Made by a program: the position numbers and the translations under genes
Part shown: one piece after another, positions 1 through 64,000 of the stretch
Layout: the number at the start of each line of letters is the position of its first letter
Numbering within the stretch: position 1 is the stretch's first letter
Notes under the pieces: model-generated
Told to the model about the DNA's origin: nothing
Databases searched by the model: none
What the model saw: the letters and a program-made list of their open reading frames with translations, nothing else
Source of the DNA: Escherichia phage AnYang
DNA: 64,000 bases
Sequence record: MK234886
Strand: one strand, 5' to 3'

Positions 1-130
1 CGAACATCTGTGCTTTAAAATTATTCCATGAACCTTGGTCGGCAATGAAATCCCAATCAGAATTTTCGATATACTTACTTTCAATCAGACCAGCATGGTG
101 CAGTGCACGAGAACCAATAACTAACATCAT
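1..130 (-). CDS. hypothetical protein, 5' part only (3' end lies beyond window start)
   Basis: ATG at 128-130 (minus) with GAGGAAA RBS upstream; reading frame MMLVIGSRALHHAGLIESKY... stays open to position 1. Confidence 0.4.
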   Translation of the reverse strand, partial: MMLVIGSRALHHAGLIESKYIENSDWDFIADQGSWNNFKAQMF

Positions 131-149
131 AATATTTTCCTCAGTAAAC

Positions 150-389
150 TTAAATTTCGGCAACATAAGTATTATGCAATTCCCACATATCATCGGAATT
201 ACTCTCAACGATAGGAATTATCTCATTAGAGATTTCTTCTGCATAAGGGTCATTGATACAATGGGCATCTTCAAAACGAACACCGTAATCAGACTTCTTA
301 TAAGCAAAGCCATAAATCTTTTTAAACTTGGCACGAGTAATGCGTACCGGTTCATTAGACTTATCGGACATCGGAGCGTAATACCACAT
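150..389 (-). CDS. hypothetical small protein (79 aa)
   Basis: ORF track; GAGGAG RBS 5 nt upstream of ATG; early promoter-like element immediately upstream. Confidence 0.55.
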   Translation of the reverse strand: MWYYAPMSDKSNEPVRITRAKFKKIYGFAYKKSDYGVRFEDAHCINDPYAEEISNEIIPIVESNSDDMWELHNTYVAEI

Positions 390-416
390 ATGTTCTCCTC
401 ATGTTTGTGTAGGGTA

Positions 417-445
417 ATAGTAACACGTATTTTTAGAGTTGTACA
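417..445 (-). promoter_or_regulatory. sigma70-type early promoter (TGTACA-N17-TACTAT, TG-extended) on minus strand
   Basis: hexamers read on minus strand; -10/leader/RBS module near-identical to the one at 56099-56158. Confidence 0.45.
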
Positions 446-762
446 TCACTTCTGCAATATTCTAAAAATAATTTATCGTTGTCTACCGTATCCCAACGAC
501 GCCAAGATGGATTCCAGACCAGAGCGTTGTCACCACAATCATTGAGCTTAAAATGGTCGTAGTACATAGCTATACGTTTAGTCTCGTCGCCAGAGAACCC
601 CAGTATAGGCTCACCGTGGGTATGATACATATGATGGTGCATTGAGAGGTCGCATTTGTAAAACATCTCACGTTTACCACGAACGAACAAGAAGGCTTGC
701 CCATTCATATAGAATTCTTTATCTGTTTTCAAAAGATATTTGAATACTGAATCTTTATGCAT
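433..762 (-). CDS. hypothetical His-rich protein (SMHHHMYHTHGEP); ORF track start 783, start 762 preferred
   Basis: internal ATG at 762 has AGGAGG RBS with 4-5 nt spacer; ATG at 783 has weaker signal. Confidence 0.5.
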   Translation of the reverse strand: MHKDSVFKYLLKTDKEFYMNGQAFLFVRGKREMFYKCDLSMHHHMYHTHGEPILGFSGDETKRIAMYYDHFKLNDCGDNALVWNPSWRRWDTVDNDKLFLEYCRSDVQL

Positions 763-792
763 AAGTCCTCCTATCACATCCATGTGGTTAAA

Positions 793-1020
793 TTATTTTC
801 CTAACGAAACACGAGTAGGTTTTTTACCAAAATAGTCCTCATAAGAACCATCTAAACGACCCGCTTTAGACCGACAATATGAATCGTACTTTTTGTAATA
901 AGTCATCTCAGTATTATAACGTGGGTGTCTATCAGCCATAATAATACTTAGTGGCCAACCTTTGGCATAATCGCGAAGACCATTTATTTTACGAATGTAT
1001 CGTTTTTTCAATTTTAGCAT
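793..1020 (-). CDS. hypothetical basic protein (75 aa)
   Basis: ORF track; start ATG overlaps last codon and stop of upstream paralog E (ATGCTAA), translational coupling. Confidence 0.5.
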   Translation of the reverse strand: MLKLKKRYIRKINGLRDYAKGWPLSIIMADRHPRYNTEMTYYKKYDSYCRSKAGRLDGSYEDYFGKKPTRVSLGK

Positions 1021-1238
1021 GAGCTTGGGTACCAGATTTTACCATCGGAACGAGCAACGAAGGTGCGACCAGCTTCTTCACCATAACAAGAGCTATTCAG
1101 CCAATCTTCGAGACGAACTTCACCGTCATAATCATCGAGCTCAACGCCAAAATCCTGAGCAGAAGCCATATCTTTTACTTTCTTATACAGTGCAGCCAGT
1201 TCAAGTGCAGCTTTTTCTAATTCATTAATATCAGTCAT
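1014..1238 (-). CDS. small acidic protein, paralog E of C-terminal W-x-S-S-Cys family (74 aa; also internal WLNSSC)
   Basis: internal ATG at 1238 with GGTGA RBS overlapping stop of paralog D; ends ...GKIWYPSSC. Confidence 0.6.
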   Translation of the reverse strand: MTDINELEKAALELAALYKKVKDMASAQDFGVELDDYDGEVRLEDWLNSSCYGEEAGRTFVARSDGKIWYPSSC

Positions 1239-1248
1239 TTTTATCACC

Positions 1249-1458
1249 TTAGCAAGACATAGAGGAGCTAAACCAGAAACCTTCACCTTCTGGAATACCG
1301 TAATCATCACGGGCCCATTCGTAATCATCATATTCCGGACTAGAAGCTGGAATATATTCTTCGCCACCAGCGTGGAAGTGTTGACCTGTTTCGTCAGCCA
1401 CGGACTGGCCTTTACGTACTAATTCACGGATTTGTTTTTCAATTTCATCAATAGTCAT
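1249..1458 (-). CDS. small acidic protein, paralog D (69 aa), ends GFWFSSSMSC
   Basis: ORF track; AAGGAAA RBS overlapping stop codon of paralog C. Confidence 0.6.
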   Translation of the reverse strand: MTIDEIEKQIRELVRKGQSVADETGQHFHAGGEEYIPASSPEYDDYEWARDDYGIPEGEGFWFSSSMSC

Positions 1459-1467
1459 TTTATTTCC

Positions 1468-1665
1468 TTAGCATTCGTAAGAGGAGGACACCCAAGAGGT
1501 ACCACTAATAGTAATACAACCGTTATAAAGCGTGATATGTCGTTCTAGGTCACGAACACCATCGATATAGATATCAGCTTCTTCGCGTTCTTCTTTACAA
1601 ATCTGGATAACGTTTTCAATAGCTGCGGCTGCAGTACGGATTGCACAATCTAGTTCACGAGACAT
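1468..1665 (-). CDS. small acidic protein, paralog C (65 aa), ends TSWVSSSYEC
   Basis: ORF track; AAGGAA RBS overlapping stop codon of paralog B. Confidence 0.6.
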   Translation of the reverse strand: MSRELDCAIRTAAAAIENVIQICKEEREEADIYIDGVRDLERHITLYNGCITISGTSWVSSSYEC

Positions 1666-1674
1666 AATAATTCC

Positions 1675-1956
1675 TTAACATTCAGAAGAAGAGGACACCC
1701 ATCCACCATTTTCTAGGCTGGTGGTGTAATCATGTTGGTTTACAATAGCGTACTGAGCTTCACCGTATTCTTCCCAGTGGGCAAGGTCGGCTTTCAGGGC
1801 GCCAGGAGAATAATAGTCACCGCCCATACCGCGAGCAGGGTATATATTAAAATGAGTCTCATATTTGTTAGCAATTTCCTCAGCACGACGAATAGCTTTA
1901 TGAATATCATTTACTGCTTCAGCCAGCTCTTTATTTTTACGGTAATCATTCATCAT
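1675..1956 (-). CDS. small acidic protein, paralog B (93 aa), ends GGWVSSSSEC
   Basis: ORF track; AAGGAAA RBS overlapping stop codon of paralog A; shares KYG/GDY core with paralog A. Confidence 0.6.
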   Translation of the reverse strand: MMNDYRKNKELAEAVNDIHKAIRRAEEIANKYETHFNIYPARGMGGDYYSPGALKADLAHWEEYGEAQYAIVNQHDYTTSLENGGWVSSSSEC

Positions 1957-1965
1957 AGCGTTTCC

Positions 1966-2256
1966 TTAGCACATTGCCGAAGAGGAGACCCAAGCACCGA
2001 CTGTAACGACACCGTTTTCAACTTCACCGCCATTGTTTTCAATTTCATCTTTAAACCACTGGGAGCATTCATAACCGACAGGATAATATGTACGGCCTGA
2101 ACCATAATCACCTGTACCGAATTGGATACCATACTTATCGGCAATAGCTTCACATTCATGTTCGATGGTATTCACTTTATTCAGAAGAGCATAGATAGCC
2201 TTTTCTGCAGATTTCTCATCATTGTGTTCTGGGATTTCAATTTCAATTTTATTCAT
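1966..2256 (-). CDS. small acidic protein, paralog A (96 aa), ends GAWVSSSAMC
   Basis: ORF track; ATGA start/stop overlap with upstream membrane protein gene. Confidence 0.6.
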   Translation of the reverse strand: MNKIEIEIPEHNDEKSAEKAIYALLNKVNTIEHECEAIADKYGIQFGTGDYGSGRTYYPVGYECSQWFKDEIENNGGEVENGVVTVGAWVSSSAMC

Positions 2257-2606
2257 GATTTACATTCCTTAATAAAGGTTTCAAGGTCATTACGATTGGT
2301 TTGTTTTACATACTCATTATAATTAGCCATCGATACAGCATATCTCTTACGGATGGGAGCATTCAAAGCATTTGTATGGCAAATATCATACACTACAGGG
2401 ATAAAATAAGCCACGACAGCCGGAGCGATTATCATATAGAAACCCATCTCAATAGGTGTGACTCCTTCGATTACAGCCATAACCACGGTCATTACCAGGC
2501 CAATTAGGCCGCCAAGCATGGCTGTAACAATCCCTAATAATAAATTGGCACCAATATCATATTCAGCCAATTGATAAACATGTGATGAAAGACTAGGCCG
2601 CTCCAT
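2253..2606 (-). CDS. small membrane protein, two predicted TM helices (117 aa; ORF track start 2780, internal ATG 2606 preferred)
   Basis: hydrophobic stretches GANLLLGIVTAMLGGLIGLVMTVVMAV and GFYMIIAPAVVAYFIPVV; AGAGG RBS before ATG 2606. Confidence 0.45.
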   Translation of the reverse strand: MERPSLSSHVYQLAEYDIGANLLLGIVTAMLGGLIGLVMTVVMAVIEGVTPIEMGFYMIIAPAVVAYFIPVVYDICHTNALNAPIRKRYAVSMANYNEYVKQTNRNDLETFIKECKS

Positions 2607-3135
2607 TTTGAACCTCTTTAGCGTATTCGCGACATTCAGCAATAAAACGATTAAGCTTCCGTTGTTGTTTTCGAATCTCTGATGTATACTCATTAGCCAA
2701 AATAATAAGCTCATCTTTATCGTAATTTTTAATATCCGAATAACTCGGGCGGCGGTCGACCATACCAAAGTGGTCACCATTTTCTAACATCAAATAGCAT
2801 ACTAAATGGTAATCATCGTCAGCATCAACAAGCTGTTTACAATCACTTGGTTCATTTAAAGCGTATACTGAATAGCATAATCCAGCGAATTCCACTCGTT
2901 GAATACCTAGATTTAAGTCAATAATTTCTAAAGCTTCTGCAAAAGAAAGGTCCTCAGCTAAAGCAAAGATAAAAGGTAATTTGCTAGTGTATCCACGGCT
3001 ATTTGTTCGACTTAAGAAATCATTGGAATAACCTAAGTCTTGGCGAATTCTATAAAGAACTGAATTAGTTTCATGGGAAAGACCACTATGCTTAAACCAG
3101 TCAATATTTGATATCAGGTCGTCATATAAACTCAT
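2593..3135 (-). CDS. hypothetical protein (180 aa)
   Basis: ORF track; GGAGAGGAG RBS upstream of ATG. Confidence 0.5.
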   Translation of the reverse strand: MSLYDDLISNIDWFKHSGLSHETNSVLYRIRQDLGYSNDFLSRTNSRGYTSKLPFIFALAEDLSFAEALEIIDLNLGIQRVEFAGLCYSVYALNEPSDCKQLVDADDDYHLVCYLMLENGDHFGMVDRRPSYSDIKNYDKDELIILANEYTSEIRKQQRKLNRFIAECREYAKEVQNGAA

Positions 3136-3158
3136 AATATTCTCCTCTCCTCCAAATA

Positions 3159-3176
3159 GGGAGACCGAAGTCTCCC
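3159..3176 (-). terminator. stem-loop GGGAGAC-UUCG-GUCUCCC (minus strand)
   Basis: perfect 7-bp inverted repeat with UUCG tetraloop directly downstream of 3184-3777 gene; same hairpin at 4674-4689 and 41242-41259. Confidence 0.5.
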
Positions 3177-3183
3177 AGTAACA

Positions 3184-3777
3184 TTACTTAAGTGAATTAA
3201 TGTAGTCGTCGATATCGGCAGAAGTCGTATCCATTCCAACTTGTGGGCCTTTAAACGTTTCTACACGCAGCAGGGTATCTTCAATATCAATCTTAGTCAG
3301 TGCAGCGATTTCAACAACATCATCGGCAGTAGCAATACCAAGGGCAGCCATATTGCGAGTTTCACGGATGTACTCGAGCTTAACGGCCAGTTCCTGACGA
3401 GAGTCATCAAGTTCCTTGACCTTCAGTTTAATTTCATTACGCATTTCGATATAATCATCGGCCTTCTTACGAAGCTGAGTAGCTGTACGACGATAAAGGA
3501 GGCCAAGTTTAGCATGTACCTGGACATCAGCACCTTCGGCAATCAGTTTACGAATTTCACGTTCTTTAGAAGCGGCAAGCTGGTCTTTTTCATTAGCCAA
3601 CGCACGAATACGTTTTTCTTCATTCACAGACTTAACATGAGCGGTCTGGAGTTCAGTAATTTTATCAATCAGGGTAGAAGCAGCTTTGGTGTATTGGTCT
3701 TCGATTGACAGGTTCTGAGCCATTGCAGTACCCAGTTTAGAACGGATGAATTCAACGATTTTCTTTAAAGTGTTCAT
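3184..3777 (-). CDS. hypothetical coiled-coil protein (197 aa)
   Basis: ORF track; AAGGAAA RBS; heptad-rich charged sequence. Confidence 0.55.
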
Positions 3778-3819
3778 AGTATTTCCTTCAGTTGATTAAG
3801 ATTTATAATCCATGAGGAC

Positions 3820-3848
3820 ATTATACCCTGTCCTCTGAGGTTTGTAAA
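3820..3848 (-). promoter_or_regulatory. sigma70-type early promoter TTTACA-N17-TATAAT with overlapping stem-loop GAGGACA...TGTCCTC
   Basis: hexamers and inverted repeat read on minus strand upstream of 3184-3777 gene. Confidence 0.5.
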
Positions 3849-3852
3849 TATT

Positions 3853-4251
3853 TTATTTCATTTTTGCGAGGCAAATTTCATTGGCTTCCCATTGAGCTTG
3901 CTTAATAATAGCTTTGGATACAGGAACCCTTTGGCCATAAGTTTTTGACGTTGAGAGAACAATATGTTTGTTTGCTTCATTATGCCAGCCCCATGATTTT
4001 TCGCCATGAGTACCTTTAACTACAGCTGACACCTCAACAGAGCAACCACCATCAGAAATCTTGGTTTCGACAATCCATTCATTTCTTTCGACGGCTTCAA
4101 GTTCTAATCTAGTTTTTTCTTCATACATAGCGGCCCAATCAGTTTTTGCCAAGTTGAAAGTAAGAGCTTTCTCCAATTCTTTGGCAGCTTTTTGTTGTTC
4201 AGGCGTTAATGAATTATACAACTCTTGCATTTCTTTATCTTCGATATTCAT
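3853..4251 (-). CDS. hypothetical protein (132 aa)
   Basis: ORF track; GAGGAG RBS. Confidence 0.5.
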   Translation of the reverse strand: MNIEDKEMQELYNSLTPEQQKAAKELEKALTFNLAKTDWAAMYEEKTRLELEAVERNEWIVETKISDGGCSVEVSAVVKGTHGEKSWGWHNEANKHIVLSTSKTYGQRVPVSKAIIKQAQWEANEICLAKMK

Positions 4252-4276
4252 TATGTTCTCCTCAAATTACGGGCTC

Positions 4277-4306
4277 ATAATATCTTAATCATGAGCCCGT
4301 GTAAAC
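4277..4306 (-). promoter_or_regulatory. early promoter GTTTACA-N17-TATTAT with stem-loop CGGGCTCAT...ATGAGCCCG
   Basis: read on minus strand upstream of 3853-4251 gene. Confidence 0.45.
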
Positions 4307-4308
4307 AA

Positions 4309-4572
4309 TTATTTCATATTATTGAAATAATCTTCCGCATCAAAATCGTTATCATGATAAACTTTGGTAGACAATTTAGCATAACCTTCAGCTGAGAACA
4401 TATTAATCACAACCTTAATTGTATACCATTGTCCATCATCATTACCCATTACTGCGTAAGTTTCAAATATAGGATGGTCATCACCTATAACCTTAATATC
4501 GTTAACAGTAGCACCAAATTCTTCAGGAACGCATTTCATAAAGAAATTAAACAATTCACCATAATTATCCAT
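4309..4572 (-). CDS. hypothetical protein (87 aa; ORF track start 4587 is GTG, ATG at 4572 preferred)
   Basis: AAGGAGAG RBS upstream of ATG 4572. Confidence 0.5.
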   Translation of the reverse strand: MDNYGELFNFFMKCVPEEFGATVNDIKVIGDDHPIFETYAVMGNDDGQWYTIKVVINMFSAEGYAKLSTKVYHDNDFDAEDYFNNMK

Positions 4573-4607
4573 TTTACTCTCCTTCACTCTGTTGTTTTGA
4601 TAGGTCT

Positions 4608-4636
4608 ATAGTATCATGTTTAAAGGAGGTGTAAAC
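4608..4636 (-). promoter_or_regulatory. early promoter GTTTAC-N17-TACTAT (TG-extended)
   Basis: read on minus strand; member of repeated TGATACTATAGRCCTATCAAAAC module. Confidence 0.5.
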
Positions 4637-4673
4637 AACTTTGTGAAATTATTTTTAGTCTAACCCCCAAAAA

Positions 4674-4689
4674 GGAGACCGAAGTCTCC
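4674..4689 (-). terminator. rho-independent terminator GGAGAC-UUCG-GUCUCC + U-run (minus strand)
   Basis: hairpin followed by TTTTTGGGGG on minus strand, downstream of 4695-5303 gene. Confidence 0.55.
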
Positions 4690-4694
4690 TTTCA

Positions 4695-5303
4695 TTATTT
4701 ACGAGTCTTTTCGAACTGGGCTGCGTCACCTGCAAGGCGGCCGGCTTGGCGAAGTTTGTTATTGATTTCTTCGCGCATAGGCTGGGTATACTTAAGGCCT
4801 TCAACCGTCAGATAGAGACGATACAGGTCTGGGGTATCCAGGTTGTTAATGTGTTGACCATTACGAAGAGCGTTGAATTCACGAACAAGGTGTTTAGTTT
4901 CAGATTCGATTTCAGAAACTAAAGAAGCCAGTTGGTTATATTTTTTAACTATAGTGCTGGTGTCAAACTTGATTTTAGGTTTAGGAGCTTCTTTTACAGG
5001 TTCTGGTTTAGGCGTCGGTTTCGGTGTTGCAACTTTGGGCTGAGCCGCAGGTTTAGCAACAGGAGCTTTAGTAGGTTTAGTAGCGCCACCAGCTACGATA
5101 TCTTTAAAAGCTTTGGAAGCTTTGTAATATTCTTTCTGGTTACTGGTGTCGAGCCCATACATATCATAGACGTTTTTAAAGAATTCGGTGGTGGTTTTAG
5201 TCCCAGAAATTTTATCATAAGCTGCTTGCCACATATCTTTAGTCATGCGAACGCCGGCTTCACTCAGAATGCTTTCGTTCAAAAATTCATTGTAAGTTTT
5301 CAT
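4695..5303 (-). CDS. internal-protein-like (IPIII-like) packaged protein with N-terminal capsid-targeting-type leader MKTYNEFLNES and Lys/Pro-rich centre
   Basis: leader resembles T4 IP CTS MKTYQEFIAE; late promoter TATAAATA upstream; 202 aa. Confidence 0.55.
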   Translation of the reverse strand: MKTYNEFLNESILSEAGVRMTKDMWQAAYDKISGTKTTTEFFKNVYDMYGLDTSNQKEYYKASKAFKDIVAGGATKPTKAPVAKPAAQPKVATPKPTPKPEPVKEAPKPKIKFDTSTIVKKYNQLASLVSEIESETKHLVREFNALRNGQHINNLDTPDLYRLYLTVEGLKYTQPMREEINNKLRQAGRLAGDAAQFEKTRK

Positions 5304-5331
5304 TGGTATTTCCTAAGTTAATTAACTTATC

Positions 5332-5339
5332 TATTTATA
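5332..5339 (-). promoter_or_regulatory. T4-type late promoter TATAAATA (minus strand)
   Basis: exact TATAAATA about 30 nt upstream of ATG 5303, leader AACTTAGGAAATA. Confidence 0.55.
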
Positions 5340-5345
5340 CAAAAA

Positions 5346-5365
5346 GCCCAACCTTTCGGAAGGGC
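5346..5365 (-). terminator. hairpin GCCCUUCCGAAAGGUUGGGC + U-run (minus strand)
   Basis: inverted repeat followed by TTTTTG on minus strand, downstream of 5372-5926 gene. Confidence 0.5.
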
Positions 5366-5371
5366 TGTAAA

Positions 5372-5926
5372 TCAGTTCTTATAGAATCGGAACGGGTTTA
5401 CGTGGAAGGCTAACATAGCCTTAGGGATTTTACGAGACAAAAGACTCTTAAGTTTCCAACCACAGTACACGCGAAGGTAAAAGGTAATACCTCCAACCTT
5501 AAGATAAGGAACCGAAGCAAAAACTCCCCATGCGTCATCATTCCACATCCATAGCCACCCGTGATGAGCTTTATCAGGGGAACCTGATTCCACATCAGGA
5601 TTACCGCGATAATGGAATTCTGAGCTACAATCACGTCCGAGTTTATGGTAAGCAAAGTTATAAGCTTTATTTCGCCATAGCCAAGCTACTCTCTGGAGAT
5701 AAACGCCAAAAGGTAGTTTTCTGATTTTAGCCCAACGTTTAATGTGACCTTTATCACCGTCAATTGGATTATCGTATGTCATCATCCAATCAAAGCCATA
5801 TGGTAATTTACCGGTCTTTTTATTGTGGAAAGGGACTACAAAAGGTGCAAGGATAACAGCCAGAACCATAGAGATAAAATCTAGAGGGACCAACAGAACC
5901 CAACTCAAATATTTTAAAAGTTTCAT
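5372..5926 (-). CDS. hypothetical membrane-anchored Trp-rich protein (184 aa), late-expressed
   Basis: N-terminal hydrophobic helix WVLLVPLDFISMVLAVILAPFVV; TATAAATA late promoter and AGGAAA RBS upstream. Confidence 0.55.
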   Translation of the reverse strand: MKLLKYLSWVLLVPLDFISMVLAVILAPFVVPFHNKKTGKLPYGFDWMMTYDNPIDGDKGHIKRWAKIRKLPFGVYLQRVAWLWRNKAYNFAYHKLGRDCSSEFHYRGNPDVESGSPDKAHHGWLWMWNDDAWGVFASVPYLKVGGITFYLRVYCGWKLKSLLSRKIPKAMLAFHVNPFRFYKN

Positions 5927-5952
5927 ATTATTTCCTAAGTTAGTTTACTACA

Positions 5953-5960
5953 TATTTATA
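5953..5960 (-). promoter_or_regulatory. T4-type late promoter TATAAATA (minus strand)
   Basis: exact TATAAATA about 27 nt upstream of ATG 5926. Confidence 0.55.
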
Positions 5961-5967
5961 CAAAAAA

Positions 5968-5989
5968 GGCCCGACCTTTCGGAAGGGCC
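5968..5989 (-). terminator. hairpin GGCCCUUCCGAAAGGUCGGGCC + U-run (minus strand)
   Basis: inverted repeat followed by TTTTTTG; third copy of same element at 47703-47725. Confidence 0.5.
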
Positions 5990-5995
5990 TTTAAC

Positions 5996-6225
5996 CTAGG
6001 GTAACCTTGTCGGGGTTCCACCTGCTAGGCAAGTGTTCGGTGCGCCGTTTCAGCTGTGATATAAGGGACTTTAAGAGGAACTCATGTACGCCTTAAAGTC
6101 GGGTCTTATTCAGGGAACTTCAGTCCGACGACTTACCGGTAGCGACCCGGTTTCTTGTTTGTTGCGCCGGTGAATGCTGGTAATCAGTCTTCATACGACG
6201 GCTTGACTATATAATAGTCTTCATT
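5996..6225 (-). ncRNA. candidate small stable RNA(s) adjacent to tRNA-Arg (positional analogue of T4 RNA C/D)
   Basis: 230 nt with no ORF over 25 codons and no RBS, between tRNA-Arg and a terminator; no canonical tRNA T-loop found. Confidence 0.25.
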
Positions 6226-6300
6226 TGGTATCCCGCCCTGGGATCGAACCAGGACCGCAAACTTAGAAGGATCGTATGCTATCCATTACACCAGCGGGAC
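6226..6300 (-). tRNA. tRNA-Arg (anticodon UCU), CCA encoded
   Basis: 75 nt cloverleaf read on minus strand: 7-bp acceptor stem, T-arm CCUGG-UUCGAUC-CCAGG, anticodon loop CUUCUAA. Confidence 0.85.
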
Positions 6301-6305
6301 GTAAT

Positions 6306-6971
6306 TCAAAATTTTATTTTACGGCCTTTATTCCAACCTTCAGGAATAATATCCGTTTTGTTAATACGTTTAGAAACTTTTTCTTCTAAAGAATGAATCC
6401 ACATTTTTCCATATCCGGAATTATTTTCACCTTGTTGGTGTTTATTTCTGGCGTGAGATTCTTTCATTTTATTTTTGGTTTCATCTGAATGGGTCTTACC
6501 CAAGAAAGATTTAGTATTTGAAAATTTCTCTCTATACTTAGGATTATCCCAAAGTTGTTTAAACCTTTCTGAACCCATTTTACGATATTTTTCTTTAAGG
6601 TCTGGGTCGTTCTCAAATCTGGTTTTAAAAGCGGCAACTCCTTTTAAGGAAGCTTCTTTCTTTTTATCTAAATATTCTTCAGTGTTTAAATGGTCCCAAC
6701 CACCTTCACCGCCTAATTTCAAATTATAAACATCGGGGCGCTTTAAAAACTCTTCAGTCACAATATTCTTTTCTGACTCAAACATAGAGATTTTATCGTC
6801 AAAGAACTCTAATATTTCTTTAGAGAAATTTTCTATACCGTATTTGGCCTGGGCCCTTTTCAAGAGTTTACCGGAACCAAAATATGCATCATTCAAATTT
6901 TCGGTTGAATGGGCTCCTATATAGATTTTATTATTAATTTTGTTTGTTATTTTATAAGTGTAATGGAACAT
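6306..6971 (-). CDS. segB: GIY-YIG homing endonuclease, SegB-like (221 aa)
   Basis: N-terminal YTYKITNKINNKIYIGA motif; sits between two tRNA genes as segB does in T4; AGGAGA RBS. Confidence 0.75.
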   Translation of the reverse strand: MFHYTYKITNKINNKIYIGAHSTENLNDAYFGSGKLLKRAQAKYGIENFSKEILEFFDDKISMFESEKNIVTEEFLKRPDVYNLKLGGEGGWDHLNTEEYLDKKKEASLKGVAAFKTRFENDPDLKEKYRKMGSERFKQLWDNPKYREKFSNTKSFLGKTHSDETKNKMKESHARNKHQQGENNSGYGKMWIHSLEEKVSKRINKTDIIPEGWNKGRKIKF

Positions 6972-7012
6972 AAATATCTCCTATTTCTAAGAGTATTTAT
7001 GTTCTCAAAATA

Positions 7013-7083
7013 TGGCCCTGGGTGGAATCGAACCACCATCCAGCGATTATGAGTCGCTCGCTTGACCGTCCAGCTACAGGGCC
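7013..7083 (-). tRNA. tRNA with CAU anticodon (Ile2/Met type), CCA not encoded
   Basis: cloverleaf on minus strand: acceptor GGCCCUG/CAGGGCC, anticodon stem-loop GCGA-CUCAUAA-UCGC, T-arm GGUGG-UUCGAUU-CCACC. Confidence 0.8.
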
Positions 7084-7088
7084 TTAAT

Positions 7089-7355
7089 TTAAATTACAAA
7101 TCCAGCAGGAGCATTATCATCTTTAGCCATGTGCTGAATTGTATGATAAGTCATTTCTTCAGGAGCAACCAGATAAGCCGCAGCGTTAACTAGTGGAATT
7201 ATTTTTGGTTTAGCGAATGTGCTATCGGCAATTGCCATAAAGGGCTCGCCGTCGGTCTCAACTTCACCAAATTGGCATTCATATGAAATAGAACAACGTT
7301 TGGTAGTTGTTGTCTTGGTTTCCGGGTCATAAAAAGCTAATTTTAATACTAACAT
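7089..7355 (-). CDS. hypothetical protein (88 aa; ORF track start 7361 is GTG)
   Basis: ATG 7355 preceded by GAGGTG RBS. Confidence 0.45.
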   Translation of the reverse strand: MLVLKLAFYDPETKTTTTKRCSISYECQFGEVETDGEPFMAIADSTFAKPKIIPLVNAAAYLVAPEEMTYHTIQHMAKDDNAPAGFVI

Positions 7356-7393
7356 AAACACCTCAAATAAAATTAAGTAAAGTAAGTTTGATT

Positions 7394-7439
7394 AATAGAC
7401 CTTGTCTATTATGAAAGGTTCTTTGAGGGAAGAACCTTT
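7394..7439. other. two adjacent hairpins (AATAGAC-ctt-GTCTATT and AAAGGTTC-N10-GAACCTTT)
   Basis: inverted repeats in the 130-nt spacer between two minus-strand genes. Confidence 0.35.
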
Positions 7440-7484
7440 GGTAATAGAGGGTATTAATGATAGAGTAATAATATCACATAATTC

Positions 7485-7769
7485 TTAAAGCATATTAATG
7501 TAATCAAGTTTAATAGAAGCAATCTTCAAAGGATTTTTAAAGATGTCATATTCGACCAATCCATTTTCAGTTGCGGTATAAAAAGTAAAGTTAACAGAAT
7601 TATAACGATGGCTGTTAACTTTGAGTTTAACATCGCTTGAACTACGGCCAATATTAACCTGTTGAACATCAAGCACAGCATCTTTGCCATAATTGCGAAT
7701 CAACAACTCAGCTGCAACCTGGTCTGAATTATAGCCATTCTCTGGATTAGTAACCTTAACGTATAGCAT
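7485..7769 (-). CDS. hypothetical protein (94 aa)
   Basis: ORF track; ATG immediately follows stop of upstream gene (TAAATG). Confidence 0.5.
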   Translation of the reverse strand: MLYVKVTNPENGYNSDQVAAELLIRNYGKDAVLDVQQVNIGRSSSDVKLKVNSHRYNSVNFTFYTATENGLVEYDIFKNPLKIASIKLDYINML

Positions 7770-8171
7770 TTAACCCTCGTCTACAATGGTGTGGGTGTTG
7801 GCATTAACAATTTGCCACCAGTCAAAACGATTAGACCCATAAAGAGGCTTATTCTCGTTTTCTTTAATAATATCACGCAGTTCATCTTCAGAGAATGCTT
7901 TAGCGATTAAATCAGTATATCCACCACGTGGATAATAGTTGTCACCCGCGAACAAAAGGAAATTTACCTTTCCAGAAGGAATATATGCTTCCTTAGGATA
8001 CTTGTTTCCTGCATGGTCTAACACTTCAATATAACGATAAGGGATATCAGTACTTTCAACCCATTGCCAAGCCGCAGCAGGAGAGTCAAAAGCATCTACA
8101 CCTAAACGGTTATCTTCATCTTTAGACGGATTATTTTCATAATCCGCATATACATAATATTCAACGTTCAT
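7770..8171 (-). CDS. hypothetical protein (133 aa)
   Basis: ORF track; AAAGGTGA RBS; TAATG overlap with upstream gene. Confidence 0.5.
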   Translation of the reverse strand: MNVEYYVYADYENNPSKDEDNRLGVDAFDSPAAAWQWVESTDIPYRYIEVLDHAGNKYPKEAYIPSGKVNFLLFAGDNYYPRGGYTDLIAKAFSEDELRDIIKENENKPLYGSNRFDWWQIVNANTHTIVDEG

Positions 8172-8356
8172 TATTCACCTTTAGAGATTTTATCCATAAC
8201 AAAAGAGATTGAACCAATTAAAAATGCCACTACTAAAGAGATTATATTCTCGGAAGTTGAAAGCATATCGAGCATGAATCCTGCAAACATACTAAAGCCA
8301 AAAGCAGTAACGGCGGCCAGTGCAGTAACATTTCTAATTAATTCGCAACGTTTCAT
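8171..8356 (-). CDS. small hydrophobic membrane protein (61 aa; ORF track start 8368 is TTG)
   Basis: ATG 8356 with GGAGA RBS; two hydrophobic segments. Confidence 0.45.
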   Translation of the reverse strand: MKRCELIRNVTALAAVTAFGFSMFAGFMLDMLSTSENIISLVVAFLIGSISFVMDKISKGE

Positions 8357-8392
8357 TTTATTCTCCAATCACTCATTTGTTTTGATAGGGCT

Positions 8393-8421
8393 ATAGTATC
8401 ACCACTAGAGCCCGTTGTAAA
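8393..8421 (-). promoter_or_regulatory. early promoter TTTACA-N17-TACTAT with stem-loop
   Basis: read on minus strand upstream of 8171-8356 gene. Confidence 0.5.
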
Positions 8422-8424
8422 CAA

Positions 8425-8697
8425 TTATTTTAGATAAATTGCATACTTTTTATAACCAGCCGTTTCGTGACGCAGTCCTTTTTCATTAGCAAAACGTTCA
8501 ATATTGTTAATTTGATTCTGGTCAAGTTCTGAAGTATCAAAAACAAAAAAGTTTCGCTTATTGCCTAAAGTTACATGATTAGTCAAATCAATGTTATAGA
8601 GATGATTTATATTATCAATCATGGTCTTAACAGATTTGTTAATTTTTACTTCTTCATTAAGAACAGATTCAGCGATAAATTCTTGATAAGTTTTCAT
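8425..8697 (-). CDS. internal-protein-like small protein with capsid-targeting leader MKTYQEFIAES (90 aa)
   Basis: N-terminus matches T4 IP capsid-targeting consensus MKTYQEFIAE; sits next to 57B as ipI does in T4. Confidence 0.55.
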   Translation of the reverse strand: MKTYQEFIAESVLNEEVKINKSVKTMIDNINHLYNIDLTNHVTLGNKRNFFVFDTSELDQNQINNIERFANEKGLRHETAGYKKYAIYLK

Positions 8698-8698
8698 T

Positions 8699-8920
8699 TT
8701 ATTCTACGCCAGCGGCTTTCAAAAGTTTTTTAAGATTGGCGGTGCCTTGAGCAGAAAATGTGACCTTGCCGCCTTTTTCGCTGATGCTCCCAGTCAATTT
8801 AGCAAGTTTATCACTAGAGACTTTTTTAAAATCAGCCAATGTACCGTCAAAGGTTTTTGTAACAACCGGCAGTTGGTCATGTTTTTTAGCTTCTGTAATA
8901 AATTCTTGATAAGCTTTCAT
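8699..8920 (-). CDS. internal-protein-like small protein with leader MKAYQEFITEA (73 aa)
   Basis: CTS-like N-terminus; GGAAA RBS; tightly coupled to downstream IP-like ORF. Confidence 0.55.
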   Translation of the reverse strand: MKAYQEFITEAKKHDQLPVVTKTFDGTLADFKKVSSDKLAKLTGSISEKGGKVTFSAQGTANLKKLLKAAGVE

Positions 8921-8957
8921 TTTGATTTCCGTTTGGTTAGTTTGTTTTGATAGGTCT

Positions 8958-8986
8958 ATAGTATCACGCCTATAGACCTTGTAAAC
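8958..8986 (-). promoter_or_regulatory. early promoter GTTTAC-N17-TACTAT with perfect 10-bp stem-loop AGGTCTATAG...CTATAGACCT
   Basis: read on minus strand upstream of IP-like genes. Confidence 0.55.
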
Positions 8987-8998
8987 ACCTTTTTTAAA

Positions 8999-9676
<678 letters not shown>

Positions 9677-9684
<8 letters not shown>

Positions 9685-10438
9685 TTTTATTTCCTAATAA
9701 TTTATCAATAGTAGTGTATAGTTCAGAAAGAGTGCCGTTATTTTCAACAACAACGTCACCAGGTAAAATTGGTAGACCCGCTTCAGTGATGTGCGAGTCT
9801 TGTACTTGACCGGTTTCAGAGCGAACTACATGAATAATCGTAGCACCCATCGCTCTGAGCGAATCAATTTCGTGTGTTTGACGAACATCAGGTACGACAT
9901 AGTATTTCGCATCAGAGTATATTTTATCAAAATAGTCTAAAGCGAACAACTTAACCCAATACATCTTATCAAATTGGTTAACAATAATATCAGTCCCAAG
10001 GGTCTGCATGAGACGACGTACTGACCAATTGTTATTTTTATTTATTACTTCAAACAGTTGGTCTTTTGTTTCTTCAGACAGATACTGGACTGGGGTAAGA
10101 CCATAATGATATGCGGTACGAACGTCCATTCCTGGAATAGGAAGGATATTATTCAGTTTGACAATAGCATTTTCAAAGATATCAACCACATCATATGGTT
10201 TTAAAGGAAGGATTTCTTCACGGTCGTAACCGATACCTTCAAAACAGTTGAAATCCAGTTTAGGCATATAACTACGGTCGAATACAGGGTCATCAGAGAT
10301 GTATTCATAGGCTTCAGCCAGATACTTTTTAATAGGACCTGCGAGCTGAAATTTTACCGAATCCATATTTTCGATTACATAGTTAGCAACGGTATCCTTA
10401 CCGCTACGTTTGATTCCTACAATTGATATTAGTTTCAT
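9677..10438 (-). CDS. 1: gp1 deoxynucleoside monophosphate kinase
   Basis: P-loop GIKRSGKDT at N-terminus; 253 aa; synteny. Confidence 0.85.
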
Positions 10439-11028
10439 TATTTTCTCATAGATGGATGCATAGACATACGAGCCACACGTTGTTCGGCATACGAATCAAT
10501 TTGTGGACGACCTGTAACTATTGTACCATCTATTTCTACAGCAAACGATTTGAAGTTGAATGTTGCTGTAGCGATTATCGCAGGGTCAGAATCTTCTTTA
10601 TACGAATACTGGATTTCCGAGAGGTCGGATGGCCAACCACCGTAGTAATGAATGCTCATTACTATTTTCTGTTTGTTATTATCAAGGATATGGAGGGTAA
10701 TTGCTTCAGGTAAGCCTTTAGGATGCCAAGCTTCGGATTCGTGGGTTACATAGTTGTTTAATGACAACATCCACTTATAAACGTCAAGCCATGATTTCAA
10801 TTCACGGTCCACAAGAAAGTTCACAATCAATGGGTCGAATTCTACTGTAGAACCTGGCAGCTTAGCACGATGTATGCCCTGGGTCGATCCTGGGACGTCT
10901 GAGATCGGAATATGGATACCAGGTAGTGTTACATCTTGTACGTTCAATTTGAATGACTGTGTCATTCCTGAGTCACTAACCTCTAAGATAAAGTTGGTGG
11001 TGTTAGTTTGGTTAAATAAACCGTTCAT
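10438..11028 (-). CDS. 3: gp3 tail completion / sheath stabiliser
   Basis: synteny 1-3-2-4; AGGAA RBS; TAATG overlap with gene 1. Confidence 0.65.
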   Translation of the reverse strand: MNGLFNQTNTTNFILEVSDSGMTQSFKLNVQDVTLPGIHIPISDVPGSTQGIHRAKLPGSTVEFDPLIVNFLVDRELKSWLDVYKWMLSLNNYVTHESEAWHPKGLPEAITLHILDNNKQKIVMSIHYYGGWPSDLSEIQYSYKEDSDPAIIATATFNFKSFAVEIDGTIVTGRPQIDSYAEQRVARMSMHPSMRK

Positions 11029-11041
11029 AGGATTCCTATAT

Positions 11042-11067
11042 TGCTTAAATCCCGGACAGGGTATAAT
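11042..11067 (+). promoter_or_regulatory. promoter-like element on plus strand (TGCTTAA MotA-box-like, 13-nt spacer, TATAAT) antisense to genes 2 and 3
   Basis: core GGACAGGGTATAATG is the same as in the minus-strand promoter at 3820-3835 but in opposite orientation. Confidence 0.3.
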
Positions 11068-11110
11068 GGTCCTAGGTCTGTTCCATTCAATAACTGGCCG
11101 GGATAATAGA

Positions 11111-11947
11111 TTATGAATTCTTCCATACTTTCTGAGCTGAGTAACGCTTGCCTTTAGACATGAACTGTTGGAGAGGCATCATGACCACATTAGCCCAATC
11201 AGCAGGTTTTATCTCTACTAAAGGTCCTTTAATATTTCCTGGGATATAGGCCTTAATCATAACGTCTGCGCCAGCGAATCCTTTTACCTTACTCCAATCG
11301 ATTTTTAATTTAGTCGAGTTGGTAATGGTAGGTGTACTCGCGTATTGCTTCAGCAATTCTTCTAGAAATTGTTGGCGTGCTTTAGGCGGGATATAGTGTA
11401 GGTTCAGCCCATACATTAAATTATGCTTACCTAACCCAAGATAAATGATTAAAGGATATTTGTCCCAGTATGGCAGGGTATCCTTGTGTTTAGCGTCATA
11501 GATATAAGCATAAAGCTTACCGGGTTGTGGTTTAGATACCTGGTGTCCACGAATTCCTTTCTTTAATGTTTCTGTAAACCATTTAGCTGATTTATTGTTT
11601 ACAGCAGCGCCTTCGTTAGCAATCTTATCACGAATACTCTTTCTAAAACTATTCACCAAAATTAATTGACGTTCGGCTTTGGTTAATTTATTGCCAGGTT
11701 TCTTCTGAAGTTTTTCAACCTGTACAGCAGTTTTAATTCGACTCGAGTATCGAGACATCGCAGATGTAAAGCTAGAATACTTAATGCCTTTATCTTCAGC
11801 GAATTTCTTAGCCGAGACACCTTTAGCCTTAGCTTTGGCATATTCAACACCTAAAGCTATCCATTGTTGTTCTGAACGGGTAGGCTTAGAACCTTTTGTG
11901 GTTTCAGTAGCCTCATTGATGTAGGAAAATATACTCATCCTTTCCAT
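11111..11947 (-). CDS. 2: gp2 DNA end-protector protein
   Basis: 278 aa, synteny. Confidence 0.65.
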
Positions 11948-12384
11948 CCTAATTTTTTCAGTGAATGTTCGGTAATCAATCTAAAGGTGATACCCATTTT
12001 ATCTGCAGTAGCTTTAGCTGCTTTCCACTTATCGGTATTAACAGACCAAGTATAGTGTTCGTTGATATATCTCTTTTTAGCAGCCGTAGTCATTTTAACA
12101 GGCACCGCAGGAGCATGGGTTTCTTTAAAAGGTTTGACTTCAAAAAAGAATTGTTGGCCTGTATCAAATTTAACCCAGAAGTCCATAAAATATCGTCTTT
12201 TCTTTCCTTCGGCATTGCAAAAGTATGGGATAACCACCTCTTCTGAATTCCACTGGACTACATTAGGATGGTTGTCAAGCCAACGCATAAACCATGCTTC
12301 CCAAGAGGAACGATATTGGATTTTCTTCCAGTCACCTTTATATTTTTGTAAGTTTGTAGGTTTAAATTTCCCTGAGTAAGCCAT
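11935..12384 (-). CDS. 4: gp4 head completion protein (150 aa; ORF track start 12456, ATG 12384 preferred)
   Basis: GGAGG RBS upstream of ATG 12384; late promoter at 12411-12418; 150 aa as in T4. Confidence 0.7.
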
Positions 12385-12395
12385 AGTTGCCTCCT

Positions 12396-12403
12396 TATAA
12401 ATA
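12396..12403 (+). promoter_or_regulatory. late promoter TATAAATA for gene 53
   Basis: exact TATAAATA about 28 nt upstream of ATG 12431. Confidence 0.6.
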
Positions 12404-12410
12404 TTAATAT

Positions 12411-12418
12411 TATTTATA
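12411..12418 (-). promoter_or_regulatory. late promoter TATAAATA (minus strand) for gene 4
   Basis: reverse complement TATTTATA on plus strand, 27 nt from ATG 12384. Confidence 0.55.
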
Positions 12419-12430
12419 CTCGGAGGCCCT

Positions 12431-13033
12431 ATGCTCTTCTCATTTTTCGATCCCATCGATTACGAATCAAAAACAGTCAAGCCAGATTCGGGCTCATTAA
12501 CAAATGCCGATGTACTGAGCGTGCCGATGACTGATATATTTAGAAATTATAAAGAATATTTTGATAAAGTGGCTAAAAACTATACACTAAAGACTTATTA
12601 TATCAACGGGGCCCCTCGTCCGGAAGAATTGGCCAATCAACTTTATGGTAACGTTCAGTTATACTGGGTTTTATTGATGTGTAACAATATCTATGACCCT
12701 TATTATGGTTGGATTACAGGTCAAGAAGCAGCCTACCAAGCGGCAATCCAAAGATATTCTACTGCAGGCGGTAATCAAGTTCTTTATCACGTTAATGAAA
12801 AGGGTGAGAAATTCTGGAATCTTGTTAATACTCCAGAAAACCCGTATACTTGGTATGATAAAGGCGATACAGAAAAACGTTATCCTCAATATGAGGGCCC
12901 TTTGGCTGCAGTAGATATTTATGAGGATGCTATTCGTAAAAATGAATATAAGCGCGAAATAAAGATTGTAGACCCTAATGATATTGAGTCCTTTATTTCT
13001 GCCCTTATTCGCGAAATGGAGAAAGCCCTCTAA
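12431..13033 (+). CDS. 53: gp53 baseplate wedge protein
   Basis: 200 aa; divergent from gene 4, directly upstream of gene 5. Confidence 0.7.
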   Translation: MLFSFFDPIDYESKTVKPDSGSLTNADVLSVPMTDIFRNYKEYFDKVAKNYTLKTYYINGAPRPEELANQLYGNVQLYWVLLMCNNIYDPYYGWITGQEAAYQAAIQRYSTAGGNQVLYHVNEKGEKFWNLVNTPENPYTWYDKGDTEKRYPQYEGPLAAVDIYEDAIRKNEYKREIKIVDPNDIESFISALIREMEKAL

Positions 13034-14775
13034 TGATTAACATGTCTGATAATGTAAGTTGGTTCGTCGGTGTAGTTGAAGACCGAATGGACCCGCTCAA
13101 ACAAGGCCGAGTACGCGTACGTGTATGGGGTATGCATCCCTATGAAAAAGTTCAAGGCCCTGTAAAAGGCCTTCGTACAGAAGATTTACCATGGATGTCG
13201 GTATTAATGCCTACATCTTCTGCCTCTGTTTCTGGTATACAAACCGCCATGACTGGTATGGTCCCGGGTACACAAGTTTATGGTCACTTTCTTGATAAGT
13301 GGAAATTAAACGGACTTGTCCTTGGTACATACGGTTCTGCTTCAAAACAAAAAGCGAATCCTAATGAAGGTTTTAGTGACCCAACAGGCCAATATCCACT
13401 TTATTTAGGTAACGATGCTGCTGCACTAAACCGAGGTGGTGAAGTTGGATATGATGCAACTTCTAACGTAATACAGGATGCAAACACCGATGTAGGTATT
13501 AATCCTGATGGTTTAGATTTAAGTCAAGTCAAGCCTGACGATAATCCTAATTTCACAATAGAAAACATGCTTCATCGTGATGAGGGTCTTCGTCTTAAAG
13601 TATATTGGGACACTGAAGGATATCCTACTATAGGTATAGGTCACCTTATTACGCCACAACCTATTAGAGATATGAACCAGATAAACAAAATATTATCTAA
13701 TCAGGTAGGACGGGAAGTTAAAGGTAACCCTGGTGCAATATCAATGGACGAGGCTTCTAAATTATTTCAAGAAGACCTTAAAAAAGTCCAAAACGATATA
13801 GGCAGGCATAGTGTTGTAGGTCCTGTTTACAATAAAGAAAACCGTTCAAGACAAATGGCTCTTGAAAACATGGCTTTCCAAATGGGATTAGGTGGATTGG
13901 CTAAATTCCGTGGAATGCTTAGTGCAATGTTAATAGGCGATTATAAAAAGGCATTTGAAGAAGCTCGTAATTCAGTGTGGTTTAACCAAACTAAAGGACG
14001 TGCATCAAGGGTATCAATGATTATCCTTACAGGTAATATGGAATCATACGGTATTATGGCCCCTAAAGAAAGGTCATTTAAAGGGCGTTCGTATAGAATG
14101 ATTCAAACCTTTGCGGCCCCTACAAATTCTGACCCGGCCGATCCGTGGACCCCAGAAGACACAAGGATTCTTTTTAAAGAACCTGATTCTAGTTATAAAG
14201 GTGAGTACCCATATGTCCAAACCATGCAAACTGAAGGTGGACACGTCCAAGAATTTGATAACACCCCAGGGCAAGAACGTTATCGTTTAATCCATCCAAC
14301 CGGTAGTTATGAAGAAGTTGCTCCTGATGGTCGCAAAACTTCTAAGACGGTAGCCGATGGGTATTATATGACCCAAGGCGATTCTAATACTTATGTTGGT
14401 GGTAATAATAAAGTCAACATAGGTGGTGATGAAACCTATTATAATATGGCAAACGTGCGCCGTCAAACTGATGGGTCTGAAAGCATCCATATTCGTGGTA
14501 ATGAAACCAAAACGGTAGAAGGTGACGGAACCCTTATTGTTAAAGGGAACGTTACGGTTATTGTTGAAGGCAATGCAGATATAACTGTTAAAGGTGATGC
14601 AAAAACACTAGTTGAAGGCAATCACGACTATACCGTAAATGGAAACGTTAAATGGTCTGTAAACGGAAACGTTGATATGACTGTTGCCGGTAATTGGTCT
14701 GAAACTATGTCAACCATGAGTTCTATCGCATCAGGTCAATATACTATTGATGGTTCGAGGATTGACATTGGCTAA
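13033..14775 (+). CDS. 5: gp5 baseplate central spike with tail lysozyme domain
   Basis: T4-lysozyme-like segment EGLRLKVYWDTEGYPTIGIGHL; C-terminal VxGxxxxx beta-helix repeats (IVKGNVTVIVEGNADITVKGDAKTLVEGN); 580 aa. Confidence 0.95.
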   Translation: MINMSDNVSWFVGVVEDRMDPLKQGRVRVRVWGMHPYEKVQGPVKGLRTEDLPWMSVLMPTSSASVSGIQTAMTGMVPGTQVYGHFLDKWKLNGLVLGTYGSASKQKANPNEGFSDPTGQYPLYLGNDAAALNRGGEVGYDATSNVIQDANTDVGINPDGLDLSQVKPDDNPNFTIENMLHRDEGLRLKVYWDTEGYPTIGIGHLITPQPIRDMNQINKILSNQVGREVKGNPGAISMDEASKLFQEDLKKVQNDIGRHSVVGPVYNKENRSRQMALENMAFQMGLGGLAKFRGMLSAMLIGDYKKAFEEARNSVWFNQTKGRASRVSMIILTGNMESYGIMAPKERSFKGRSYRMIQTFAAPTNSDPADPWTPEDTRILFKEPDSSYKGEYPYVQTMQTEGGHVQEFDNTPGQERYRLIHPTGSYEEVAPDGRKTSKTVADGYYMTQGDSNTYVGGNNKVNIGGDETYYNMANVRRQTDGSESIHIRGNETKTVEGDGTLIVKGNVTVIVEGNADITVKGDAKTLVEGNHDYTVNGNVKWSVNGNVDMTVAGNWSETMSTMSSIASGQYTIDGSRIDIG

Positions 14776-14809
14776 TATTTTACCTATGAGCACAGATTTA
14801 GGAGACTCC

Positions 14810-15307
14810 ATGGAAGGGGCCTCAATCGATGTTACGTTTACTGCTCAATTAGAAACAAACGAAACATTAGTTGAAATAAATATAACAGAATATGAGCCTA
14901 CAGAAGGCATTATTGTCGATGGAGCCCATTTATATGGAACCTACGAATCGGTATTTGGATTCTCTGAGGATGCATTAAAATACCGATTAAACGATGAATT
15001 TAAAACTGCCGGTTCATGGAAAGATTTACCAGAGGACGAGAGCACTCAATTATACCTCTGGAAAGCCCCTAGCAATCTCCAGAAGACTTTTTCTTATACT
15101 GTCACATTAATCTATGACTTTCAGGAAGAGACGTCAGGAGGTGATACAGGGAGCTCAGGAGGGAGTAATTCTAGAGCCGGTAACGAAACAGACCCTCCTC
15201 CAGCACCAGTAAGAAAAACCCTTACTAAGGTTTATACCAAGGTTATAGTGGGTAATTGGAGCAAATGGGCTAACCAATTAAGAGAATACGTATATGCGAG
15301 GCCATAA
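14810..15307 (+). CDS. hypothetical protein in gp5.1 position (ORF track start 14747 is TTG; ATG 14810 with AGGAGA RBS preferred)
   Basis: ORF between gene 5 and 5.4; Gly/Ser-rich C-terminus. Confidence 0.45.
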
Positions 15308-15600
15308 TGTCAGGCTTAAGTTACAACCAATGCGTAACGGCAGGTCATGAAGCATGGCCTCCTACAGTAATAAATGCCACCCAAGGTAAAGTATTTACGG
15401 GCGGTATTCCTGTATTAGTTGCAGGAGACCCTATTACAGAACATACAGAAATTAAAAAACCATATGAAACCCACGGTGGGGTAACCCAACCTAGAACATC
15501 AAAGGTATATGTTACAGGCAAAAAGGCTGTCCAGATGGCAGACCCTATTTCATGCGGAGATACAGTCGCACAAGCCTCATCCAAAGTATTCATAAAATAG
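15307..15600 (+). CDS. 5.4: gp5.4 PAAR-repeat spike tip protein (97 aa)
   Basis: 97 aa with VAGDPI and CGD PAAR-like motifs, directly after gene 5 region. Confidence 0.85.
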
Positions 15601-15608
15601 GAATTAAA

Positions 15609-17567
15609 ATGGCTACTCCTACGAATTACCAATTAACAAGAACCGTTAACGCTATCCCAAAAGTATTTGTGGGAGCTACGTTTGAAGAAATTAAAAAGAA
15701 TATTATAGACTGGCTTTCTAGCCAGGACGAATTTAAGGATTATGATTTCGTTGGTTCTCGAATGAATATCCTTATTGATATGCTTGCTTATAATACCCTT
15801 TATATGCAACAATTTGCTAACACAGCTTTATACGAATCTTTTATAGGAACCGCAAACCTTCGTTCTTCGGTTGTCCAGGCTGCACAAGATAATGGATATC
15901 TTCCTAGTTCTAAATCAGCGGCAAAAACCACCGTAATGCTTACGTGTACTCAAGCCCTTAATGAAAAGAATATTCGTATTCCAAGAGGCACTAAATTCTT
16001 AGCTTATGCCCGTGATACATCCGCCGATCCATATTCTTTTGTGACGACCGATAACGTTATTGCAGTGCGTGATGTTAATAACCAGTATTGGCCTATTGTT
16101 TCTCTGGCTCAAGGACGTATTATTCGTACCGAACTTAAATACGACCCTAAAACTCCTATTCTTATTCGTGACCCGGATATTGATAGACAAGAAGTTAAAC
16201 TTTATGTTGATGGCGCGGAATGGATTAACTGGACCAACAAATCAATGGTTCACGCTGGTAGCACCTCTACCATTTACTATATGCGCGAAACCGTAGATGG
16301 TAATACTGAATTCTTCTTTGGTGAGGGTGAAGCCGAGAAATCTGTTGCAGGTGGAGTATTAGAAGCTAATTATATTGGCGGTCTAAAACCTGTTAAAGAT
16401 TCTACCATTGTTATAGAATACCTTCGTACCGATGGTGAAGTTGCAAACGGTGCGGTTGACTTCAGTTATGCCGACTCCTTGGCTTATATTACTGTAGAAA
16501 AAATTACTGAAAACTATAACGATGACCCTGATTATGTTGGTGCCGATGGTGGTGGTGACCCTGAAGATATTGAACGAATCCGTGAATTAGCTGTAGTTAA
16601 ACGTGAAGCCCAGATGCGTGCTGTAACAGGAACCGACTACGATACATTCGTGTCCGAACGTTTTGGTTCTATTGTACAAGCAGTACAAACCTTTACAGAC
16701 CCAAATAAACCAGGTTATGCTTTTGTCACCATTAAACCTAAATCAGGGCTATATTTGACAGCAGTCCAACGTGAAGATATCCAAGACTACCTAAAAGAAT
16801 TTAACTTAGCCCCTATTACCGCTTCTGTTATTTCTCCCGATTATTTGTTCTTAAAGCATAAAATTAAGGTGTCGTATGCCTTGAATAAATTACAGGAATC
16901 TGAACAGTGGTTATCGGCTCAAATTCTTTCTCAGATAGACCGTTATTATATTAACGAAGTAGAAATTTTTAACCACGGGTTCGCCAAGTCAAAAATGCTG
17001 ACTTATATTGATAATGCTGACCATAGTATTTTAGGCTCCTCTGCTACCATAACAATGGTTCGTGAGGTATTGAACTTTTTCAAAACCCCTGAATCAGGTA
17101 TTAAATACTATAATCAATACACTAACCGTTCTGTGGTTTCTAGTGAATTTGAGTTTGTCCCTACTATCGTTTCTGAAGACAGTCCTGCATATAATGTCAG
17201 AATTGCTGCTACAGATAAAGACGAACGTGGTGATGGTAAAATTGTTATTGGGCCTTTCCGTCCAGGAGATGTAATTGAAAACCAATATATTAAACCATAT
17301 ACAGGAAATGACTTTGATAAAATGCCTGCTCCTGCAGACCAATCCGTTTATTACGTTATAGGTGAAATTGATTATTATTCAGATTTCATTTTCTGGGACA
17401 TTGCGGCTATAGGTTTAACGTCCGATCGTTTTGAAGTTCAATCTATAGAACTTTATGCGGGACCTGACCAAGATAACATCTTTACAAAAGACGGTTCGTT
17501 AATCGTATTTGAAGATGACCTCCGCCCTCAATACACGACCATTGAATTAGAACCTATTACAATATAA
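15609..17567 (+). CDS. 6: gp6 baseplate wedge protein
   Basis: ATG 15609 with RBS; about 652 aa; synteny. Confidence 0.8.
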   Translation: MATPTNYQLTRTVNAIPKVFVGATFEEIKKNIIDWLSSQDEFKDYDFVGSRMNILIDMLAYNTLYMQQFANTALYESFIGTANLRSSVVQAAQDNGYLPSSKSAAKTTVMLTCTQALNEKNIRIPRGTKFLAYARDTSADPYSFVTTDNVIAVRDVNNQYWPIVSLAQGRIIRTELKYDPKTPILIRDPDIDRQEVKLYVDGAEWINWTNKSMVHAGSTSTIYYMRETVDGNTEFFFGEGEAEKSVAGGVLEANYIGGLKPVKDSTIVIEYLRTDGEVANGAVDFSYADSLAYITVEKITENYNDDPDYVGADGGGDPEDIERIRELAVVKREAQMRAVTGTDYDTFVSERFGSIVQAVQTFTDPNKPGYAFVTIKPKSGLYLTAVQREDIQDYLKEFNLAPITASVISPDYLFLKHKIKVSYALNKLQESEQWLSAQILSQIDRYYINEVEIFNHGFAKSKMLTYIDNADHSILGSSATITMVREVLNFFKTPESGIKYYNQYTNRSVVSSEFEFVPTIVSEDSPAYNVRIAATDKDERGDGKIVIGPFRPGDVIENQYIKPYTGNDFDKMPAPADQSVYYVIGEIDYYSDFIFWDIAAIGLTSDRFEVQSIELYAGPDQDNIFTKDGSLIVFEDDLRPQYTTIELEPITI

Positions 17568-17595
17568 GCCTCTTAGGAGGCTTTGAGGAGATTTA

Positions 17596-20500
17596 ATGTC
17601 TGTGCAAGCGCCTTCCGTTACTAGTTTGAGAATTGATAAACTCTCGGCTAACCATGTAAGTATTCTTTGGGATGACGTAGGCGCCAATTTCTATTATTTC
17701 GTAGAACTGGCCCAAACCAAGGATGCGGGTGAATCTATACCCGATGATAAGTTATTTTGGAGAAATTTAGGTTACACCCCGAACAATAACTGGTTCGAAG
17801 AAAGATTTATTTCTCCTAATTCGTTTTATAAAATGCGTGTCGCTGTAGCTGCTCAAGGATTTGAACAATCCGACTGGGTTTATACAGAAGAATTCGAGAC
17901 ATTTTCTACTAACGCATATACCTTCGAGCATATGCGTGAATTCACTTTATCCAATAAATTCATTGAAGAAAAATTTACCAAAAATAACCAGAGTTACGTG
18001 GATTTTAATAGCGACGCTATTATGGCCTCTATGATGACCGAAGATTTTACTTGGACTCCGGCATATTCACACCTTTCTTCAATTTCCAATTATGTATTAA
18101 AGGCCGACCGCTTCCATGAGATTCAAGGAAGTATCCAAGCCGTTTGTAAAGACCCTAATCGTTCTATTTTAATGGAGCTTGGTGGTGTACTTTACCTTTT
18201 AGAAAGATTCCAGAACACCGCTAAGGTATCTAACGATAAGGCCCAGAACTGGCATTATATCCGTTTGTTTAATGATAGAGTAGGTAATCCGGTTTCACGT
18301 ACGGCTCATTATCAAACAGACACAACAACTTATGTTCTAGGGTATGACCGTATATTTTACGGACGTAAATCAAGTGATATTCGTTGGTCTGCTGATGATG
18401 TACGTTTTAGCTCACAAGACGTGACATTTGCCAAAATTGGTAGTGATATCGATTTGGACTTCGAAATCGAAATTTTCGGTTCTTATGCCCGTTTACCATT
18501 AGCTATTTCTACTATCGCAGAAGCTATGTGTGCTTCGGATGATTTTATTTACGTTGCAGCCCGAGACAGAGTTTACAAAGCAAAAACTACTGATGCCCCT
18601 ATTGATACCGACCCAGGCTCTCCTACTTACGGTGAGAAAATATTTGAAAGTGGCTATTCGACCATAACCGGTAATCCTAAAGCGGTTTGTTATAAATTGG
18701 ATTCTATTCAAGGAAATACCTTTGCCTTAATTACGGGTGAAGTTAAAGAAGAAAGAATGGACCCTACTAAAGAAGAAAATGTGGTTGATTCTGAATCTAA
18801 AGGTGTTTATTGGTTGGATGTTGAAACTGATACATGGACCCGAGTATTTGGTAATACTGTAGAAGAGAGACGTCGTATTGAGCATGGCTATACTAGCATG
18901 TCTACCGATGGCGAAGAAATATTCTTTAGCTCAAGTAACTTCAAATATGAAGTAGAAGTTGATAACGAATTACCTTTAGAATACCCTATTGTGGCCTCAG
19001 CGGTAAAATATGTTAAGGATGAACAGTGGATTCACGATAAACATTATCTGATGATGAGCTTTAGAGCTAACAGTAAATCAGATTTTAAAGAATTCAAACC
19101 CGGTCGAATGGCTTATTATGCTGAACCGTTCTTTAGTTGGTCTAGACGCGACGGGACCCGTTCTTGGATTACCACAAGTAATCATGCAATGGTTGTTTAT
19201 AATGATGCCTTATACCAGAAAATTATTGATTTAAACAGCGGTTCTTCTCCTGAACGTATTATTCGTGAAATTTGGGATAAAGGCTTTTGTACCGTAACAT
19301 GCCCTAATATCGAATTCAATGGATTTAAAAAATACTCTTCAGGTATAATGATTCACAAATCATCAGGTGAATTGGTTGGATATTTCGAGTTCGACTACCG
19401 AGTTCGAGATGAAGTTAGAATAATCTGGAAGCCTAAAGAAATAATGTTTACGGCTGAACTTCAAAACCAAGAGCATGAAATTCCATGGACCCCTAAAGAG
19501 GAAACCGGTGAACAAGACCCTGATTTGCGTCCTTTATTGGTTAAAATGGTTCCTGATAGTTATTTGCTTCAAGATTCTAACTTTGAAAAATTCTGCGAAT
19601 ATTATCTCCAGTTTATTAGTGATGGCTCCGGCACCCATTATAATAATCTATTAAATCTTATTCGTAACCAATATCCTAGAGAAGAAGATGCCTGGGAATA
19701 CTTATGGTCTGAAATCTATAAACGCAATATCTATTTGTCTAAAGAAAAACGCGACGAAGTAGTTCGTTTCTTCCAAGCAAGACAATCGGATTTCTGGTCT
19801 ACAAAAGGTACCGAAGCTTCATATAAATTCCTGTTTAAATTGCTTTATAACGAAGATGTTGAAATTGACATCGAGTCCAAGAACTCGATTGAATATGATA
19901 TCATCGTAGAATCCGACAATATCAGTGAAGATATCGTAGGCCAAACGATTTATACCCCTACAGGAAGAAGTAATGTTACTTATATAGAACGAAATTACAA
20001 AGATGGTAAATTGCAATGGCGTTTAACCATTCACAATCTTTTAGGCCGTTTTATAGTTGGACAAGAGATTAAATCTGAACGCACCTCATTTAAAGGTATG
20101 ATAGTGCAGGGTGTACGCGGTAAAGAATTGTTAAGTAACAATATCGATTATATTAACCGTAACCGTTCTTATTATGTTATGACTATTAAATCCAACCTCC
20201 CTACTTCTCGATACCGTAATGACGTGTTGAGATTTGTCCACCCTGTAGGATTTGGTTTTATAGGTATTACGTTGCTTTCTATGTTTGTTAATGTTGGTTT
20301 GACATTAAAGCACACGGAAACCATTATTAATATACTTAAGAACTATAAGTGGGACTCAGGTCTTCCGTCCGAGTGGTACGATAGAGTTGCTGTAATCGGA
20401 TTTGATGGTAATATAGAAAGAGACCCTAGAACAGGACTTCCGGTTTATAACGTTGGGCCTAAAGCAGGCGAACCGTTCCCTATTCCTGATGGTTATGATG

Positions 20501-20688
20501 CAGAAAATGATTTCTCTGTATTCCAAGGTCAATTACCTCATGAACGTATTAAAAAGCATAGTCCTTTATTTGACCAAAGTGCAGTAACATTTTCAAAATG
20601 GCGTGCTTTAGTTGATGACAGACTTAAAGCTGATATTGGAAACCCTAGAGACCCGCAAGACCCAACTCAGGTAAAAATTGATGATTAA
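17596..20688 (+). CDS. 7: gp7 baseplate wedge protein (1030 aa)
   Basis: length and synteny. Confidence 0.8.
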   Translation: MSVQAPSVTSLRIDKLSANHVSILWDDVGANFYYFVELAQTKDAGESIPDDKLFWRNLGYTPNNNWFEERFISPNSFYKMRVAVAAQGFEQSDWVYTEEFETFSTNAYTFEHMREFTLSNKFIEEKFTKNNQSYVDFNSDAIMASMMTEDFTWTPAYSHLSSISNYVLKADRFHEIQGSIQAVCKDPNRSILMELGGVLYLLERFQNTAKVSNDKAQNWHYIRLFNDRVGNPVSRTAHYQTDTTTYVLGYDRIFYGRKSSDIRWSADDVRFSSQDVTFAKIGSDIDLDFEIEIFGSYARLPLAISTIAEAMCASDDFIYVAARDRVYKAKTTDAPIDTDPGSPTYGEKIFESGYSTITGNPKAVCYKLDSIQGNTFALITGEVKEERMDPTKEENVVDSESKGVYWLDVETDTWTRVFGNTVEERRRIEHGYTSMSTDGEEIFFSSSNFKYEVEVDNELPLEYPIVASAVKYVKDEQWIHDKHYLMMSFRANSKSDFKEFKPGRMAYYAEPFFSWSRRDGTRSWITTSNHAMVVYNDALYQKIIDLNSGSSPERIIREIWDKGFCTVTCPNIEFNGFKKYSSGIMIHKSSGELVGYFEFDYRVRDEVRIIWKPKEIMFTAELQNQEHEIPWTPKEETGEQDPDLRPLLVKMVPDSYLLQDSNFEKFCEYYLQFISDGSGTHYNNLLNLIRNQYPREEDAWEYLWSEIYKRNIYLSKEKRDEVVRFFQARQSDFWSTKGTEASYKFLFKLLYNEDVEIDIESKNSIEYDIIVESDNISEDIVGQTIYTPTGRSNVTYIERNYKDGKLQWRLTIHNLLGRFIVGQEIKSERTSFKGMIVQGVRGKELLSNNIDYINRNRSYYVMTIKSNLPTSRYRNDVLRFVHPVGFGFIGITLLSMFVNVGLTLKHTETIINILKNYKWDSGLPSEWYDRVAVIGFDGNIERDPRTGLPVYNVGPKAGEPFPIPDGYDAENDFSVFQGQLPHERIKKHSPLFDQSAVTFSKWRALVDDRLKADIGNPRDPQDPTQVKIDD

Positions 20689-21685
20689 TTCAACAGTAAT
20701 ATACCGTTCTATTGTTACTTCTAAATTTAGAACGGAAAAGATGTATAACTTTTACAGAACAATCGGTGATGGTGAAGACCAGAACACAATGTATGTATCT
20801 TTCGGGAGAGCCCAACCATGGGCTCCTAACGAAAACGACCCAGGCTTTGCTCCACCTTATCCTGTAGATGATTCTGAGGGCGTAGAAGACGTCTGGACAA
20901 ACATGATGGGTTGTGTTAAGGTTTATAAGAGTATGTTGGATTGTGTTGTTCCTCGCAAAGACTGGGGCGATACCTCTTATCCTAACCCTTTCACTTTCCA
21001 AATCGGTGAAATTGTAGTGGCTAACAGCCAACCTCAAAACCGTACTGATGTTGGTGCAGGTTGGATGGTTTATCGTTGTGTAGACGTGCCTGAATCAGGA
21101 GCATGTTCTATTTTGTCCCTTGATAATAAAACCGAGTGTATTAAACTTGGTGGTAAATGGACTGCTAACGTTCCTTCAGTTAAAGCCCCGGCCGGACAAG
21201 GCGATACGGAAGGTATGGTAGACACCGGTGACGGTTACCTTTGGGAATATCTTTATGAGATTCCACCTGATGTAAGTATCAACCGTTGTACTAATGAATA
21301 TATTGTAGTACCATGGCCAGAAGAAATTGCCGAAGACCCTGAACGTTGGGGATACGAGAATAACCTTACTTGGCAGCAAGACGATTATGGGTTAATTTAT
21401 CGTATTAAAGGCAATACTATTCGTTTTAAAGCATTCTTAGATTCGGTTTATTTCCCTGAATTTAGTCTGCCTGGTAACAAAGGGTTTAGACAGCTTTCGA
21501 TAATTTCTAACCCATTAAAAGCTAAAGCTCACCCATCCGATCCGATCATTAAAGCTGAAAAAGAGTACTATGATGTTATAGACCTCTCCCGCCATTCAGG
21601 TGAAATGATTTATATGGAAAACCGTCCTCCGGTTATTCGTTCCATGGACCAAACAGAAGAAATTAACATTATCTTCGAATTCTAA
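20681..21685 (+). CDS. 8: gp8 baseplate wedge protein
   Basis: ATG 20681 (track start 20678 is TTG); matches T4 gp8 as I recall it, e.g. FRTEKM, RCTNEYIVVPWPEE, MENRPP. Confidence 0.85.
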   Translation: MINSTVIYRSIVTSKFRTEKMYNFYRTIGDGEDQNTMYVSFGRAQPWAPNENDPGFAPPYPVDDSEGVEDVWTNMMGCVKVYKSMLDCVVPRKDWGDTSYPNPFTFQIGEIVVANSQPQNRTDVGAGWMVYRCVDVPESGACSILSLDNKTECIKLGGKWTANVPSVKAPAGQGDTEGMVDTGDGYLWEYLYEIPPDVSINRCTNEYIVVPWPEEIAEDPERWGYENNLTWQQDDYGLIYRIKGNTIRFKAFLDSVYFPEFSLPGNKGFRQLSIISNPLKAKAHPSDPIIKAEKEYYDVIDLSRHSGEMIYMENRPPVIRSMDQTEEINIIFEF

Positions 21686-21688
21686 TAA

Positions 21689-21702
21689 GGGCCGCAAGGC
21701 CC
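21689..21702 (+). terminator. hairpin GGGCCGCAAGGCCC after gene 8
   Basis: perfect stem with GCAA loop followed by TTTCGGGGG. Confidence 0.5.
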
Positions 21703-21711
21703 TTTCGGGGG

Positions 21712-21719
21712 TATAAATA
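21712..21719 (+). promoter_or_regulatory. late promoter TATAAATA for gene 9
   Basis: exact consensus about 27 nt upstream of ATG 21746. Confidence 0.6.
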
Positions 21720-21745
21720 CATTATATCAATAATGAGGCATACCT

Positions 21746-22606
21746 ATGATTAAGCAAACTGGTAAGTTACTAATTGACGTCGGTGAGATTGGTAATGCCA
21801 GCACCGGCGACATCTTATATGACGGCGGTGTTAAACTGAACACCGACTTAAACAACATCTATAATACTTTTGGTGACCAACGTAAAGCAGCCCTTACAGG
21901 TGAAACTACCGGTCAAAAATTACATGCCACTGGATACTATCAAAAATTCGGTGATACTGACCAAGCGGGTTCTGTTGATTTAGGCTCTTTGGTGGATATC
22001 GATGCTTCTACCGGTTCTATAGTTTTAACAACTGTAAAAGGGGCTGTGGGTGAAGGTATTGAAATAATTAACTCTAACGGAAGCATTTCAGCTACTAACT
22101 ATCTTGAAATCCGTATATTGGATTCATTTTTAAATCACCCTACATCAACCTTAAGAATAGTAACTCCTTATACTCGAGTTCTTTTATGGTGTGTAAGTGA
22201 TATAAATGGTATAGCTGTATGGGATTATTCTATTGAGAGTATGTTTGGTGACAAACGAGTACCATTAAATAGAACATATAACATTTCTAACGTACCTAGA
22301 GATATCCCAGTGGTTTTTTCAGGTCAATATTCTTTAGTTAAGCTTTTAGTTACGGCAGTAAATGCCAATGAAACCATTTATAAAGCTTCTGAATATCTTT
22401 TGTTTATGGATAACCAAGCTAAAAAAATATATTCTACGGAATACGCTGTTATCCGTCGTGGACAAGCCACTGATGAAGACGAAATTTACAATCTCGATTT
22501 TAAATTTGATACATCCAACTATATAGTGGCTACGGCATCATCTGAAATCCCTATGAGATTGGCAATTAAAGTCGTAGATACCCAAACTATTGGAGTCCCA
22601 GTATAA
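21746..22606 (+). CDS. 9: gp9 baseplate wedge / long tail fibre socket
   Basis: 286 aa; matches T4 gp9 as I recall it, e.g. IDTGEIGNASTGDIL, WNYSIESMFG. Confidence 0.85.
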   Translation: MIKQTGKLLIDVGEIGNASTGDILYDGGVKLNTDLNNIYNTFGDQRKAALTGETTGQKLHATGYYQKFGDTDQAGSVDLGSLVDIDASTGSIVLTTVKGAVGEGIEIINSNGSISATNYLEIRILDSFLNHPTSTLRIVTPYTRVLLWCVSDINGIAVWDYSIESMFGDKRVPLNRTYNISNVPRDIPVVFSGQYSLVKLLVTAVNANETIYKASEYLLFMDNQAKKIYSTEYAVIRRGQATDEDEIYNLDFKFDTSNYIVATASSEIPMRLAIKVVDTQTIGVPV

Positions 22607-24417
22607 TGAAACAAGAATTAAAAATCGGCCAGGCCGTTGACGATGGCTCCGGAGATTACCTGCGCGCAGGTGGTCTAAAAATCAATAATAACTTTAATGA
22701 GTTATATTATCAATTAGGTGATGGAGATAATCCACACGCTGCTGGTGCCTGGAAACAATATTCTACTGCAGACGGTCCTTTACTTAATGCCGTTATGGGT
22801 CATAGCTATACATTGAATACTCAAGGTGGAAGGATTAACGTTCAACTTCCTAAAGGCACCCCATCAGAATATAACTTTGTAATTCGTTTACGTGACGTTT
22901 ATTCCTCTTGGCAAGCTAACCCTGTGACTATTATACCGGCCCCAGGCGATACAATTAAAGGTTCCGCTGTACAGGTTGAAATAGCTCGTAATTTTGCTGA
23001 CCTTGAACTTGTTTACTGTGCCCCAGGACGTTGGGAATATGTTGAGAACAAACAAGTTAACCGTATCCCAAATAACGACCTCGCTACTGTAGCAACTAAA
23101 CAGTTTATTGCCACTGAAGGCCAGACCGATTTCTTGGATATTTTCCCAGGTCTAACCTATAATATTTCAAGTCTTAGCGTTATCCAACGTGGTAACAACT
23201 TGTTCTACGGTGTGGATGATGTATTTGATGAAGCTACTTCTGAGTTTGGTAGCCCAGGCGCAAACCCGGGTGAATTAGTTGAATTGAACGGTAAAGATAT
23301 CCGTTTGAAATATCCTTGTGAAGCTGGCGATACGGTAATTATTAAATCATATAACGATGGATTGGCCCAATGGCGTAGTTCTTATAATCGTCGCGATATT
23401 ACTATTTTAGATAGAACCCTGACCCATGAAACCACAGTTAATGGTTCTAAAGTAGTATTAGACCTTTCTACCGTACAGACTATTACATCAGCAGAATTAA
23501 ACGTTTCTCCTACAAGCCCTATTAACCCTAATGCTTGCCAGGTAATGCTTAACAGTACTTTATTGCATCAAGCTGGTACTGCAGGGTTCCCTGCTTTCTA
23601 TTGTGAAGGTGTTGATACGGATGATGCAGGCCTTTGTGCAGATTCTGGTGGTGTATGGACCCAATCTAAATCTGATTATATTTTGAATATAGCAGATGAC
23701 GATAAAATCGAGTCATTTGAATTTGGACGTAAACTGGAACATGGTGATATCCTTACTGTAATTTGGTATAATAACGATATCGGTACCACTATGACTATTG
23801 ACGAGATTTTAGATACTACAAATGATATCTACATTTCTCAAGGTCCTTCGGTATCTTTGACTGGCCAGGTTCGTATTACTGATGTGGATAATCCATTTTC
23901 TCCTAACTTTGAACCTGTAGCAGAATCTGAAGTTTCTATTAATACGGCAGCAGTGATGTTTGATTTGTTCCATCCTATCGGAACCATTTATGAGAACACC
24001 GTGAACCCTAATAACCCTGCAACTTATATGGGTATGGGTAGCTGGAAACGTCTATCTGATAGTTTCCTTGTAGGTTGGTCTCCGGATGCTGACTCGTTGT
24101 TCAATGCGAACAATAATGATTTAGACTCTGGTGGTGCTCCTAAATCTACTGCAGGCGGTACAGGTGGTTCTCATAATATTTCCATTAAATATGAAAACGT
24201 TCCTGAACTTAATACAGACGACAATGTATTAGTTGCTGATGATAATGGTCCTATTGTTATTGGTGGATGTTTGGTAGACCCGGATGCCCAAGGCCCGGCT
24301 TATACAAAATATCGTGAAGATAAAGCTACTATAAACAAACAGCAATCTACAACGCCTATTCCTATTGATACTTTGCCTCCATATACAACCGTTTATCGCT
24401 GGGTGAGGATTGCGTAA
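22606..24417 (+). CDS. 10: gp10 baseplate wedge protein
   Basis: 603 aa, synteny, TAATG coupling with gene 9. Confidence 0.8.
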   Translation: MKQELKIGQAVDDGSGDYLRAGGLKINNNFNELYYQLGDGDNPHAAGAWKQYSTADGPLLNAVMGHSYTLNTQGGRINVQLPKGTPSEYNFVIRLRDVYSSWQANPVTIIPAPGDTIKGSAVQVEIARNFADLELVYCAPGRWEYVENKQVNRIPNNDLATVATKQFIATEGQTDFLDIFPGLTYNISSLSVIQRGNNLFYGVDDVFDEATSEFGSPGANPGELVELNGKDIRLKYPCEAGDTVIIKSYNDGLAQWRSSYNRRDITILDRTLTHETTVNGSKVVLDLSTVQTITSAELNVSPTSPINPNACQVMLNSTLLHQAGTAGFPAFYCEGVDTDDAGLCADSGGVWTQSKSDYILNIADDDKIESFEFGRKLEHGDILTVIWYNNDIGTTMTIDEILDTTNDIYISQGPSVSLTGQVRITDVDNPFSPNFEPVAESEVSINTAAVMFDLFHPIGTIYENTVNPNNPATYMGMGSWKRLSDSFLVGWSPDADSLFNANNNDLDSGGAPKSTAGGTGGSHNISIKYENVPELNTDDNVLVADDNGPIVIGGCLVDPDAQGPAYTKYREDKATINKQQSTTPIPIDTLPPYTTVYRWVRIA

Positions 24418-25082
24418 TGACTTTAACAGAAATGAAAAGCGGGTTAAAATCCCGCCTTGCCGACTTTTTAGAATTTTCTTTTACAACTAATCAACCTGCC
24501 GCAGTGGCAGGTCAACGCCCTATTGGTGGTCCATCGGCAAACCAAACCCAAAAAGGCGTTTATTATCCTACAGTCCAAAGTGCTATTGATGATATTGCTT
24601 TCCGTGCAGAACTTCCTGTCAATGCGGTGGTAACTACTACTGAAAACAGAGCACCTGGCTTTATTCAACAATCAGATAAATTAACTTTCTCCGGCTCCAT
24701 TTCTTCCGGTGGCGAATTAGGCGATACGGTTATTATTAAGGTATTCGGTTTGCCTGTTGAAGTTATTGTAGGTGATTCTTCGGTCCTGGTTGCTTCTAAA
24801 GTTAACGATGCTTTTATAAGCGCTATTGCCGATAGTTATATTTTGGCAGAAACGTCTATTGACCCTCTAGACCAGTCTACTTTAAACATTAAATATAACG
24901 ACTACCAAAACCATATTTTTGAGCCATTTAAACAAGCAGGATGCACCATTTCTCAGACCATAGTTCAAGAGCCTCGTGCAGGTTATGGATACTGGGAATA
25001 TTTAGGTTCTACTACAGAATCTATGACAGGTGGAACCGTAAATGGAACAACAACCTTATATCACTATAAGCGAGTAAGTTAA
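24417..25082 (+). CDS. 11: gp11 baseplate wedge / short tail fibre attachment
   Basis: 221 aa, synteny. Confidence 0.8.
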   Translation: MTLTEMKSGLKSRLADFLEFSFTTNQPAAVAGQRPIGGPSANQTQKGVYYPTVQSAIDDIAFRAELPVNAVVTTTENRAPGFIQQSDKLTFSGSISSGGELGDTVIIKVFGLPVEVIVGDSSVLVASKVNDAFISAIADSYILAETSIDPLDQSTLNIKYNDYQNHIFEPFKQAGCTISQTIVQEPRAGYGYWEYLGSTTESMTGGTVNGTTTLYHYKRVS

Positions 25083-26614
25083 TGTCTACAAATACACTAA
25101 AACACATAAGTGATAAATCAGAATTTAAAACATTCGACCCTACCGGGTCGAATTTTGACCCCTCTATTACTAATGTCCAGGATGCATTGGCGTCTATTTC
25201 CGCTATAGGTGTTACAGGTAATATACCTTCGGCTTCTGAAACAGAACAGGGTATTATTAGATTAGCGACCCAACAAGAAGTTATTGATGGTACTGATACT
25301 TTCTCTGCGGTAACTCCGGCCACTTTAAAAGGTCGTTTAGATATTCCTACTCAAGCAACAGAAACTTATGTGGGTATCACCCGTTATGCCACTAATGCTG
25401 AAGCCATTGCCGGAACAGAAACCCAGGCTGCAATCGTAGCATCGTCTTTGAAAGCTACTATAGATTATACATTCACCAATCGTTTAGCCACAGAGAACAC
25501 TACAGGCGTACTCAAGATTTCAACCCTGCCTGCTGCTCTAGCAGGTACAGACGATACGACGGCAATGACACCTCTGAAAACCGCTCAGGCAATTGGTGCC
25601 GCTACATCCGCATTACCGACTTATGCCAGTGCTACTCAAACTACTGAGGGTATTGTTAGAATCGCAACAAATGCTGAAGTGGCAAATGGTACATTGACCA
25701 ACGGTGTAGCGATTTCTCCTTCCGGGTTAAAATCTTTAACTTCTACCCAAGGACGAGCAGGTATTATTAGATTAGCCACCCCGCAAGAAGCTTCTGCCGG
25801 CAGCGATTCCAATATAGCTTTATCTCCTTCAACTCTTCTTTCTCGTACTGGCACTACCGGAAGGTTGGGTGTTGTTAAATTATCGACTACGGTCGGTTCT
25901 GGTGATGGTAATACGGCATTGGCATATAATGCTAACGTTATTTCTACCACAGGTGGCACCATTAATGGTACTTTAAACGTTAATGGTACTTTACGTCGCA
26001 ATGGGCGTGATGTTGTTACTATCGACCAATTAAAAGATTCTGTCCCTATCGGTACTATTGTTATGTGGGGAGGCCAGATTAATAATATTCCTGCGGGTTG
26101 GGCTGTTTGTGATGGCGGTAACTCCGGTGAACAAGGATTCCGAAATGTAGTTGGTAGTAAATGGGGTTCAACCGGAGCACGTCCTGACTTCCGTGGATTA
26201 TATCCTAGAGGCGCAAACCAGACTAATGATGGTGGATTAAAAGAATGGGACGCTAACGTCAGAATTAGAGATGCTAAAGGTAATGATGCTAAAGGTAAAC
26301 CTAAATTAGGTGTAGGCTGTGGTTCATATGGTCACGGCACTGTACAAGCCCAGCAACTTCGTTTCCATAAACACGCCGGCGGCTTTGGTGAACACGACAA
26401 TGCGGGTGCATTTGGTAATACCGTTCGTTCTAATTTTGCCGGCACTCGTAAAGGCCTGGACTGGGATAACCGTTCTTACTTTACAAACGAAGGATACGAA
26501 ATTGATGGTTCAGGTTCACGAGATTCAAGAACTACTCTAAACAGTGAAGGGTTAATTGGTAACGAAAACCGTCCTTGGACTATGTCCATCCTATTCATTA
26601 TTAAAGTTGCTTAA
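25082..26614 (+). CDS. 12: gp12 short tail fibre
   Basis: 510 aa, repetitive Thr/Ala-rich fibrous region, synteny. Confidence 0.8.
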   Translation: MSTNTLKHISDKSEFKTFDPTGSNFDPSITNVQDALASISAIGVTGNIPSASETEQGIIRLATQQEVIDGTDTFSAVTPATLKGRLDIPTQATETYVGITRYATNAEAIAGTETQAAIVASSLKATIDYTFTNRLATENTTGVLKISTLPAALAGTDDTTAMTPLKTAQAIGAATSALPTYASATQTTEGIVRIATNAEVANGTLTNGVAISPSGLKSLTSTQGRAGIIRLATPQEASAGSDSNIALSPSTLLSRTGTTGRLGVVKLSTTVGSGDGNTALAYNANVISTTGGTINGTLNVNGTLRRNGRDVVTIDQLKDSVPIGTIVMWGGQINNIPAGWAVCDGGNSGEQGFRNVVGSKWGSTGARPDFRGLYPRGANQTNDGGLKEWDANVRIRDAKGNDAKGKPKLGVGCGSYGHGTVQAQQLRFHKHAGGFGEHDNAGAFGNTVRSNFAGTRKGLDWDNRSYFTNEGYEIDGSGSRDSRTTLNSEGLIGNENRPWTMSILFIIKVA

Positions 26615-26624
26615 GGAAATAAAA

Positions 26625-28169
26625 ATGATTGACAAACTGAGTATTAAAGAACTTCCGTTTGTCGATGGTGTACCCGATGCATCCCAAGAGCGTATCCGTT
26701 GGATACGCAATGGAGAATGTATTGAAGGAGCCACGACTAAATACGGTCACGACGGTAATTTGAATGCCCCTGCTTTAGGAGTACAAACCAACGTAGTTAG
26801 ATTAGAAGAAAACAGTATAGCTTCTAAAGACAAAATTAACGAGCTTGTGGATAACGTTAATTTGATTAATGAAGCCCTAGATATTTCTACTGATACAGGT
26901 GTTATTCAGCAAATTGAAAAGAACCGTGTCGATATACTGGCTGTGGATGAAAAGGCTTCCGAAACTAAACAAGAATTAGGTGACTTAACCGTTAATTTTA
27001 ATTTTTTAGAAGAAGATGTAGGTTATTATGACCCTTCTTTAGACGGCCCGTATCTCACTGTCAGAGAAAATATAAATCTTCTTAAATCTGAAATAGGTCA
27101 TTATGCGAACCAGGATATAAACAGCCAACCGCTTCCTCCAGGTGAAACTTCTGAAGCCACCGGCATGAAACGTCGCATTATGGATAATACCAGTGCTATT
27201 GTCGACCATTCACAACGTATAGATACCCTTGAAAAGAATTACGAAGATTCTGATGTAGGGCAGCTTGGGCTTAAGATTAACGAAATTCGTGAAGAACTTG
27301 GCCCTCATATCGATACCATAGGTAAACAACCGGCGTATACCAGGATTTCCACTCTTGAAACTGCTGCTGTAAGCTTTAACGAATCAATAGATTCTATCAA
27401 AACCAGTATAGGTTTTAATAAAGGCCCTATTGATACAAGAGTAACCACGCTGGAAACTAAAACTTCCACTTTAGAAAACACTGTTAATAACGGTTTGACC
27501 CCTAGAGTTACTGCAGTGGAAACCGCTATCGGTGCAGCAGATACCCCTACTTCTATTAACGGTAGATTAGGTGGCTTACGTACTGATGTTAACGAACTAA
27601 AAACTATAGTAGGTGCTAGTTCATCCGAAGGGCTTCGTTTCCAGATTTCTGATATTGACCGTAAAATTGGTGCCGATGTAAGTCCGGCTGCAGGAACAAT
27701 TAATAAACGTCTGAATGACCTTACGACTCAAGGTAATACTTCAGCCTCTACTATTCAGGACTTGCAGGCCGAAATTGGTAATAACCAAACGGGTATTAAA
27801 GGGTCTATTCTTAAAATTACCAACCAAATTGAAGGAACAAACCCTAACGGTAGTACTGTAGAAGAACGAGGGTTAATAAACTCTGTTAAAGGCCTTGAAG
27901 CTCAAATGCCTACTAAATTGGGTGACGCCCCTGCTGATGGTAAATTATACGGACGCAAAGATGCGGCTTGGGCTGAAATCCTTGGCACTACAGAAATTGA
28001 TACAGTCAAAGCTTCTTTATTGGTGGCTGAAGGTAAAATCACTGCACTAGAAACTGAGTTGGCTAAACGCCCTCCTGTTGCTCCTGTGGCTGACGGACTT
28101 CCGTATGTTCTGGTTAATAACGCATGGGTACTATTGTCAGATTTTGTGACTTTAAACCCAGCACCATAA
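26625..28169 (+). CDS. wac: fibritin (whisker/neck fibre), ATG 26625 (ORF track start 26556)
   Basis: N-terminus MIDKLSIKELPFVDGVPDA resembles T4 fibritin start; coiled-coil body; foldon-like C-terminus YVLVNNAWVLLSDF. Confidence 0.85.
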   Translation: MIDKLSIKELPFVDGVPDASQERIRWIRNGECIEGATTKYGHDGNLNAPALGVQTNVVRLEENSIASKDKINELVDNVNLINEALDISTDTGVIQQIEKNRVDILAVDEKASETKQELGDLTVNFNFLEEDVGYYDPSLDGPYLTVRENINLLKSEIGHYANQDINSQPLPPGETSEATGMKRRIMDNTSAIVDHSQRIDTLEKNYEDSDVGQLGLKINEIREELGPHIDTIGKQPAYTRISTLETAAVSFNESIDSIKTSIGFNKGPIDTRVTTLETKTSTLENTVNNGLTPRVTAVETAIGAADTPTSINGRLGGLRTDVNELKTIVGASSSEGLRFQISDIDRKIGADVSPAAGTINKRLNDLTTQGNTSASTIQDLQAEIGNNQTGIKGSILKITNQIEGTNPNGSTVEERGLINSVKGLEAQMPTKLGDAPADGKLYGRKDAAWAEILGTTEIDTVKASLLVAEGKITALETELAKRPPVAPVADGLPYVLVNNAWVLLSDFVTLNPAP

Positions 28170-28174
28170 TAAAA

Positions 28175-28186
28175 GGGCTTCGGCCC
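28175..28186 (+). terminator. rho-independent terminator GGGC-UUCG-GCCC + U7
   Basis: hairpin with UUCG tetraloop followed by TTTTTTT after wac. Confidence 0.6.
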
Positions 28187-28195
28187 TTTTTTTGC

Positions 28196-28203
28196 TATAA
28201 ATA
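28196..28203 (+). promoter_or_regulatory. late promoter TATAAATA for gene 13
   Basis: exact consensus about 22 nt upstream of ATG 28225. Confidence 0.6.
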
Positions 28204-28224
28204 CGGTTATTAGAGGAATAAAAC

Positions 28225-29157
28225 ATGGCAAGCGAATCATTTAACCCTAAGCAACTCAAGGACGCTATCCTGCGCCGCCTGGGTGCGCCGATTACAAATA
28301 TTGAAGTAACTACAGACCAAGTATACGATTGCATCCAGCGGGCCCTAGAGCTCTACGGTGAGTATCATTATAACGGGTATAACAAAGGTTATCAGGCTTT
28401 TTATATCGGTCATGATGATGAAGAAAAATTCCGTAATGGAGTGTTTGACCTTAAAGGACGTAATATATTTGCAGTGACACAAATTTTGAGAACTAACGTG
28501 GGTTCTTTAACATCTATGGACGGGCAAGCAACTTATCCATGGTTTACTGATTTTGTATTAGGCTTAGCAGGTATTAATGGCGGGTTAGGGTCTTCGTGTA
28601 ACAGTTTTGGACCTAATGCCTTCGGCGCCGACCTTGGTTATTTTACCCAGTTAATGCAATATCGTTCTATGATGCAGGACCTTTTGGTTCCACTACCTGA
28701 TTATTGGTATAACGACGCCACCGAACAGTTGAAGGTAATGGGTAACTTTGTTAAAGGCGATTTTATTGTAATTGAAGTTTATACTCGCTCTTTTAATGGA
28801 GTGGATTCTATGGTAGGAAATACTGTAGGATATGGTTATGCTTCAGCTTGTGGTGAAGATGCATGGAGCCCGGGTGCTGTTTGGGATAACCCGTCACGTC
28901 GTATTTCTGGTATGCGTGTAGGTGAGGACCTTGGTCTTCAAGATGGTGCATATAATAACCGTTGGGTTAAAGATTATGCTACTGCATTGGTTAAAGAAGT
29001 CAATGGTAATATTTTGGCCAAACACCAAGGCATGCAACTTGCAGGTGGAACCACTGTAGATGGTATTCGATTGATTGAAGAGGCTCGTTTAGAAAAAGAA
29101 CGTCTTCGTGAAGAATTAGATTTGCTCGACCCACCAACACCTATTTTAATTGGATAA
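28225..29157 (+). CDS. 13: gp13 neck protein
   Basis: 310 aa, synteny. Confidence 0.8.
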
Positions 29158-29159
29158 TT

Positions 29160-29933
29160 ATGGCTACTTTCGATTCGAGTTTATTCGCTAAGCTAGAAGA
29201 TAATACTGGCTATGCTAATACGAACGAAACTGAAATAATGAACCCTTTCGTCAACTTTTACAAGCATGAGAATACCCAAACATTGGCTGATGCTTTAGTT
29301 GCTGAGTCTATCCAGATGCGTGGTATTGAGCTTTATTATATACCACGTGAATATGTTAAACCGGACCAGCTATTTGGCGAAGACCTTCAGAACAAATTTA
29401 CTAAAGCCTGGAAGTTTGCAGGATATTTGGATTCCTTTGAAGGTTATTCAGGTGACAATACTTATTTCAGTAAGTTCGGTATGATGGTTAATGATGAAGT
29501 AACAATCACAATTAACCCTAACCTTTTTAAACATCAATGCAATGGCACTGAACCCGTTTCAGGCGACTTGATTTATTTCCCAATGGACAACAGCCTATTT
29601 GAAATTAACTGGGTTCAACCTTACGACCCGTTCTATCAAGTGGGTGCTAACGTCCAGCGTCGAATCACTGCTACCAAGTTCATTTACAACGGTGAAGAAC
29701 TTCGTCCTGAATTACAGAGAAATGAAGGTATTAATATTCCTGAGTTTAGTGAGCTTGATTTAATGCCTGTTAAGAATATCGACGGATTAGCTGATATCTC
29801 CGACATTCAATACGAAGAGGTCAATGAGATTAATGCTGAAGCGGCGGAATTCGTACATCCTTATGTTGTAATTAATGGACGAGGAGAAGATGCTCCTCCT
29901 ACAGCATTTGATGATGCTTTTTTAGATGATTAA
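29160..29933 (+). CDS. 14: gp14 neck protein
   Basis: 257 aa, synteny. Confidence 0.8.
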
Positions 29934-29971
29934 ATAATACATGGCGCATGGTGCGCCATTTAGGAGGTTTG

Positions 29972-30834
29972 ATGTTTGGACATTGGTATAATAGTTCGCT
30001 ACGTCGCTATATTGTTTTGATGGGTGATTTATTTTCCCATGTTCAAGTAGCACGTCAAAGAGAAGATACAGGGCTTAAATTTATTAAAGTTCCTATCACG
30101 TATGCTTCTAAAGAAAGATTTATGGCAAATTTGGGTAAATGGACTGCTGTTCAAAATATTCCAAACCCTAATATGTCTCCTAAAGAACGAGCTGAACAAA
30201 AAGCTAAAGTGGAAACAGTTCTTCCACGTATGAACCTTCAAATGGTCGATATGCTTTATAACTCACAATACAAAACAGCTCTTCAGAACAGAACCCAAAT
30301 TCAATTTGAGAATGGTGACCCGAGAAAACGAGTTAGCCAATATTCTCCTACTCCGGTTAAAATGATTTTCGAACTGGGTATTTACACTAGAACCCAAGAT
30401 GATATGTTCCAAATTGTGGAACAGATTATGCCTTATTTCCAACCTCATTTTAATACAACAATCACTGAACTCTATACAAACGAGATTAAATTTGACCGCG
30501 ATATTCGTATTGTGTTCCAGTCTATTGCAATGGACGAACAATTAGAAGGTGATACCACTTCACGTCGTCGTTTAGAATGGTCTATGATGTTTGAGGTTAA
30601 CGGGTGGTTATATCCTCCTGTGAAAGAAATGGAAGGCGAAATTAAAACCATTTATCTTGATTTCTTTGCTAACTCAAAGGAACTCGCTCCTGAAGGTAAT
30701 TTCGAATCGGTTGATAGCGAAGTGGTTCCGAGAGGTGTAGAACAAACAGAATGGGACGGAAGTTCCGTTCAAACATATTCACAAGATATTCCAGTGCCTG
30801 TCGAGCCAGCGCCTCCAGCCCCAAGGAGAAACCC

Positions 30835-30838
<4 letters not shown>
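29972..30838 (+). CDS. 15: gp15 tail sheath stabiliser / tail completion (ATG 29972 with AGGAGG RBS; ORF track start 29948)
   Basis: N-terminus [13 protein letters not shown] resembles T4 gp15 start; 288 aa. Confidence 0.85.
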
Positions 30839-33148
<2,310 letters not shown>

Positions 33149-33177
33149 ACAATAAAGCATAACCAAGAGGATTCAAA

Positions 33178-35160
33178 ATGTCTTTATTATCACCGGGCAT
33201 TGAGCTCAAAGAAACGTCCGTACAGAGTACTGTCGTTCGTAACGCAACGGGTCGTGCAGCGCTGGTTGGTAAATTCCAGTGGGGCCCTGCTTTCCAGGTA
33301 ACTCAAATTACTAACGAAGTTGAACTGGTGGATTTGTTTGGAGGTCCTAACAACGAAGTGGCAGATTATTTTATGTCTGGTATGAACTTCCTCCAGTATG
33401 GTAATGACCTTCGTACAGTTCGTGTTGTTAACCGTGAATTCGCTAAAAACGCATCTCCTATTGCAGGCAATATCGAAACCACTATTACTACGGCTGGTTC
33501 TAACTATGCAGTAGGCGATAAAATCAATATTAAATACAACCAAACCGTTGTTGAATCTGAAGGTCGTGTGACTTCTGTAGATACGGATGGTAAAATTCTT
33601 TCCGTGTTTATCCCATCAGCAAAAATTATTGCTTATGCACGTTCTTTAAACCAGTATCCTACCCTGGGTCCGGCTTGGACTGCTGAAGTAACTTCCGCTT
33701 CTTCTGGTGTTTCCGGTACTATTACCGTAGGTAAAATTGTTACGGATTCTGGTATTCTGTTGACTGAAGCAGAGAACAGTGAAGAAGCTATTACTTCCTT
33801 GGAATTCCAAGCATCTCTTAAACAGTTTGCTATGCCAGGCGTAGTTGCTCTTTATCCGGGTGAAATTGGTTCTACTTTGGAAGTTGAAATTGTTTCTAAA
33901 GCAGCTTATGATGCCGGTTCTACTAAAATGTTGGATATTTATCCAAATGGTGGTTCCCGTGCTTCTATTGCCAAGGCAGTATTTAACTACGGCCCACAAA
34001 CAGATGACCAATACGCAATTATTGTTCGTCGTGATGGCGCTATCGTAGAATCCGTCGTACTTTCCACCAAAGAAGGTGAAAAAGACGTTTACGGTAATAA
34101 CATTTATCTCGACGACTATTTCGCTAAAGGTACTTCTAACTATATTTTTGCTACCTCTTTGAACTGGCCTAAAGGCTTCAGTGGTATCATTAATCTGATG
34201 GGTGGTGTTTCTGCCAACGATAAAGTTACCGCAGGCGATTTGATGCAAGGTTGGGATTTGTTTGCCGATCGCGAAGCCCTCCATATTAACCTTTTGATTG
34301 CTGGTGCTGTTGCCGGTGAAGGTGATGAAGTTGCTTCTACCGTCCAGAAACACGTTGTTAGTATTGCTGATGAACGTCAGGATTGCTTAGCCTTTATTTC
34401 TCCTCCTAAGGGTCTTTTGGTTAACGTTCCATTGACTCGCGCAGTAGATAACCTTATTGACTGGCGTACCGGTGCAGGTACTTTCGATGCCAACAATATG
34501 AACATTAGCACCACTTATGCTGCTATTGACGGTAACTATAAATATCAGTATGACAAATATAATGACGTAAACCGTTGGGTGCCTCTGGCAGCCGATATGG
34601 CCGGTTTGTGTGCACGTACAGATGATGTTTCTCAGCCTTGGATGTCTCCGGCTGGTTATAACCGTGGTCAGATTCTTAACGTTCTGAAATTGGCAATTGA
34701 ACCACGCCAAGCTCAACGTGACCGCATGTACCAAGAAGCTATTAACCCAGTTGTCGGTTTTGCTGGTGGTGATGGTTTCGTATTGTTTGGTGATAAGACT
34801 GCAACTAAAGTTCCATCTCCGATGGACCATATTAACGTTCGCCGTCTGTTCAACATGCTTAAGAAAAATATCGGTGATGCCTCTAAATATAAACTGTTTG
34901 AATTGAACGACAACTTCACTCGTTCAAGCTTCCGTATGGAAGTTTCTCAGTACTTAGATGGTATTAAGGCACTTGGTGGGATTTATGAAGGACGTGTGGT
35001 TTGTGATACTACAGTGAACACCCCTGCGGTTATCGACCGTAATGAGTTTATTGCTAATATCTACGTTAAACCTTCTCGTTCTATTAACTACATCACGTTG
35101 AACTTCGTTGCAACGAGCACTGGTGCTGATTTTGATGAATTGATTGGACCTTTAGTATAA
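33178..35160 (+). CDS. 18: gp18 tail sheath protein
   Basis: 660 aa, synteny. Confidence 0.9.
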   Translation: MSLLSPGIELKETSVQSTVVRNATGRAALVGKFQWGPAFQVTQITNEVELVDLFGGPNNEVADYFMSGMNFLQYGNDLRTVRVVNREFAKNASPIAGNIETTITTAGSNYAVGDKINIKYNQTVVESEGRVTSVDTDGKILSVFIPSAKIIAYARSLNQYPTLGPAWTAEVTSASSGVSGTITVGKIVTDSGILLTEAENSEEAITSLEFQASLKQFAMPGVVALYPGEIGSTLEVEIVSKAAYDAGSTKMLDIYPNGGSRASIAKAVFNYGPQTDDQYAIIVRRDGAIVESVVLSTKEGEKDVYGNNIYLDDYFAKGTSNYIFATSLNWPKGFSGIINLMGGVSANDKVTAGDLMQGWDLFADREALHINLLIAGAVAGEGDEVASTVQKHVVSIADERQDCLAFISPPKGLLVNVPLTRAVDNLIDWRTGAGTFDANNMNISTTYAAIDGNYKYQYDKYNDVNRWVPLAADMAGLCARTDDVSQPWMSPAGYNRGQILNVLKLAIEPRQAQRDRMYQEAINPVVGFAGGDGFVLFGDKTATKVPSPMDHINVRRLFNMLKKNIGDASKYKLFELNDNFTRSSFRMEVSQYLDGIKALGGIYEGRVVCDTTVNTPAVIDRNEFIANIYVKPSRSINYITLNFVATSTGADFDELIGPLV

Positions 35161-35285
35161 TCTATTATCCCAGGCTGTAATATAAAGAACCTAAAACCAT
35201 TATACCATGTGTTTGGTTACAGCGTACATCACGTAGAATTGCGCCTGGGACTGATTATTCTTTAGGAATATGATTTATCAACTGT

Positions 35286-35293
35286 TATAAATA
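35286..35293 (+). promoter_or_regulatory. late promoter TATAAATA for gene 19, followed by leader hairpin GTTCCTGG-tgtgt-CCAGGAAC (35307-35327)
   Basis: consensus plus perfect 8-bp inverted repeat in 5' leader. Confidence 0.55.
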
Positions 35294-35345
35294 AATTAAT
35301 CAGAACGTTCCTGGTGTGTCCAGGAACTGACTTATGAGGCATCCC

Positions 35346-35837
35346 ATGGAGTTGACAGATATCACTCGTGCATTTGAGTCAGGTGACTTTGCACGCCCTA
35401 ACCTTTTCGAAGTGGAAATTCCATTTCTCGGTAAAAACTTTAGCTTTAAATGTAAAGCAGCACCTATGCCGGCAGGCATTGTAGAAAAAGTACCGGTTGG
35501 CTACATGAACCGTAAAATTAACGTAGCTGGTGACCGTACGTTTGATGATTGGACTATTACCATTTATAACGATGATGCACATGACACTCGTCAAGCAATT
35601 GTTGATTGGCAGAATCTCTGTCATGGTATGACCAATGAAATTACGGGTGCAGCACCTGCAGAATATAAGAAACAAGCAGTAGTTCGCCAGTTCCATCGTG
35701 ACGGCAAGACTGTGACCAAAGAAGTTACAATTTACGGCTTATGGCCTACTAACGTTGGTGAAGTCCAGATGGATTGGGACAGTAACAACGAAGTTGAAAC
35801 GTTTGAAAGTACGTTCGCTATCGATTGGTGGGAATGA
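35346..35837 (+). CDS. 19: gp19 tail tube protein (ATG 35346; ORF track start 35334)
   Basis: 163 aa from ATG 35346; N-terminus ...TRAFESGDFARPNLF resembles T4 gp19. Confidence 0.9.
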   Translation: MELTDITRAFESGDFARPNLFEVEIPFLGKNFSFKCKAAPMPAGIVEKVPVGYMNRKINVAGDRTFDDWTITIYNDDAHDTRQAIVDWQNLCHGMTNEITGAAPAEYKKQAVVRQFHRDGKTVTKEVTIYGLWPTNVGEVQMDWDSNNEVETFESTFAIDWWE

Positions 35838-35838
35838 G

Positions 35839-35846
35839 TATAAATA
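35839..35846 (+). promoter_or_regulatory. late promoter TATAAATA for gene 20, followed by hairpin AAGGAGC-UUCG-GCUCCUU (35855-35872)
   Basis: consensus directly after gene 19 stop; UUCG hairpin in leader. Confidence 0.55.
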
Positions 35847-35894
35847 GAATTATCAAGGAGCTTCGGCTCCTTATCCCATTCATCGGAGACTCTA

Positions 35895-37469
35895 ATGGCA
35901 AACTTTAATACAATATTAAGTTTTCTTAAGCCATGGGCTAATGAAGACGAAAAAGAATATAAACAACAAATTAATAACAATTTAGAGTCTGTCACCGCAC
36001 CTAAGCTTGATGATGGCGCTCGCGAAATTGAGACGCAAGAGCAAAATATTCCTTATAATGCTCTTATGCAACAGATGTTTGGTAGTAATGAGCCTGAAGT
36101 TAAAAATACCAGGGAACTTATTGATACCTACCGTAATTTAATGAATAACTATGAAGTCGACAACGCCGTACAGGAAATTGTGTCTGACGCTATTGTCTAT
36201 GAGGATGATAAAGAAGTAGTTGCATTGAATTTAGACGGGACAGAATTTAGTCAAGCAATTAAAGATAAAATCTTGGCCGAATTCAGTGAAGTTTTAAACC
36301 TTTTAAATTTCCAACGTAAAGGCACCGACCATTTCCAACGCTGGTATGTAGACTCAAGAATTTTCTTTCATAAAATTATAAACCCTAAAAAAATGAAAGA
36401 GGGCGTACAAGAGCTTCGTCGCTTAGACCCACGCCAAGTCCAATATATTCGTGAAATCGTTACACGTATGGAAGACGGTGTTAAAATTGTAGACGGATAT
36501 CGTGAGTTTTTCGTTTACGACACAGGTCATGAAAGCTATTGCGCAGATGGACGCGTTTATTCAGCCGGGACTAAAGTTAAAATTCCTCGTGCTGCTGTGG
36601 TTTATGCCCATTCAGGATTATTAGATTGTTGTGGTAAAAACATCATTGGCTATTTGCAACGTGCTATTAAGCCTGCAAACCAGCTTAAATTGATGGAAGA
36701 CGCAATGGTCATTTACCGTATTACCCGTGCTCCTGACCGTCGGGTGTTTTATATCGATACAGGTAATATGCCTTCACGTAAGGCTGCAGCACAAATGCAA
36801 CATATCATGAACACGATGAAAAACCGTGTAGTATATGATGCTTCGACAGGTAAAATTAAAAACCAACAACACAATATGTCCATGACTGAAGACTATTGGT
36901 TGCAACGTCGTGACGGTAAAGCGGTTACAGAAGTTGATACAATGCCAGGTGCTACTGGTATGAGTGATATGGATGACGTTCTTTATTTCCGCACAGCACT
37001 TTATCGTGCGCTGCGTGTTCCTGAATCACGTATCCCTAGCGAGTCTAATTCTGGTGTTATGTTTGATGCCGGTACAGCAATCACTCGTGACGAATTAAAA
37101 TTCTCTAAATGGATTCGTCAACTACAAAACAAATTTGAAGAAATTTTCCTAGACCCGTTAAAAACCAACCTCATTCTTAAAAAGATTATTACAGAAGATG
37201 AGTGGGAAAAGGAAATAAATAATATTAAAGTTACGTTTAACCGTGATAGCTATTTCAGTGAAATGAAAGATGCTGAAATCATGGAACGCAGAATCAATAT
37301 GCTAACGATGGCTGAACCATTTATTGGTAAGTACATTTCACATCAAACGGCTATGAAAGATTTCCTCCAAATGACTGACGAAGAAATTAATCAAGAAGCT
37401 AAGCAAATTGAAGAAGAGTCTAAAGAGGCTCGTTTCCAAAACCCAGATGAAGAAGAAGAGGATTTCTAA
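35895..37469 (+). CDS. 20: gp20 portal protein
   Basis: 524 aa, synteny. Confidence 0.9.
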
Positions 37470-37735
37470 TGGAAGATTTAATCGAAGCTATTAAATCAAA
37501 CGACCTCGTAGCAGTTCGTAAAGCAGCAGCCCCGCTTATCGAATCTCGAGTAGCCGCTTTGATTGAAGCCCGTAAAGCAGAAATTGCTCGCTCCGTTATG
37601 ATTGAAGGCGAAGAAGCTGACGAAGATGACGAAGACGAAGATAAAGACGAAAAATCCGATAAAGCAGATAAGAAAGACAAAAAAGAATCTGACGATGCGG
37701 ATGAAGGTGATGATGACGACGAGGACGACGAATAA
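37469..37735 (+). CDS. 67: gp67 prohead core protein (acidic)
   Basis: 88 aa with poly-acidic C-terminus; synteny 20-67-68-21. Confidence 0.75.
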
Positions 37736-38163
37736 TGTTCCTTATCCCTGATGATTACGAATTAACTCTAGAAAGCGTAGAGGCCAAAATTCCAGAAGCA
37801 CAGGGACGTTTTGCTGCTCTTTCTGAAGCGCTCGAGAAAAGCGATATAAATAATCTTGTAGAGAACATGATTGCTGAAGGCGATATCGAATGTGCTATCG
37901 CTCTTGGTTCTTTAAATGAATCAATGGCTCTTAACGAATTTATCGTTAAACACGTTTCCTCTAAAGGTGTGCTTACTCGTACTAAAGATATTAAAACCCG
38001 TCAACGTAACGCATTCCAAACGACCGGGTTATCTAAAGCAAAGCGCCGTCAGATTGCTCGCAAAGCATCTAAAACCAAACGTGCTAATCCATCTACTCAA
38101 GTGCGTGCTGAACGTAAGCGTAAGAAAGCCCGTTCTAAACGTAAAGCTTTTGGACTTAACTAA
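37735..38163 (+). CDS. 68: gp68 prohead core protein
   Basis: 142 aa, basic C-terminus, synteny. Confidence 0.75.
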
Positions 38164-38798
38164 TGAAACCTGAATTGCTCATCGAACATTGGGGACAACC
38201 AGGTGAAATTATCGATGGGGTTCCTATGTTGGAATCTCATGATGGAAAAAATTCTGGGCTTGCTCCCGGCCTTTATATAGAAGGCATTTTCATGCAAGCA
38301 GAGGTAGTTAACCGTAATAAACGCCTTTACCCAAAACCTATTTTGGAAAAAGCCGTTGCCGATTATATGGCAGAACAGGTTGCTACTAAACAAGCTTTAG
38401 GAGAATTAAACCACCCACCTCGTGCTAACGTTGACCCTATGCAAGCCGCTATTATTATTGAAGATATGTGGTGGAAAGGTAATGATGTTTATGGACGCGC
38501 ACGTATCATCGAAGGTGACCATGGCCCAGGTGATAAACTAGCTGCAAATATCCGTGCCGGTTGGGTTCCTGGTGTTAGTTCTCGTGGTCTTGGTTCTTTA
38601 ACCGAAACCAACAAAGGATATAAGCGTGTAAACGAAGGTTATAAATTAACCGTCGGTGTTGATGCAGTATGGGGACCATCTGCTCCTGATGCTTATGTAA
38701 CTCCAAAGCAAATTACAGAATCACAAACGGTAGAAACCGATACCAGTGCCGATGACGCCTTTATGGCTCTCGCAGAGGCCATGAAAAAAGCGTTATAA
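38163..38798 (+). CDS. 21: gp21 prohead core protease
   Basis: 211 aa, synteny. Confidence 0.85.
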   Translation: MKPELLIEHWGQPGEIIDGVPMLESHDGKNSGLAPGLYIEGIFMQAEVVNRNKRLYPKPILEKAVADYMAEQVATKQALGELNHPPRANVDPMQAAIIIEDMWWKGNDVYGRARIIEGDHGPGDKLAANIRAGWVPGVSSRGLGSLTETNKGYKRVNEGYKLTVGVDAVWGPSAPDAYVTPKQITESQTVETDTSADDAFMALAEAMKKAL

Positions 38799-38801
38799 AT
38801 A
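38794..38801 (+). promoter_or_regulatory. late promoter TATAAATA for gene 22
   Basis: exact consensus overlapping gene 21 stop, 28 nt upstream of ATG 38829. Confidence 0.5.
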
Positions 38802-38828
38802 TTATTATCTAAACAACAGGACTACAAA

Positions 38829-39644
38829 ATGCTTAAAGAACAACTGATCGCCGAAGCACAGAATATTGATGCTTCCGTTGCTCTTGACAGTATTTTCGAA
38901 TCAGTTAATATTTCTCCGGAAGCAAAAGAAACTTTCGGCACTGTATTCGAAGCTACCGTCAAGCAACACGCCGTGAAACTGGCTGAATCTCACATCGCTA
39001 AAATCGCTGAAAAAGCGGAAGAAGAAGTCGAGAAAAATAAAGAAGAAGCTGAAGAAAAAGCCGATAAGAAAATCCAAGAAGCTGCCGGTCGTTTCCTTGA
39101 CCACGTTGCTAAAGAATGGATGGCTGAAAACCAGCTGGCTGTTGATAAAGGTATTAAAGCCGAACTGTTCGAATCCATGTTGATGGGTATGAAAGAACTG
39201 TTTGTTGAACACAATGTGGTTGTTCCAGAAGAAGCAGTAGATGTTGTTGCTGAAATGGAAGAAGAACTCCAAGAGCAGAAAGATGAAACCGCTCGTCTGT
39301 TCGAAGAAGTTGGTAAGCGCGACGCGTATATTAATTACGTACAGCGTGAAGTTGCTGTTACGGAAGCAACTAAAGACCTGACTGAATCTCAAAAAGAAAA
39401 AGTTAGTTCTCTGGTAGAAGGCATGGATTATTCCGATGCATTCGGTAAAAAAATTGGCGCTATTGTTGAAATGGTTAAAGGTCAGTCTGACGTTGAAAAC
39501 CCAATCACCGAAGCCGCTATAAATAAAAATGTAGACGATGCTGCGGCACTGAATTACATTTCAGAAGCAGTTGAAGAAAAAGGCGCTAAGCCTACCCTGT
39601 CCTTCGCGGACCTGTCTGCAATCGCAGCATCACGAATTTCTTAA
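38829..39644 (+). CDS. 22: gp22 prohead scaffold core protein
   Basis: 271 aa, Glu/Lys-rich coiled coil, synteny. Confidence 0.8.
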   Translation: MLKEQLIAEAQNIDASVALDSIFESVNISPEAKETFGTVFEATVKQHAVKLAESHIAKIAEKAEEEVEKNKEEAEEKADKKIQEAAGRFLDHVAKEWMAENQLAVDKGIKAELFESMLMGMKELFVEHNVVVPEEAVDVVAEMEEELQEQKDETARLFEEVGKRDAYINYVQREVAVTEATKDLTESQKEKVSSLVEGMDYSDAFGKKIGAIVEMVKGQSDVENPITEAAINKNVDDAAALNYISEAVEEKGAKPTLSFADLSAIAASRIS

Positions 39645-39665
39645 TTTAATAAGGTTATACAACAC

Positions 39666-41225
39666 ATGAAAAAGAATGCATTAGTTCAAAAATGGTCCGC
39701 TCTGCTGGAAAACGAAGCCCTTCCTGAAATCGTGGGTGCTTCTAAACAAGCTATCATCGCTAAAATTTTCGAAAATCAGGAACAAGACATCCTGACTGCC
39801 CCGGAATACCGTGATGAAAAAATCTCCGAAGCATTTGGTTCTTTCCTGACCGAAGCTGAAATTGGTGGTGACCACGGTTATGATGCTACCAATATCGCAG
39901 CTGGCCAGACTTCTGGTGCTGTAACTCAGATTGGGCCGGCAGTAATGGGTATGGTTCGTCGTGCTATTCCTCATCTGATTGCTTTTGATATTTGTGGTGT
40001 TCAGCCTCTGAATAACCCTACCGGCCAGGTATTTGCCCTTCGTGCAGTTTATGGTAAAGACCCTATCGCTTCTGGCGCTAAAGAAGCTTTCCATCCGATG
40101 TATTCTCCAGACGCTATGTTCTCTGGTCAGGGTGCTGCTGAATCTTTCGAAGCACTGGCTGCAAGCAAAGTTCTGGAAGTTGGTAAAATTTATTCTCACT
40201 TCTTCGAAGCTACCGGTGCTGCACACTTCCAGGCTGTTGAAGCTGTAACCGTTGATGCAGGCGCTACTGATGCCGCTAAACTGGATGCTGCTGTTACCGC
40301 GTTGATTGAAGCTGGTAAGTTGGCTGAATTGGCTGAAGGTATGGCTACTTCTATCGCTGAACTTCAGGAAGGCTTTAACGGTTCTACCGATAACCCGTGG
40401 AACGAAATGGGCTTCCGCATCGACAAACAAGTTATCGAAGCTAAATCCCGTCAGCTGAAAGCAAGCTACTCTATCGAACTGGCACAGGACCTTCGTGCAG
40501 TACACGGTATGGATGCAGATGCTGAACTGTCCGGTATCCTTGCTACCGAAATTATGCTCGAAATCAACCGTGAAGTTATCGATTGGATTAACTACTCTGC
40601 ACAGGTTGGTAAATCTGGTATGACCAACACCGTTGGCGCTAAAGCTGGTGTGTTTGACTTCCAGGACCCGATTGATATCCGTGGTGCTCGTTGGGCCGGT
40701 GAGAGCTTTAAAGCCCTTCTGTTCCAGATTGATAAAGAAGCAGCCGAAATCGCTCGTCAGACCGGTCGTGGTGCTGGTAACTTCATCATCGCTTCCCGTA
40801 ACGTAGTTAACGTACTGGCTGCAGTTGATACTTCTGTAAGTTATGCAGCTCAAGGTCTGGGTCAAGGTTTCAACGTTGACACAACCAAAGCAGTATTTGC
40901 CGGTGTTCTTGGTGGTAAATATCGCGTTTACATCGACCAGTATGCACGTTCCGATTACTTCACCATCGGTTATAAAGGCGCTAACGAAATGGACGCAGGT
41001 ATCTACTATGCTCCGTACGTTGCACTGACCCCGCTGCGTGGTTCCGATCCGAAGAACTTCCAACCGGTAATGGGCTTCAAAACTCGTTACGGTATCGGTA
41101 TCAACCCGTTCGCTGACCCGTCTGCACAGGCTCCTACCAAACGTATTCAGAGCGGTATGCCTGACATCGTTAACAGCCTTGGTCTGAATGGTTACTTCCG
41201 TCGCGTATATGTTAAAGGTATCTAA
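39666..41225 (+). CDS. 23: gp23 major capsid protein
   Basis: 519 aa, synteny 22-23-24. Confidence 0.95.
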   Translation: MKKNALVQKWSALLENEALPEIVGASKQAIIAKIFENQEQDILTAPEYRDEKISEAFGSFLTEAEIGGDHGYDATNIAAGQTSGAVTQIGPAVMGMVRRAIPHLIAFDICGVQPLNNPTGQVFALRAVYGKDPIASGAKEAFHPMYSPDAMFSGQGAAESFEALAASKVLEVGKIYSHFFEATGAAHFQAVEAVTVDAGATDAAKLDAAVTALIEAGKLAELAEGMATSIAELQEGFNGSTDNPWNEMGFRIDKQVIEAKSRQLKASYSIELAQDLRAVHGMDADAELSGILATEIMLEINREVIDWINYSAQVGKSGMTNTVGAKAGVFDFQDPIDIRGARWAGESFKALLFQIDKEAAEIARQTGRGAGNFIIASRNVVNVLAAVDTSVSYAAQGLGQGFNVDTTKAVFAGVLGGKYRVYIDQYARSDYFTIGYKGANEMDAGIYYAPYVALTPLRGSDPKNFQPVMGFKTRYGIGINPFADPSAQAPTKRIQSGMPDIVNSLGLNGYFRRVYVKGI

Positions 41226-41241
41226 GATATAACCTTATTAT

Positions 41242-41259
41242 GGGAGACTTCGGTCTCCC
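41242..41259 (+). terminator. rho-independent terminator GGGAGAC-UUCG-GUCUCCC after gene 23
   Basis: perfect hairpin with UUCG loop followed by T-rich tract. Confidence 0.6.
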
Positions 41260-41274
41260 ATTCTTGTTTCTGTA

Positions 41275-41541
41275 CTATGCAATCTTAACTCGTCGATTGA
41301 TGATATCACGGAAGTCAATACGATTTTCTTGGATTTTCAGCCAGTTACCAGATTTGTCTTTGGTATGGGTAGAGTATTCACCGTTCCACCAGAAGTCAGT
41401 TTCATAAGCTAGGGCTTCGTATTTCTTAACCAATGCATTAACTGCATTACCGTTAGGATTGGTACCAAATTTTTCTACCAGAGCTTTGATGTCTTTGTCA
41501 AGGTTAGAAAGCGTGGTACGGATAAAGTTTAATTTGTTCAT
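41275..41541 (-). CDS. hypothetical protein (88 aa) in the position occupied by segD in T4
   Basis: ATG 41541 with GAGGAG RBS; early promoter upstream; no GIY-YIG motif. Confidence 0.5.
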   Translation of the reverse strand: MNKLNFIRTTLSNLDKDIKALVEKFGTNPNGNAVNALVKKYEALAYETDFWWNGEYSTHTKDKSGNWLKIQENRIDFRDIINRRVKIA

Positions 41542-41570
41542 TTTTAATCTCCTCATGTTTTGATAGGTCT

Positions 41571-41599
41571 ATAGTAACACGACGCTTTTTGTGTGTAAA
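41571..41599 (-). promoter_or_regulatory. early promoter GTTTACA-N17-TACTAT (minus strand)
   Basis: same repeated module as 4608-4636 and 8958-8986. Confidence 0.45.
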
Positions 41600-41606
41600 C
41601 CACTTT

Positions 41607-41614
41607 TATAAATA
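41607..41614 (+). promoter_or_regulatory. late promoter TATAAATA for gene 24
   Basis: exact consensus about 30 nt upstream of ATG 41644. Confidence 0.55.
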
Positions 41615-41643
41615 AAATTATATTCTCAATAAGGAAAATAGCA

Positions 41644-42924
41644 ATGGCTAAAATTAACGACCTTTTAAAAGAGTCGACCACTACTTCGAGTTCTTCGATT
41701 GGTCGTCCAAATTTAGTAGCTTTAACCAGAGCTACGACCAAACTGATTTATACCGACCTTGTAGCTCAGCAGCGTACTAACCAACCTTTGGCTGCTCTAT
41801 ATGGTATCAAATATCTTACAGAAAAAAACGAATTATCTTTCCAGACAGGTGCTACTTATTCTGGTGCAGTATCCGCTAAAGACCGTGCCTCTATCCCAGT
41901 TTTCACTGCAGGTGCTGTTTACGCTAAAGATGATTTGTTCCAATTTGAAAACGTAGTTTATAAAGCTTTGGTAGCAACACCATTTGCAGGTGCTACTGGC
42001 GATGAATACGAACAACTTCAAGAAGCTATTGTTAAGTTGACTATTCGTATTATGTCCGAAGCCGCACTGACTGAGCGTTTTGAAGGCCTCCAGGATGTAG
42101 ATGTTTCTGAAGCCAAATTCGTCGTTAATAAATGGAACGCTCCAGTTAAATCCCGTAAGTTGAAGAGTACTGTTACTGTAGAACTGGCTCAAGACCTCGA
42201 AGCAAATGGTTTCGATGCCCCTAATTTCTTGGAAGACCTCCTGGCTACTGAAATGGCTGATGAAATCAACAAAGATATTCTTCAGTCCCTGGTTACGGTT
42301 TCCAAGCGTTATAAAGTTGAAGGTTTGTGTGATGACGGCTTAATTGACCTGAGTTATGCTAACTCACCGGAAGCTTCTCGCAAGCTTTATGAAATAGTTT
42401 GTGAAATGGTTTCTCATATCCAGCGCGCAACCTCTTATACAGCAACTTATGTAGTAGCGAGTACTCGCGTAGCCGCTGTTCTGGCTGGTTCTGGCTGGTT
42501 AAGACATACCCCACAGAACGATAAATATCTTTCTGCAAATGCATACGGATTCCTGGAAAATGGTTTGCCAGTGTATTGTGATACCAACACGCCAATTGAT
42601 TATGTTACTGTAGGTGTTAAAGAGGAATTTGGTGGGAAAGAAGCGGTAGGTTCTTTGTTCTATGCGCCGTATACAGAAGGCCTTGATTTGGCTGACCCTG
42701 AACATGTGGGTACATTTAAAGTGGTCGTTGACCCTGAAAGCCTGCAACCATCTATTGCATTAATGGTTCGTTATGCACTGGCTGCTAACCCTTATACGGT
42801 TACTTCTGATGATAAACAAGCCCGTATTATTGATGCGACTAATATGGATTTGATGGCGGGACGTTCTGATATGTCCGTATTGCTTGGTGTGAAACTTCCT
42901 AAAGTTTTGACTGAATTAAACTAA
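41644..42924 (+). CDS. 24: gp24 capsid vertex protein
   Basis: 426 aa, synteny after gene 23. Confidence 0.9.
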   Translation: MAKINDLLKESTTTSSSSIGRPNLVALTRATTKLIYTDLVAQQRTNQPLAALYGIKYLTEKNELSFQTGATYSGAVSAKDRASIPVFTAGAVYAKDDLFQFENVVYKALVATPFAGATGDEYEQLQEAIVKLTIRIMSEAALTERFEGLQDVDVSEAKFVVNKWNAPVKSRKLKSTVTVELAQDLEANGFDAPNFLEDLLATEMADEINKDILQSLVTVSKRYKVEGLCDDGLIDLSYANSPEASRKLYEIVCEMVSHIQRATSYTATYVVASTRVAAVLAGSGWLRHTPQNDKYLSANAYGFLENGLPVYCDTNTPIDYVTVGVKEEFGGKEAVGSLFYAPYTEGLDLADPEHVGTFKVVVDPESLQPSIALMVRYALAANPYTVTSDDKQARIIDATNMDLMAGRSDMSVLLGVKLPKVLTELN

Positions 42925-42930
42925 CAAAAA

Positions 42931-42946
42931 GGGACCTCACGGTCCC
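42931..42946. terminator. bidirectional hairpin GGGACC-UCAC-GGUCCC flanked by A-run and U-run
   Basis: between convergent genes 24 and rnlB. Confidence 0.6.
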
Positions 42947-42954
42947 TTTATCAT

Positions 42955-43962
42955 TTATTTGGATACTAGTTCAATCCAAACATGTCTTAATGTTTCTTTT
43001 ACAGACTCGATGAGTTGCTTTTTAACTTCAACAGGATTTTCAGCGTCAGTTAATTCTAATTCTTCACGGGCGGCTTCTTCTAAGATATCTTGGACTGTCA
43101 AGCCCATTACCTTTCCGAAATCCTTTTTAGATACTTCGCCAATCTTACTGATGACATTGTTAATGCGGTTAACAGTCACATAATCGGTGAATTGCCACAT
43201 CAAATCCATATCGTCTTGGGATAAAACTACCGCAGTCTTGATAGGCTTATCGGACTTTTTCTTCTCGCTGAATTTAGAGTTCTTACATTTAATCGCTACG
43301 CGATTTCCGTTTGGAAGCCAGGTAGGAATATCAGGTTTAAGTACAAAGCCTTCGGCTGTAAATACTTTACCTTCTACCTTAGGAATAAAGTCTGTCGAGT
43401 TTGCAATAGTTAGGCCAGCGTTATCCACTGCAAAATTATAATCAGGAATAACTGAATCAAAGTCGTTAGGTAATTTAATAAGGTCTTCAAAGCTACCGGT
43501 GGCCAGACATGGAGCTACCTTAAACTTATGGATAATACAGAAGGCTTCCATCAATGTATCGGTTAGAACAGATTCTGAGCCATCTTCCTTAGTAACTCGG
43601 ATATCGAACACATAAAAGTCTTTATCGCCGTAGTCCACATTCTTCTGGATACCTGTCCCAGCGAATTCGCCATAAATCTGGTACGACTGATAATTAATCG
43701 ATTCAATTAGATGTTGAACAGATTTAATAGAATCGGCATAGTTCTTAAGTACAATTTCATAACCATAGAAATCTTCAGCAGGGAGGATAGGGCCAGTGCG
43801 CTTGGCGCATGTGACTGCGTCACGTTCTATGATTAAACTAAAGTTGGTTCCATGAATCTTCTCACGTGCCACCCATTCACCACCGGTCAAACCATTAGTA
43901 CGGAGTTTTTCGATAAACTTACTGTTGTAGTGGTTTTCGAGACTGCTATATTTCTTGAACAT
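42955..43962 (-). CDS. rnlB: RNA ligase 2
   Basis: 335 aa; nucleotidyltransferase motif [13 protein letters not shown]; N-terminus [20 protein letters not shown] matches T4 Rnl2 as I recall it. Confidence 0.9.
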
Positions 43963-44076
43963 AAATCACCATAATAAATATAATTAAATAGAAGAGCTAG
44001 TAGTCTTCTGTCACCAAGCCAAATGGTTTAACGGAAGGACCTAGACCCATTATAACACACCTAAATTTAAAGCATA

Positions 44077-44286
44077 TTACTTTGAACCAGAACGCGCTTT
44101 GCGCCGAACCTTGTTGTTCAATCTTTTACGATAAACAACCTTTTCTTTCGCTTTAAATTTGGCCTTGGCTTGTTCTACATCAACCCATGCTTTGGCCATG
44201 TCCTTAGCGGTCCCGCCCATTTTTTTAGCAATTTCTATAAAATTCAACCCAGATTCGTGTAAAAAATGTACTTTAACCTTATCCAT
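44077..44286 (-). CDS. small basic protein with helix-turn-helix-like segment (ORF track start 44325)
   Basis: ESGLNFIEIAKKMGGTAKDMAKAWV followed by Lys/Arg-rich tail; start uncertain. Confidence 0.4.
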   Translation of the reverse strand: MDKVKVHFLHESGLNFIEIAKKMGGTAKDMAKAWVDVEQAKAKFKAKEKVVYRKRLNNKVRRKARSGSK

Positions 44287-44389
44287 AACAATTCTCTCGT
44301 TGAGTTGGTAAACCCATCTTAACATAGGATTTTTAACTTGTAAACAGGAATTTTGTACTTTAATGCAAAATGGGCCTTGCGGCCCATAA

Positions 44390-45238
44390 TTAGTAAACGT
44401 AATCGTATATAATACCAGCTTCTAAAGCGGTGCGATGAATAATTCGACCATTACGAGATTCTTGTACATCAACCTCTGGATAGTCGGTAATCATTTTTTG
44501 AAGTGTGTATCGGTGCAAATAATACGGGCTATCCGGGCTATCAGTTTTCCAGTCTTGCCCAGCAAGAGTCATTTTCTGAATTTCGTCCATAACCCACCAA
44601 CCGCACCAAATATAAGCTGAATTACGTACTGGCAATGGATGTACATAAGGTAATTCGCCATCTGGAACTGGTGCGACTTTAGCCGTGACTGTTACATTAC
44701 CGGTTTTGGTAACGGTTGCAGGGTTATAATCAGTCGCCGAAACCACAACAGAAACTTCAATAACCTGTGAACCTTCAGCGCTTGTATCGATTGCTAGAGT
44801 ATCCGTGGTGCCAACTACAGGAGAACCGTCTTTCTTCCAAGAATAGGCAAAAGTAGCTCCACTCGGTGCGCCGACGACATCCGCTTTAAAAGAGGCCGGG
44901 GTGTCTTCCGGAACATTAATTGATTCTGGGGTTAATGTCACAGAAACACCAGTCATTGTTTTATTCTGGATAGTTAAAGTTGTTTCGGCTTCAGCTGTTT
45001 CTGGTTCGCCATCCGCCGGTGTAGTTGTTGCAACAACTTTAATAGTCTTGCTGCCTGCTGGACCAACTGCGACATAATCCATTGCTGCAGTCACAGAAGA
45101 TTGAGGAACACCATCAACGGTCCAGACAAATGATTCGGTACCTTCAGCTGCAGCACCGGAACCGGTCGCAGTGAAATTGGTTGTTGCTCCAATAACGGCC
45201 GTAGCCGCCAAAGGAGCAATAGTTACGGTATAAGCCAT
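44390..45238 (-). CDS. hoc: Hoc-like capsid decoration protein with Ig-like repeats (282 aa)
   Basis: Thr/Val/Ala-rich beta-strand repeats then conserved C-terminal domain; position between rnlB and inh. Confidence 0.7.
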   Translation of the reverse strand: MAYTVTIAPLAATAVIGATTNFTATGSGAAAEGTESFVWTVDGVPQSSVTAAMDYVAVGPAGSKTIKVVATTTPADGEPETAEAETTLTIQNKTMTGVSVTLTPESINVPEDTPASFKADVVGAPSGATFAYSWKKDGSPVVGTTDTLAIDTSAEGSQVIEVSVVVSATDYNPATVTKTGNVTVTAKVAPVPDGELPYVHPLPVRNSAYIWCGWWVMDEIQKMTLAGQDWKTDSPDSPYYLHRYTLQKMITDYPEVDVQESRNGRIIHRTALEAGIIYDYVY

Positions 45239-45247
45239 AATAAACCC

Positions 45248-45919
45248 TTATTTTAAAGTGACAAAAGATGAGTTACGAGTTTCTCGTATTAGAACAGACC
45301 CATTACGATTGATGTAATAAATCAAGCTGAATAGTGTTTGGTGTGCAGTAGGATGTTGGAAAGCAGTTGGACGTTCTTTCCAATCCGGGGTCTCAGAAAT
45401 CCATTGATAAATCCACCAAGGAACGGTGCAATAGCCAGGGTTCTTACCGATAAGCAAAAGATTAGGACTGAAGTTTTCAGGTAAAGAGAATACAGGTTTT
45501 TCCAATTCAACAACCTTGGCTACAGCTTCTTTGAATTTCTCTTCGTCAAACGGAACATCCTCTTCAATAATCTCTACCTTAGGATGTTCGGCTACCTCAA
45601 CGACTTCAACAACTGCCTCAGGAGCATCGAACAACAGGGTTGCTTCTTCTTTAGCAGGTTCAACACCATCAATAAATTCATTAGAACCTGTAAGTTCGTC
45701 GGCAGCATCAATCAAATCAGAAATGGACAACCCTTCGGTTTCCGGAAGTGGTTCGTCGGCCAAGGCTTTAAGACCTTCAGTGATATCGATAATCAAATTA
45801 TCAAACGAACGGGTTTTCTTAAGTTTTAAACCGAACTGTTCGCCGTATTCGATTAACTTAGCTTTAGCTTCTTTTTTATCTTCGAGTGCACGAAGCTCTT
45901 CAATATATTGAGTATCCAT
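45248..45919 (-). CDS. inh: Inh-like protein (inhibitor of prohead protease)
   Basis: 223 aa, acidic N-terminal half, position between hoc and uvsW. Confidence 0.55.
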   Translation of the reverse strand: MDTQYIEELRALEDKKEAKAKLIEYGEQFGLKLKKTRSFDNLIIDITEGLKALADEPLPETEGLSISDLIDAADELTGSNEFIDGVEPAKEEATLLFDAPEAVVEVVEVAEHPKVEIIEEDVPFDEEKFKEAVAKVVELEKPVFSLPENFSPNLLLIGKNPGYCTVPWWIYQWISETPDWKERPTAFQHPTAHQTLFSLIYYINRNGSVLIRETRNSSFVTLK

Positions 45920-45974
45920 AATTAGTCTCTTGTTGGTGTATAAATATAACTATATTTATAACTGAGAATTACTT

Positions 45975-47471
45975 ATGCAAATTCAAGTACATTTTGATAA
46001 TTTTAGTCATGTTCGTATTGAATGCGATGAATCTACATTCTACGAACTCAGAGACTATTTTAGCTTTGAAGCTGATGGATATAAATTCAACCCTAAATTT
46101 CGTTATGGGCAATGGGATGGTCGTATTCGTCTTCTGGATTATAACCGTAAACTGCCTTATGGATTGGTCCCTCAAATTAAAAAGTTCGCTGAACAATTTG
46201 AATACTCTCTGTGGATTGACCCACGTATTCTTGAACAGGAAGATATTTCTCGTGAAGATTTTGACTCATGGGTAGCTTCTCAAGAAATTTATTCAGGGTC
46301 TACCAAGATTGAGCCTCATTGGTATCAGAATGAAGCCGTATACAACGGCCTGACAAAACGTCGCGCAATTCTGAATTTACCTACATCCGCAGGTAAATCA
46401 TTAATCCAGGCGCTCCTGAGTCGATATTACGTTGAGAACTATGAAGGTAAAATCCTTATTCTGGTTCCTACTACTGCACTTGTCGACCAGATGATTAATG
46501 ACTTCATCGATTATCGTCTGTTCCCTAAAGCAGCAATGCTTGGTATTCGTTCAGGTACTGCTCGTGATTCTGATGCAATGATTTACGTTTCGACTTATCA
46601 AACTGCTATTAAGCAACCTAAAGAATGGTTTGCTCAGTTTGGTATGTTTATGAACGACGAATGCCATTTGGCTACAGGTAAATCTATTTCTACTATCATC
46701 GAAGGCCTAACCAACTGTATGTTTAAATTTGGTTTGTCTGGTTCTTTAAAAGATGGTAAAGCTAATTTAATGCAATATATGGGTTTGTTTGGTGACGTGT
46801 TTAAACCTGTTTCCACCTCCCAATTGATGGAAGAAGGACAGGTTACAGACCTTAAAATCAACAGTATTTTCCTTCGATACCCAGACGAATTCACAGTTAA
46901 GATGAAAGGTAAAGATTACCAATCAGAAATTAAAGTCATTACTAAGGCTACTCGTCGTAATAAATGGGTTGCTAATTTAGCTGTTAAACTCGCTAAGAAA
47001 GAAGAGAACGTATTCCTGATGTTTAAAAACATCGAACACGGTAAAACTCTTTTTGAAATGGTTAAAGAGCAACATAAAGAAGTTTATTATGTATCAGGTG
47101 AAGTTAATACCGAAACGCGTAATGCTCTGAAAGTAATGGCGGAAAATGGTAAGGGTATTATTGTTGTGGCAAGTTATGGTGTGTTCTCTACTGGTATTTC
47201 CGTTAAGAACCTTCACCACGTTGTATTTGCTCATCCGGTAAAATCTAAAATCATTGTACTCCAGACAATTGGTCGTGTACTCCGTAAACATGCTTCTAAA
47301 TCAACAGCACAAGTATGGGATATCATCGACGACATGGGTGTTAAGCCTAAATCAGCTACGGCTAAAAAGAAATATGTTCATTTGAACTACGCCCTCAAAC
47401 ACGCTTTAGAACGTATTCAACGTTATGCTGATGAGAAATTTAATTACGTAATGAAACAGGTGGATTTATGA
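45975..47471 (+). CDS. uvsW: UvsW DNA/RNA helicase
   Basis: Walker A PTSAGKS, DEAH-like box DECH, 498 aa. Confidence 0.9.
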   Translation: MQIQVHFDNFSHVRIECDESTFYELRDYFSFEADGYKFNPKFRYGQWDGRIRLLDYNRKLPYGLVPQIKKFAEQFEYSLWIDPRILEQEDISREDFDSWVASQEIYSGSTKIEPHWYQNEAVYNGLTKRRAILNLPTSAGKSLIQALLSRYYVENYEGKILILVPTTALVDQMINDFIDYRLFPKAAMLGIRSGTARDSDAMIYVSTYQTAIKQPKEWFAQFGMFMNDECHLATGKSISTIIEGLTNCMFKFGLSGSLKDGKANLMQYMGLFGDVFKPVSTSQLMEEGQVTDLKINSIFLRYPDEFTVKMKGKDYQSEIKVITKATRRNKWVANLAVKLAKKEENVFLMFKNIEHGKTLFEMVKEQHKEVYYVSGEVNTETRNALKVMAENGKGIIVVASYGVFSTGISVKNLHHVVFAHPVKSKIIVLQTIGRVLRKHASKSTAQVWDIIDDMGVKPKSATAKKKYVHLNYALKHALERIQRYADEKFNYVMKQVDL

Positions 47472-47695
47472 AAACCTTTAAAGAAGTTATTCAGGAAGCA
47501 TCTATTGAAAGCTTCATGTCTAAAATTAGTTCTTGTCAGACCATGGACGGTCTGGAGGAATTGGAGAAGTATTACAAAACTCGTAGTAAGGAAGCCGAAC
47601 TTCGTGATTCGGATGATATTAGCGTGCGCGATGCATTGGCTGGTAAGAGAGCTGAATTGGAGTCGATGGACGACGAGGAAGAGGAAGATTTCTAA
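47468..47695 (+). CDS. uvsW.1: UvsW.1 small acidic protein
   Basis: 75 aa, ATGA overlap with uvsW stop. Confidence 0.7.
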   Translation: MKTFKEVIQEASIESFMSKISSCQTMDGLEELEKYYKTRSKEAELRDSDDISVRDALAGKRAELESMDDEEEEDF

Positions 47696-47702
47696 ACAAA
47701 AA

Positions 47703-47725
47703 GGGCCCAACCTTTCGGAAGGGCC
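47703..47725 (-). terminator. hairpin GGCCCUUCCGAAAGGUUGGGCCC + U-run (minus strand)
   Basis: third copy of the element at 5346 and 5968; T-run on minus strand. Confidence 0.5.
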
Positions 47726-47755
47726 AATAACCATAAAATGGCTATACACACTAGA

Positions 47756-47923
47756 CTAAATTAATAATTGGGTTTCGTTCAGCTGTTCTTCAGTGTTTTC
47801 CGTAACTGGCAAGCTTTGAACGTAATTATAGCATGGACCCGGGTGAACCGGACCTTTTTCTGTTTCAACAACCAATGCAGCATCGATTGGAGTTTTACAG
47901 ACAACGCAAATCTTATCTGACAT
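47756..47923 (-). CDS. small Cys-containing protein (55 aa), uvsY.-2 position
   Basis: not in ORF track (under 60 aa); ATG with AAGGAG RBS 6 nt upstream; CVVC...C pattern. Confidence 0.5.
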   Translation of the reverse strand: MSDKICVVCKTPIDAALVVETEKGPVHPGPCYNYVQSLPVTENTEEQLNETQLLI

Positions 47924-47951
47924 GATTGTCTCCTTAGTTTAACTTACATAT

Positions 47952-48050
47952 CTATTTATTACTTGCTAAAGCGGCATTAATGAATTCTTGGAGAAGTTTC
48001 ATCTTATCGGCATCTACTTTAATGGGTTTGGTATTTTTAGTACGTCTCAT
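47952..48050 (-). CDS. possible small basic protein (32 aa), uvsY.-1 position
   Basis: ATG overlaps uvsY stop (TAATG); very short. Confidence 0.3.
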   Translation of the reverse strand: MRRTKNTKPIKVDADKMKLLQEFINAALASNK

Positions 48051-48484
48051 TATTTACCTGCCTCAAATTGTCTCATCTCATGCATAGTCTTAAGGTTAAA
48101 ACCACGCGCCTTAATAGCATCAAGTGCCGAACTACAGAAGTCCTGTAATAAAGCCCAATACTGGATTGATGTATCGATTTTAATTACACTAGAATCTGCT
48201 GCCATAACAGTCTTTAATTCAGACTTCTCGTACTGGTCCATACAAACCTCATCACCAGGCTCTCCACGTCCCGTGTAGAAATCTAATCGCTTCTTAAGTG
48301 AGGTCTTTTTCTGGATTTCTAATCTCATTATTTCTTTCTTACAATTCGTATACAGTCTTAGCCATTTGCTGTGCAGCAAAACGTTGTTCTGTACTTCATA
48401 CTGTAAACGAGTCCCATCAATCTTCAAATCTTCATCCAAAGCATCTTGAAACGACTCTAATTTATATTCAATCTCTTTACTCAT
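48050..48484 (-). CDS. uvsY: UvsY recombination mediator (ATG 48484; ORF track start 48517)
   Basis: resembles T4 UvsY as I recall it, e.g. KIDTSIQYWALLQDFCSSALDAIKARGF; 144 aa. Confidence 0.9.
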   Translation of the reverse strand: MSKEIEYKLESFQDALDEDLKIDGTRLQYEVQNNVLLHSKWLRLYTNCKKEIMRLEIQKKTSLKKRLDFYTGRGEPGDEVCMDQYEKSELKTVMAADSSVIKIDTSIQYWALLQDFCSSALDAIKARGFNLKTMHEMRQFEAGK

Positions 48485-48542
48485 CGCATGTTTCCTGTGT
48501 AATAACCATAGGACCATTATACACTATTCATTTGAACAGCAA

Positions 48543-48932
48543 TTAGCCACTCTGGGAGAGCTGAATTCTAATTTGCTCTAATGTATCCGGGTCATCAACA
48601 ATACTAAACTGAACCGTCACTATAATCGAGTTGTCATCGTACACAGGGGTCACACCTACGGCCAGGGCAGAAATTCTAGGTTCGAAGTTCCGCACAGCGG
48701 AAACTATATTACGCTTAATGGTATCCGTGATTAATGGGGTGATATTTTCAAACAATTGGTTACTGATGTCGCAACCAAATTCCGGCATAAAAGGGCGTGA
48801 ACCTTTGCGAGTAGTAATAATGCCTAACAAACTATTTTTTACTGCACGAGCACCTGTAGCTTTAGCAACGTCTCTATTCCAAGACGTTCTCATCTCAGGG
48901 TCTAAATCCGAATACATTTTATTGATATTCAT
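48543..48932 (-). CDS. 25: gp25 baseplate wedge protein
   Basis: 129 aa, synteny. Confidence 0.8.
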   Translation of the reverse strand: MNINKMYSDLDPEMRTSWNRDVAKATGARAVKNSLLGIITTRKGSRPFMPEFGCDISNQLFENITPLITDTIKRNIVSAVRNFEPRISALAVGVTPVYDDNSIIVTVQFSIVDDPDTLEQIRIQLSQSG

Positions 48933-49555
48933 TACATCACCTTAAAGAACTCTTTAAGTCCCTCAATAACGTGGACGGTATGTTCACCACATTCACAAGA
49001 AATAGGTATGGCCAAAATAGGCTTAGGGGTAACTAGTGCATCATAAACTTCTTTTATATCTTTTTCTGTTATCACAGAATAAAGGTCATCAAGTTCGGCA
49101 TCGCTTAAATCGGAAAGAAAAAGCTTTTCGCCTGCGGAAGTTAAAATATAATCGATACACCCTGCGACCATCATAGCCCTATTTTTATCTTCAAAGAGTT
49201 TAGGGTATCTGAAAACAATTTTAAAGTTGCCAAAGTCTTTAATAACATCAGGCTCTTTACCTAATGTTGCGCGAGTTAGTGTCATAGGGACAACCTGTGA
49301 GCGACCACAACTACAAACCCACTCACGTTCTATATTCACTTCAGCTAATGAATGGGCCCACAGGTTTATCACCAGGAGCTCGGATTCTTGCTTGTTTAAA
49401 TCACGAGCATCTGTGCAATTCGAAATGAGTTCATTGATAAAGGACTCTATTCTGCCTTCTAATTTAGCTTGGAGCAAGTCCTTATACTCTCTGAGGGTAA
49501 ATGCTCTGCATTTTATGGTTTTGTTTTTAATTTTTACGTCAAAAGTATAATTCAT
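48932..49555 (-). CDS. 26: gp26 baseplate hub protein
   Basis: 207 aa, synteny, TAATG coupling to gene 25. Confidence 0.75.
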   Translation of the reverse strand: MNYTFDVKIKNKTIKCRAFTLREYKDLLQAKLEGRIESFINELISNCTDARDLNKQESELLVINLWAHSLAEVNIEREWVCSCGRSQVVPMTLTRATLGKEPDVIKDFGNFKIVFRYPKLFEDKNRAMMVAGCIDYILTSAGEKLFLSDLSDAELDDLYSVITEKDIKEVYDALVTPKPILAIPISCECGEHTVHVIEGLKEFFKVM

Positions 49556-49573
49556 TGTCTTCTCCTTTAAGCT

Positions 49574-49585
49574 TATTTATAAATA
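49574..49585. promoter_or_regulatory. overlapping divergent late promoters (palindrome TATTTATAAATA) for genes 26 (minus) and 51 (plus)
   Basis: TATAAATA readable on both strands within 12 nt between divergent genes. Confidence 0.5.
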
Positions 49586-49605
49586 CATCAATAAGAGGAC
49601 ACCCT

Positions 49606-50358
49606 ATGGCTAATATAGTACGTTGTGAAATGCCTGATGGAGTCCACCGATTTAAACCTTTTACAGTAGCTGATTATCGTGATTTTATTTTGATTCGAAA
49701 TGACATGAATAATAAATCACCTGAAGAGCAAAAACAAATTTTAGATGAGTTACTGGAAGAATACTTCGGTGAATATCCTATGTCATGGCGCCCGTATATG
49801 TTCATTGAACTTTACACGTCATCACTCGGCAAGACCAAAATTCCTATCCGATACACTTGCAGTAAGTGTGAAAAGGATAGACAAGTTTTATTCAATTTGA
49901 AACAGGCCAAGTTAGATAATCCCACAATTGAAGTGGCAGGCTTGAAGCTAACATTCAAATTTCCGGAAATAGAATATCAAGACAAATCTGAATTGATTTT
50001 GAACACCCTCCAAACCGTAGAAGATGAAAACGGAAAATATAATTGGACTGACCTTTCTGAAGAAGACCAATTAGCCGTAATAGATGCTATAGACTTATCC
50101 ACTTTAGAGGATATAGTCAAACAAACCAGCCCTATTAATTTCGAACTCAAATACGGATGTTGTAATCGTAGAACGATTGCGTATACCGATATTTTAGAGG
50201 TGTTTAAGCTTATAGTCAATCCGGATGAGATATTTTTATTTTACCAAATAAACCATTTATTGGTAAAGAACAATTATTCATTAGAAAGCATTATGCAGAT
50301 GATTCCAATCGAACGCGGTATTGCTTTGTCTTTGGTTGAAAAGGACCTTAAGAAATGA
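49606..50358 (+). CDS. 51: gp51 baseplate hub assembly protein (ATG 49606; ORF track start 49555)
   Basis: AAGAGGA RBS before ATG 49606; 250 aa; Cys pairs CSKC and CC. Confidence 0.7.
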
Positions 50359-51524
50359 GTTCAAAAACTATGCAACGTGAAGGTTTTCCTAATATTAGTA
50401 TACGCCTTTACGAAGATTATGACGCCTGGTTAGAGCATCGTTTTGTTGAACTAGGCGCGACATTTACCACTCTAACAATGCGAGATGGACTTTACGGTAG
50501 TAATGAAGGGTTGCTCCAGTTTTATGATGCAAAAAACCTTCATACTAAAATGGATGGCGAACAGATTATTCAAATTTCTGTTAAGAACGCTAACTCCGAG
50601 CGTACCCAATCAAGAATTTATGGAAGTAAACACTTTGCTGTAGGAGTGGATTCGAAGGGTGACAATATCATAACAATACAACTCGCCCCAATCCACTTTT
50701 TAGAAAATCTTAAATTCGGACGTATGTTCTTCCCTAGTGTTCAAGAAACATTAACAGAAATGATTGGTGTTATTTACCAAGACCGTCCACTTCTTGCACC
50801 TCCATTGAACGGAATAAACGTTTATGTTCCTAATGTTCCTTGGTGCGATTCAATGGACCGTTATATGGAATTTGTACGAGAAGTAGGTATGGCCGTTGAA
50901 TCTGATAAATTTGTATTTGTCTGGGAAGATATAGATGGTATTTCTATCATGGACTACGAATTTATGGTTAATCAAGAGCCAATTAATTTTGTGGTAGGTG
51001 AGCCACGTTTAATAGGCCAATACGTCCAAGATATGGACACTCCTATCGCATTTGATTTTGAATGGTTAACTAAAGCCAACCAGCATTCCAGAAAACCATA
51101 TGAAAACGCTACTGTATACGCCCACTCTTTCTTAGACAAAAATGCCACACGAATTACTTTTGGCGATGGGCAAAACAGTATATTGGTTTCTCGCTCCGGT
51201 GGATATTCTGATTATACCTACAGAAACGGATTTGAAGAAGCCGATAGATTAGTTACTATGGCCCAATACGATGGTTATGCCCATTGTAAGGTATACGGTA
51301 ACTTTGAACTAACTCCAGGCGATAAGATTAATTTCTATGACCCTAAAAACCAATTCCAATACGATTTTTATGTAGACGAAGTTATTCATGAAGTGAGTAA
51401 CAATACATCAATTACAAACCTTTATATGTTTACTAATGGTAAGCCTATTAAGATTGAAGAACCACCGAAGGTTAAAAATGAACTTAAAACTGATACTCCC
51501 GATCAAGAAAATAACGCTGGGTGA
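50355..51524 (+). CDS. 27: gp27 baseplate hub protein
   Basis: 389 aa, synteny. Confidence 0.8.
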
Positions 51525-52005
51525 CAAAGAGATTTCTATTCCTAAATTGGGTCTTAAACACCAGAAATTGGTTAAAGATGAAAAGGACCCTTACAAGGCT
51601 CTTCACATATTAATGAATTCCATTTATAAAGGTTTATCCGCGGCAGAGACCGATTTTGCCGCTCTCCACCTTTTAGAATTCAATGGAAGATTAAAAAGTA
51701 AAGTAACCAAAGACGGGTTTACTTATAACCTAAATGACCTTTATATCTGCCAGCGACTTGAATTCCAATTCCAAGGTAAAACGTTTAAATTTAAATCACA
51801 CGAACCATTTCAAACATTTGGACCTGTTGATAGTGTATTACAATCTCTTTACCTTGGTGATGATGTACCAGATTTTCTGGATATGCCTGCCTTTGTTGCT
51901 ACATGGGCCGACGATATAACTTCTACCATAGCTATCCCTGGTCCTAATGGTCCTATCAAAGGATTGCTTAAAATCATGGATATCTTAAATGAAGAACGAA
52001 TCTAA
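51478..52005 (+). CDS. 28: gp28 baseplate hub distal subunit (ATG 51478; ORF track start 51436)
   Basis: 175 aa from ATG 51478 with GAAGG RBS. Confidence 0.75.
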
Positions 52006-53725
52006 TCAGAATAGTTTTCGTCGCAATAAACTGATTGAAGAAATGGCTCCTCAGCGTCGTGCTGAGGCGCTAGCCCAAACTCAGAACGACGAATTAGGAA
52101 ATATATCAGATGTTTTATCCGATTCCCAGGCGGCGTCTGAATTGCTCTCTGAAGTGGTTGAGACAAAGTCTAATCAGATTATTAGTTCTGTAGACCGAGT
52201 AGATAAAAGCGTCCAAGATGTTGTCGCTGGAACAGAATTAACAGCCGAAGCCATATCAGAACAAACCCAACAATCTAAAGCTCTTTCGGATGCATTAAAC
52301 GAAAAGATTAGTAAGCTTTCTAATATGTTGGAGGCTAAATTTTCTGGTATTTCTATTCCACCGGAAGGGAGTTCATTAAAGGTTATTGAAGACTCTATTC
52401 CGGAAGAACCCAAGGCTGAAACTCCTAAAGTTCCTGCTGTTATTGAAGATATTCTCCCTCCGGAAGACAATAAACCTGACGCTGAATTTGTGCCTGAGCC
52501 TCCTAAAAATTCGGATGAAGGTAAAGAAGGTGATAAGTCTTCTCTTTCTGATAAAATTGAAGCCCTTACTAAAATAACTGAAAAGGGATTTAAAGCTTCC
52601 GTAAGTGTCGCTGATAGAATTTCAGGTATGCTTTTTAAGTATACTGTTACCGCTGCTGCTGAAGCTGCTAAACTCGCCGCAGGTTTAGTCCTTTTAATAT
52701 TTGGTATAGATGCCATTCGTGTATACTTCCAATATTTCATGGACCAATTCGAGTCAGGGTGGAAAGAATTTAACGATAAGTTTAAAGAGTGGGGACCTGT
52801 ACTTGAAGGATTAATGACATGGGCCAAGAATGCCGAAGCTATGTTTAGTGAAGGGAACTGGTTAGGTCTGGCCGAAGCCATTATTCGCGGTATGGTTAAT
52901 CTTACTAAAAATATGGCCCAGCTTTTAATGCTCGGTATTTCTAAGTTGATTTCTGCTATTTTAAGTAAAATACCTGGTATGGGTGAGTTGGCTGAAAACG
53001 TAGAGGCTTCCGCTTTAATGTCGTATCAACAAAATACCGGAGCCACTTTAGATGACGAAGACCAAACTAAAGTGGCCAAGTACCATGATAGACGTTCTGC
53101 TGAGGCTTTAGAAACAGCCGAGAAAATGAATAAGAAGTATAAGGGTAAACCTGAGCTTATAAACCAGGCAGAGAAATACGGTAATCTTACTAAAGAACAG
53201 GCTGACCAATTACGCGCGGGTGGAATTGACACAAGCTTCCGTGACCTCCCTGAAGAAGAACGTTTAGAGTATTTCAAGAAACGTGATAAAGCCCAGGCCG
53301 ATATTATTCGTTTGACCCAAACTGCCGATAATATAATGAAGCCTGATTCTAAAGATATCGAAAATGCTAAAGCATATAAAGCTGATATCGAGAAACAATT
53401 GGCTGACCCTATTATGGCTAAAGGTGGAGCACCGAAGGACCTTAATATCCAGCAATTACTTGATAAGATGAATAAATCTTTAGAGAAATTTAACGAAGCT
53501 GAAAAGCCTAAACCTGCTTCTGTAGCTGAATCCCCTGAAAATACCCAGGTTAAAAAGGTTGATGAGCAAATGAGAGCAAAGGAAAATGCTAAATATAGTC
53601 AGCAGGCTCCAACACAAATAAATCAGCAAACGAATATCAAGAAAACGAGTAAGACTAGTTATAATTTACCTCCACAGTCTTCTACTCCGGCTCCTGGTAT
53701 GCGTCAAGCTACTAAAGTTAATTAG
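51989..53725 (+). CDS. 29: gp29 tail tape measure / hub protein
   Basis: 578 aa, synteny. Confidence 0.8.
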   Translation: MKNESNQNSFRRNKLIEEMAPQRRAEALAQTQNDELGNISDVLSDSQAASELLSEVVETKSNQIISSVDRVDKSVQDVVAGTELTAEAISEQTQQSKALSDALNEKISKLSNMLEAKFSGISIPPEGSSLKVIEDSIPEEPKAETPKVPAVIEDILPPEDNKPDAEFVPEPPKNSDEGKEGDKSSLSDKIEALTKITEKGFKASVSVADRISGMLFKYTVTAAAEAAKLAAGLVLLIFGIDAIRVYFQYFMDQFESGWKEFNDKFKEWGPVLEGLMTWAKNAEAMFSEGNWLGLAEAIIRGMVNLTKNMAQLLMLGISKLISAILSKIPGMGELAENVEASALMSYQQNTGATLDDEDQTKVAKYHDRRSAEALETAEKMNKKYKGKPELINQAEKYGNLTKEQADQLRAGGIDTSFRDLPEEERLEYFKKRDKAQADIIRLTQTADNIMKPDSKDIENAKAYKADIEKQLADPIMAKGGAPKDLNIQQLLDKMNKSLEKFNEAEKPKPASVAESPENTQVKKVDEQMRAKENAKYSQQAPTQINQQTNIKKTSKTSYNLPPQSSTPAPGMRQATKVN

Positions 53726-53733
53726 GATTAATA

Positions 53734-54822
53734 ATGAAAGCAAAAGAACTTGACTTTGATGTAGCCTCCTTGTTTAAAGGAGGTTCAAAGACCTCCGCCG
53801 GGCAGTCTAAAGCTAAACCGATCCAAACTACAGTAACGGCCCAATACCCGGCAGAAAGGGCCTCCGGCAATGACACCTCTACAGATATGGTGTTAAGCGA
53901 TTTATATAAAAATGGCTTACTTTTTACGGCATATAATTTTAGCTCTCGTGTATCACCTGATTTGCGTAATGACCGATCAAGTCAAATGACTAAAAAGTTT
54001 TCAAAAGCCTCTAGTAAACTTACTGGTAATACCGGAGGATTCAGCGCGGTTAAAAACTTGTTCAGTAATAACTCTAAAGGAGTAAAATTTGACAACCAAG
54101 CTTTGGCAAATATTTTACTCCCACGTTCTAAATCTGACGTAGATTCGGTATCGCATAAATTTAATGATGTCGGTGAATCATTAATTACTAAAGGTGGTGG
54201 TACTGCTACAGGTATTTTAAGTAACATTGCAAGTACTGCTGTATTTGGTGCATTGGAATCTGTAACTAACGGCGTAATGGCTGATTCAGGTGAACAGATA
54301 TACACCACCGCCCGTAGTATGTACGCCGGCCCGGATAACCGTACTAAGGTATTCACTTGGGAAATGACTCCACGAAACGCTCAAGACCTTATCCAGATTA
54401 TTAAAATATACGAAATCTTTAATTACTATTCTTATGGTGAAACCGGCAACTCAGCCTTCGCTGGTGAATTAAAAGAGAAGATTGATACTTGGTATCGTTC
54501 TACGTTTAAAAAAGAAGCTATTGACAAGTTTGACGGTAAGCTATTAGTGGAAAGTATTACAAGCTTCCTTTCTAATGTTATTGTGGTAAGTAACCCGACC
54601 ATTTGGTATATCCGAAACTTTGGCGATAGCAGTTCATATGATGGTCGTGAAGATATTTTTGGCCCATGCCAAATCCAGAGTATACGATTTGATAAAACTC
54701 CGGACGGGCATTTTAACGGATTGGCTATTGCTCCTAACTTACCATCTACATTTAGTTTAGAAGTTACTTTCCGTGAAATCATTACTTTAAACCGTGGCTC
54801 ACTTTATACGGAAGGATTCTAA
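53734..54822 (+). CDS. 48: gp48 baseplate-tail tube junction protein
   Basis: 362 aa, synteny. Confidence 0.8.
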   Translation: MKAKELDFDVASLFKGGSKTSAGQSKAKPIQTTVTAQYPAERASGNDTSTDMVLSDLYKNGLLFTAYNFSSRVSPDLRNDRSSQMTKKFSKASSKLTGNTGGFSAVKNLFSNNSKGVKFDNQALANILLPRSKSDVDSVSHKFNDVGESLITKGGGTATGILSNIASTAVFGALESVTNGVMADSGEQIYTTARSMYAGPDNRTKVFTWEMTPRNAQDLIQIIKIYEIFNYYSYGETGNSAFAGELKEKIDTWYRSTFKKEAIDKFDGKLLVESITSFLSNVIVVSNPTIWYIRNFGDSSSYDGREDIFGPCQIQSIRFDKTPDGHFNGLAIAPNLPSTFSLEVTFREIITLNRGSLYTEGF

Positions 54823-55775
54823 TGTATACTTTACAAGAATTTCAGAATCAGGCAATTAATATTGACCTACAAAGGAATAACCTGTTTAGTGTAGTATTTG
54901 CTACAGTTCCTTCTTCTAAATCTCAAGCGCTCCTCGACCAGTTCGGTGGAGCTTTATTTAACAATATCCCATTGAATACCGATTTGTTTGGTATTACACA
55001 AGGAGAGTTGACCCAAGGTGTTACGACATTAGTGACAGCGGGCACTCAGAAGTTGATTCGTAAGTCAGGCATAAGTAAATATCTGATTGGAGCTATGTCA
55101 TCCAGGGTTGTGCAGAGCTTACTAGGAGAGTTTGAAGTAGGTACATATCTGATGGATTTTTTCAATATGGCTTATCCTACCGCAGGTCTTTTAGTCCACG
55201 CTGTTAAAATCCCGGATAATACTTTGAATTATGAAATGGATTTGAACCACAACTCGCCTAATATCAAAATTACCGGAAGAGAATATTCTCCTCTGGTATT
55301 AAGCTTCCGTATGGATTCTGAAGCTGCTAACTACCGTGCTTTTAATGATTGGGTCAATAGTGTTCAAGACCCTATCACACAATTAAGAGCATTACCTGAG
55401 GATGTTGAAGCTGACATTCAAGTCAACCTTCATTCTCGTAATGGATTACCCCATACAGTAGTAATGCTTAACGGGTGTGTTCCTGTGGGTGTTTCATCGC
55501 CTGAATTATCTTATGATGGCGATAACCAAATTGCTTCGTTTGATGTTACATTTGCTTATAGAAGTGTGCAGACGGGTGCAGTTGGTAAACAGGCTGCTTA
55601 TGAATGGCTGGAAGATAAAGTCCTTAAAGGAGTGGCGGGTATAAGTGAGAGTAATTCATTGAGTTCTTCAGTAGCTAAATTAAGCCGACTTTCAGGAGCT
55701 TCTAGTGGATTGACTGGATTGGTTAATACATTTGGTGGGCGTGCTATTAATAATGGAATATCGAGGTTGTTATAA
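54822..55775 (+). CDS. 54: gp54 baseplate tail tube initiator
   Basis: 317 aa, synteny, TAATG coupling. Confidence 0.8.
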   Translation: MYTLQEFQNQAINIDLQRNNLFSVVFATVPSSKSQALLDQFGGALFNNIPLNTDLFGITQGELTQGVTTLVTAGTQKLIRKSGISKYLIGAMSSRVVQSLLGEFEVGTYLMDFFNMAYPTAGLLVHAVKIPDNTLNYEMDLNHNSPNIKITGREYSPLVLSFRMDSEAANYRAFNDWVNSVQDPITQLRALPEDVEADIQVNLHSRNGLPHTVVMLNGCVPVGVSSPELSYDGDNQIASFDVTFAYRSVQTGAVGKQAAYEWLEDKVLKGVAGISESNSLSSSVAKLSRLSGASSGLTGLVNTFGGRAINNGISRLL

Positions 55776-55782
55776 CAAAAAA

Positions 55783-55800
55783 GGAGAGCGTATGCTCTCC
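55783..55800. terminator. bidirectional hairpin GGAGAGC-GUAU-GCUCUCC flanked by A6 and U-run
   Basis: between convergent gene 54 and minus-strand early ORF. Confidence 0.55.
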
Positions 55801-55810
55801 TTTAGGGGGT

Positions 55811-56101
55811 TTATTTACGGAACGAAATGAAACCTGCAGCAGTCATTAATGGTTGCTTTTTAACAAATACCGTAACTGAAATAGGAGCTTCGGATTCAAG
55901 CTGACCGGTCACTACACCATTAAAAATGTTTTCGGTTTGTTCCGGCTGAGAAAAGTTCTCAACAGGTCGGATATCAAATTGCTTATCTTCACCGAAAACT
56001 CGACGCAATTCATTACCAACTGCACTGTCAAACTCTTCGGAAGCAGGGATAACGTTTTCAACTACCAGTTCTTGACCGTTAAAGCGGAATGCAGATTTCA
56101 T
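55811..56101 (-). CDS. hypothetical protein (96 aa)
   Basis: ORF track; GAGGAG RBS; early promoter upstream. Confidence 0.5.
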   Translation of the reverse strand: MKSAFRFNGQELVVENVIPASEEFDSAVGNELRRVFGEDKQFDIRPVENFSQPEQTENIFNGVVTGQLESEAPISVTVFVKKQPLMTAAGFISFRK

Positions 56102-56129
56102 AATGTTCTCCTCATGTTTGTGTAAGGTA

Positions 56130-56158
56130 ATAGTACCACATCCTTGTGGTGTTGTAAA
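56130..56158 (-). promoter_or_regulatory. early promoter TTTACA-N17-TACTAT; -10/leader/RBS near-identical to 387-422
   Basis: plus-strand text ATGTTCTCCTCATGTTTGTGTARGGTAATAGTA shared with the 390-422 region. Confidence 0.5.
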
Positions 56159-58282
56159 CTACATTTTGAATTTATTTGGTAGAGCAGAGATATCCAAAGA
56201 TGCCGCTAAGATTTCCATAGCCTCGTTGCTTTCAGAAACAGATTCACTAACCAAGAACTGTTTAAAGCCATCCATCGGACGAACTTCACCGGTTTCCATC
56301 AAATGGTCGCCATCGTAAACAGATTCACTGAGCTCTGAAGGAGACATCACTGTAGCTTCCATAAGGTATTTGTGAGATACCCTATCATTCATAGCAAAAG
56401 CCGCTACTTTATCGACCTTCATCAATAATCCGCGCGGAAGGATAATTTCTGCTTCTTCAGCGTATTCTGTAAGGTCACCTGGAGCGATAACTTTAACTGC
56501 TTCAGCACCTCGAATAACCATACCAATTTCAGCAATTCTATCCGCAGGGCCTTCAGGTGCAATTGGATTACCAAACTCGTCTTCTTCCCATTCTACCTCT
56601 TCGTCATCGACTTCACCCACATCAGATGAACTACCACTAGCCAATTTAAACAACTCATCAGCGGAGGATAAAGAACCTTCACCACCAACAAAAACGGCTT
56701 GGTTGTCGAGGGCCATATAATTTTTACCGAATTCACCAAAGATGTTAGGTTTTAGTGAGGCAGATACAAAGTTCTTAAAGTAAAATGTTTTGTTATCAAT
56801 ATTATGGCGCAGAATTTTGTATGGCAAATCCTGACCACGATACAAAATAGTACCCTTAGGAAGTTTAATACCCTTAGTAAATGCTGAGTCTAAATCCTTA
56901 ATCAATTTAATAGCCGTTGTATTGTTTTCGGATTCAGGTTTACCTAAAAGGAATAAGTTCATAGGAGCATATTCAGCAGCGCAATATTCAATAATAGCAT
57001 TGCTTTCATCTTTGGTTAGGTCCTTAGGTTTAATGAGCTCACCTGAATAAGCATATGCATCACTAATAGAATCGTTAATTAGTTTATAAACGGCTTCCAT
57101 AGCGAAAGCAATTCGGGATGCTTTCTCTGAAGGGGAGCCTTTAAAACGGGTACTCAGGTTATTAACAATTTTCTTAATAATATCCAGACTATTGGTTGTA
57201 TTGATTTGCGAAAGGCCGCTTAAAAGTCTATCGACTTCTGTATTAAAAAATGCCATATTTTTAGAGTAAATTTCAAACCCTTGTTTATCTCTATTAGCAT
57301 AATTTAGTTTAAATTTACTATCAGTCATTAAAGCGTGCGTGAGAGCAATGGTGTATCTAAAGTTGGCAAGGTCCTCGCTCTTAGATTTAAACTGAGAAGC
57401 CTGGCGCATTTTGGTAATAGCACCTTTTTTAAAGTTCTGACTAATCTGCTCAATACCTTCGTTCTCAGGGCCTTCGGCAGTGTGAACCGGCACAGAAGCT
57501 TCAAACTCATTATAAACCTGCAATTCTTTAGGGGACAAAGTTTCAGGCTCAGCAGTAGAATACTGTGCGGCTGCTGCCATACGACGGGAAATCTTAGTAC
57601 GAGTAATAACAGCCTTATCAGTACGTTTCTCTTCAACCTTAGCAATACTTGCCGAGACGGCTTCGACCTTACTTACAGACTGACCTGTTTTCTTGGATAC
57701 ATAAACTTCGCCGACTTTAGAATCGACTTTGGTATAAAGGTCAGCATCAATTTCGGGCATACCTTTGATATCTTCAATATTAGTACCACGACGTACTAAA
57801 AGAACGTAGGTATGTTTACCACTGAATTGGAACATATCATCGACAACTTTAAACTTACCACCGGTACGGGCCATCGCCAAACGTGCCAATACCCGCTGAA
57901 CAGTAGGGCCTTTACCTTTCATTTTCTTGGTAGGAAAACGGAATAAAACCGCATCCATTTTAAGTTTGTTTACTTGTTCGTATGCAGTATCAAAAATGGT
58001 ATTCAGCGTACCGAGTGGATCGGTACCCAAACCACCTTTGAGTTCTGCCGGAGCGCCTTTAGCAGACAAACTCATTAAGATGACATGGACGTACTTATCG
58101 CCTGGCTTAACCATTTTAATAGCATCGCCTTCAGACGCGTATGAAACCATACGCGCCACTAAATTGTCATTACCAGGAGCATGAACCGCAAAAATCTGCG
58201 GTATGCCCGAGCCAGGTTTAAGATTTGTTACTGGGTAATTTTTTTTATCACTTTTATCAAAAACTTCGTTTAAATTTTCCAT
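56159..58282 (-). CDS. Alt-like ADP-ribosyltransferase paralog 1 (707 aa)
   Basis: N-terminal about 220 aa near-identical to paralog 2; C-terminal R-S-E motifs LYRGQ, FVSASL, EAEIILPRG. Confidence 0.85.
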   Translation of the reverse strand: MENLNEVFDKSDKKNYPVTNLKPGSGIPQIFAVHAPGNDNLVARMVSYASEGDAIKMVKPGDKYVHVILMSLSAKGAPAELKGGLGTDPLGTLNTIFDTAYEQVNKLKMDAVLFRFPTKKMKGKGPTVQRVLARLAMARTGGKFKVVDDMFQFSGKHTYVLLVRRGTNIEDIKGMPEIDADLYTKVDSKVGEVYVSKKTGQSVSKVEAVSASIAKVEEKRTDKAVITRTKISRRMAAAAQYSTAEPETLSPKELQVYNEFEASVPVHTAEGPENEGIEQISQNFKKGAITKMRQASQFKSKSEDLANFRYTIALTHALMTDSKFKLNYANRDKQGFEIYSKNMAFFNTEVDRLLSGLSQINTTNSLDIIKKIVNNLSTRFKGSPSEKASRIAFAMEAVYKLINDSISDAYAYSGELIKPKDLTKDESNAIIEYCAAEYAPMNLFLLGKPESENNTTAIKLIKDLDSAFTKGIKLPKGTILYRGQDLPYKILRHNIDNKTFYFKNFVSASLKPNIFGEFGKNYMALDNQAVFVGGEGSLSSADELFKLASGSSSDVGEVDDEEVEWEEDEFGNPIAPEGPADRIAEIGMVIRGAEAVKVIAPGDLTEYAEEAEIILPRGLLMKVDKVAAFAMNDRVSHKYLMEATVMSPSELSESVYDGDHLMETGEVRPMDGFKQFLVSESVSESNEAMEILAASLDISALPNKFKM

Positions 58283-58285
58283 TAT

Positions 58286-60331
58286 TTACCCTTGGATGAA
58301 TTTTTCTGGGATTTCGTCAAAATTAATACATGAAGCTAAAATAGGCATTATATCCACTTTGGTCGATTTGACAAATGAATCAAAAGACACAGGGTTGTCG
58401 GTCTCTGTTTCTACACCTTGGTAAACAACCAATTCGCCTGTTTCCATCAATGCATCACCATCATAGATAACCGCATTTTCTGCTAGTTGGTCTGTGGTCT
58501 GGATATCTGCTTCCAATAATTTGGTGTTGTAGTTTCCTTTATATGAAGCATCAGTAATTTTAGTAATCTTAACTGTAGTTCCACGTGGAAGAATAACCTC
58601 TTGTTCTGTTGGAGAACCTGACAATTCACCAGGCATAATTACGTTAATAGAGTCTGCACCAGAAATTTTCCAGCCGATGTTCATCATTGTATTTTCGGAA
58701 CTCGTCAGCATACTTGGAAGAACAATTTCATTATCGCCTTGGAAAGATGTCCCAGCGCGATAGTCTTGATGTACTGCTGCCATTGCGACGTTTGATACCC
58801 AGCCGCCAAAGATAATCGGCTTAAGGGACGTTGATACATAGTTCCTGAAATAAAACAATTTTGAGTGCTTGATTTTATCAAAAGTGTTAACATTTAAATA
58901 TTGGCCACGCCAAAGTGTAATATCAGGTGGCAATTTATGACCAATTTCAAATGCCGCATCCATATCATTAATTACTTCAATTACACGCTGACTATCAATG
59001 AATTCTGCATCCTCTTCATAATAATTACCCAACAAATAATTATTAACATCGGTATAATATTGGCCGCAATAAGAAGAAATAGCCTCACGCTGCTCATACT
59101 CAAATCGATTATCGCTATAACCTGCTGTAAAATGCATAAGACTTTCTGATGCTTCATTAGCAAAGTCGGTAACAGCAGCACTTATACGTTGAGCATACTC
59201 TTGTTCCCAAAGCTCTGCTGCATATTCTGACGCATCCATATTAGGAGGGGCCTCATTCATTTTTCTTTCGATAAATGCAGCTTTGCGAAGGTTAAGAATC
59301 TCTGCACATGATTCGGCAAAAATCTGCATCTGCTTCATACTGCCGACAGGAGCACGTTTAAGTTCACGATGCATACGGTTAAAAATTGGGTCAGAGTCTT
59401 CGACTCGAATTTCTTCTTTCCAAACACCATTTGCTCGCATAGCCGTATCTGCCGCGCGCATACGGTCCATAGTATTCGTTTCAGAAGGTCGAACAAAAAT
59501 TTCCAGTTCTTCATAATCATCGATAAGTTCTGCCGTAGCCGGTCGACTAAACTTAGCAGCTTCTGCATCAATTTCGTCCCAACCTTCCGGAACTTCATCT
59601 CGAGGAGAATATTGGGCTGCGGCTACAGCACGCCTAGAAATCTTGGTAGTAGTAATGACAGCCTTATCAGTACGTTTTTCTTCGACTGCCGCTATACTAG
59701 CAGATAGTGCTTCTATTTTGGTTACTGATTGGCCTGTTTTCTTAGAAACATAAACCTCACCAACTTTAGAATCGACTTTAGTATAAAGGTCAGCATCAAT
59801 TTCGGGCATACCTTTTATGTCCTCAATATTAGCTTGTTTACGAACCAGTAAAACATATGTATGTTTGCCTGTAAATTGATACAGGCCATCAACAACTTTA
59901 AACTTACCGCCAGTACGAGCCATAGCCAAACGAGCTAATACGCGCTGAATAGTGGGACCCTTACCTTTCATTTTCTTAGTAGGGAAACGGAAAAGAACTG
60001 CATCCATTTTAAGTTTATTTACTTGTTCATATACCGTATCGAAAATGGTATTCAATGTACCAAGTGGGTCAGAACCTAACCCACCTTTCAACTCGGCTGG
60101 GGTACCCTTAGCAGACAAACTCATCAAAATAACATGAACATATTTGTCGCCCGGCTTAACCATTTTAATAGCGTCTCCTTGAGACGCATAAGATACCATA
60201 CGAGCGACCAAGTTATCATTACCTGGTGCTTGGATAGAGAAAATCTGTGGAATACCGGAACCTGGTTTAAGATTTATTACTGGATAGTTTTTAGCGGAAT
60301 CACTATCAAAAACTTCGTTTAAATTTTCCAT
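58286..60331 (-). CDS. Alt-like ADP-ribosyltransferase paralog 2 (681 aa)
   Basis: motifs LWRGQ, YVSTSL, EQEVILPRG; 3 nt from paralog 1 start. Confidence 0.85.
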   Translation of the reverse strand: MENLNEVFDSDSAKNYPVINLKPGSGIPQIFSIQAPGNDNLVARMVSYASQGDAIKMVKPGDKYVHVILMSLSAKGTPAELKGGLGSDPLGTLNTIFDTVYEQVNKLKMDAVLFRFPTKKMKGKGPTIQRVLARLAMARTGGKFKVVDGLYQFTGKHTYVLLVRKQANIEDIKGMPEIDADLYTKVDSKVGEVYVSKKTGQSVTKIEALSASIAAVEEKRTDKAVITTTKISRRAVAAAQYSPRDEVPEGWDEIDAEAAKFSRPATAELIDDYEELEIFVRPSETNTMDRMRAADTAMRANGVWKEEIRVEDSDPIFNRMHRELKRAPVGSMKQMQIFAESCAEILNLRKAAFIERKMNEAPPNMDASEYAAELWEQEYAQRISAAVTDFANEASESLMHFTAGYSDNRFEYEQREAISSYCGQYYTDVNNYLLGNYYEEDAEFIDSQRVIEVINDMDAAFEIGHKLPPDITLWRGQYLNVNTFDKIKHSKLFYFRNYVSTSLKPIIFGGWVSNVAMAAVHQDYRAGTSFQGDNEIVLPSMLTSSENTMMNIGWKISGADSINVIMPGELSGSPTEQEVILPRGTTVKITKITDASYKGNYNTKLLEADIQTTDQLAENAVIYDGDALMETGELVVYQGVETETDNPVSFDSFVKSTKVDIMPILASCINFDEIPEKFIQG

Positions 60332-60334
60332 TAT

Positions 60335-62419
60335 TTACCCTTGGATGAATTTTTCTGGGATGTCATAGAGGTCTATGCATGAAGCCAAAAGAGACAGCAC
60401 ATCAACCCGTGTAGATTTAACAAATGAATCAAAAGATACGGGGCTTTCGGAAGTATCGAAATCATCTTGATATACGACCAACTCGCCGGTTTCCATTAGT
60501 ACGTCACCATCATACACCACAGATTCTTGAAGCTCATCTGTTGTCATAACTTCAGCTTGGATGAGTTTTGTATTATTAGATGTTCTTCCATCATTATTAG
60601 ACGCATCTGTTATTTTATTAACTTTGACCATTAATCCACGCGGTAGAATAACTTCAGCTTCAGTTGCTATTCCGAGATTTCCTGGATATACAACATTAAC
60701 TTTATGAGCCCCATCAATCGCCCATCCTATTTGAACTTTAACGTAATCAGGATTTTCTTTATATGCTCTTATTTCATTAGGATTAATAGTTATTCCTTCT
60801 TCATTTTTATCGACCGTCAATTCATTACGAACTTCCGGTTCTAAAAGACCGATACCGGCGTGCGTAACACCAAAACGACCAAAAATGATAGGAGTTAAAG
60901 AAGTAGATACAAAATTTCTGAAATAGAACACTTTATTTTTAACTAGTGCTTCGTATATAGGAGCAGTCATACTCTGTGCACGATAAACTGTGATGCCTTC
61001 TGGTATACGGTCGCCATTTTCGAAAGCAGAATCCAAATTATTAACTGCAGATTCGATATCTTTTTCACTCATAATCTCATAGTTCTGAGGATTGTAACGA
61101 CCTAAAAGAAGGTTATTTATATCGCCGTATCCAGAGCCACAATATTCTCTGATGCCACGCTTTTGTGATGGGGTGTATTTAGAACCCTCACGAGCAATAG
61201 TAATATCAATCATTGAACCACCACCCACACCAGCAAAACTATACACGCGTTTTTTAATGAATTTGGTCTTGGATGCTTTCCACTTGGACTCGGTCAATTC
61301 ATTCCAGAGGTCGTCAGGTTGGCCTTTACGAGTTTTGTTATGCGTAGCCAACCATTCGCCTTTGTATTCTTCGAAAACGGTATTAATAGCAGAGGCATAT
61401 TTTTCTAGAGCTTTAACAGATGTCAAAGGTTCGTTTTTGATGGCTGATAGGATTTTCTCTTTAATTTTCTCTTTGATTTCACCTATACCGTGAAGAGGAA
61501 ACATTTTATAATCGTAATGCAATTCTTCAGCAGTGCCTTCAGCTACTATATTAGCAACCTTATTTTTAGCCGCAGGAGAATTGTTATTAGTAACCATTTC
61601 CTGGGCCTCAGGGATTAATGGAGCTGTTGCAGGTTTATTAAAATCTACGGCATTTGCTTCATATTTCTTAAACAGTTCACTTTCATTACGATAAGATTCT
61701 AACGATTGACTTGCTGCAATGGCACGACGAGAAATCTTAGTCTTGGTTATAACCATTTTATCAGTGCGACGTTCTTCAACTTTAGCAATACTGCCGGCAA
61801 TAGCAGTTTCTTTAGTAACCTGCACACCTTCTTTTTTAGAAATATAAACTTCACCGACATCAGAATCTACCTTAGTATATAATTCAGCATTAATTCCTGG
61901 CATACCTTTGATATCTTCGATATCGGCCTGTTTACGAACTACTAGGATATAAGTATGCTTGCCTGTAAATTGGTACATAGCTGGAATTACTTTGAAGCGC
62001 CCACCAGTTTTTTGAGTTACTAAACGTTGGATAATTCTCTGGACAATAGGGCCTTGTCCTTTCATTTTCTTGGTAGGAAAACGGAACATCACGGCATCCA
62101 TACGAAGCTTTTTAACTTGTTCGAATACTGCGTCGAAAATGGTATTAATAGCATCAATAGGAGTGGGACCAAGGCCACCCTTAAGTTCGGCTGGAGTACC
62201 TTTAGCTGATAAACTCATCAAAATAACGTGGGCATATTTATCACCCAATTTAACTTGTTTAATGGCGTCGCCTTCAGAGGCATAGGATACCATACGAGCA
62301 ACCAATTGGGATTCTGCGTCGCCTATCTTCCAAATCTGGGGTACTTTAAGTTTAGGGTTCAAGTTTACTGTAGGCAGTGTGCCTTCGGACTCAAACACTT
62401 CATTTAATTGTTCGGTCAT
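60335..62419 (-). CDS. alt: Alt ADP-ribosyltransferase (694 aa), copy adjacent to gene 30
   Basis: motifs VYRAQ, FVSTSL, EAEVILPRG; AGAGGAA RBS. Confidence 0.85.
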   Translation of the reverse strand: MTEQLNEVFESEGTLPTVNLNPKLKVPQIWKIGDAESQLVARMVSYASEGDAIKQVKLGDKYAHVILMSLSAKGTPAELKGGLGPTPIDAINTIFDAVFEQVKKLRMDAVMFRFPTKKMKGQGPIVQRIIQRLVTQKTGGRFKVIPAMYQFTGKHTYILVVRKQADIEDIKGMPGINAELYTKVDSDVGEVYISKKEGVQVTKETAIAGSIAKVEERRTDKMVITKTKISRRAIAASQSLESYRNESELFKKYEANAVDFNKPATAPLIPEAQEMVTNNNSPAAKNKVANIVAEGTAEELHYDYKMFPLHGIGEIKEKIKEKILSAIKNEPLTSVKALEKYASAINTVFEEYKGEWLATHNKTRKGQPDDLWNELTESKWKASKTKFIKKRVYSFAGVGGGSMIDITIAREGSKYTPSQKRGIREYCGSGYGDINNLLLGRYNPQNYEIMSEKDIESAVNNLDSAFENGDRIPEGITVYRAQSMTAPIYEALVKNKVFYFRNFVSTSLTPIIFGRFGVTHAGIGLLEPEVRNELTVDKNEEGITINPNEIRAYKENPDYVKVQIGWAIDGAHKVNVVYPGNLGIATEAEVILPRGLMVKVNKITDASNNDGRTSNNTKLIQAEVMTTDELQESVVYDGDVLMETGELVVYQDDFDTSESPVSFDSFVKSTRVDVLSLLASCIDLYDIPEKFIQG

Positions 62420-62457
62420 AATAATTCCTCTTTAATAACCTTATTTATGCCAGAAAA

Positions 62458-62469
62458 GGCCCGAAGGCC
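62458..62469 (-). terminator. hairpin GGCC-UUCG-GGCC + U-run (minus strand); CATAAATA late-promoter-like box at 62442-62449
   Basis: read on minus strand between small ORF and alt. Confidence 0.5.
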
Positions 62470-62473
62470 TTTA

Positions 62474-62656
62474 TTAAAGTACTAACAGCGTACGGTATAC
62501 TTCAAATTTAGGACCCTTTTCATAGCGGTCAAAATTATCTTTAAAATCGGCGAACGCGATTTCATTTTCAAATTCAAGGACAATTTGGGACACTGCAGTG
62601 GAGACATCGCCACCTTCTTTATATCCAATAACCACGGTTTCTAAATAAGCTTTCAT
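62474..62656 (-). CDS. hypothetical small protein (60 aa from ATG 62656; ORF track start 62698 overlaps ligase)
   Basis: ATG directly after ligase stop (TAATATG); no separate RBS seen. Confidence 0.35.
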   Translation of the reverse strand: MKAYLETVVIGYKEGGDVSTAVSQIVLEFENEIAFADFKDNFDRYEKGPKFEVYRTLLVL

Positions 62657-62657
62657 A

Positions 62658-64000
62658 TTATAGTCCAGTTTGAGACCAATCACCGAATACATCTTCAAAT
62701 GTATCAGCTTCTGTTTTATCGAAACGCCAACCTTTAATGATTGGAAGGAAAATACCTACAGTATCAGTACGTCCTTTAGAATGAACCCAACCATTACATT
62801 CACAGTCAGCAATACGTCCAATCAACTTACCTTCACGAGCTTGTTTCATAAGAAGTTCACGGTCTAAATCAGGACGGTCTTCCAATGGAATCAATACCTT
62901 TTTACCTGATTTATCTTTCTTATGGGTAGTATCTTTAAAGCCTGAACCACAGTCACTTGTAATTCGACGACAACGCGATACCAATTCAACACCACCAAGT
63001 TTGTTAGGGTCCTTCGAGTGTTCATAATAACCTACCACTTCTAAAGCAATATCGATTACTTCTTTGAACTTGATAAGATTCTTAGAACGGCGGTTTTCCC
63101 AGTAGGAGTCCATGTTCTTAAGGATAATGCCTTCCAAACCTTGGTCGACATATTTCTTATAAACGACTTTAGCTTCTTCAAGATTATTAACCCACTGGTT
63201 TTCGATAGCTTCAACACGCGTTGTACCATGCAATACGACATTATGAGCAACCATAAGTTCTAAGGCAGTAAAGCGTACATCGTACTTATCGCCTTTAATT
63301 TTACCTTCGGAATATACGACATCTAATGGGACATAATCCCATGCCTGCAATACCATACCTGCTGCTTCGGTTGAAGTAATAGTTCCTTGAAGAGCTTTGT
63401 TAGCCAAGCCATTTGAAGTGGAACGATCGGCTACGGTTTGGAATTCCTTAGCTTTACTTAATTCAGGAAGTTCCTCATCAAACATACTAAACAAATCATT
63501 AGATGCTTTAGGTTCTACTTTAGGAGTATGGTAAACTAATTCGCCGTCAATCATAACACCATTAGGATGGCGTTGTCGAGCTTCTTCGGTCATAGCCATT
63601 AATTCGGCAGCCAAAAGATTAAGCCCTTGATATTCGTTACCACCACGAGTAAGGAATGTCACACCATCATTACGAACTTCAGCAAAACAACGAGCACCGT
63701 CAGCTTTTAATTGAGCAAACGCAGGCCATTTAATATTTTTCTTAATCAAATCTTCATCATAAGAACTAGCCAACATCTGTGGTTGTTCAGGGATTAAACC
63801 TTTCCAAACCTTGTTAGCAATAGAAATCGATGCACCGCATTCAAGGTCACGCATCATTACACGACGTAATACCTCCGCATCCGGGGCCTTAGCATCGGCA
63901 ATGATTTGAGCCAGTTCTTCAATAGCTGCATTACCCGTAATCTTACGAGTGGCTAATGTGAATTCAGCGAAATCAAGAAGGTCTTCAAGAGTAATCATAC
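62658..64000 (-). CDS. 30: ATP-dependent DNA ligase gp30, C-terminal about 447 aa (N-terminus beyond window end)
   Basis: adenylation motif KADGARC; segment LEDLLDFAEFTLATRKITGNAAIEEL resembles T4 ligase residues about 60-90; frame open to window edge. Confidence 0.9.
   Translation of the reverse strand, partial: MITLEDLLDFAEFTLATRKITGNAAIEELAQIIADAKAPDAEVLRRVMMRDLECGASISIANKVWKGLIPEQPQMLASSYDEDLIKKNIKWPAFAQLKADGARCFAEVRNDGVTFLTRGGNEYQGLNLLAAELMAMTEEARQRHPNGVMIDGELVYHTPKVEPKASNDLFSMFDEELPELSKAKEFQTVADRSTSNGLANKALQGTITSTEAAGMVLQAWDYVPLDVVYSEGKIKGDKYDVRFTALELMVAHNVVLHGTTRVEAIENQWVNNLEEAKVVYKKYVDQGLEGIILKNMDSYWENRRSKNLIKFKEVIDIALEVVGYYEHSKDPNKLGGVELVSRCRRITSDCGSGFKDTTHKKDKSGKKVLIPLEDRPDLDRELLMKQAREGKLIGRIADCECNGWVHSKGRTDTVGIFLPIIKGWRFDKTEADTFEDVFGDWSQTGL

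Follow-up and report, generated by a model that had tools for sequence, protein, structure and literature searches.

A two-part phage gene module linking small acidic proteins with a shared C-terminal Trp-Ser-Ser-Cys tail to a nucleotidyltransferase-like neighbour

The window analysed here is a stretch of 64,000 nucleotides from Escherichia phage AnYang (sequence record MK234886), a JS98/IME281-like T-even phage (Dhakavirus). Between its homologues of e.2 and e.6 lies an array of five consecutive minus-strand genes encoding proteins of 96, 93, 65, 69 and 74 aa (paralogs A to E), beyond which come three further small genes and the beginning of a gene that we refer to as nt. The features of the region, all on the minus strand, are the following:

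4608-4635 and 4277-4305, minus strand: two further T4-early-type promoters
3820..3848, minus strand: nearest upstream T4-early-type promoter, TTTACA-17-TATAAT
1966..2256, minus strand: paralog A, 96 aa, 'GDYGSGRTYYP' subtype, ending ...GAWVSSSAMC (WVSSSAMC coded at 1969-1992)
1675..1956, minus strand: paralog B, 93 aa, 'YGMGG' subtype, ending ...GGWVSSSSEC (WVSSSSEC coded at 1678-1701)
1468..1665, minus strand: paralog C, 65 aa, divergent short form without the Gly-rich hairpin, ending ...TSWVSSSYEC (WVSSSYEC coded at 1471-1494)
1249..1458, minus strand: paralog D, 69 aa, ending ...GFWFSSSMSC (WFSSSMSC coded at 1252-1275)
1014..1238, minus strand: paralog E, 74 aa, 'double-tail' subtype, ending ...KIWYPSSC (WYPSSC coded at 1017-1034; internal WLNSSC-YGE at 1086-1103)
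1957-1965, 1666-1674, 1459-1467 and 1239-1248, minus strand: the four gene junctions, TAA running directly into GGA(A/T) or GGTGA
150..1020, minus strand: three small genes separating the array from nt, which few other phages have
793-1020, minus strand: the first of these, 75 aa, basic, phrog_7065, its ATG overlapping the stop of E
433-762/783, minus strand: the second, 109-116 aa
150-389, minus strand: the third, 79 aa
1..130, minus strand: first 43 codons of nt (MMLVIGSRALHHAGLIESKYIENSDWDF...), starting at base 130, the remainder lying beyond the left window edge

A preliminary description of the array had noted that the five proteins share a Trp-x-Ser-Ser-Cys tail, and this is confirmed in every detail, including the internal WLNSSC of E; the endings follow the pattern W-x-[S/P]-S-S-(x-x)-C. 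The window has 569 stop-to-stop ORFs that reach 40 aa or more, and among them the tail is exclusive to the five of the array. The stop codons were also said to overlap the next Shine-Dalgarno sequence, which can be read at all four junctions (TGC-TAA-GGAAA, TGT-TAA-GGAAT, TGC-TAA-GGAAA and TGC-TAA-GGTGA, with 9-10 nt to the next ATG). This layout is consistent with translational coupling, and packing of this kind is ordinary for T-even early genes. The proteins are all acidic, with pI values of 4.2-5.1 and net charges of -6 to -11. The same five genes are annotated in closely related genomes, the exception being D, which is unannotated in JS98.

The family to which these proteins belong was gathered by an exhaustive profile search, an initial word-index protein search having given close relatives only, and by this measure it is large, phage-restricted and unnamed (phrog_899/phrog_4882). 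Paralogs A, B, D and E match phrog_899 (E 1.4e-23, 2.6e-20, 2.2e-13 and 4.9e-10), and C falls in the separate phrog_4882 (E 2.4e-36); the family HMM recovers A, B and D strongly (E 6e-24, 1.4e-25 and 2.8e-21) and C weakly (E 9e-4). When C is compared with the others by hhalign its N-terminal helix alone aligns (probability 84%), and its tie to them in sequence is this helix and the tail only. A 4,728-aa adhesin-like protein (P0010) among the search matches proved to be an artefact in which about 30 weak repeat matches were summed. In architecture the members share an N-terminal helix, a variable insert of acidic character and a near-invariant C-terminal W-x-[S/A/P]-S-S-x-x-C, to which most add a Y-G-M-G-G-x-Y-Y-P hairpin. 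What had been described as a KYG/GDY core in four of the paralogs equals the end of the helix plus the Y-G-x-G-G-x-Y-Y-P hairpin; A, B and D contain it, E has it in rearranged form and C lacks it.

For counting purposes the tail was defined as a C-terminal W-x-[S/A/P]-S-S-(x0-3)-C at or no more than 2 residues from the end; all five window proteins have it, as do 149 of 152 homologues, with exact spacing and Cys as the last residue in 128. In homologues with a W-x6-C ending Ser(-4) is kept in 128 of 129 and Ser(-3) in 127 of 129, and the tail Cys is the sole Cys in 91 of the 152 proteins. Two natural members lack it, in the phage Henu6 (...SSENS) and in the marine contig L035 (...SSSQN). The invariant or near-invariant columns of the family are A39, F46, G54, Y57, W89, S92, S93 and C96; hence, conserved polar side chains are confined to the tail. 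Additional W-x-S-S units occur within the acidic insert of 22 members, and the E subtype has its internal W-x-x-S-S-C; at the level of sequence this recurrence is the behaviour of a short recognition or modification motif. The earlier suggestion of a shared docking or modification site fits these data, given that two Ser and one Cys, all in the tail, are the sole invariant polar residues, that in some members W-x-x-S-S units recur internally and that a nucleotidyltransferase-like gene lies nearby at every testable locus.

It might be argued that the shared ending is a nucleotide-level by-product, such as a repeated ribosome-binding or recombination junction, and not a selected peptide: stop and Shine-Dalgarno overlap at 4/4 junctions, A-C have TGGGT(C/G)TCCTC(T/C)TC in common, and the terminal K-E codons of the gene upstream of A double as the Shine-Dalgarno sequence of A. 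We give this explanation negligible weight, as it is already contradicted by the persistence of the peptide across very different phages with differing codons and intergenic contexts, including overlap with the start of nt. Within the window itself A-C encode the first Ser of the tail with TCC, whereas D and E use AGC, just as the preliminary description had it in proposing conservation at the protein level. The Trp, moreover, is 24 nt ahead of the stop, too far off to belong to a ribosome-binding site.

An AlphaFold2 (AF2) model of paralog A (pLDDT 94.4, pTM 0.81) predicts a compact alpha/beta fold with the tail Trp within a beta-strand. As modelled, the small protein forms a genuine domain with a fold of its own, and the tail is not simply a floppy appendage. 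A fold search of the PDB with this model returned no analogue, and when the five proteins, along with three distant homologues, were scanned against Pfam, NCBIfam and PADLOC, nothing rose above noise. No similarity in fold or sequence was found to solved phage sponges, inhibitors and DNA mimics such as Tad1, Tad2, Acb2, Ocr and Arn. Two other identities were considered and set aside. The small proteins do not look like HEPN partners, as neither the sequences nor the consensus contain Rx4-6H, no HEPN Pfam model matches and the predicted fold is alpha/beta, not all-alpha. Nor do they look like internal proteins targeted to the T4 capsid, a basic class marked by a capsid-targeting N-terminus and a site for the prohead protease; these five are acidic, and their N-termini (MNKIEIEI..., MMNDYRKN..., MSRELD..., MTIDEIEK... 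and MTDINELE...) appear unlike the T4 capsid-targeting sequence.

The array had been regarded as an amplified family, and in the sense of a recent expansion this is not supported. The paralogs are just 24-32% identical to one another, whereas each is 82-100% identical to its JS98 orthologue, and proteins of subtypes A, B, D and E turn up again in distant phages; by these comparisons they are ancient and individually conserved. Paralog B is present in 282 phage records by tblastn, and the E subtype is also found in Aeromonas phage P19, in ESCO13 and in contig L035. The family had not been recognized from T4, and no T4 member was found; T4 e.3, e.4 and e.5, which occupy the syntenic position, and T4 nrdC.1-3 were checked as counterparts and are unrelated. 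As to timing, the early expression that had been proposed is plausible, since three T4-early-type promoters lie upstream of the array and between the one at 3820-3848 and base 1 the minus strand shows neither a terminator-like site nor a MotA box or late promoter. The whole block is probably transcribed early from the promoters near 3848-4635.

The gene nt, which defines the context of the array, was missed in the preliminary description. Its full-length orthologue in JS98 (orf122) comprises DUF7277 (E 1e-26) and DUF7275 (E 1e-78), and IME281 likewise has a full-length orthologue. To examine how the two families are linked we considered the IMG/VR loci with enough flank (10 of the 13 found by a back-translated YGMGGTYYP DNA pattern) along with JS98, IME281, psageK4e, PSTCR6 and five metagenome contigs. 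At every testable small-family locus, in about 15 unrelated phage lineages, an nt gene is encoded on the same strand at a distance of 0-1.5 kb; as a rule the two abut or overlap, and the stop of one and the start of the other frequently overlap; in Xanthomonas phage BUDD the small family is downstream of nt. Approached from the nt side, family members are near 8/8 close homologues (P19, ESCO13, Henu6, BUDD, RSP15, L035, L036 and L037), and no small partner was detectable by five distant ones (Vibrio V07 and K470, Streptomyces TunaTartare, Gordonia Bachita and DSS3_VP1). T4 has neither family, whereas its close relatives of the JS98 and RB69 groups have the module. In the window three unrelated small genes part the array from nt; given that most other phages lack them and have the small family abutting nt, they are probably lineage-specific insertions. 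By their conserved neighbourhood the five genes are the small-protein half of a conserved two-part module, of which DUF7277+DUF7275 is the other half, and the linkage suggests a previously undescribed two-part phage system. Gene linkage of this kind is evidence of shared function, not of mechanism.

Two readings of the tail that concern its own chemistry have to be set against this linkage. In the first the tail would be a metal or redox site, the terminal Cys, the Ser hydroxyls and the C-terminal carboxylate binding a metal across an oligomer or the thiol acting as a switch. The near-invariance of a single terminal Cys speaks for it, but one Cys per chain is poor for a metal, the Henu6 and L035 variants do without it, no known metal-binding family or fold was matched and the enzyme linkage would be left unexplained, all of which makes it very unlikely. 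In the second, which we consider more improbable still, the small proteins would resemble lanthipeptide precursors, in which Ser is activated and eliminated and addition of Cys closes a thioether ring within the S-S-x-x-C tail. The S-x-x-C spacing is similar to that of lanthionine ring motifs and several tandem precursor-like genes adjoin an enzyme gene. However, the pattern is inverted, with an invariant 'core' (the tail) and a variable body; the 65-96 aa domain is confidently predicted to fold; the E subtype has S-S-C without a spacer; and LanB/LanM/LanKC-type, cyclase, protease and exporter families are absent among the neighbours as judged by Pfam.

The nt proteins are about 300 aa long, with a median pI of 6.2, and match phrog_2141. 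Across 40 diverse homologues G5-S6, D24-x-D26 and E68 are invariant, and H127, H173, D192-H193-D194 and H197 are conserved; the G-S and D-x-D motifs are visible within the window. In an AF2 model (pLDDT 91, pTM 0.85) the elements run beta1-GS-alpha-beta2(DxD)-alpha-beta3-beta4-beta5(E68), after which comes a domain made up of helices only. Weak Pfam matches are to the nucleotidyltransferase DUF6036 and to DUF4269, and several GenBank records label the gene a 'putative nucleotidyltransferase'. By its motifs and predicted topology nt resembles a Pol-beta-type nucleotidyltransferase that carries a helical domain at its C-terminus. An nt profile found nothing significant in the PDB, and hhalign comparison with T4 NrdC.11, NrdC.10 and E. 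coli Cca aligned the D-x-D region alone, without significance (probability 0.09% for NrdC.11). That DUF7275 might be an HD domain is a guess, to which the comparison with Cca lends no support. A HEPN reading of the nt segment 'SHRYLKNSPH' was dropped, the second His not being conserved (F in JS98). In other phages genes for RNA ligase, PNKP (kinase-phosphatase) or phosphoesterase often adjoin nt, and one nt homologue is fused to RNase H.

Several known systems offer points of comparison. In the GlnD-PII pair a uridylyltransferase acts on a small (~100-aa) signalling protein. Like nt, GlnD has a nucleotidyltransferase domain and then a helical domain rich in conserved His/Asp; for the small proteins, however, neither a PII fold nor a PII match in Pfam was found. 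In the MntA-HepT (MNT/HEPN) system a minimal nucleotidyltransferase is reported to AMPylate its small partner protein (PMC7641770). This module too pairs two genes, one for a Pol-beta-type nucleotidyltransferase and one next to it for a small protein, and its use of a partner hydroxyl as acceptor is the kind of chemistry proposed here. In contrast, the partner in our module is acidic and alpha/beta and lacks Rx4-6H, the candidate acceptor is a Ser of the C-terminal tail and not a Tyr, and the module resides in virulent phages with up to five partner paralogs. RlaP (PF10127; T4 NrdC.11) is described as an RNA-ligase-associated Pol-beta nucleotidyltransferase adding 1-2 NMP to damaged RNA 3' ends (PMC12776372; PMC7824862). 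The motifs of nt and the order of its secondary structure in the AF2 model fit the RlaP design, with a minimal nucleotidyltransferase at the N-terminus and a helical domain at the C-terminus, and in several phages nt lies beside RNA ligases and end-healing enzymes. They differ in that PF10127 had no match in the 40 nt homologues even at E<=10, and in that T4 has RlaP and is without nt; moreover, the passages on RlaP in these two sources mention no dedicated small-protein partner.

Taking these observations together, we tentatively favour, as a possibility falling short of probability, that the small proteins work with the nt enzyme, via the tail, as its substrates, adaptors or regulators. The tail would engage nt, which may transfer a nucleotide to one of the two invariant Ser hydroxyls, or else the small proteins may act as adaptors or regulators; with paralogs that differ in their bodies, the module would gain several specificities. 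Since nt is often found among RNA ligase, kinase-phosphatase and phosphoesterase genes, the pathway would most likely be RNA (tRNA) damage and repair, or otherwise a related host-phage conflict. Counting against this reading are the three small genes that separate the array from nt in the window, the gene order in BUDD, the Henu6 and L035 members without the Cys, the five distant nt homologues lacking a detectable partner, the non-significant profile comparisons of nt, and the placement of the tail Trp in the folded core of the AF2 model, owing to which the tail may not be free to enter an active site. A bolder version, which we regard as unlikely, is that of an unrecognised post-translational system: nt would modify small acidic carriers at their Ser-Ser-x-x-Cys tail, either with one nucleotide or by priming a short chain of them, and the conjugates would act in RNA repair or against host nuclease or nucleotide-signal defences, the bodies providing several specificities.

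The small proteins could instead be stand-alone early effectors, the view of the preliminary description, which thought of possible host takeover or anti-defence. Each paralog would inhibit a host protein by binding to it, or sequester a small molecule in the manner of known T-even sponges and inhibitors, with the tail serving folding, oligomerisation or ligand binding and nt taking part in the same conflict without contact. They are small, acidic, early-placed and located where T-even genomes are hyperplastic, the presence of more than one diverged paralog in a genome would suit a range of targets, and in the model the Gly-rich hairpin and the Ser/Cys turn could make a ligand pocket. Among comparable T-even proteins are the small early anti-defence proteins Vs.4/Acb2 and Arn. 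Neither these nor Vs.3 are known to be linked with an enzyme gene beside them. T4 genes of about this size in the vicinity encode proven anti-defence proteins, such as Vs.3, which is TadIV-1 (PMC13243611); such proteins are similar in size, acidity, early expression and residence in the same plastic genome regions, but show no sequence or fold similarity to the small family, which T4 lacks. Stand-alone action fails to explain the same-strand adjacency to one enzyme family in about 15 lineages and the co-absence from T4, the model of A resembles no solved sponge or inhibitor, and orthologues conserved at 82-100% sit poorly with arms-race binders, which often evolve fast. We therefore hold it to be somewhat unlikely.

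Judged less likely again is that the small proteins are regulators or inhibitors of nt, filling its nucleic-acid cleft as RNA mimics or antitoxin-like partners and so restraining nucleotide addition that could be harmful, or directing it towards particular RNAs. The tight adjacency with stop/start overlap is as in toxin-antitoxin pairs, the small proteins are strongly acidic (median pI 4.46), and nucleotidyltransferase toxins with small partners exist, for instance MenT/MenA (PMC10435456) and MntA/HepT (PMC7641770). Yet an inhibitor role gives no need for up to five diverged paralogs per genome, nt is not notably basic, and there was no match in the PADLOC defence library, which includes some toxin-antitoxin-type systems.

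In the searchable literature we found no report on the small family, on the DUF7275/DUF7277 partner or on their linkage, so that relative to it the pairing is new; the sequences are already catalogued in PHROG and Pfam, with phrog_899, phrog_4882 and phrog_2141 given as 'unknown function' and the tail motif and the pairing unrecorded. Neither the small family nor nt has a name, structure or function, and a strictly conserved gene pair with a clearly delimited tail of eight residues opens a rare way into the 'dark matter' of phage early genes that can be put to direct test. The recurrent RNA ligase and end-healing neighbours of nt would tie the module to phage survival of host tRNA/RNA cleavage, beyond the T4 Pnk/Rnl1 paradigm, and T4, which is without it, can readily be compared with the JS98 and RB69 groups in studies of host range and defence escape. 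A blastn search of E. coli genomes gave no match to nt, hence no prophage copy. The gene is carried by 732 of 50,697 phage records (about 1.4%); among its bearers are rV5-like phages, Otagovirus, jumbo phages and relatives of the T-even phages that are in use for phage therapy.

The five consecutive minus-strand genes A-E, described from the sequence as an array of small acidic paralogs with a common C-terminal Trp/Ser-Ser/Cys tail, were recovered exactly as first reported, and all five products are acidic (pI 4.2-5.1):

Genes of the array
1966-2256, minus strand: A, 96 aa, C-terminus ...GAWVSSSAMC
1675-1956, minus strand: B, 93 aa, C-terminus ...GGWVSSSSEC
1468-1665, minus strand: C, 65 aa, C-terminus ...TSWVSSSYEC
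1249-1458, minus strand: D, 69 aa, C-terminus ...GFWFSSSMSC
1014-1238, minus strand: E, 74 aa, C-terminus ...KIWYPSSC, with an internal WLNSSC

The window has 569 ORFs of 40 aa or longer, and only these five carry the tail. Each stop codon does overlap the Shine-Dalgarno sequence of the next gene throughout A-E (spacer 9-10 nt), the upstream gene overlaps A via ATGA and the downstream gene overlaps E via ATGCTAA; such tight packing is nothing special and is usual for T-even early regions. The tail serine positions use both TCN and AGC codons, the first Ser being TCC in A-C and AGC in D and E, a mixed usage that the preliminary description had correctly noted and taken to point to conservation at the protein level. 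That the shared tail is an artefact at the nucleotide level, as the overlap of the stop codons with ribosome-binding sites might suggest, has a negligible probability beside this codon usage. Over its first 5 kb the window shares 97% identity with Enterobacteria phage vB_EcoM_IME281 and 92% with JS98 (Straboviridae, Tevenvirinae, Dhakavirus). The array region is bounded by homologs of T4 e.2 and e.6 and follows the tRNA cluster on its downstream side. The same genes are annotated in related genomes, save D in JS98 (EF469154.1; 5344-5553 of locus L001), where the gene is present and its annotation missing. Three minus-strand promoters of the T4-early type are found in the window, at 3848, 4305 and 4635, and between them and base 1 neither a terminator nor a MotA box nor a late promoter was detected; the block is presumably transcribed early.

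No model in Pfam, NCBIfam or PADLOC matches the small proteins, and PHROGs assigns A, B, D and E to phrog_899 and C to phrog_4882, both of unknown function. Searched against 1.84 billion representative proteins, a profile built from A-E recovered 47 clusters, 46 of them with lengths of 69-115 aa; the exception, the 4,728-aa P0010, was rejected as a repeat-summing artefact. A 50-sequence profile, used for a second search, gave 115 clusters with more redundancy; every one is labelled 'hypothetical' and has no Pfam domain, and their host contigs reach ~395 kb. This small family is phage-only. Its members begin with a helix ending in ...EAExIADExG-x-x-F, usually followed by a Y-G-M-G-G-T-Y-Y-P hairpin and then by a variable, very acidic insert, and end in G-x-W-x-[S/A/P]-S-S-x-x-C; their median pI is 4.46, and no polar residue other than the Ser and Cys of the tail is conserved. 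The proposal of a shared tail decisively withstood comparison with homologs: the tail is kept in 149 of 152 family proteins, with exact spacing and Cys as the last residue in 128, counts that carry some ascertainment bias because the search profile itself includes the tail. Loci reached independently of the tail, via the partner gene described below, show the same C-terminal ending. Ser(-4) is present in 128 and Ser(-3) in 127 of the 129 proteins ending in W-x6-C, and the terminal Cys is the sole Cys in 91 of the 152. The three exceptions comprise P0051 and P0129, which look truncated, and P0097, whose tail is shortened and ends in W-Q-S-S-S-C.

By sequence comparison A-E are old paralogs, with 24-32% mutual identity and 82-100% identity of each to its own JS98 ortholog; distant phages have recognizable counterparts of subtypes A, B, D and E. 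The E subtype, combining an internal W-x-x-S-S-C-Y-G-E with a terminal W-x-x-S-S-C, also occurs in Aeromonas phage P19, the rV5-like phage ESCO13 and a marine contig, and 22 members carry extra W-x-S-S units in the acidic insert. Copy number of the family ranges from 1 to 5, this window being at the top. Two sets of T4 candidates were rejected as relatives: e.3, e.4, e.5 and nrdC.1-3 are unrelated, and TadIV-1 (T4 Vs.3) belongs to a different family, present in T4. The AlphaFold2 model of A, based on the 50-sequence alignment (mean pLDDT 94.4, pTM 0.81), comprises helix 14-42, hairpin 46-58, helix 66-74, strands 78-91 and a short C-terminal turn 92-95, with the tail Trp in the last strand and a pLDDT of 82 over the last six residues; the family is one of folded proteins by this model. 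Set beside this predicted fold and the constant tail, the chance that the small proteins are RiPP-like precursors is very slim.

In three of three distant members, on contigs of 371 kb (jumbo phage), 62 kb and 75 kb, a ~300-aa DUF7277+DUF7275 protein is encoded directly downstream. JS98 orf122, the homolog of RB69 ORF134c, is the same protein (DUF7275, E 1e-78; DUF7277, E 1e-26; phrog_2141), and this partner gene, nt, enters the window:

Partner gene
from base 130 past the left edge, minus strand: nt, first 43 codons inside the window, MMLVIGSRALHHAGLIESKYIENSDWDF...

The loci collected were all scanned with HMMs of both families. With the small family as the starting point, nt is found on the same strand within ~1.5 kb wherever the flank is long enough, and mostly abuts or overlaps: this holds for all 10 IMG/VR loci that were retrieved by DNA pattern and could be tested, as well as for JS98, IME281, psageK4e, PSTCR6 and five metagenome contigs. 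In Providencia phage PSTCR6 (MW057858.1; L017 and L038) the unannotated nt lies across the origin of the circular record and came to light only once the ends were joined. Starting from nt, small-family members lie near 8 of 8 close homologs:

Small-family copies near close nt homologs
Aeromonas P19: 2
ESCO13: 3
Acinetobacter Henu6: 1
Xanthomonas BUDD: 2, downstream of nt
Ralstonia RSP15: 3
L035: 2
L036: 4
L037: 1

At five distant nt homologs (DSS3_VP1, Vibrio V07, Vibrio K470, Streptomyces TunaTartare and Gordonia Bachita; HMM E 1e-26 to 1e-40) no recognizable small partner was found. Neither family was detected at E<=10 when the complete T4 genome was scanned in six frames, in agreement with the initial impression that the small proteins are not known from T4. 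The nt gene is present in 732 of 50,697 phage records, and in an nt-bearing genome of ~170 kb a random gene would, under independence, fall within 1.5 kb of it in ~2% of cases; the linkage, seen in 100% of testable loci from roughly 15 lineages, is incompatible with chance. A gene for a 218-aa coiled-coil protein, phrog_7208, is inserted between the small-protein pair and nt in the jumbo phages of the ~370-kb group (L019 8550-9206; L012 4749-5434).

Residues invariant among 40 diverse nt homologs include G5(-S6), D24-x-D26 and E68. The AlphaFold2 model (pLDDT 91.4, pTM 0.85) has the order beta1(2-4)-G-S-helix-beta2(25-30, with D-x-D)-helix-beta3-beta4-beta5(63-72, with E68), followed by an all-helical domain, the motifs and strand order that characterize minimal Pol-beta-superfamily nucleotidyltransferases whose substrate-binding domain is helical. 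Weak support is added by sub-threshold Pfam matches, one to DUF6036, a nucleotidyltransferase family (E 0.005), and one to DUF4269 of the same clan (E 0.11), and by several GenBank records that label the protein 'putative nucleotidyltransferase'. Profile searches of PDB gave no significant match, nor did hhalign against T4 NrdC.11 (RlaP), NrdC.10 and E. coli Cca. We infer that nt is a Pol-beta-type nucleotidyltransferase. Many His/Asp positions of the helical domain are invariant (H127, H173, D192-H193-D194, H197), and one might speculate that this domain is an HD-type phosphohydrolase. Repeated neighbors of nt in other phages are RNA ligases, polynucleotide kinase-phosphatase and phosphoesterases; in one metagenomic case (L037 4001-5395) a 464-aa protein combines the nt homolog with an RNase H domain, and 2-3 kb upstream of it lie genes for an RNA ligase and cREC_REC. 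On the jumbo-phage and 62-kb contigs (L019 105-1220, 1-105; L021 11881-12438) the module looks like part of a counter-defence and RNA-repair island, since Gad2-family (anti-Gabija) and HD_4 (RelA/SpoT-type hydrolase) genes lie near it.

Our preferred reading, held tentatively, is that the tail is a recognition element for nt, the small proteins being its substrates, or adaptors or inhibitors of the enzyme. Pol-beta enzymes transfer NMP to hydroxyl groups; in the chemically simplest version nt would recognize the W-x-x-S-S-x-x-C tail and nucleotidylate Ser(-4) or Ser(-3), and the internal W-x-S-S repeats would be additional sites. Adaptors or inhibitors of nt would be close alternatives in the same frame. 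Set against the linkage and the co-absence from T4, it is rather unlikely that the small proteins are independent effectors or sponges; that they act as an inhibitor or RNA mimic of the enzyme, for which their acidity might speak, is less likely still. Two natural variants lack the tail Cys, one in Acinetobacter phage Henu6 (L026 1171-1377; ...WSASSENS) and one in the marine contig L035 (3202-3384; ...WTSSSQN), and next to these a metal or redox site built on the prevalent Cys is improbable. With JS98 nt as tblastn query, the match to Henu6 does not begin until residue 51, and those to several other Acinetobacter phages not until ~residue 116; the N-terminal (nucleotidyltransferase) part is therefore divergent in these phages. 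The tail Cys and the enzyme may co-vary.

The nearest analogies are RlaP, MntA-HepT and GlnD-PII, which have in common a nucleotidyltransferase, whether or not it is accompanied by a small partner protein. RlaP, a nucleotidyltransferase associated with RNA ligases, extends damaged RNA ends by 1-2 nucleotides (PMC12776372; PMC7824862). The RNA ligase/end-healing neighborhood of nt recalls RlaP; nt is no sequence member of that family. As the module did not qualify as a member of any of the three, we rate it as outside known kinds, its function being suggested by genomic context. A full-text literature search returned nothing on either family or their pairing, and both are catalogued only as PHROGs and DUFs of unknown function.

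Two further features of the window were noted. The upstream genes 2253-2447 and 2593-3135, both on the minus strand, encode a C-terminal F-[I/V]-x-E-C-[K/R] (...ETFIKECKS* and ...NRFIAECREYAKEVQNGAA*), with similar endings in the syntenic T4 e.3, e.4 and e.5 (L003 3958-5271); this motif may partly be a ribosome-binding-site constraint, because the K-E codons AAGGAA of 2253-2447 double as the Shine-Dalgarno sequence of A. At 6226-7083 (minus strand), tRNA-Arg(TCT) (6226-6300) and tRNA-Met (7013-7083) surround a 221-aa ORF (6306-6971) that looks like a homing-endonuclease-type insertion, comparable to segB in the T4 tRNA cluster; JS98 has a tRNA-Asn between its Arg and Met tRNA genes.

Follow-up and report, generated by a model that had tools for sequence, protein, structure and literature searches.

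A Dhakavirus protein of the T4 e.3 family: a predicted inner-membrane hairpin with a putative shared C-terminal tag

In this study, we show that the open reading frame at positions 2253..2606 of Escherichia phage AnYang (minus strand, as are all features mapped below) represents the T4 e.3 family in Dhakavirus and codes for a non-structural accessory protein. The window, by which we mean the whole 64,000-nucleotide stretch of record MK234886 that was analysed, belongs to a Dhakavirus, i.e. a JS98-like T4-type phage, and the CDS, stop codon included, encodes a protein of 117 aa (13 kDa) that runs from MERPSL to FIKECKS. As such, it is an ordinary member of a family that was already known, being present as orf130 in JS98, annotated as 'similar to T4 e.3' in VR5 and VR7 and represented by phrog_2330: the orthologous counterpart of T4 gene e.3 and, by prediction, a small inner-membrane protein. 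The explanation that we favour as a whole, at a probability of about 0.5, is that of an e.3-family membrane hairpin whose C-terminal tag would serve as a docking end. The initial annotation had described a small protein with two hydrophobic helices within a packed gene block, which stands, and had proposed it as the membrane partner of the acidic paralogs encoded downstream, a role that our comparison of lineages renders improbable.

The phrog_2330 profile matches the protein over its full length (E 3.8e-45, residues 1-117/117 against profile positions 1-122/122), and pairwise BLASTP aligns it collinearly with T4 e.3 (1-117 vs 1-118, E 2e-10), albeit at an identity of only ~24%. A profile built exclusively from Dhakavirus sequences retrieved just seven matches from 1.84e9 representative proteins, T4-e.3-type sequences among them (P0021, E 1.3e-6), while a word-indexed protein search returned 16 proteins, all of them Dhakavirus-type relatives. 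Foldseek of the AlphaFold2 model against BFVD likewise yielded family members only (E 4e-12 and 1e-8), the remaining hits having an E of at least 0.28. Judging from such sequence comparisons, the e.3 family is confined to T4-like phages. Searches against Pfam, NCBIfam, PADLOC and the PDB gave no match that provides a functional hint; TssN, at 15.7 bits, fell short of its cut-off of 30.3, and EccCa, NuoL and PDC-M48A also remained below threshold (Pfam/NCBIfam/PADLOC), and Foldseek against the PDB returned nothing below E 1.6, its best hits being the generic hairpins of TolQ/ExbB, AhlB and c-rings.

The T4 record lists e.2, e.3 and e.4 as predicted membrane proteins, and both e.3 and e.4 resemble the AnYang protein in their length of ~120 aa, an M-x-K-P N-terminus (as M-x-K/R-P kept out to T4 e.3), two transmembrane (TM) helices followed by a basic stretch, and a C-terminal tail of the form ...F-[IV]-x-x-C-R-K. 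The locus corresponds as well: according to the annotation tables of JS98 and T4 e.6/e.5-type genes are situated 5' and nudE/e 3' of the gene, all on the same strand, and the window has the order e.6 (3184-3777), e.5-like gene (2593-3135) and e.3-type gene. In T4, however, e.2 is located directly downstream of e.3, whereas in Dhakavirus a five-gene paralog array and six more genes intervene, and the two tandem copies of T4 (e.4 and e.3) compare with a single one in Dhakavirus, in addition to an e.2-type relative. Genomes carry 1-3 members of this 2-TM family in tandem, and across genera these share 13-51% identity with the same architecture.

We give next to no credence to a chance hydrophobic ORF that is non-functional and merely situated in a packed region. 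It is true that the depositor of IME281 annotated a shorter ORF of 267 nt and that the mechanically longest ORF, 2253-2780, disagrees with the start proposed here; against this stand the full-length conservation across genera, the annotation of the gene in both T4 and JS98, and a good Shine-Dalgarno sequence, AAAGAGG (2613..2619, within the 3' end of the upstream gene), at the correct spacing of 6 nt from the ATG at 2606. Furthermore, comparison with orthologues yields a dN/dS of ~0.2-0.3, and this purifying selection indicates a real gene. Literature searches on e.2-e.8, on T4 genome reduction and on MZ375356, together with the CRISPRi-ART preprint, yielded nothing about e.2-e.8. The deposited genome of the T4 mutant T4_583L is missing e.2-e.7, which suggests that these genes are dispensable in T4, the viability of this mutant being taken from its record title only.

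Kyte-Doolittle hydropathy over 19-residue windows confirmed the two hydrophobic helices, with two peaks above 1.6 at residues ~17-55 (maximum 2.31) and ~51-77 (maximum 2.05), and the AlphaFold2 model (pLDDT 81) has helices at residues 18-47, 51-54 and 57-116. Other depositors have labelled orthologues or e.3 homologues as 'putative membrane protein' or 'transmembrane region'. The N-terminal tail (residues 1-18, 2553..2606), which carries a family-wide M-x-K/R-P...Y motif and varies between alleles, is predicted to be cytoplasmic. It is followed by a TM helix 1 rich in Gly and small residues (GIVTAMLGGLIGLV; residues ~19-46, 2469..2552, from hydropathy and the AlphaFold2 model), and by a TM helix 2 (residues ~54-76, 2379..2447) with a conserved P62 and a YFIP motif, after which comes the basic cluster IRKR. 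In the model, the C-terminal helix (residues 77-117, 2256..2378) runs on from TM2. With a single K/R in the N-terminal tail, none in the loop and three consecutive ones right after TM2, hydropathy and the positive-inside rule suggest an inner-membrane helical hairpin, in which the N-terminal tail and the ~40-residue C-terminal helix would be cytoplasmic and the periplasmic loop would span ~7-9 residues. The N-terminal tail is net acidic, which counts against the proposed topology. The pattern of two helices with a cytoplasmic C-terminal helix, in ~115-125 aa, is the same in 13 aligned e.3-family members.

An N-in/C-in protein with two TM helices, small residues in TM1 and a charged cytoplasmic C-terminal tail also calls to mind the class II holins and pinholins, such as S21-68 of phage 21, which has two TM helices, N-in/C-in, in ~70 aa. 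The basic cluster after TM2 and a locus within the 'e.x' cluster, named after lysozyme e, would fit a lysis regulator of this kind, be it holin, pinholin or antiholin-like. We nevertheless regard it as very unlikely, as the protein has 117 aa instead of ~70, has no hit to a holin model in any of Pfam, PHROGs and NCBIfam, and is encoded in an apparently early-type operon with neither endolysin nor spanin neighbours, lysozyme e in JS98 being located ~6 kb downstream with ~15 genes in between. Moreover, T4-type phages already possess holin T, with which they lyse together with antiholin RI (rI is annotated in JS98), and T4 without e.2-e.7 exists as a propagated clone, T4_583L.

As described initially, the gene belongs to a tightly packed block. 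This block is co-directional, and a strong internal promoter is absent from it. Its first 14 nt coincide with the 3' end of the upstream gene (2593-3135), stop codon included, its TGA stop overlaps the start of the first paralog (paralog A, 1966-2256) in an ATGA at 2253..2256, and the successive junctions between 2593-3135 and 433-762 amount to -14, -4, +9, +9, +9, +10, -7 and +30 nt, those between paralogs being TAAGGA stop/Shine-Dalgarno junctions. Yet, this tight packing is normal for T4-like phages and poor evidence of a joint function with the array: in the annotated 50 kb of JS98, 38 of the 101 adjacent same-strand pairs overlap, 20 of them by 4 nt. Such 4-nt overlaps account for 20% of JS98 junctions, and an ATGA coupling is generic in these genomes. 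The transcript that reaches the gene probably starts at the best promoter-like match, a sigma-70/T4-early-like TTTACA-17-TATAAT (11/12) at 3820..3848, upstream of e.6. Between e.6 and the e.5-like gene, a stem-loop (GGGAGAC-UUCG-GUCUCCC, 3159..3176; -14.3 kcal/mol for a 55-nt fold) may possibly serve as an attenuator or RNA-stability element.

In Klebsiella phage KLB31, the depositor attached the note 'shock protein A' to the e.6 homologue. In E. coli, PspB and PspC are small membrane partners of PspA with one TM helix each, and, like these, the AnYang protein is a small inner-membrane protein encoded 3' of a ~200-aa coiled-coil protein, here e.6. It differs in having two TM helices and in being separated from e.6 by the stem-loop and the e.5-like gene. 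A PspA-like nature of e.6 was rejected, as a profile of 7 e.6 sequences reached a probability of 0.1% against E. coli PspA in hhalign, Pfam PspA_IM30 was not matched at E up to 0.1, and a PDB sequence search offered no support. The PspA sequence used in the comparison matches PDB 4WHE at E 4e-82.

Directly 3' of the gene and in the same direction are five acidic W-x-S-S-x-x-C paralogs (1014..2256, consisting of 1966-2256, 1675-1956, 1468-1665, 1249-1458 and 1014-1238). We consider it improbable that the 2-TM protein is a dedicated membrane partner or anchor of these soluble proteins, held in fixed proportion to them by translational coupling. Besides the ATGA overlap with paralog A, this idea finds support in six lineages in which a ~120-aa, tag-bearing 2-TM gene abuts or overlaps the first paralog, namely Dhakavirus, Mosigvirus, Kanagawavirus, Moonvirus, Winklervirus and Klebsiella phage kv_tblp5, with 13-51% identity between the 2-TM proteins. 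However, such adjacency among related genera may equally reflect inherited gene order, and when the co-occurrence of the 2-TM gene and the W-x-SS-C family was checked across genomes, with each genus represented by one or a few annotated genomes, no consistent pairing was encountered. T4 and other Tequatrovirus have kept e.3 (and e.4) with e.2 directly 3' and without a paralog, an arrangement of e.2-e.5 DNA carried by 505 records; a scan of T4 1-50 kb and 63-73 kb with the paralog HMM found no paralog (best E 0.18), and among 60 evenly spread paralog matches none was from Tequatrovirus (0/60). Like T4, U115 has e.3 without the array, the 2-TM genes of Karamvirus PG7 are located ~2 kb downstream of its array, and Aeromonas phages Aes012 and ZPAH1 as well as Erwinia phage Hallingskeid carry paralogs without a 2-TM gene nearby. 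In MX01, where the 2-TM allele has been swapped, paralog A is still 98% identical, which indicates that the two do not co-vary. The e.3 gene and the array are thus separable across the sampled lineages. Instead, it is the DUF7277-DUF7275 gene downstream (JS98 orf122 type; its 5' end is found at 1..130 and it continues beyond the window) that is the most constant neighbour of the array, accompanying 11 of 12 array loci and having been lost together with the array in T4 and U115. As such, a partner of the array should be looked for downstream, in the DUF7277-DUF7275 protein, rather than upstream in the protein under study.

What the protein does share with several of its neighbours is its C-terminal end. 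The last residues, YVKQTNRNDLETFIKECKS (2256..2312), form what we refer to as the tag, of which the final 10 residues are invariant in 15/15 aligned Dhakavirus-type sequences. Its core, L-x-x-F-[IVL]-x-x-[C/M/V]-[RK], is common to e.2-, e.4- and e.5-like proteins and to a family of small soluble proteins, and an hhalign comparison of the AnYang family profile with JS98 e.2 aligned only the last 19 residues, at a probability of 90% and E 1.4e-6. An HMM built from the C-termini of 13 2-TM proteins detected 41 of 732 ORFs at a threshold of 4.5 bits, against 1.55 in shuffles; in 40 of these 41 the match is located at most 14 aa from the C-terminus, and all 40 are e.x-cluster genes (40/40). At least four protein architectures carry the tag, whereas it was not found in the rest of the 64-kb window or in another 50 kb of JS98. 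Since copies from one genome are only 42-64% identical in nucleotides and use different synonymous codons for conserved residues, the conservation is at the protein level. A DNA-level junction repeat or a Shine-Dalgarno artefact is ruled out by these codon differences and by copies situated away from the Shine-Dalgarno position. In some members, the codons for the K-E of the tag (AAGGAA) also provide the ribosome-binding site for the gene that follows.

The upstream gene (2593..3135; JS98 orf131, phrog_8788) encodes a soluble e.5-like protein that ends in a copy of the tag (...LNRFIAECREYAKEVQNGAA), although its match in AnYang is weak at 4.6 bits. An e.5-like gene is present 5' of the 2-TM gene or genes in six of the seven sampled lineages with an uninterrupted 2-TM block, these six being T4, Dhakavirus, Kanagawavirus, Moonvirus, Winklervirus and kv_tblp5. 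Because the AlphaFold2 model of this protein, based on a 23-sequence alignment, reached a pLDDT of only 36.6, its C-terminal helix is not established. Further downstream, orf124 (433..762) encodes a small soluble protein that ends in FLEYCRSDVQL, a weak copy of the tag, and aligns with small tag-bearing proteins from Moon, PG7, kv_tblp5 and KLB31. To judge by these alignments, the invariant end of the AnYang protein, ...L-x-x-F-I-x-E-C-K/R, is a tag that several different proteins of the e.2-e.5 cluster have in common, the product of the upstream gene included, which is new here. It would follow from a broader, rather speculative proposal, which we deem unlikely as it stands, that the tag is a docking module in the nudE-to-e.6 cluster of T4-like phages, marking at least four unrelated N-terminal architectures that bind each other or one common inner-membrane target. 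The heads would then be the soluble e.5-like proteins, an e.2-like domain with two TM helices, the e.3/e.4-like TM hairpins and the soluble family of ~95-117 aa.

The other half of the protein behaves differently. In MX01 and vB_EcoM_005, the gene carries another N-terminal/TM allele with 53-56% aa identity to the AnYang protein, while the flanking genes are 94-99% identical; dS in codons 1-76 amounts to 1.2-2.4 between these alleles, compared to 0.13-0.42 for those neighbours. Across both alleles, on the other hand, the C-terminal residues are invariant. These comparisons indicate that recombination swaps two deeply diverged alleles of the N-terminal and TM part, which is likewise new here, and a dN/dS below 1 would show this to be an exchange of old alleles, not ongoing positive selection. 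Such exchange of diverged TM alleles among near-identical phages may suggest a role that faces the host or a competitor, e.g. exclusion or counter-defence.

This leads to a stand-alone small membrane effector, where the TM hairpin acts on a component of the host inner membrane and the tag is only a family relic, and which we consider possible but doubtful. T4 Imm, which blocks DNA entry of a superinfecting phage, would be one example of such an effector, and neutralising a membrane-acting host defence another. A predicted inner-membrane hairpin that is small, encoded in an early operon as part of the accessory genome and apparently dispensable in T4, with members in 1-3 tandem copies per genome and two diverged TM alleles recombining among near-identical phages, as is typical of functions facing host or competitor, suits this explanation. 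Imm itself is also small, early, non-essential and a predicted two-helix inner-membrane hairpin, and makes a plausible analogy for an envelope-directed accessory role. It has, however, only 78-83 aa, lacks both the ~40-residue cytoplasmic helix and the C-terminal tag, and is encoded at another locus. Homology to Imm was rejected, the e.3 HMM giving a weak match (E 0.0015-0.01) and hhalign against JS98 Imm a probability of 6% over 18 TM residues only. Neither PADLOC nor the other functional searches returned a match that would speak for an effector, and the dN/dS below 1 fits exchange of old alleles rather than positive selection. The strictly invariant cytoplasmic tail argues that the tail is functional, and not the hairpin alone.

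In the reading that we prefer, the e.3-family hairpin with a docking end, expression of the protein would probably be driven by the early-type promoter 5' of e.6, within one packed operon. Its mechanism, which we put at about 25-30% likely, would be that the hairpin acts as a membrane anchor and the C-terminal end as a docking tag, L-E-T-F-I-K-E-C-K-S, whose hydrophobic residues are spaced i, i+3, i+4 and i+7. Candidate partners are the soluble e.5-like protein encoded immediately upstream, the e.2-like membrane proteins and the small soluble family, and it is on the cytoplasmic side of the membrane that these tag-bearing proteins may assemble together or share a single binding target. The resulting complex could alter the host envelope or how it responds to infection. 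Since the N-terminal/TM half is swapped between phages as a cassette, it presumably makes contact with a variable component of the host or of competing phages. The W-x-SS-C paralogs downstream would be neighbours by descent and not obligatory partners.

As it stands, the gene matters little, being the orthologue of a long-annotated T4 ORF with the normal gene packing of T4-type phages. If the proposal of a docking module is true, however, the cluster would constitute a 'tagged effector' system that is modular and recombines, its heads, TM or soluble, being interchangeable. In T-even phages, accessory genes make up a large and still unexplained share of the genome; the tag on otherwise different proteins of one cluster and the diverged TM alleles could make the gene a useful way into them.

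The first 6 kb of the window align over their full length to genomes of Dhakavirus, a genus of JS98-like T4-type phages (IME281, the closest relative, 96%; JS98, 92%), and the minus strand carries every gene in this part. In JS98 the gene order runs e.8, orf133, e.6, orf131, orf130, orf129-126 (the paralogs), orf125-120, e.2, orf118, nudE and e, and the ORF studied here (2253-2606, minus strand; 117 aa, MERPSLSSHVYQLAEYDIGANLLLGIVTAMLGGLIGLVMTVVMAVIEGVTPIEMGFYMIIAPAVVAYFIPVVYDICHTNALNAPIRKRYAVSMANYNEYVKQTNRNDLETFIKECKS) is the counterpart of orf130. The longest mechanical ORF in its frame begins at 2780, not at 2606. It is the ATG at 2606, however, that has an SD sequence (AAAGAGG) 6 nt ahead of it, that is annotated likewise in JS98, MX01, VR5 and vB_EcoM_005, and that keeps the family-wide N-terminus M-x-K/R-P. 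The IME281 record (locus L002, 3253-3519) gives the orthologue as 267 nt, starting from an internal Met in TM helix 1. Because such an ORF would cut into the first helix, we doubt this annotation, and the 354-nt version with its SD and conserved N-terminus is probably the correct one.

The ATG sits 14 nt within the upstream e.5-like gene orf131 (2593-3135, minus strand), while, at the other end of the ORF, its TGA stop and the ATG of paralog A (1966-2256, minus strand), the first of five acidic W-x-SS-C genes, overlap as ATGA. The initial annotation of a small protein with two hydrophobic helices, joined to paralog A by this overlap, was right as a description of the ORF, its hydropathy and its junctions. 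It had also called the block from 2593-3135 down to orf124 (433-762, minus strand) tightly packed, which the measured gaps confirm (-14, -4, +9, +9, +9, +10, -7 and +30 nt); the paralogs, with a pI of 4.2-5.1, are parted by TAAGGA stop/SD junctions. Such packing is ordinary for JS98, where the 101 pairs of same-strand neighbours within an annotated stretch of 50 kb include 38 that overlap, 20 of them by 4 nt, and it is therefore not distinctive. The only strong promoter-like site on the minus strand lies upstream of e.6 (3848-3820; TTTACA-17-TATAAT, an 11/12 match), and the ORF is presumably expressed early from there. Between e.6 and orf131 a stem-loop with a UUCG tetraloop is found, GGGAGAC-UUCG-GUCUCCC (3159-3176, minus strand), and a hairpin sequence resembling it is also present at 4671-4692. 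The e.6 gene (3184-3777, minus strand) encodes a largely coiled-coil protein of 197 aa, with 51-74% identity across genera. Its KLB31 homologue carries the depositor's note 'shock protein A'; we rejected PspA as its identity, as Pfam, PDB sequence search and hhalign gave no similarity.

The closest known entity to the encoded protein is T4 e.3 (and e.4). An end-to-end match to phrog_2330 (function unassigned) was obtained at E 3.8e-45, and tblastn against 50,697 phage records found the gene in 291. About 58 of these are of the Dhakavirus type, at 60-97% identity, and the remainder (22-56%) are Dhakavirus second-allele, Mosigvirus and Tequatrovirus records. The Tequatrovirus match is gene e.3, with which the protein is collinear over its whole length in pairwise alignment (24% identity, E 2e-10); it also aligns, more weakly, to the neighbouring e.4. 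In VR5 and VR7 the depositors' label for the gene reads 'similar to T4 e.3', and in the original T4 record e.2, e.3 and e.4 are each a 'conserved hypothetical, predicted membrane protein'. Tested separately, sequence, architecture and position all place the ORF in the T4 e.3 family. In a search of 1.84 billion representative proteins, a profile of the Dhakavirus sequences hit no more than seven, all of this type, and therefore the family is confined to T4-like phages. Since near-identical proteins (96-97%) are present in public databases, the gene itself is already known; its family is known too, though uncharacterised, and the protein is an ordinary member. No functional lead came from Pfam, NCBIfam, PADLOC or structure searches; Imm, class II holins and PspB/C were considered as identities and rejected, as the protein tested as a member of none of them, leaving analogies only. 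The deposited genome of the T4 mutant clone T4_583L (MZ375356.1, locus L016, 151.8 kb) is missing a stretch that begins in the 3' part of nudE and takes in everything up to and including e.7, from which we infer that the e.2-e.7 cluster, and hence this family, is dispensable for laboratory propagation. The same clone is also without many other accessory genes.

The initial annotation had further proposed that the protein could be the membrane partner of the soluble acidic paralogs. With HMMs of the paralogs and of the 2-TM family, we scanned loci of annotated genomes, each genus being represented by one or a few. Arrays of two to five paralogs occur in Dhakavirus, Mosigvirus (WFK), Karamvirus (PG7), Kanagawavirus (KLB31), Moonvirus, Winklervirus (X20), Klebsiella phage kv_tblp5, Tulanevirus (Aes012) and Ishigurovirus (ZPAH1), and a single copy in Erwinia phage Hallingskeid (366 kb). 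The best support for a partnership is that a 2-TM gene of ~120 aa adjoins or overlaps the first paralog in six sampled array lineages. However, the two families separate cleanly. In T4 and U115, e.5-e.4-e.3 is followed directly by e.2 and the locus holds no paralog; the paralog HMM found nothing in T4 at 1-50 kb and 63-73 kb (best E 0.18). T4-type e.2-e.5 DNA is present in 505 records; paralog A gave 367 hits in total, with no Tequatrovirus among 60 evenly spread rows. In PG7 the 2-TM genes (gp132-135) are found some 2 kb downstream, not upstream, of the array, in Aes012 nrdD precedes the paralogs, and no tagged 2-TM gene was found near the paralogs of ZPAH1 and Hallingskeid. The observation stood; its interpretation as a whole is supported in part, and the partnership itself we regard as unlikely.

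Instead, the array is tracked by a ~310-aa protein with DUF7277 and DUF7275 (JS98 orf122, phrog_2141; locus L001, 3082-4041). In 11 of 12 array loci, distant Aeromonas phages included, its gene is on the array's strand and downstream of it, and it is missing along with the array from T4 and U115; in the window, its 5' end (1-130, minus strand) runs off the left edge. This makes it a better companion candidate for the paralogs than the 2-TM gene, and together with the clean separation of the families, it means that the adjacency of 2-TM gene and array is most simply explained as inherited gene order. As for the paralogs themselves, all five in the window (1014-2256, minus strand) end in a Cys following W-x-S-S, and the subtypes 'G-x-W-[VL]-S-S-S-x-x-C' and '...D-G-x-[IV]-W-x-x-S-S-C' recur across genera, with the array down to one copy per subtype in the distant phages Aes012, ZPAH1, PG7 and X20. 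If the 2-TM protein has an operon partner, the upstream gene is a better candidate than the paralogs, an e.5-like gene preceding the 2-TM gene(s) in T4, Dhakavirus, Kanagawavirus, Moonvirus, Winklervirus and kv_tblp5.

Kyte-Doolittle windows show two clear hydrophobic peaks (2.31 and 2.05), and an AlphaFold2 model (pLDDT 81), built on 15 sequences of the family, places helices at 18-47, 51-54 and 57-116, so that the protein is predicted to fold as a hairpin whose second helix extends into a long C-terminal helix. K/R residues number one in the N-tail and none in the loop, with three in a row (IRKR) right after TM2. Because of this distribution, the positive-inside rule would put both the N-tail and the C-terminus in the cytoplasm, and the loop of ~7-9 residues in the periplasm, for an N-in/C-in inner membrane protein.

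The C-terminal helix ends in a tag that is shared more widely, T4 e.5, e.4 and e.3, orf131 and the present protein all ending in F-[IV]-x-E/x-C-R/K. Thirteen 2-TM proteins were aligned, and an HMM of their last 15 aligned positions was searched against 732 ORFs, all those of 40 aa or more in the loci studied and in the whole 64-kb window. At 4.5 bits or more it matched 41 ORFs, in 40 of which the match lies at most 14 residues from the C-terminus, against 1.55 on average for shuffled sequences and 1 for reversed ones. Matches in the window are at 2256-2312, 2593-2660 and 433-470 (minus strand), and further ones in L001, L003 (T4), L004 (U115), L006 (PG7) and L011-L014; all fall within the nudE-to-e.6 cluster, bar one spurious, non-C-terminal ORF (46009-46275), and a further 50 kb of JS98 added none outside it. 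In its wider form the motif, L-x-x-F-[IVL]-x-x-C/M/V-R/K, is found in several T4-like genera on at least four architectures: e.3/e.4-like hairpins (one to three tandem copies per genome), e.2-like proteins (a ~80-aa soluble domain and two TM helices), e.5-like soluble proteins (180-270 aa) and a soluble family of ~95-117 aa, to which orf124, ending FLEYCRSDVQL, appears to belong. When the profile of the present protein is compared with JS98 e.2 by hhalign, the alignment is limited to the last 19 residues (90% probability). Within one genome the tags have 42-64% nucleotide identity and encode the conserved F, I, C and R by different codons; therefore, conservation is at the protein level. In several members the K-E pair (AAGGAA) doubles as the ribosome-binding site of the next gene. 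In the model, the hydrophobic residues of the tag are spaced at i, i+3, i+4 and i+7, a helix-helix contact pattern. T4 e.2 (103 aa, L003 4653-4961) resembles a truncated version of the 162-aa U115 e.2 (L004 3360-3848), and its lost tag-bearing end (...NNFITECRKLK) is a 36-aa ORF between e.2 and nudE (L003 4473-4583), which points to a frameshift in the reference strain of T4. In PG7 the e.5-like gene (gp141/gp140, L006 3355-3878) is seemingly split into two ORFs of 79 and 95 aa, without the tag.

While the tail is constant, the remainder of the protein is not. Compared with MX01 and vB_EcoM_005, protein identity is 53-56%, whereas the flanks are far closer (e.5-like gene, 94-96%; paralog A, 86-98%; e.6, 99%), and codons 1-76 (2379-2606) reach a dS of 1.2-2.4, versus 0.13-0.42 in the flanking genes. 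VR5 is a recombinant, with an N-tail of the second type and a TM2 of the first. Given this divergence between near-identical flanks, and the VR5 recombinant, the N-tail and TM hairpin exist as two old alleles, moved by recombination among otherwise near-identical phages. The last 10 residues are invariant across the 15-sequence family alignment, MX01-type alleles included, so that the cytoplasmic tail is kept constant while N-tail and hairpin vary. With a dN/dS of about 0.2-0.3, this is a real gene under purifying selection, and its variation suggests that what the hairpin faces is itself variable.

The protein belongs to the T4 e.3 family, is small, conserved and constrained, and has two hydrophobic helices. 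Encoded in a packed, co-directional accessory operon, it combines an invariant, tag-bearing tail with a cassette-like variable hairpin. How might it work? The hairpin may anchor a cytoplasmic docking helix in the membrane, and this helix would link the protein with further products of the cluster that bear the tag, or with a single shared target; we give this mechanism as a whole a probability of about 25-30%. The main rival, a stand-alone, Imm-type envelope effector in exclusion or counter-defence, is about equally probable. A holin-like role is highly improbable. As far as our literature searches reach, neither the tag nor the allele swap has been described, and both are side observations from a limited genome sample. 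Should the shared tag be a real interaction motif, it would offer a modest upside.

Follow-up and report, generated by a model that had tools for sequence, protein, structure and literature searches.

Sense-strand UUCG hairpins between genes of Escherichia phage AnYang, a T4-type phage of the JS98 group

The DNA analyzed here, referred to below as the window, is a stretch of 64,000 nucleotides from Escherichia phage AnYang (sequence record MK234886). It belongs to a T4-type phage of the JS98 group (Dhakavirus-like), is 91-99% identical to IME281, C6 and JS98, and has a gene order colinear with that of JS98 (about 64 to 128 kb). Six hairpins with C(UUCG)G caps and stems of at least 7 bp are present in the window (Table 1), compared with 0.05 expected from Markov-1 shuffles. 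All six have the UUCG loop and the C-G closing pair, all are located between genes, and in each case (6/6) UUCG appears in the sense strand of the genes on either side. CUUCGG hairpins were reportedly described by Tuerk and coworkers from the intercistronic regions of T4 (Tuerk et al. 1988, PNAS 85:1364).

Table 1. UUCG hairpins of the window and the early promoter next to one of them
Position	Strand	Feature	Location	Basis
3159..3176	-	intercistronic hairpin GGGAGAC-UUCG-GUCUCCC	between e.6 and next early gene	
4594..4635	-	T4-type early promoter TTTACA-16 nt-TACTAT, extended TG, with conserved leader GATACTATAGACCTATCAAAAC		
4671..4692	-	putative terminator hairpin AAAGGAGAC-UUCG-GUCUCCUUU(UU)	3' of orf135-like gene, before e.8	
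28171..28190	+	hairpin AAAAGGGC-UUCG-GCCCUUUU+UUU	one nucleotide past wac stop	
35855..35872	+	hairpin AAGGAGC-UUCG-GCUCCUU	between genes 19 and 20	
41240..41261	+	hairpin AUGGGAGAC-UUCG-GUCUCCCAU, then UCUUGUUUCUG	gene 23 (major capsid protein)	predicted fold, relatives
62455..62472	-	hairpin AAAGGCC-UUCG-GGCCUUU+UCUGG	between alt.1 and alt	

An earlier note on this DNA had reported one and the same GGGAGAC hairpin at three loci. Exact searching of the window returns the 18-mer GGGAGACTTCGGTCTCCC twice, at 3159-3176 (minus strand) and 41242-41259 (plus strand), while the third locus carries a copy with two mismatches, AGGAGAC..GTCTCCT, at 4673-4690 (minus strand); dinucleotide-preserving shuffles gave 0 matches to the 18-mer. 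The stems are longer than had been thought, extending over 9 bp both at 4671-4692 and at 41240-41261. Three further UUCG hairpins regarded as related are indeed real, but again longer than described, with stems of 8 bp at 28171-28190, 7 bp at 35855-35872 and 7 bp at 62455-62472. One copy does lie behind gene 23, whose ORF spans 39666-41225, and the copies do occur on both strands of the DNA, with the qualification that every one of them presents UUCG on the sense strand of the local genes. A seventh CTTCGG match, at 52869-52880, was taken as a chance occurrence because its stem has no more than 4 bp and it is antisense to the coding region around it.

Energy calculation gives predicted free energies of -9.7 to -14.7 kcal/mol (-12.0 kcal/mol at 3159 and -14.7 kcal/mol at 41240). 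MFE z-scores in 55-nt windows were -3.5 at 41240, -2.7 at 4671, -0.9 at 62455 and -0.3 at 3159, and are uninformative at several sites because short G/C-complementary contexts fold well even when shuffled. The significance of the hairpins is carried only by the census and the comparative data. In a search of the window with Rfam at gathering thresholds, two tRNAs were the only matches and none fell at the hairpins. A terminator scan of positions 1-20000 left the minus-strand hairpins at 3159 and 4671 unflagged and picked up 4671 only when read on the plus strand, since its U tract is taken into the stem; the tail at 4671 consists of U5, partly within the stem.

The census was extended to the whole JS98 genome, which was assembled from five pieces before the hairpins were counted. 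Counting stems of 7 bp or more, it contains 13 C(UUCG)G hairpins where 0.2 are expected; with the limit set at 5 bp there are 20, all of them in the sense orientation when checked against the annotation (20/20). UUCG is by far the most frequent tetraloop in JS98: of the 91 hairpins per strand that have stems of 6 bp or more, 18 carry it. The over-representation of UUCG hairpins thus holds against chance in the window and against other loops in JS98. The CTTCGG hexamer is itself 2.2-fold in excess across the window (44 copies against 19.8 expected), mostly within coding regions and outside hairpins.

The hairpin behind gene 23 offers the broadest comparison. It starts 14 nt 3' of the gene 23 stop, 6 of the 8 nt behind it are T, and a small ORF on the minus strand (41275-41556) converges on it. 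We retrieved 78 T4-type loci via the C-terminus of gp23, each of which, as listed, shows a strong hairpin with a U-rich tail close behind the gene, and scored the first 100 nt past the stop in 77 of them; a strong hairpin with a U-rich tail was found in 76. The best hairpin has a mean energy of -15.2 kcal/mol, as compared with -5.9 kcal/mol in coding-region controls, the strongest of which reached -11.4 kcal/mol. This energy comparison was the basis of judgment, covariation on a loop-anchored alignment being circular, since such an alignment is fitted to the structure. The sequence at this site varies widely: 37 distinct loop-centred 22-mers occur among the 71 loci with a tetraloop hairpin, and the loops include UUCG, GCAA, GAAA, UACG and others. 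Examples are GGGAGAC-UUCG, GGGAACC-UUCG, GGGAGCC-GCAA, GGGAGAGC-GAAA and UACG-loop variants, and T4 itself has AGGGAACC-UUCG-GGUUCCCU followed by UUUUU. Further downstream, the window has a single gene 24 (41644-42924) where JS98 has two tandem copies.

A similar picture is seen at the e.6 site. The hairpin at 3159 lies 7 nt 3' of the e.6 stop and 5 nt 5' of the Shine-Dalgarno sequence (SD) GGAGGAGAGGAG of the next gene, whose ATG is at 3135. A hairpin is kept at this place in 13 relatives and in T4, 5-8 nt upstream of the SD of the next gene, with the stems GGGAGAC, GGGGGC (with a UUU or AAA loop), AAGAGGGC and GGGGCC, and AGGGGC in T4. Since the stems vary between lineages, it is the structure and the position that are conserved at this site, and not the stem sequence. 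The tail is weak (UAUUUGG), and with no more than UAUUU after the stem, termination may fail here altogether; two of the three GGGAGAC-type sites are unequal in the quality of their tails. A switch to alternate pairing of the 3' arm with the downstream SD seems unlikely, as the UUCG hairpin is the dominant structure of the predicted ensemble and leaves the SD unpaired. The SD just downstream of the hairpin also contains a RegB-like site (GGAGAAUAUUA). T4 has intergenic stem-loops with GGAG in them, often closed by UUCG loops, that resist RegB and among which are terminators (PMC1702504). Given the resemblance of the SD to a RegB site and the resistance of the T4 stem-loops, one may speculate that the 3159 hairpin could preserve the 3' end of e.6 mRNA after cleavage by RegB.

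At three other sites the hairpins are found close to late promoters or, at alt, to a late-promoter-like sequence. The hairpin behind wac has a tail of U7, followed by the late promoter TATAAATA (28196-28203) and the start of gene 13 at 28225. The hairpin between alt.1 and alt, which is also present in JS98, has the tail U4CU and is followed by the late-promoter-like CATAAATA, an SD and the alt start codon at 62419. Between genes 19 and 20 the order differs: the late promoter TATAAATA (35839-35846) comes first, the hairpin follows 8 nt downstream, and its tail is weak (UUAUCCC). If transcription starts where the promoter position suggests, the late mRNA of gene 20 would begin about 3 nt before this hairpin. 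The T4 site between genes 19 and 20 has the reverse order, with the hairpin preceding the promoter. T4 has hairpins at all 5 orthologous sites examined, two with UUCG and three with GNRA loops.

Units made of a hairpin and a following late promoter were observed at 21687-21719 (+), 28171-28203 (+) and 62440-62472 (-), with TATAAATA 5-8 nt after the hairpin, replaced by CATAAATA in the unit at alt. Leader and SD resemble each other at 28171 and 62455 (ggttattagaggaa and ggttattaaagaggaa). Such a unit is a late-promoter analogue of the early-promoter/stem-loop cassettes known as PeSLs, one of which is described below. Hairpins of another kind, with A-tracts and T-tracts and with GNRA or other loops (GUGA/UCAC, GCAA, AUAC/GUAU), are located at 42928-42949, 44370-44387 and 55780-55803; those at 42928 (gene 24/rnlB) and 55780 (gene 54/alt.-3) lie between convergent genes and look like bidirectional terminators. 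The wac ORF of the window (26556-28169) is much shorter than that of JS98, at most 537 aa versus 751 aa.

The earlier note had taken the reuse of an identical stem as a sign of a selected RNA element. In this form the argument is not supported by comparison with other genomes: orthologous sites use other stems and loops, as described above, and the 18-mer occurs in many unrelated genomes. It was found in at least 120 IMG/VR contigs, where its flanks are mostly unrelated, and in at least 120 bacterial genome stretches, which come from many phyla. A T-run nearly always follows: of the 8 nt after the 18-mer, 6.1 on average are T in the viral contigs, read on the UUCG strand, and 5.7 in the bacterial stretches. 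Purine-rich stems of other sequence are about equally common. In IMG/VR, GGGAGAC-UUCG is found at at least 120 loci, and the permuted purine arms GGAGGAC-UUCG and GAGGGAC-UUCG are found at 108 and at least 120 loci, respectively, while the same stem with a GAAA loop (GGGAGAC-GAAA) occurs at 88 loci. With the arms swapped (GTCTCCC-UUCG-GGGAGAC) there are 5 loci, which makes this version at least 24 times rarer than GGGAGAC-UUCG. These controls indicate that the favoured feature is a class of hairpins in which a 5' arm rich in purines and a 3' arm rich in pyrimidines are capped by C(UUCG)G or a GNRA loop, the 3' arm leading into a U tract. GGGAGAC itself is not favoured over its permutations.

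The same data bear on two other explanations. In the first, the exact GGGAGAC/GUCUCCC would be read by a phage or host factor, serving as a decoy or protected GGAG for RegB/S1 or as a mimic of a ribosome-binding site. The GGAG in the 5' arm is both the RegB target and the commonest Shine-Dalgarno sequence of T4, JS98 encodes regB, GGAG-containing stem-loops of T4 resist the enzyme, and a RegB-like site lies downstream of the 3159 hairpin, where protection of the e.6 3' end was conjectured above. Nevertheless, orthologous sites use the GGAG-less stems GGGGGC, GGGGCC, AGGGGC and GGGAACC, the permuted stems are about as common across phages, and the 18-mer serves as an apparent terminator in bacteria of many phyla, where the phage-specific RegB is not expected. 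Recognition of the exact stem is therefore very unlikely. The second explanation places the element in the DNA, as a protein-binding site, a cruciform or the remnant of a mobile-element end, and can point to the fact that these are inverted repeats in DNA located near recombination joints. We regard it as extremely improbable: UUCG is in the sense orientation in all 20 JS98 hairpins and the T-runs are on one side only, swapping the arms makes the sequence rare, pairing is kept while the stem sequence turns over, and the copies come without shared flanks, target-site duplications or an associated transposase. A remnant of a MITE or other mobile element was likewise rejected, as the copies have no common flanks. 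The strict strand polarity thus favours an RNA element over a DNA palindrome.

Reuse of stems is not peculiar to GGGAGAC, another point against reading identity as a mark of selection. In JS98, the stems GGAGGC and AAGGAGC are used twice each, and stems of the types A(n)GGCC and A(n)GGGC recur at differing lengths. A 20-nt hairpin, AAGGAACC-UUCG-GGUUCCUU, occurs three times on both DNA strands of JS98, at 14428(-), 155757(+) and 164317(-); one copy is found behind soc, one behind gene 35 and one in the motA-52 region, and two of them have the tail UUUUCGUUUU in common. One identical pair among the six window hairpins (15 pairs) is unremarkable. Within JS98, 6.4% of hairpin pairs have identical 7-nt arms, compared with 1.4% among unrelated phage contigs (43 non-seed hairpins) and 0.024% for random stems; the samples of hairpins are small. 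The three identical stems are best described as drawn from a limited repertoire of stems suited to terminators, with short-patch copying as a possible contribution. The repertoire alone may be an incomplete explanation, since the roughly four-fold excess of identical arms within the genome leaves room for some copying.

The hairpin at 4671 is the site where copying can be considered most concretely. Here a stem-loop, a conserved A/T-rich spacer, a TTTACA/TACTAT early promoter, an SD and the ATG of e.8 follow one another; the promoter at 4594-4635 is predicted to drive e.8 and is the promoter half of a PeSL-type cassette, of which the 4671 hairpin is the stem-loop half. The consensus for PST/T4 PeSLs is TTTACW-N17-TAYWAT (Comeau 2014, PMC4122927), and the promoter fits it except for its spacer, which is 16 nt rather than N17. 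The stem is unlike the published PST/T4 consensus, AGNA-loop-TCNT (PMC4122927). JS98 has the same hairpin at this site except for a UUUG loop. Three relatives carry the same promoter joined to another upstream gene, whose terminator hairpin is also another one, and in a fourth the cassette is directly upstream of e.6. The site lies in the hyperplastic e-region, in which relatives show breakpoints and cassette transposition, and the association with replacements between close relatives that is typical of PeSLs is present at 4671. Among the three GGGAGAC-type hairpins, the PeSL architecture is found only here, and is absent at 3159 and 41240. In RB49/phi1, a PeSL stem-loop cut lacZ expression about as much as rrnB T1 did (Arbiol 2010, PMC2839356), and recombination between PeSLs, which shuffles genes, was shown experimentally (PMC2839356). 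RB49/phi1 is the only case cited here with experimental evidence such as recombination mini-circles or measured activity of promoter and terminator (PMC2839356).

Several other features of the early promoters were noted. The 22-nt early-promoter -10/leader cassette GATACTATAGACCTATCAAAAC is present at 4594-4615, 8379-8400, 8944-8965 and 41557-41578, all on the minus strand, with 0-1 mismatch and 0 copies expected by chance; the copy at 41557 is immediately upstream of the small ORF 41275-41556. Strong stem-loops of up to 13 bp and -20.7 kcal/mol are located within early-type promoters (TTTACA...TATTAT, TATAAT or TACTAT) at 4269-4300, 3814-3835 and 8952-8979, all on the minus strand, where they overlap the spacer or the -10 box. 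A stem-loop inside the early promoter is the arrangement described for RB49-type PeSLs. Finally, an ORF at 6306-6971 (minus strand, 221 aa) has a GIY-YIG domain and a weak NUMOD3 match, as in a seg-like homing endonuclease. It lies between tRNA-Arg (6226-6300) and tRNA-Met (7013-7083), where JS98 has three contiguous tRNAs (Arg, Asn, Met) and no such ORF, and the arrangement resembles that of segB in the T4 tRNA cluster.

Could the three GGGAGAC-type copies be related by descent, the hairpins or cassettes having been moved or homogenized by short-patch recombination of the PeSL type? The 4671 hairpin and its promoter act as a cassette in different gene contexts, and PeSL recombination has been demonstrated in RB49/phi1 (PMC2839356). 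At the e.6 site the hairpin was swapped wholesale (about 30 nt) between phages with 94% identical e.6 proteins, the flanks being conserved. Together with the excess of identical arms within JS98 and the four copies of the 22-nt early-promoter/leader cassette, one of them beside the gene 23 hairpin, these observations are consistent with common descent rather than convergence. However, the three copies have no similarity beyond the stem, the same 18-mer is found in unrelated phages and bacteria, and the copies at 3159 and 41240 have no adjacent early promoter in the same orientation. The gene 23 copy is old, since phages with no more than 87-92% identity to the window in the C-terminal segment of gp23 also have it. 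The e.6 copy is restricted to the JS98 subgroup, and the stems at the e.6 and gene 23 sites differ from each other in four other lineages. Overall, copying of the three hairpins is possible but doubtful. A stronger version, in which terminator stems are actively homogenized and hairpin-templated short-patch recombination copies a preferred stem (GGGAGAC, or AAGGAACC, which occurs three times in JS98) between unlinked early and late units, seems distinctly unlikely.

The reading that we prefer is that the sense-strand C(UUCG)G hairpins very probably are factor-independent terminators or attenuators and nuclease-resistant transcript ends, for which the exact stem is not needed. The strand polarity, the conserved positions with turnover of the stem, the U tails and the shuffling of the cassette are observed; termination and stabilization in phage AnYang are what we infer from the sequence. 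As to the earlier guess of a terminator or 3'-end stabilizer, polarity, mostly U-rich tails, positional conservation and the T-runs after the 18-mer elsewhere all argue for it. A literature search found no Term-seq study of T4. An RNase III processing site was rejected on general grounds, as stems of 7-9 bp are too short.

In the proposed mechanism, the nascent RNA would fold into a very stable hairpin whose arms, G/A-rich on the 5' side and C/U-rich on the 3' side, are joined by a UUCG loop on a C-G closing pair. A G+C-rich hairpin with a U-rich tract is found at 4 of the 6 sites (28171, 41240, 4671 and 62455), and there the host RNA polymerase would release the transcript at the U tract, the hairpin probably also giving the transcript a stable 3' end. 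These four resemble Rho-independent terminators, as does the occurrence of the identical 18-mer with a T-run in many bacterial and phage genomes. The hairpins at 3159 and 35855 differ from such terminators in that they lack a proper U tract, and may only attenuate transcription or stabilize RNA; more likely they would act by attenuation or as a block to 3'-to-5' exonucleases, leaving a stable 3' end for the upstream cistron. Hairpins of the ompA type at the 5' end are known as mRNA stabilizers. The T4 gene 32 leader is also described as a 5' stem-loop stabilizer (via PMC8948821). The hairpin at 35855 would be alike if the transcript starts at TATAAATA (35839-35846), a start suggested by the promoter, and could alternatively cap the 5' end of the downstream gene 20 late mRNA. 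The hairpin at 4671 is half of a terminator/early-promoter cassette (PeSL), which would in addition serve as a recombination joint.

Hairpins of this kind are already known. CUUCGG hairpins are reported to be frequent between the genes of T4 and to stop reverse transcriptase (Tuerk 1988, via PMC8948821). They agree with those of the window in the loop, the closing pair, the intergenic location on the sense strand and the phage family, and T4 has UUCG at the orthologous e.6 and gene 23 sites, as does the window. The stems are different (AGGGAACC and AGGGGC in T4 versus GGGAGAC in the window), and the T4 sites at wac-13 and 19-20 have GNRA loops instead of UUCG. After these T4 hairpins, ordinary intrinsic terminators and PeSL cassettes come closest. 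The GGGAGAC hairpin is an ordinary member of the C(UUCG)G stem-loops of T4-type phages and many bacteria.

It follows for similar analyses that identical short hairpins at several loci of a phage do not point to a special element; the features favoured are the C(UUCG)G cap and arms of set polarity, with purines on the 5' and pyrimidines on the 3' side. If the homogenization of stems considered above were true, PeSL-like exchange would reach even the terminators of core late genes such as gene 23. For annotation, the hairpins would mark the boundaries of transcription units after gene 23, wac, gene 19, alt.1, e.6 and the orf135-like gene, and the one at 4671 also points to a terminator/promoter cassette located at a recombination joint of the hyperplastic e-region.

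Follow-up and report, generated by a model that had tools for sequence, protein, structure and literature searches.

Promoter-early-stem-loop elements (PeSLs) of T4-type phages have three parts, an early promoter of the sigma70 type, an AT-rich region upstream of it and a stem-loop whose position varies, and they are intergenic, located in hyperplastic regions and adjoining indels (PMC2839356; PMC4122927). Elements of this kind have been described in RB49/phi1 (Arbiol 2010, PMC2839356) as well as in T4/PST and KVP40/nt-1 (Comeau 2014, PMC4122927), with TTTACW-N17-TAYWAT as the T4/PST consensus (PMC4122927). In T-even phages, repeated promoter elements stand ahead of the IP genes located between 57B and trna.4 (Repoila et al. 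1994, as related in PMC2839356). The window analysed here, 64,000 nucleotides of Escherichia phage AnYang (MK234886), comes from a JS98-like Dhakavirus, a T4-type coliphage. Taken as a whole, its repeated sites are probably the early promoters of this phage, some of which carry a hairpin in read-through RNA, and they serve as passive substrates of recombination.

Results

A motif scan of both strands of the window for TTTACA-N16-18-TAYWAT returned seven exact matches, all on the minus strand, which is the gene-sense strand at each of them. The expected count is 0.41 and dinucleotide shuffles never reached seven. Five matches fall in 3811-8990. The repeated promoter motifs proposed in an earlier sequence-only reading of this DNA are thus real, and all six sites that it named were recovered. 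Two further sites escaped it, an exact match at 56130-56158 and a copy with one mismatch at 417-445. The predicted early promoters are as follows.

417 to 445, minus strand: one-mismatch copy TGTACA-N17-TACTAT, 5' of ORF 150-389, with the same leader as 56130-56158
3805 to 3875, minus strand: P3848, 5' of e.6; exact match 3820-3848; -35 at 3843-3848, -10 TATAAT at 3820-3825
4262 to 4332, minus strand: P4305, 5' of ORF 3853-4251 (JS98 orf133 homologue, 132 aa); exact match 4277-4305; -35 at 4300-4305, -10 TATTAT at 4277-4282
4592 to 4661, minus strand: P4635, 5' of e.8; exact match 4608-4635; -35 at 4630-4635, TGn, -10 TACTAT at 4608-4613; member of repeat family D1
8377 to 8446, minus strand: P8421, 5' of trna.4; exact match 8393-8421; -35 at 8416-8421, TGn, -10 TACTAT at 8393-8398
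8942 to 9011, minus strand: P8985, 5' of the first internal-protein gene; exact match 8958-8985; -35 at 8980-8985, TGn, -10 TACTAT at 8958-8963
41571 to 41599, minus strand: exact match between genes 23 and 24, same sequence subfamily, 5' of a small minus-strand ORF at about 41275-41541, back to back with a plus-strand late-promoter TATAAATA at 41607-41614
56130 to 56158, minus strand: exact match right after a 707-aa ORF, which from gene order and size we take to be probably Alt, and 5' of a 96-aa ORF

The order of parts is the same at each site: stop codon, AT-rich stretch, promoter, Shine-Dalgarno sequence and ATG. A stop codon lies 3-17 nt ahead of the -35 hexamer at all five focal sites, and that of ORF 3853-4251 sits inside the AT-rich upstream region of P3848. 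The 25 nt upstream of the promoter sites are 72-88% AT, compared with a window average of 60%. At all sites GAGGAG, AGGAG, GGAGA or GGAAA is found 5-9 nt 5' of the ATG. TGn precedes the -10 hexamer in six of eight sites (the seven exact ones plus 417-445), in agreement with their earlier description as often TG-extended. As in T4 early promoters (PMC2988021), UP region, -35, TGn and -10 are all present, strand bias is strong and the sites lie ahead of early-region genes. The AnYang sites are predicted promoters, however, and differ from those of T4 in an extended consensus after the -10 (AGACCTATCAA) that is specific to the phage group of AnYang.

The genes directly 3' of the five focal sites are e.6, the orf133 homologue, e.8, trna.4 and one internal-protein gene. 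The earlier statement that such sites flank most unassigned small ORFs went too far, since the interval holds about 13 protein genes and the sites stand directly 5' of five. Seven protein genes and two tRNAs in 4700-8390 have no such promoter site among them, and the 12 small ORFs of the block 150-3135 have one.

Likeness between the sites exceeds the motif. The plus-strand text GATACTATAGNCCTATCAAAAC, already recognized as common to several sites, has three exact copies and one with a single mismatch against zero expected. A repeat search grouped 4592-4661, 8377-8446 and 8942-9011 into the 70-nt family D1 (60-81% identity). LQ5, the closest complete relative, has 32 promoter sites where 2.3 are expected, and all but one share the same strand; orthologous promoter sites are kept in 22 related loci. 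About half of these LQ5 promoters contain TACTATAGACCTATCAA, which is the general early-promoter consensus of the phage group, not the signature of a special cassette. Such breadth would suit plain early promoters, whose likeness is convergence on a consensus, whose hairpins belong to the upstream genes as independent 3' elements packed into short intergenic gaps, and whose link to indels arises where gene-sized indels end between genes. The D1 likeness speaks against convergence, as it is not confined to the consensus hexamers but takes in part of the upstream region. We regard this reading as unlikely; it differs from the preferred one in emphasis and is of the same kind.

Hairpins were assessed by RNA folding of each site against 200 shuffles. 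Four of the eight promoters in the window have a significant hairpin (3848, 4305, 8421 and 8985; z -2.3 to -7.05). The folds at 4635 (z -0.7), 41599 (z -1.0), 56158 (z -0.6, with just a weak 6-bp spacer hairpin) and 445 (z 0.0) match those of shuffles. The stem-loops at or near the focal sites are listed below.

3810 to 3838, in P3848: hairpin with the -10 in its loop; -12.6 kcal/mol, z -2.3
4269 to 4300, in P4305: 13-bp hairpin ACGGGCTCAT...ATGAGCCCGT with a GGGC...GCCC motif; -21.5 kcal/mol, z -7.05
4670 to 4693, minus strand: terminator-type hairpin AAAGGAGACTTCGGTCTCCTTT(TT), 3' of the 202-aa IP-like ORF and about 35 nt upstream of P4635; -14.5 kcal/mol, z -2.65; present in the terminator scan
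8388 to 8413, in P8421: hairpin GGGCTCTAG...CTATAGCCC over the -10; -14.6 kcal/mol, z -3.0
8952 to 8979, in P8985: 10-bp hairpin AGGTCTATAG...CTATAGACCT; -17.2 kcal/mol, z -6.35

The sequence-only reading had each promoter overlap an inverted repeat. This is so at 3848, 4305, 8421 and 8985, but the 41599 site has no hairpin, and at P4635 the stem-loop component is provided by the separate hairpin at 4670-4693, the core of which (GGAGACTTCGGTCTCC) has a second copy at 3152-3175 (family D14). Among the promoters of LQ5, 10 of 32 have a hairpin at z <= -2 and 22 have none such. Genome-wide, about a third of early promoters carry a hairpin, compared with four of the five focal sites here. The stem-loop is a non-obligatory part of the promoter sites, because it is absent from half of those in the window and from 22 of 32 in LQ5.

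Where a hairpin occurs, its pairing appears to be maintained. Among orthologues of the P3848 hairpin, two pairs have changed in a compensatory way and 100% of cells are paired; at P4305 two pairs have double changes (CG/UA/UG; GC/AU) and 97.8% of cells are paired. The same layout with different stem sequences recurs in paralogous elements of relatives and T4-type phages. Given the compensatory changes, the hairpin structure appears to be under selection. The covariation comes from few distinct sequences, and joint exchange of both arms by recombination could mimic it.

A stable GC-containing hairpin directly 3' of a stop codon resembles a Rho-independent terminator, and an RB49/phi1 PeSL stem-loop placed before lacZ lowered expression to a degree similar to rrnB T1 (PMC2839356). 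That the hairpins are canonical terminators closing each upstream transcription unit is nonetheless extremely unlikely. They are embedded in the next promoter and lack a U tract; no T run follows any of the four, with stems continuing into ATCAAAAC, AATTTGAG or ATGGATTA. A terminator scan that did find a T-tailed hairpin at 5970-5983 reported none of the four promoter hairpins. Rfam matches in 3700-9100, even at E <= 1, are two tRNAs alone, with no family for the hairpins.

The inverted repeats could instead act as DNA, either as palindromic operators bound by a regulator of phage or host origin, or as cruciforms or GGGC...GCCC motifs cut or bound by endonuclease VII or a site-specific protein to start targeted recombination. 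They overlap the -10, where a bound protein or extruded cruciform would govern initiation, and two stems contain GGGC...GCCC, a motif that the PeSL paper ties to T4 deletion endpoints (Mosig 1998). The PeSL authors themselves suggest a possible stem-loop-binding recombination protein. Yet the stems are wholly unlike between sites (AGGTCTATAG, ACGGGCTCAT, GAGGACA, GATAGGGTA), and compensatory substitution argues for structure over a common recognition sequence. Several variants pair by sense-strand G-U wobble alone, which leaves A-C mismatches on the other strand, and no mapped crossover falls in a stem. We thus consider DNA-level signals very unlikely.

Comparison with relatives points to repeated exchange of genes at the sites, with promoter modules attached to different leaders and genes in different phages. 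UP19 and ABTNLsp5 lack ORF 3853-4251 and have a single chimeric promoter in its place, in which the upstream region and -35 of P4305 are fused to the spacer and -10 of P3848. The crossover points differ between the two phages, both inside the element, which is difficult to reconcile with plain promoters. L014 is a third relative without this ORF and with the same single chimeric promoter. Hybrid spacers and leaders at P4635, P8421 and P8985 weigh against plain promoters as well: P4635 variants with hybrid upstream region and spacer occur in relatives without the 202-aa ORF, the P8421 promoter is fused to an IP leader in MX01, KIT01 has a mosaic leader, and LQ5 carries a P8985-type stem in the trna.4 promoter at the P8421 position. 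At the P8421 site of WG01 and MX01, an additional Ip7 gene is inserted together with a promoter of its own. The crossovers that were mapped fall either in the leader or further upstream, in the AT-rich stretch and -35.

Across 12 relatives, an indel breakpoint falls within the footprint of all five focal sites, including a deletion breakpoint at 4300 inside the -35 hexamer of P4305, an indel boundary at 4648-4654 in the upstream region of P4635, a breakpoint cluster at 8405-8431 at P8421 and a 200-bp indel at 9001-9007 by P8985. Five of 24 breakpoint clusters are at sites, an enrichment over a uniform null (P = 0.002) that is gone against a non-coding null (P = 0.11), as plain promoters would predict. 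Mosaicism is also as dense where such promoters are missing: in the block 150-3135, which is nearly free of them, the nearest relative switches from gene to gene as often as elsewhere, and recombination between promoter-less D2 repeats deletes ORF 1468-1665, the same one-gene type of deletion. Because promoter-less repeats recombine equally pervasively, passive homology is sufficient. The sites had been described earlier as mobile cassettes; gene exchange at them is borne out, but since promoter-less repeats in the same region yield the same kind of deletion, the best reading of "mobile" is homologous recombination of a passive kind.

Discussion

The identification of the AnYang elements as PeSLs, as Arbiol 2010 and Comeau 2014 define them, was first proposed from the sequence and is supported. 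Promoter sequence, AT-rich upstream region and intergenic location are all found, and indel breakpoints fall at all five focal sites, at a frequency that intergenic location alone can account for. As in the elements of RB49/phi1 (PMC2839356), T4/PST and KVP40/nt-1 (PMC4122927), the element fills the gap from a stop codon to the Shine-Dalgarno sequence and ATG that follow, and a stem-loop, at those sites that have one of their own, is placed over the promoter boxes or between them. The surrounding region is apparently hyperplastic, as in those phages. The motif equals the published T4/PST consensus. The loss of ORF 3853-4251 reproduces the RB49 ORF192 case, in which a gene between two elements gives way to one chimeric element in relatives. 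There are differences in the stems, which are AT-rich or GGGC-type rather than G(n)...C(n) as in RB49/phi1, overlap the -10 rather than being drawn upstream of the promoter as in PST, and occur on about a third of early promoters only.

The class was already known from homologous elements at T4-type IP loci, described in 1994, 2010 and 2014. Direct sequence homology links the AnYang sites to the T-even IP-locus elements (Repoila et al. 1994, as related in PMC2839356). P8985 is 76-81% identical over about 70 nt to intergenic elements of the Tequatrovirus IP locus, and an 82-nt P8985 module matches 664 phage records, adjoining IP genes in Tequatrovirus. Among the IP-locus sequences examined, in T4_ev240 and fPS-65, AAAATAATTTCACAAAGTTGTTTACA upstream of P4635 is identical in both, and the fPS-65 record annotates the matching module as "predicted early promoter". 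The layout of a hairpin over the -10 is shared as well, and the capsid-targeting leader MKTYQEFI of IP genes adds homology (families D4 and D7) behind the elements. Compared with IP-locus repeats, the element type in AnYang is spread genome-wide and also precedes genes other than IP genes, namely e.8, trna.4 and the ORF between genes 23 and 24.

To judge by the type of sequence, the strand and the placement of the sites, they would be recognized immediately after infection by host sigma70 RNA polymerase, through a UP-like region rich in AT, a -35 of T4 type, (G)TTTACA, usually TGn, and the -10 TAYWAT. The small genes downstream would be transcribed via a short leader that includes a Shine-Dalgarno sequence. 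Because the hairpin, in the spacer and -10 region, lies upstream of the transcription start of its own site, it would form solely in RNA reading through from the upstream gene, where it most likely attenuates read-through or shields the upstream message at its 3' end. The elements are co-oriented, located at gene boundaries and have 20-70 nt of common sequence, so that the phage homologous recombination system crosses over within them. Gene loss, gain or swap with a chimeric promoter left behind is shown by comparison with relatives.

Alternatively, the stem around the -10 might extrude in DNA or form on single-stranded replication or recombination intermediates, where a structure-specific activity would act and make promoters targeted recombination hotspots; we consider this improbable. 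The actor would be endonuclease VII or a GGGC/GCCC-linked pathway. A stem enclosing the -10 is kept from JS98-like to T4-type phages while its sequence changes. If this were true, hotspot promoters would actively drive the exchange of gene cassettes. On the preferred reading, the elements are passive recombination substrates and not autonomous mobile elements. A crossover within them deletes, inserts or swaps the intervening gene and leaves one chimeric promoter, and after the exchange every gene would still be under a working promoter.

Early promoters in the accessory region

Seven copies of the motif TTTACA-N16-18-TAYWAT were found in the 64 kb compared to 0.41 expected from shuffles, all on the minus strand. 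Five lie in 3811-8990 and one at 41571-41599, where the sequence-only reading had placed them. Our motif scan of the window recovered two further copies missed in that reading, at 56130-56158 and, with one mismatch, at 417-445. The TGn extension 5' of the -10, described there as frequent, is present at six of the eight sites. The shared text was equally borne out, with three exact copies of GATACTATAGNCCTATCAAAAC and one with a single mismatch (0 expected), and belongs to a 70-nt repeat family (4592-4661, 8377-8446 and 8942-9011). AT content in the 25 nt 5' of each -35 is 72-88% compared to 60% window-wide, and each site has a stop codon on one side and a Shine-Dalgarno sequence with ATG on the other. 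T4 early promoters have been described with the same UP/-35/TGn/-10 layout (PMC2988021).

Predicted early promoters and their hairpins, all on the minus strand. Hairpin energies were judged against shuffles by z score; "no hairpin" denotes a fold no better than shuffles (z -0.7 to 0).
3820-3848, minus, P3848, exact motif; hairpin -12.6 kcal/mol, z -2.3
4277-4305, minus, P4305, exact motif; hairpin -21.5 kcal/mol, z -7.05
4608-4635, minus, P4635, exact motif; no hairpin
8393-8421, minus, P8421, exact motif; hairpin -14.6 kcal/mol, z -3.0
8958-8985, minus, P8985, exact motif; hairpin -17.2 kcal/mol, z -6.35
41571-41599, minus, exact motif; no hairpin
56130-56158, minus, from the motif scan, exact motif; no hairpin
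417-445, minus, from the motif scan, one mismatch; no hairpin

The complete genome of the closest relative, LQ5, was scanned for the motif and for hairpins. It contains 32 exact motif sites (2.3 expected), 31 of them on one strand, and about half carry TACTATAGACCTATCAA. Shuffles for the window motif, the shared text and the LQ5 sites rule out a chance origin. The conserved text is simply the predicted early-promoter consensus of the phage group. A generic sigma70 scan of the window returned 42 sites compared to 40 expected and is thus uninformative; the T4-type consensus alone is informative.

Matches to the interval 3700-9100 come from 715 phage records. The top matches, at 87% coverage and 94% identity, are JS98-like T4-type coliphages (genus Dhakavirus) such as LQ5, IME540 and KIT01.

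Local gene order on the minus strand, read from annotated relatives (IP, internal protein).
57B, two IP genes, trna.4, trna.3, trna.2, orf137
then tRNA-Met, homing-endonuclease ORF, tRNA-Arg
then a non-coding structured stretch, orf136, a 202-aa IP-like ORF
then e.8, orf133, e.6

The five focal promoters directly precede five of the ~13 protein genes in the interval. None occurs across the 3.7 kb at 4700-8390, and 150-3135 has a single site for its 12 small ORFs. The earlier claim that such cassettes flank most of the unassigned small ORFs was overstated.

Other features of the window were noted. At 41571-41614, in the short gap between the major capsid genes, the early promoter lies back to back with a plus-strand late-promoter box TATAAATA (41607-41614), which precedes the gene 24 start at 41644. 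Between tRNA-Met and tRNA-Arg, a 221-aa ORF (6306-6971, minus) shares 98.8% identity with an IME540 gene annotated 'homing endonuclease'. Most relatives carry tRNA-Asn or a short spacer instead, with breakpoints around the ORF at 6161/6306 and 7013/7072. The relatively GC-rich, non-coding ~250 nt 3' of tRNA-Arg (5968-6225, minus) fold at -76.9 kcal/mol (z -2.56 vs shuffles) without an Rfam match, and several relatives have a 144-nt insertion at 6036. The stretch may be a counterpart of the small stable RNAs whose genes adjoin those of the T4 tRNAs.

Hairpins overlapping the promoters

The proposed overlap of each promoter with an inverted repeat holds for P3848, P4305, P8421 and P8985 but not for P4635 or 41571-41599. 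P4635 has a separate terminator-type hairpin ~35 nt 5' (4670-4693, z -2.65). A hairpin core, GGAGACTTCGGTCTCC, is found both at 3152-3175 (3' of orf131) and at 4666-4689 (3' of the 202-aa ORF), as a reused intergenic element. In LQ5, only 10 of the 32 sites carry a hairpin at z <= -2 and four of these are focal-site orthologues. Hairpin-bearing promoters are thus a minority class concentrated in the focal region.

Stems were compared among orthologues from 12 phage-collection and 10 IMG/VR loci, a small sample because the e.8 protein retrieved no more than 10 loci from IMG/VR, several possibly duplicating isolates in the comparison. In the P4305 stem, one pair is CG, UA or UG and another GC or AU, with 97.8% of cells paired. 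The P3848 stem GAGGACA/TGTCCTC becomes GAGAGCA/TGCTCTC in L021, amounting to two double changes at 100% pairing. Slid controls paired in only 29-57% of cells. These patterns, from 5-7 distinct sequences in which joint exchange of both arms could mimic covariation, suggest that the promoter hairpins are selected structures.

Paralogous stems in relatives and T4-type phages are unrelated (GATAGGGTA/TACCCTATC, GATGAGGTA/TACCTCATC). The paralogous hairpins share a layout over the -10 (z -3.2 to -5.1), with a stem register relative to the -10 that varies among promoters. A common palindromic operator was ruled out since stems differ among sites and covary. Several stem variants stay paired only via G-U on the sense strand. 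The hairpins match no known RNA family. The hairpins were also considered as intrinsic terminators, which is ruled out by the lack of a U tract: none of the four has a T run 3' of its stem, and the terminator scan lists none of them. The expected start is downstream of the stems, so they could fold only in transcripts that read through from the preceding gene. The missing T run and the absence from the terminator scan point away from canonical termination and towards a role in attenuation or 3' protection. GGAG is the specific target of RegB and occurs in the Shine-Dalgarno sequence of three of the five focal leaders. Speculatively, RegB cleavage at this leader GGAG would put the hairpin close to the 3' end that it creates. 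RegB cleavage sites within the Shine-Dalgarno sequence are known from some T4 early mRNAs (PMC2988021).

Recombination at and beyond the promoters

Breakpoints from blastn chains against 12 relatives form 24 clusters below 9500. The comparison of ORF content among relatives proposed in the sequence-only reading revealed one particularly clear recombination case. The ORF at 3853-4251 (132 aa, a homologue of JS98 orf133) is absent from UP19 and ABTNLsp5, where the junction ...AATAATATGAAATAATTGTTTACA|ACCCTCAGAGGACAGGGTATAATGTCCTC takes its upstream region and -35 from P4305 and its spacer and -10 from P3848. The two phages crossed over at different points, and L014 carries the same single chimeric promoter. 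The junction reproduces the published ORF192 example of promoter-early stem-loop (PeSL) elements. In phages lacking the 202-aa ORF, P4635 has another upstream region, or another -35 and spacer joined at ACATGATACTAT. At P8421, WG01 and MX01 have an additional Ip7 gene that brings its own promoter; in MX01 the P8421 promoter is fused to an IP leader, and KIT01 has a mosaic leader. The LQ5 trna.4 promoter carries the P8985 stem.

Breakpoints in the IP genes (8666-8703 and 8887-8891) coincide with the end of a shared leader, presumably the one that targets T4-type internal proteins to the capsid. Three ORFs encode it at their 5' ends (8665-8700, 8888-8923 and 5258-5304; MKTYQEFIAE, MKAYQEFITE and MKTYNEFLNE). 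This coding leader adds to the homology that the upstream promoter offers and marks the boundaries of swaps within the IP locus. The indel at 9001-9007 beside P8985 has its junction at 7 nt of microhomology (CTAAAAT) that lie outside the core of the promoter, and is thus not evidence for promoter-to-promoter recombination.

The five focal footprints hold 5 of the 24 breakpoint clusters, an enrichment against a uniform null (P = 0.002) but not against a non-coding null (P = 0.11). We thus do not claim that the elements draw more breakpoints than other intergenic DNA. The nearest relative switches from gene to gene region-wide, including at 150-3135 with almost no such promoters. There, a 47-nt repeat (1448-1494, 1655-1701 and 1946-1992) without promoter or hairpin runs from the end of one small gene (..WVSSS.EC stop) into the next gene's Shine-Dalgarno sequence and start. 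ORF 1468-1665 is absent from KIT01, IME540, WG01 and MX01, and the junction is a hybrid of two 47-nt copies. The loss came about by recombination between these promoter-less gene-end/Shine-Dalgarno repeats.

Other indels end in a terminator plus late-promoter repeat, the homing endonuclease/tRNA block, and a middle-promoter-like site with a hairpin. The first is a second repeated regulatory module (5307-5365 and 5929-5988, minus; families D8 and D16), located before orf136 and the 202-aa IP-like ORF. It consists of a T-tailed hairpin (GCCCTTCCGAAAGG..GGGC TTTTT), the T4 late-promoter box TATAAATA, and a shared leader ending TTAGGAAATA before ATG. Indel boundaries at 5341 and 5905-5942 lie inside it. 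The middle-promoter-like site is a MotA-box-like match (7468-7492, minus; TGCTTTAA-N12-TATTAT) followed by a strong hairpin (7405-7448, z -4.2), within the 129-nt gap before orf137. Breakpoints at 7405 and 7491-7498 coincide with the ends of this element, which is similar to the 'PmSL' variant known from phage nt-1. Gene 57A (9455-9684) shows ~74% identity to 11 of 12 relatives and 94% to IME08, with 95-99% identity to all relatives in its flanks (57B and gene 1), and looks like an allelic replacement of one conserved gene.

Promoter-less deletions, microhomology and the other indel ends indicate that short homology of any kind is sufficient. The promoters provide one convenient class of such homology. 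Given that stem-loops are in the minority, the shared text matches the consensus and promoter-less repeats are equally able, the elements look less like dedicated mobile elements than like convenient patches of homology. Recombination at the elements is probably passive.

Relation to known elements and significance

The initial observation is largely confirmed, and the PeSL interpretation is supported by the sequence definition (Arbiol 2010, PMC2839356; Comeau 2014, PMC4122927) and the chimeric junction, with a stem-loop in a subset only and a putative function. Matches to the 82-nt P8985 module occur in 664 phage records, including at Tequatrovirus IP loci with the same upstream text and hairpin-over-the--10 layout as the window promoters, and in fPS-65 matching sites are annotated 'predicted early promoter'. 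Going by the passages of Arbiol et al. (PMC2839356) that discuss the IP-locus elements of Repoila 1994, the Tequatrovirus matches are these elements. GGGC...GCCC, found within two window stems, is placed at T4 deletion endpoints by Mosig 1998, as cited in PMC2839356. For Dhakavirus, the literature found mentions only 'PeSL-like sequences' near gene 43, in JS98 (Arbiol et al., PMC2839356).

The elements are a further case of the already known PeSL class. What they usefully add is a chimeric junction resolved to the base in Dhakavirus, together with evidence for an optional hairpin and for recombination that is probably passive. The sites mark predicted early transcription units and probable boundaries of gene cassettes, which is of practical use for the annotation and engineering of therapeutic JS98-like phages. 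More broadly, they provide a sequence-level example of how T4-type phages may shuffle small accessory genes without loss of predicted expression.
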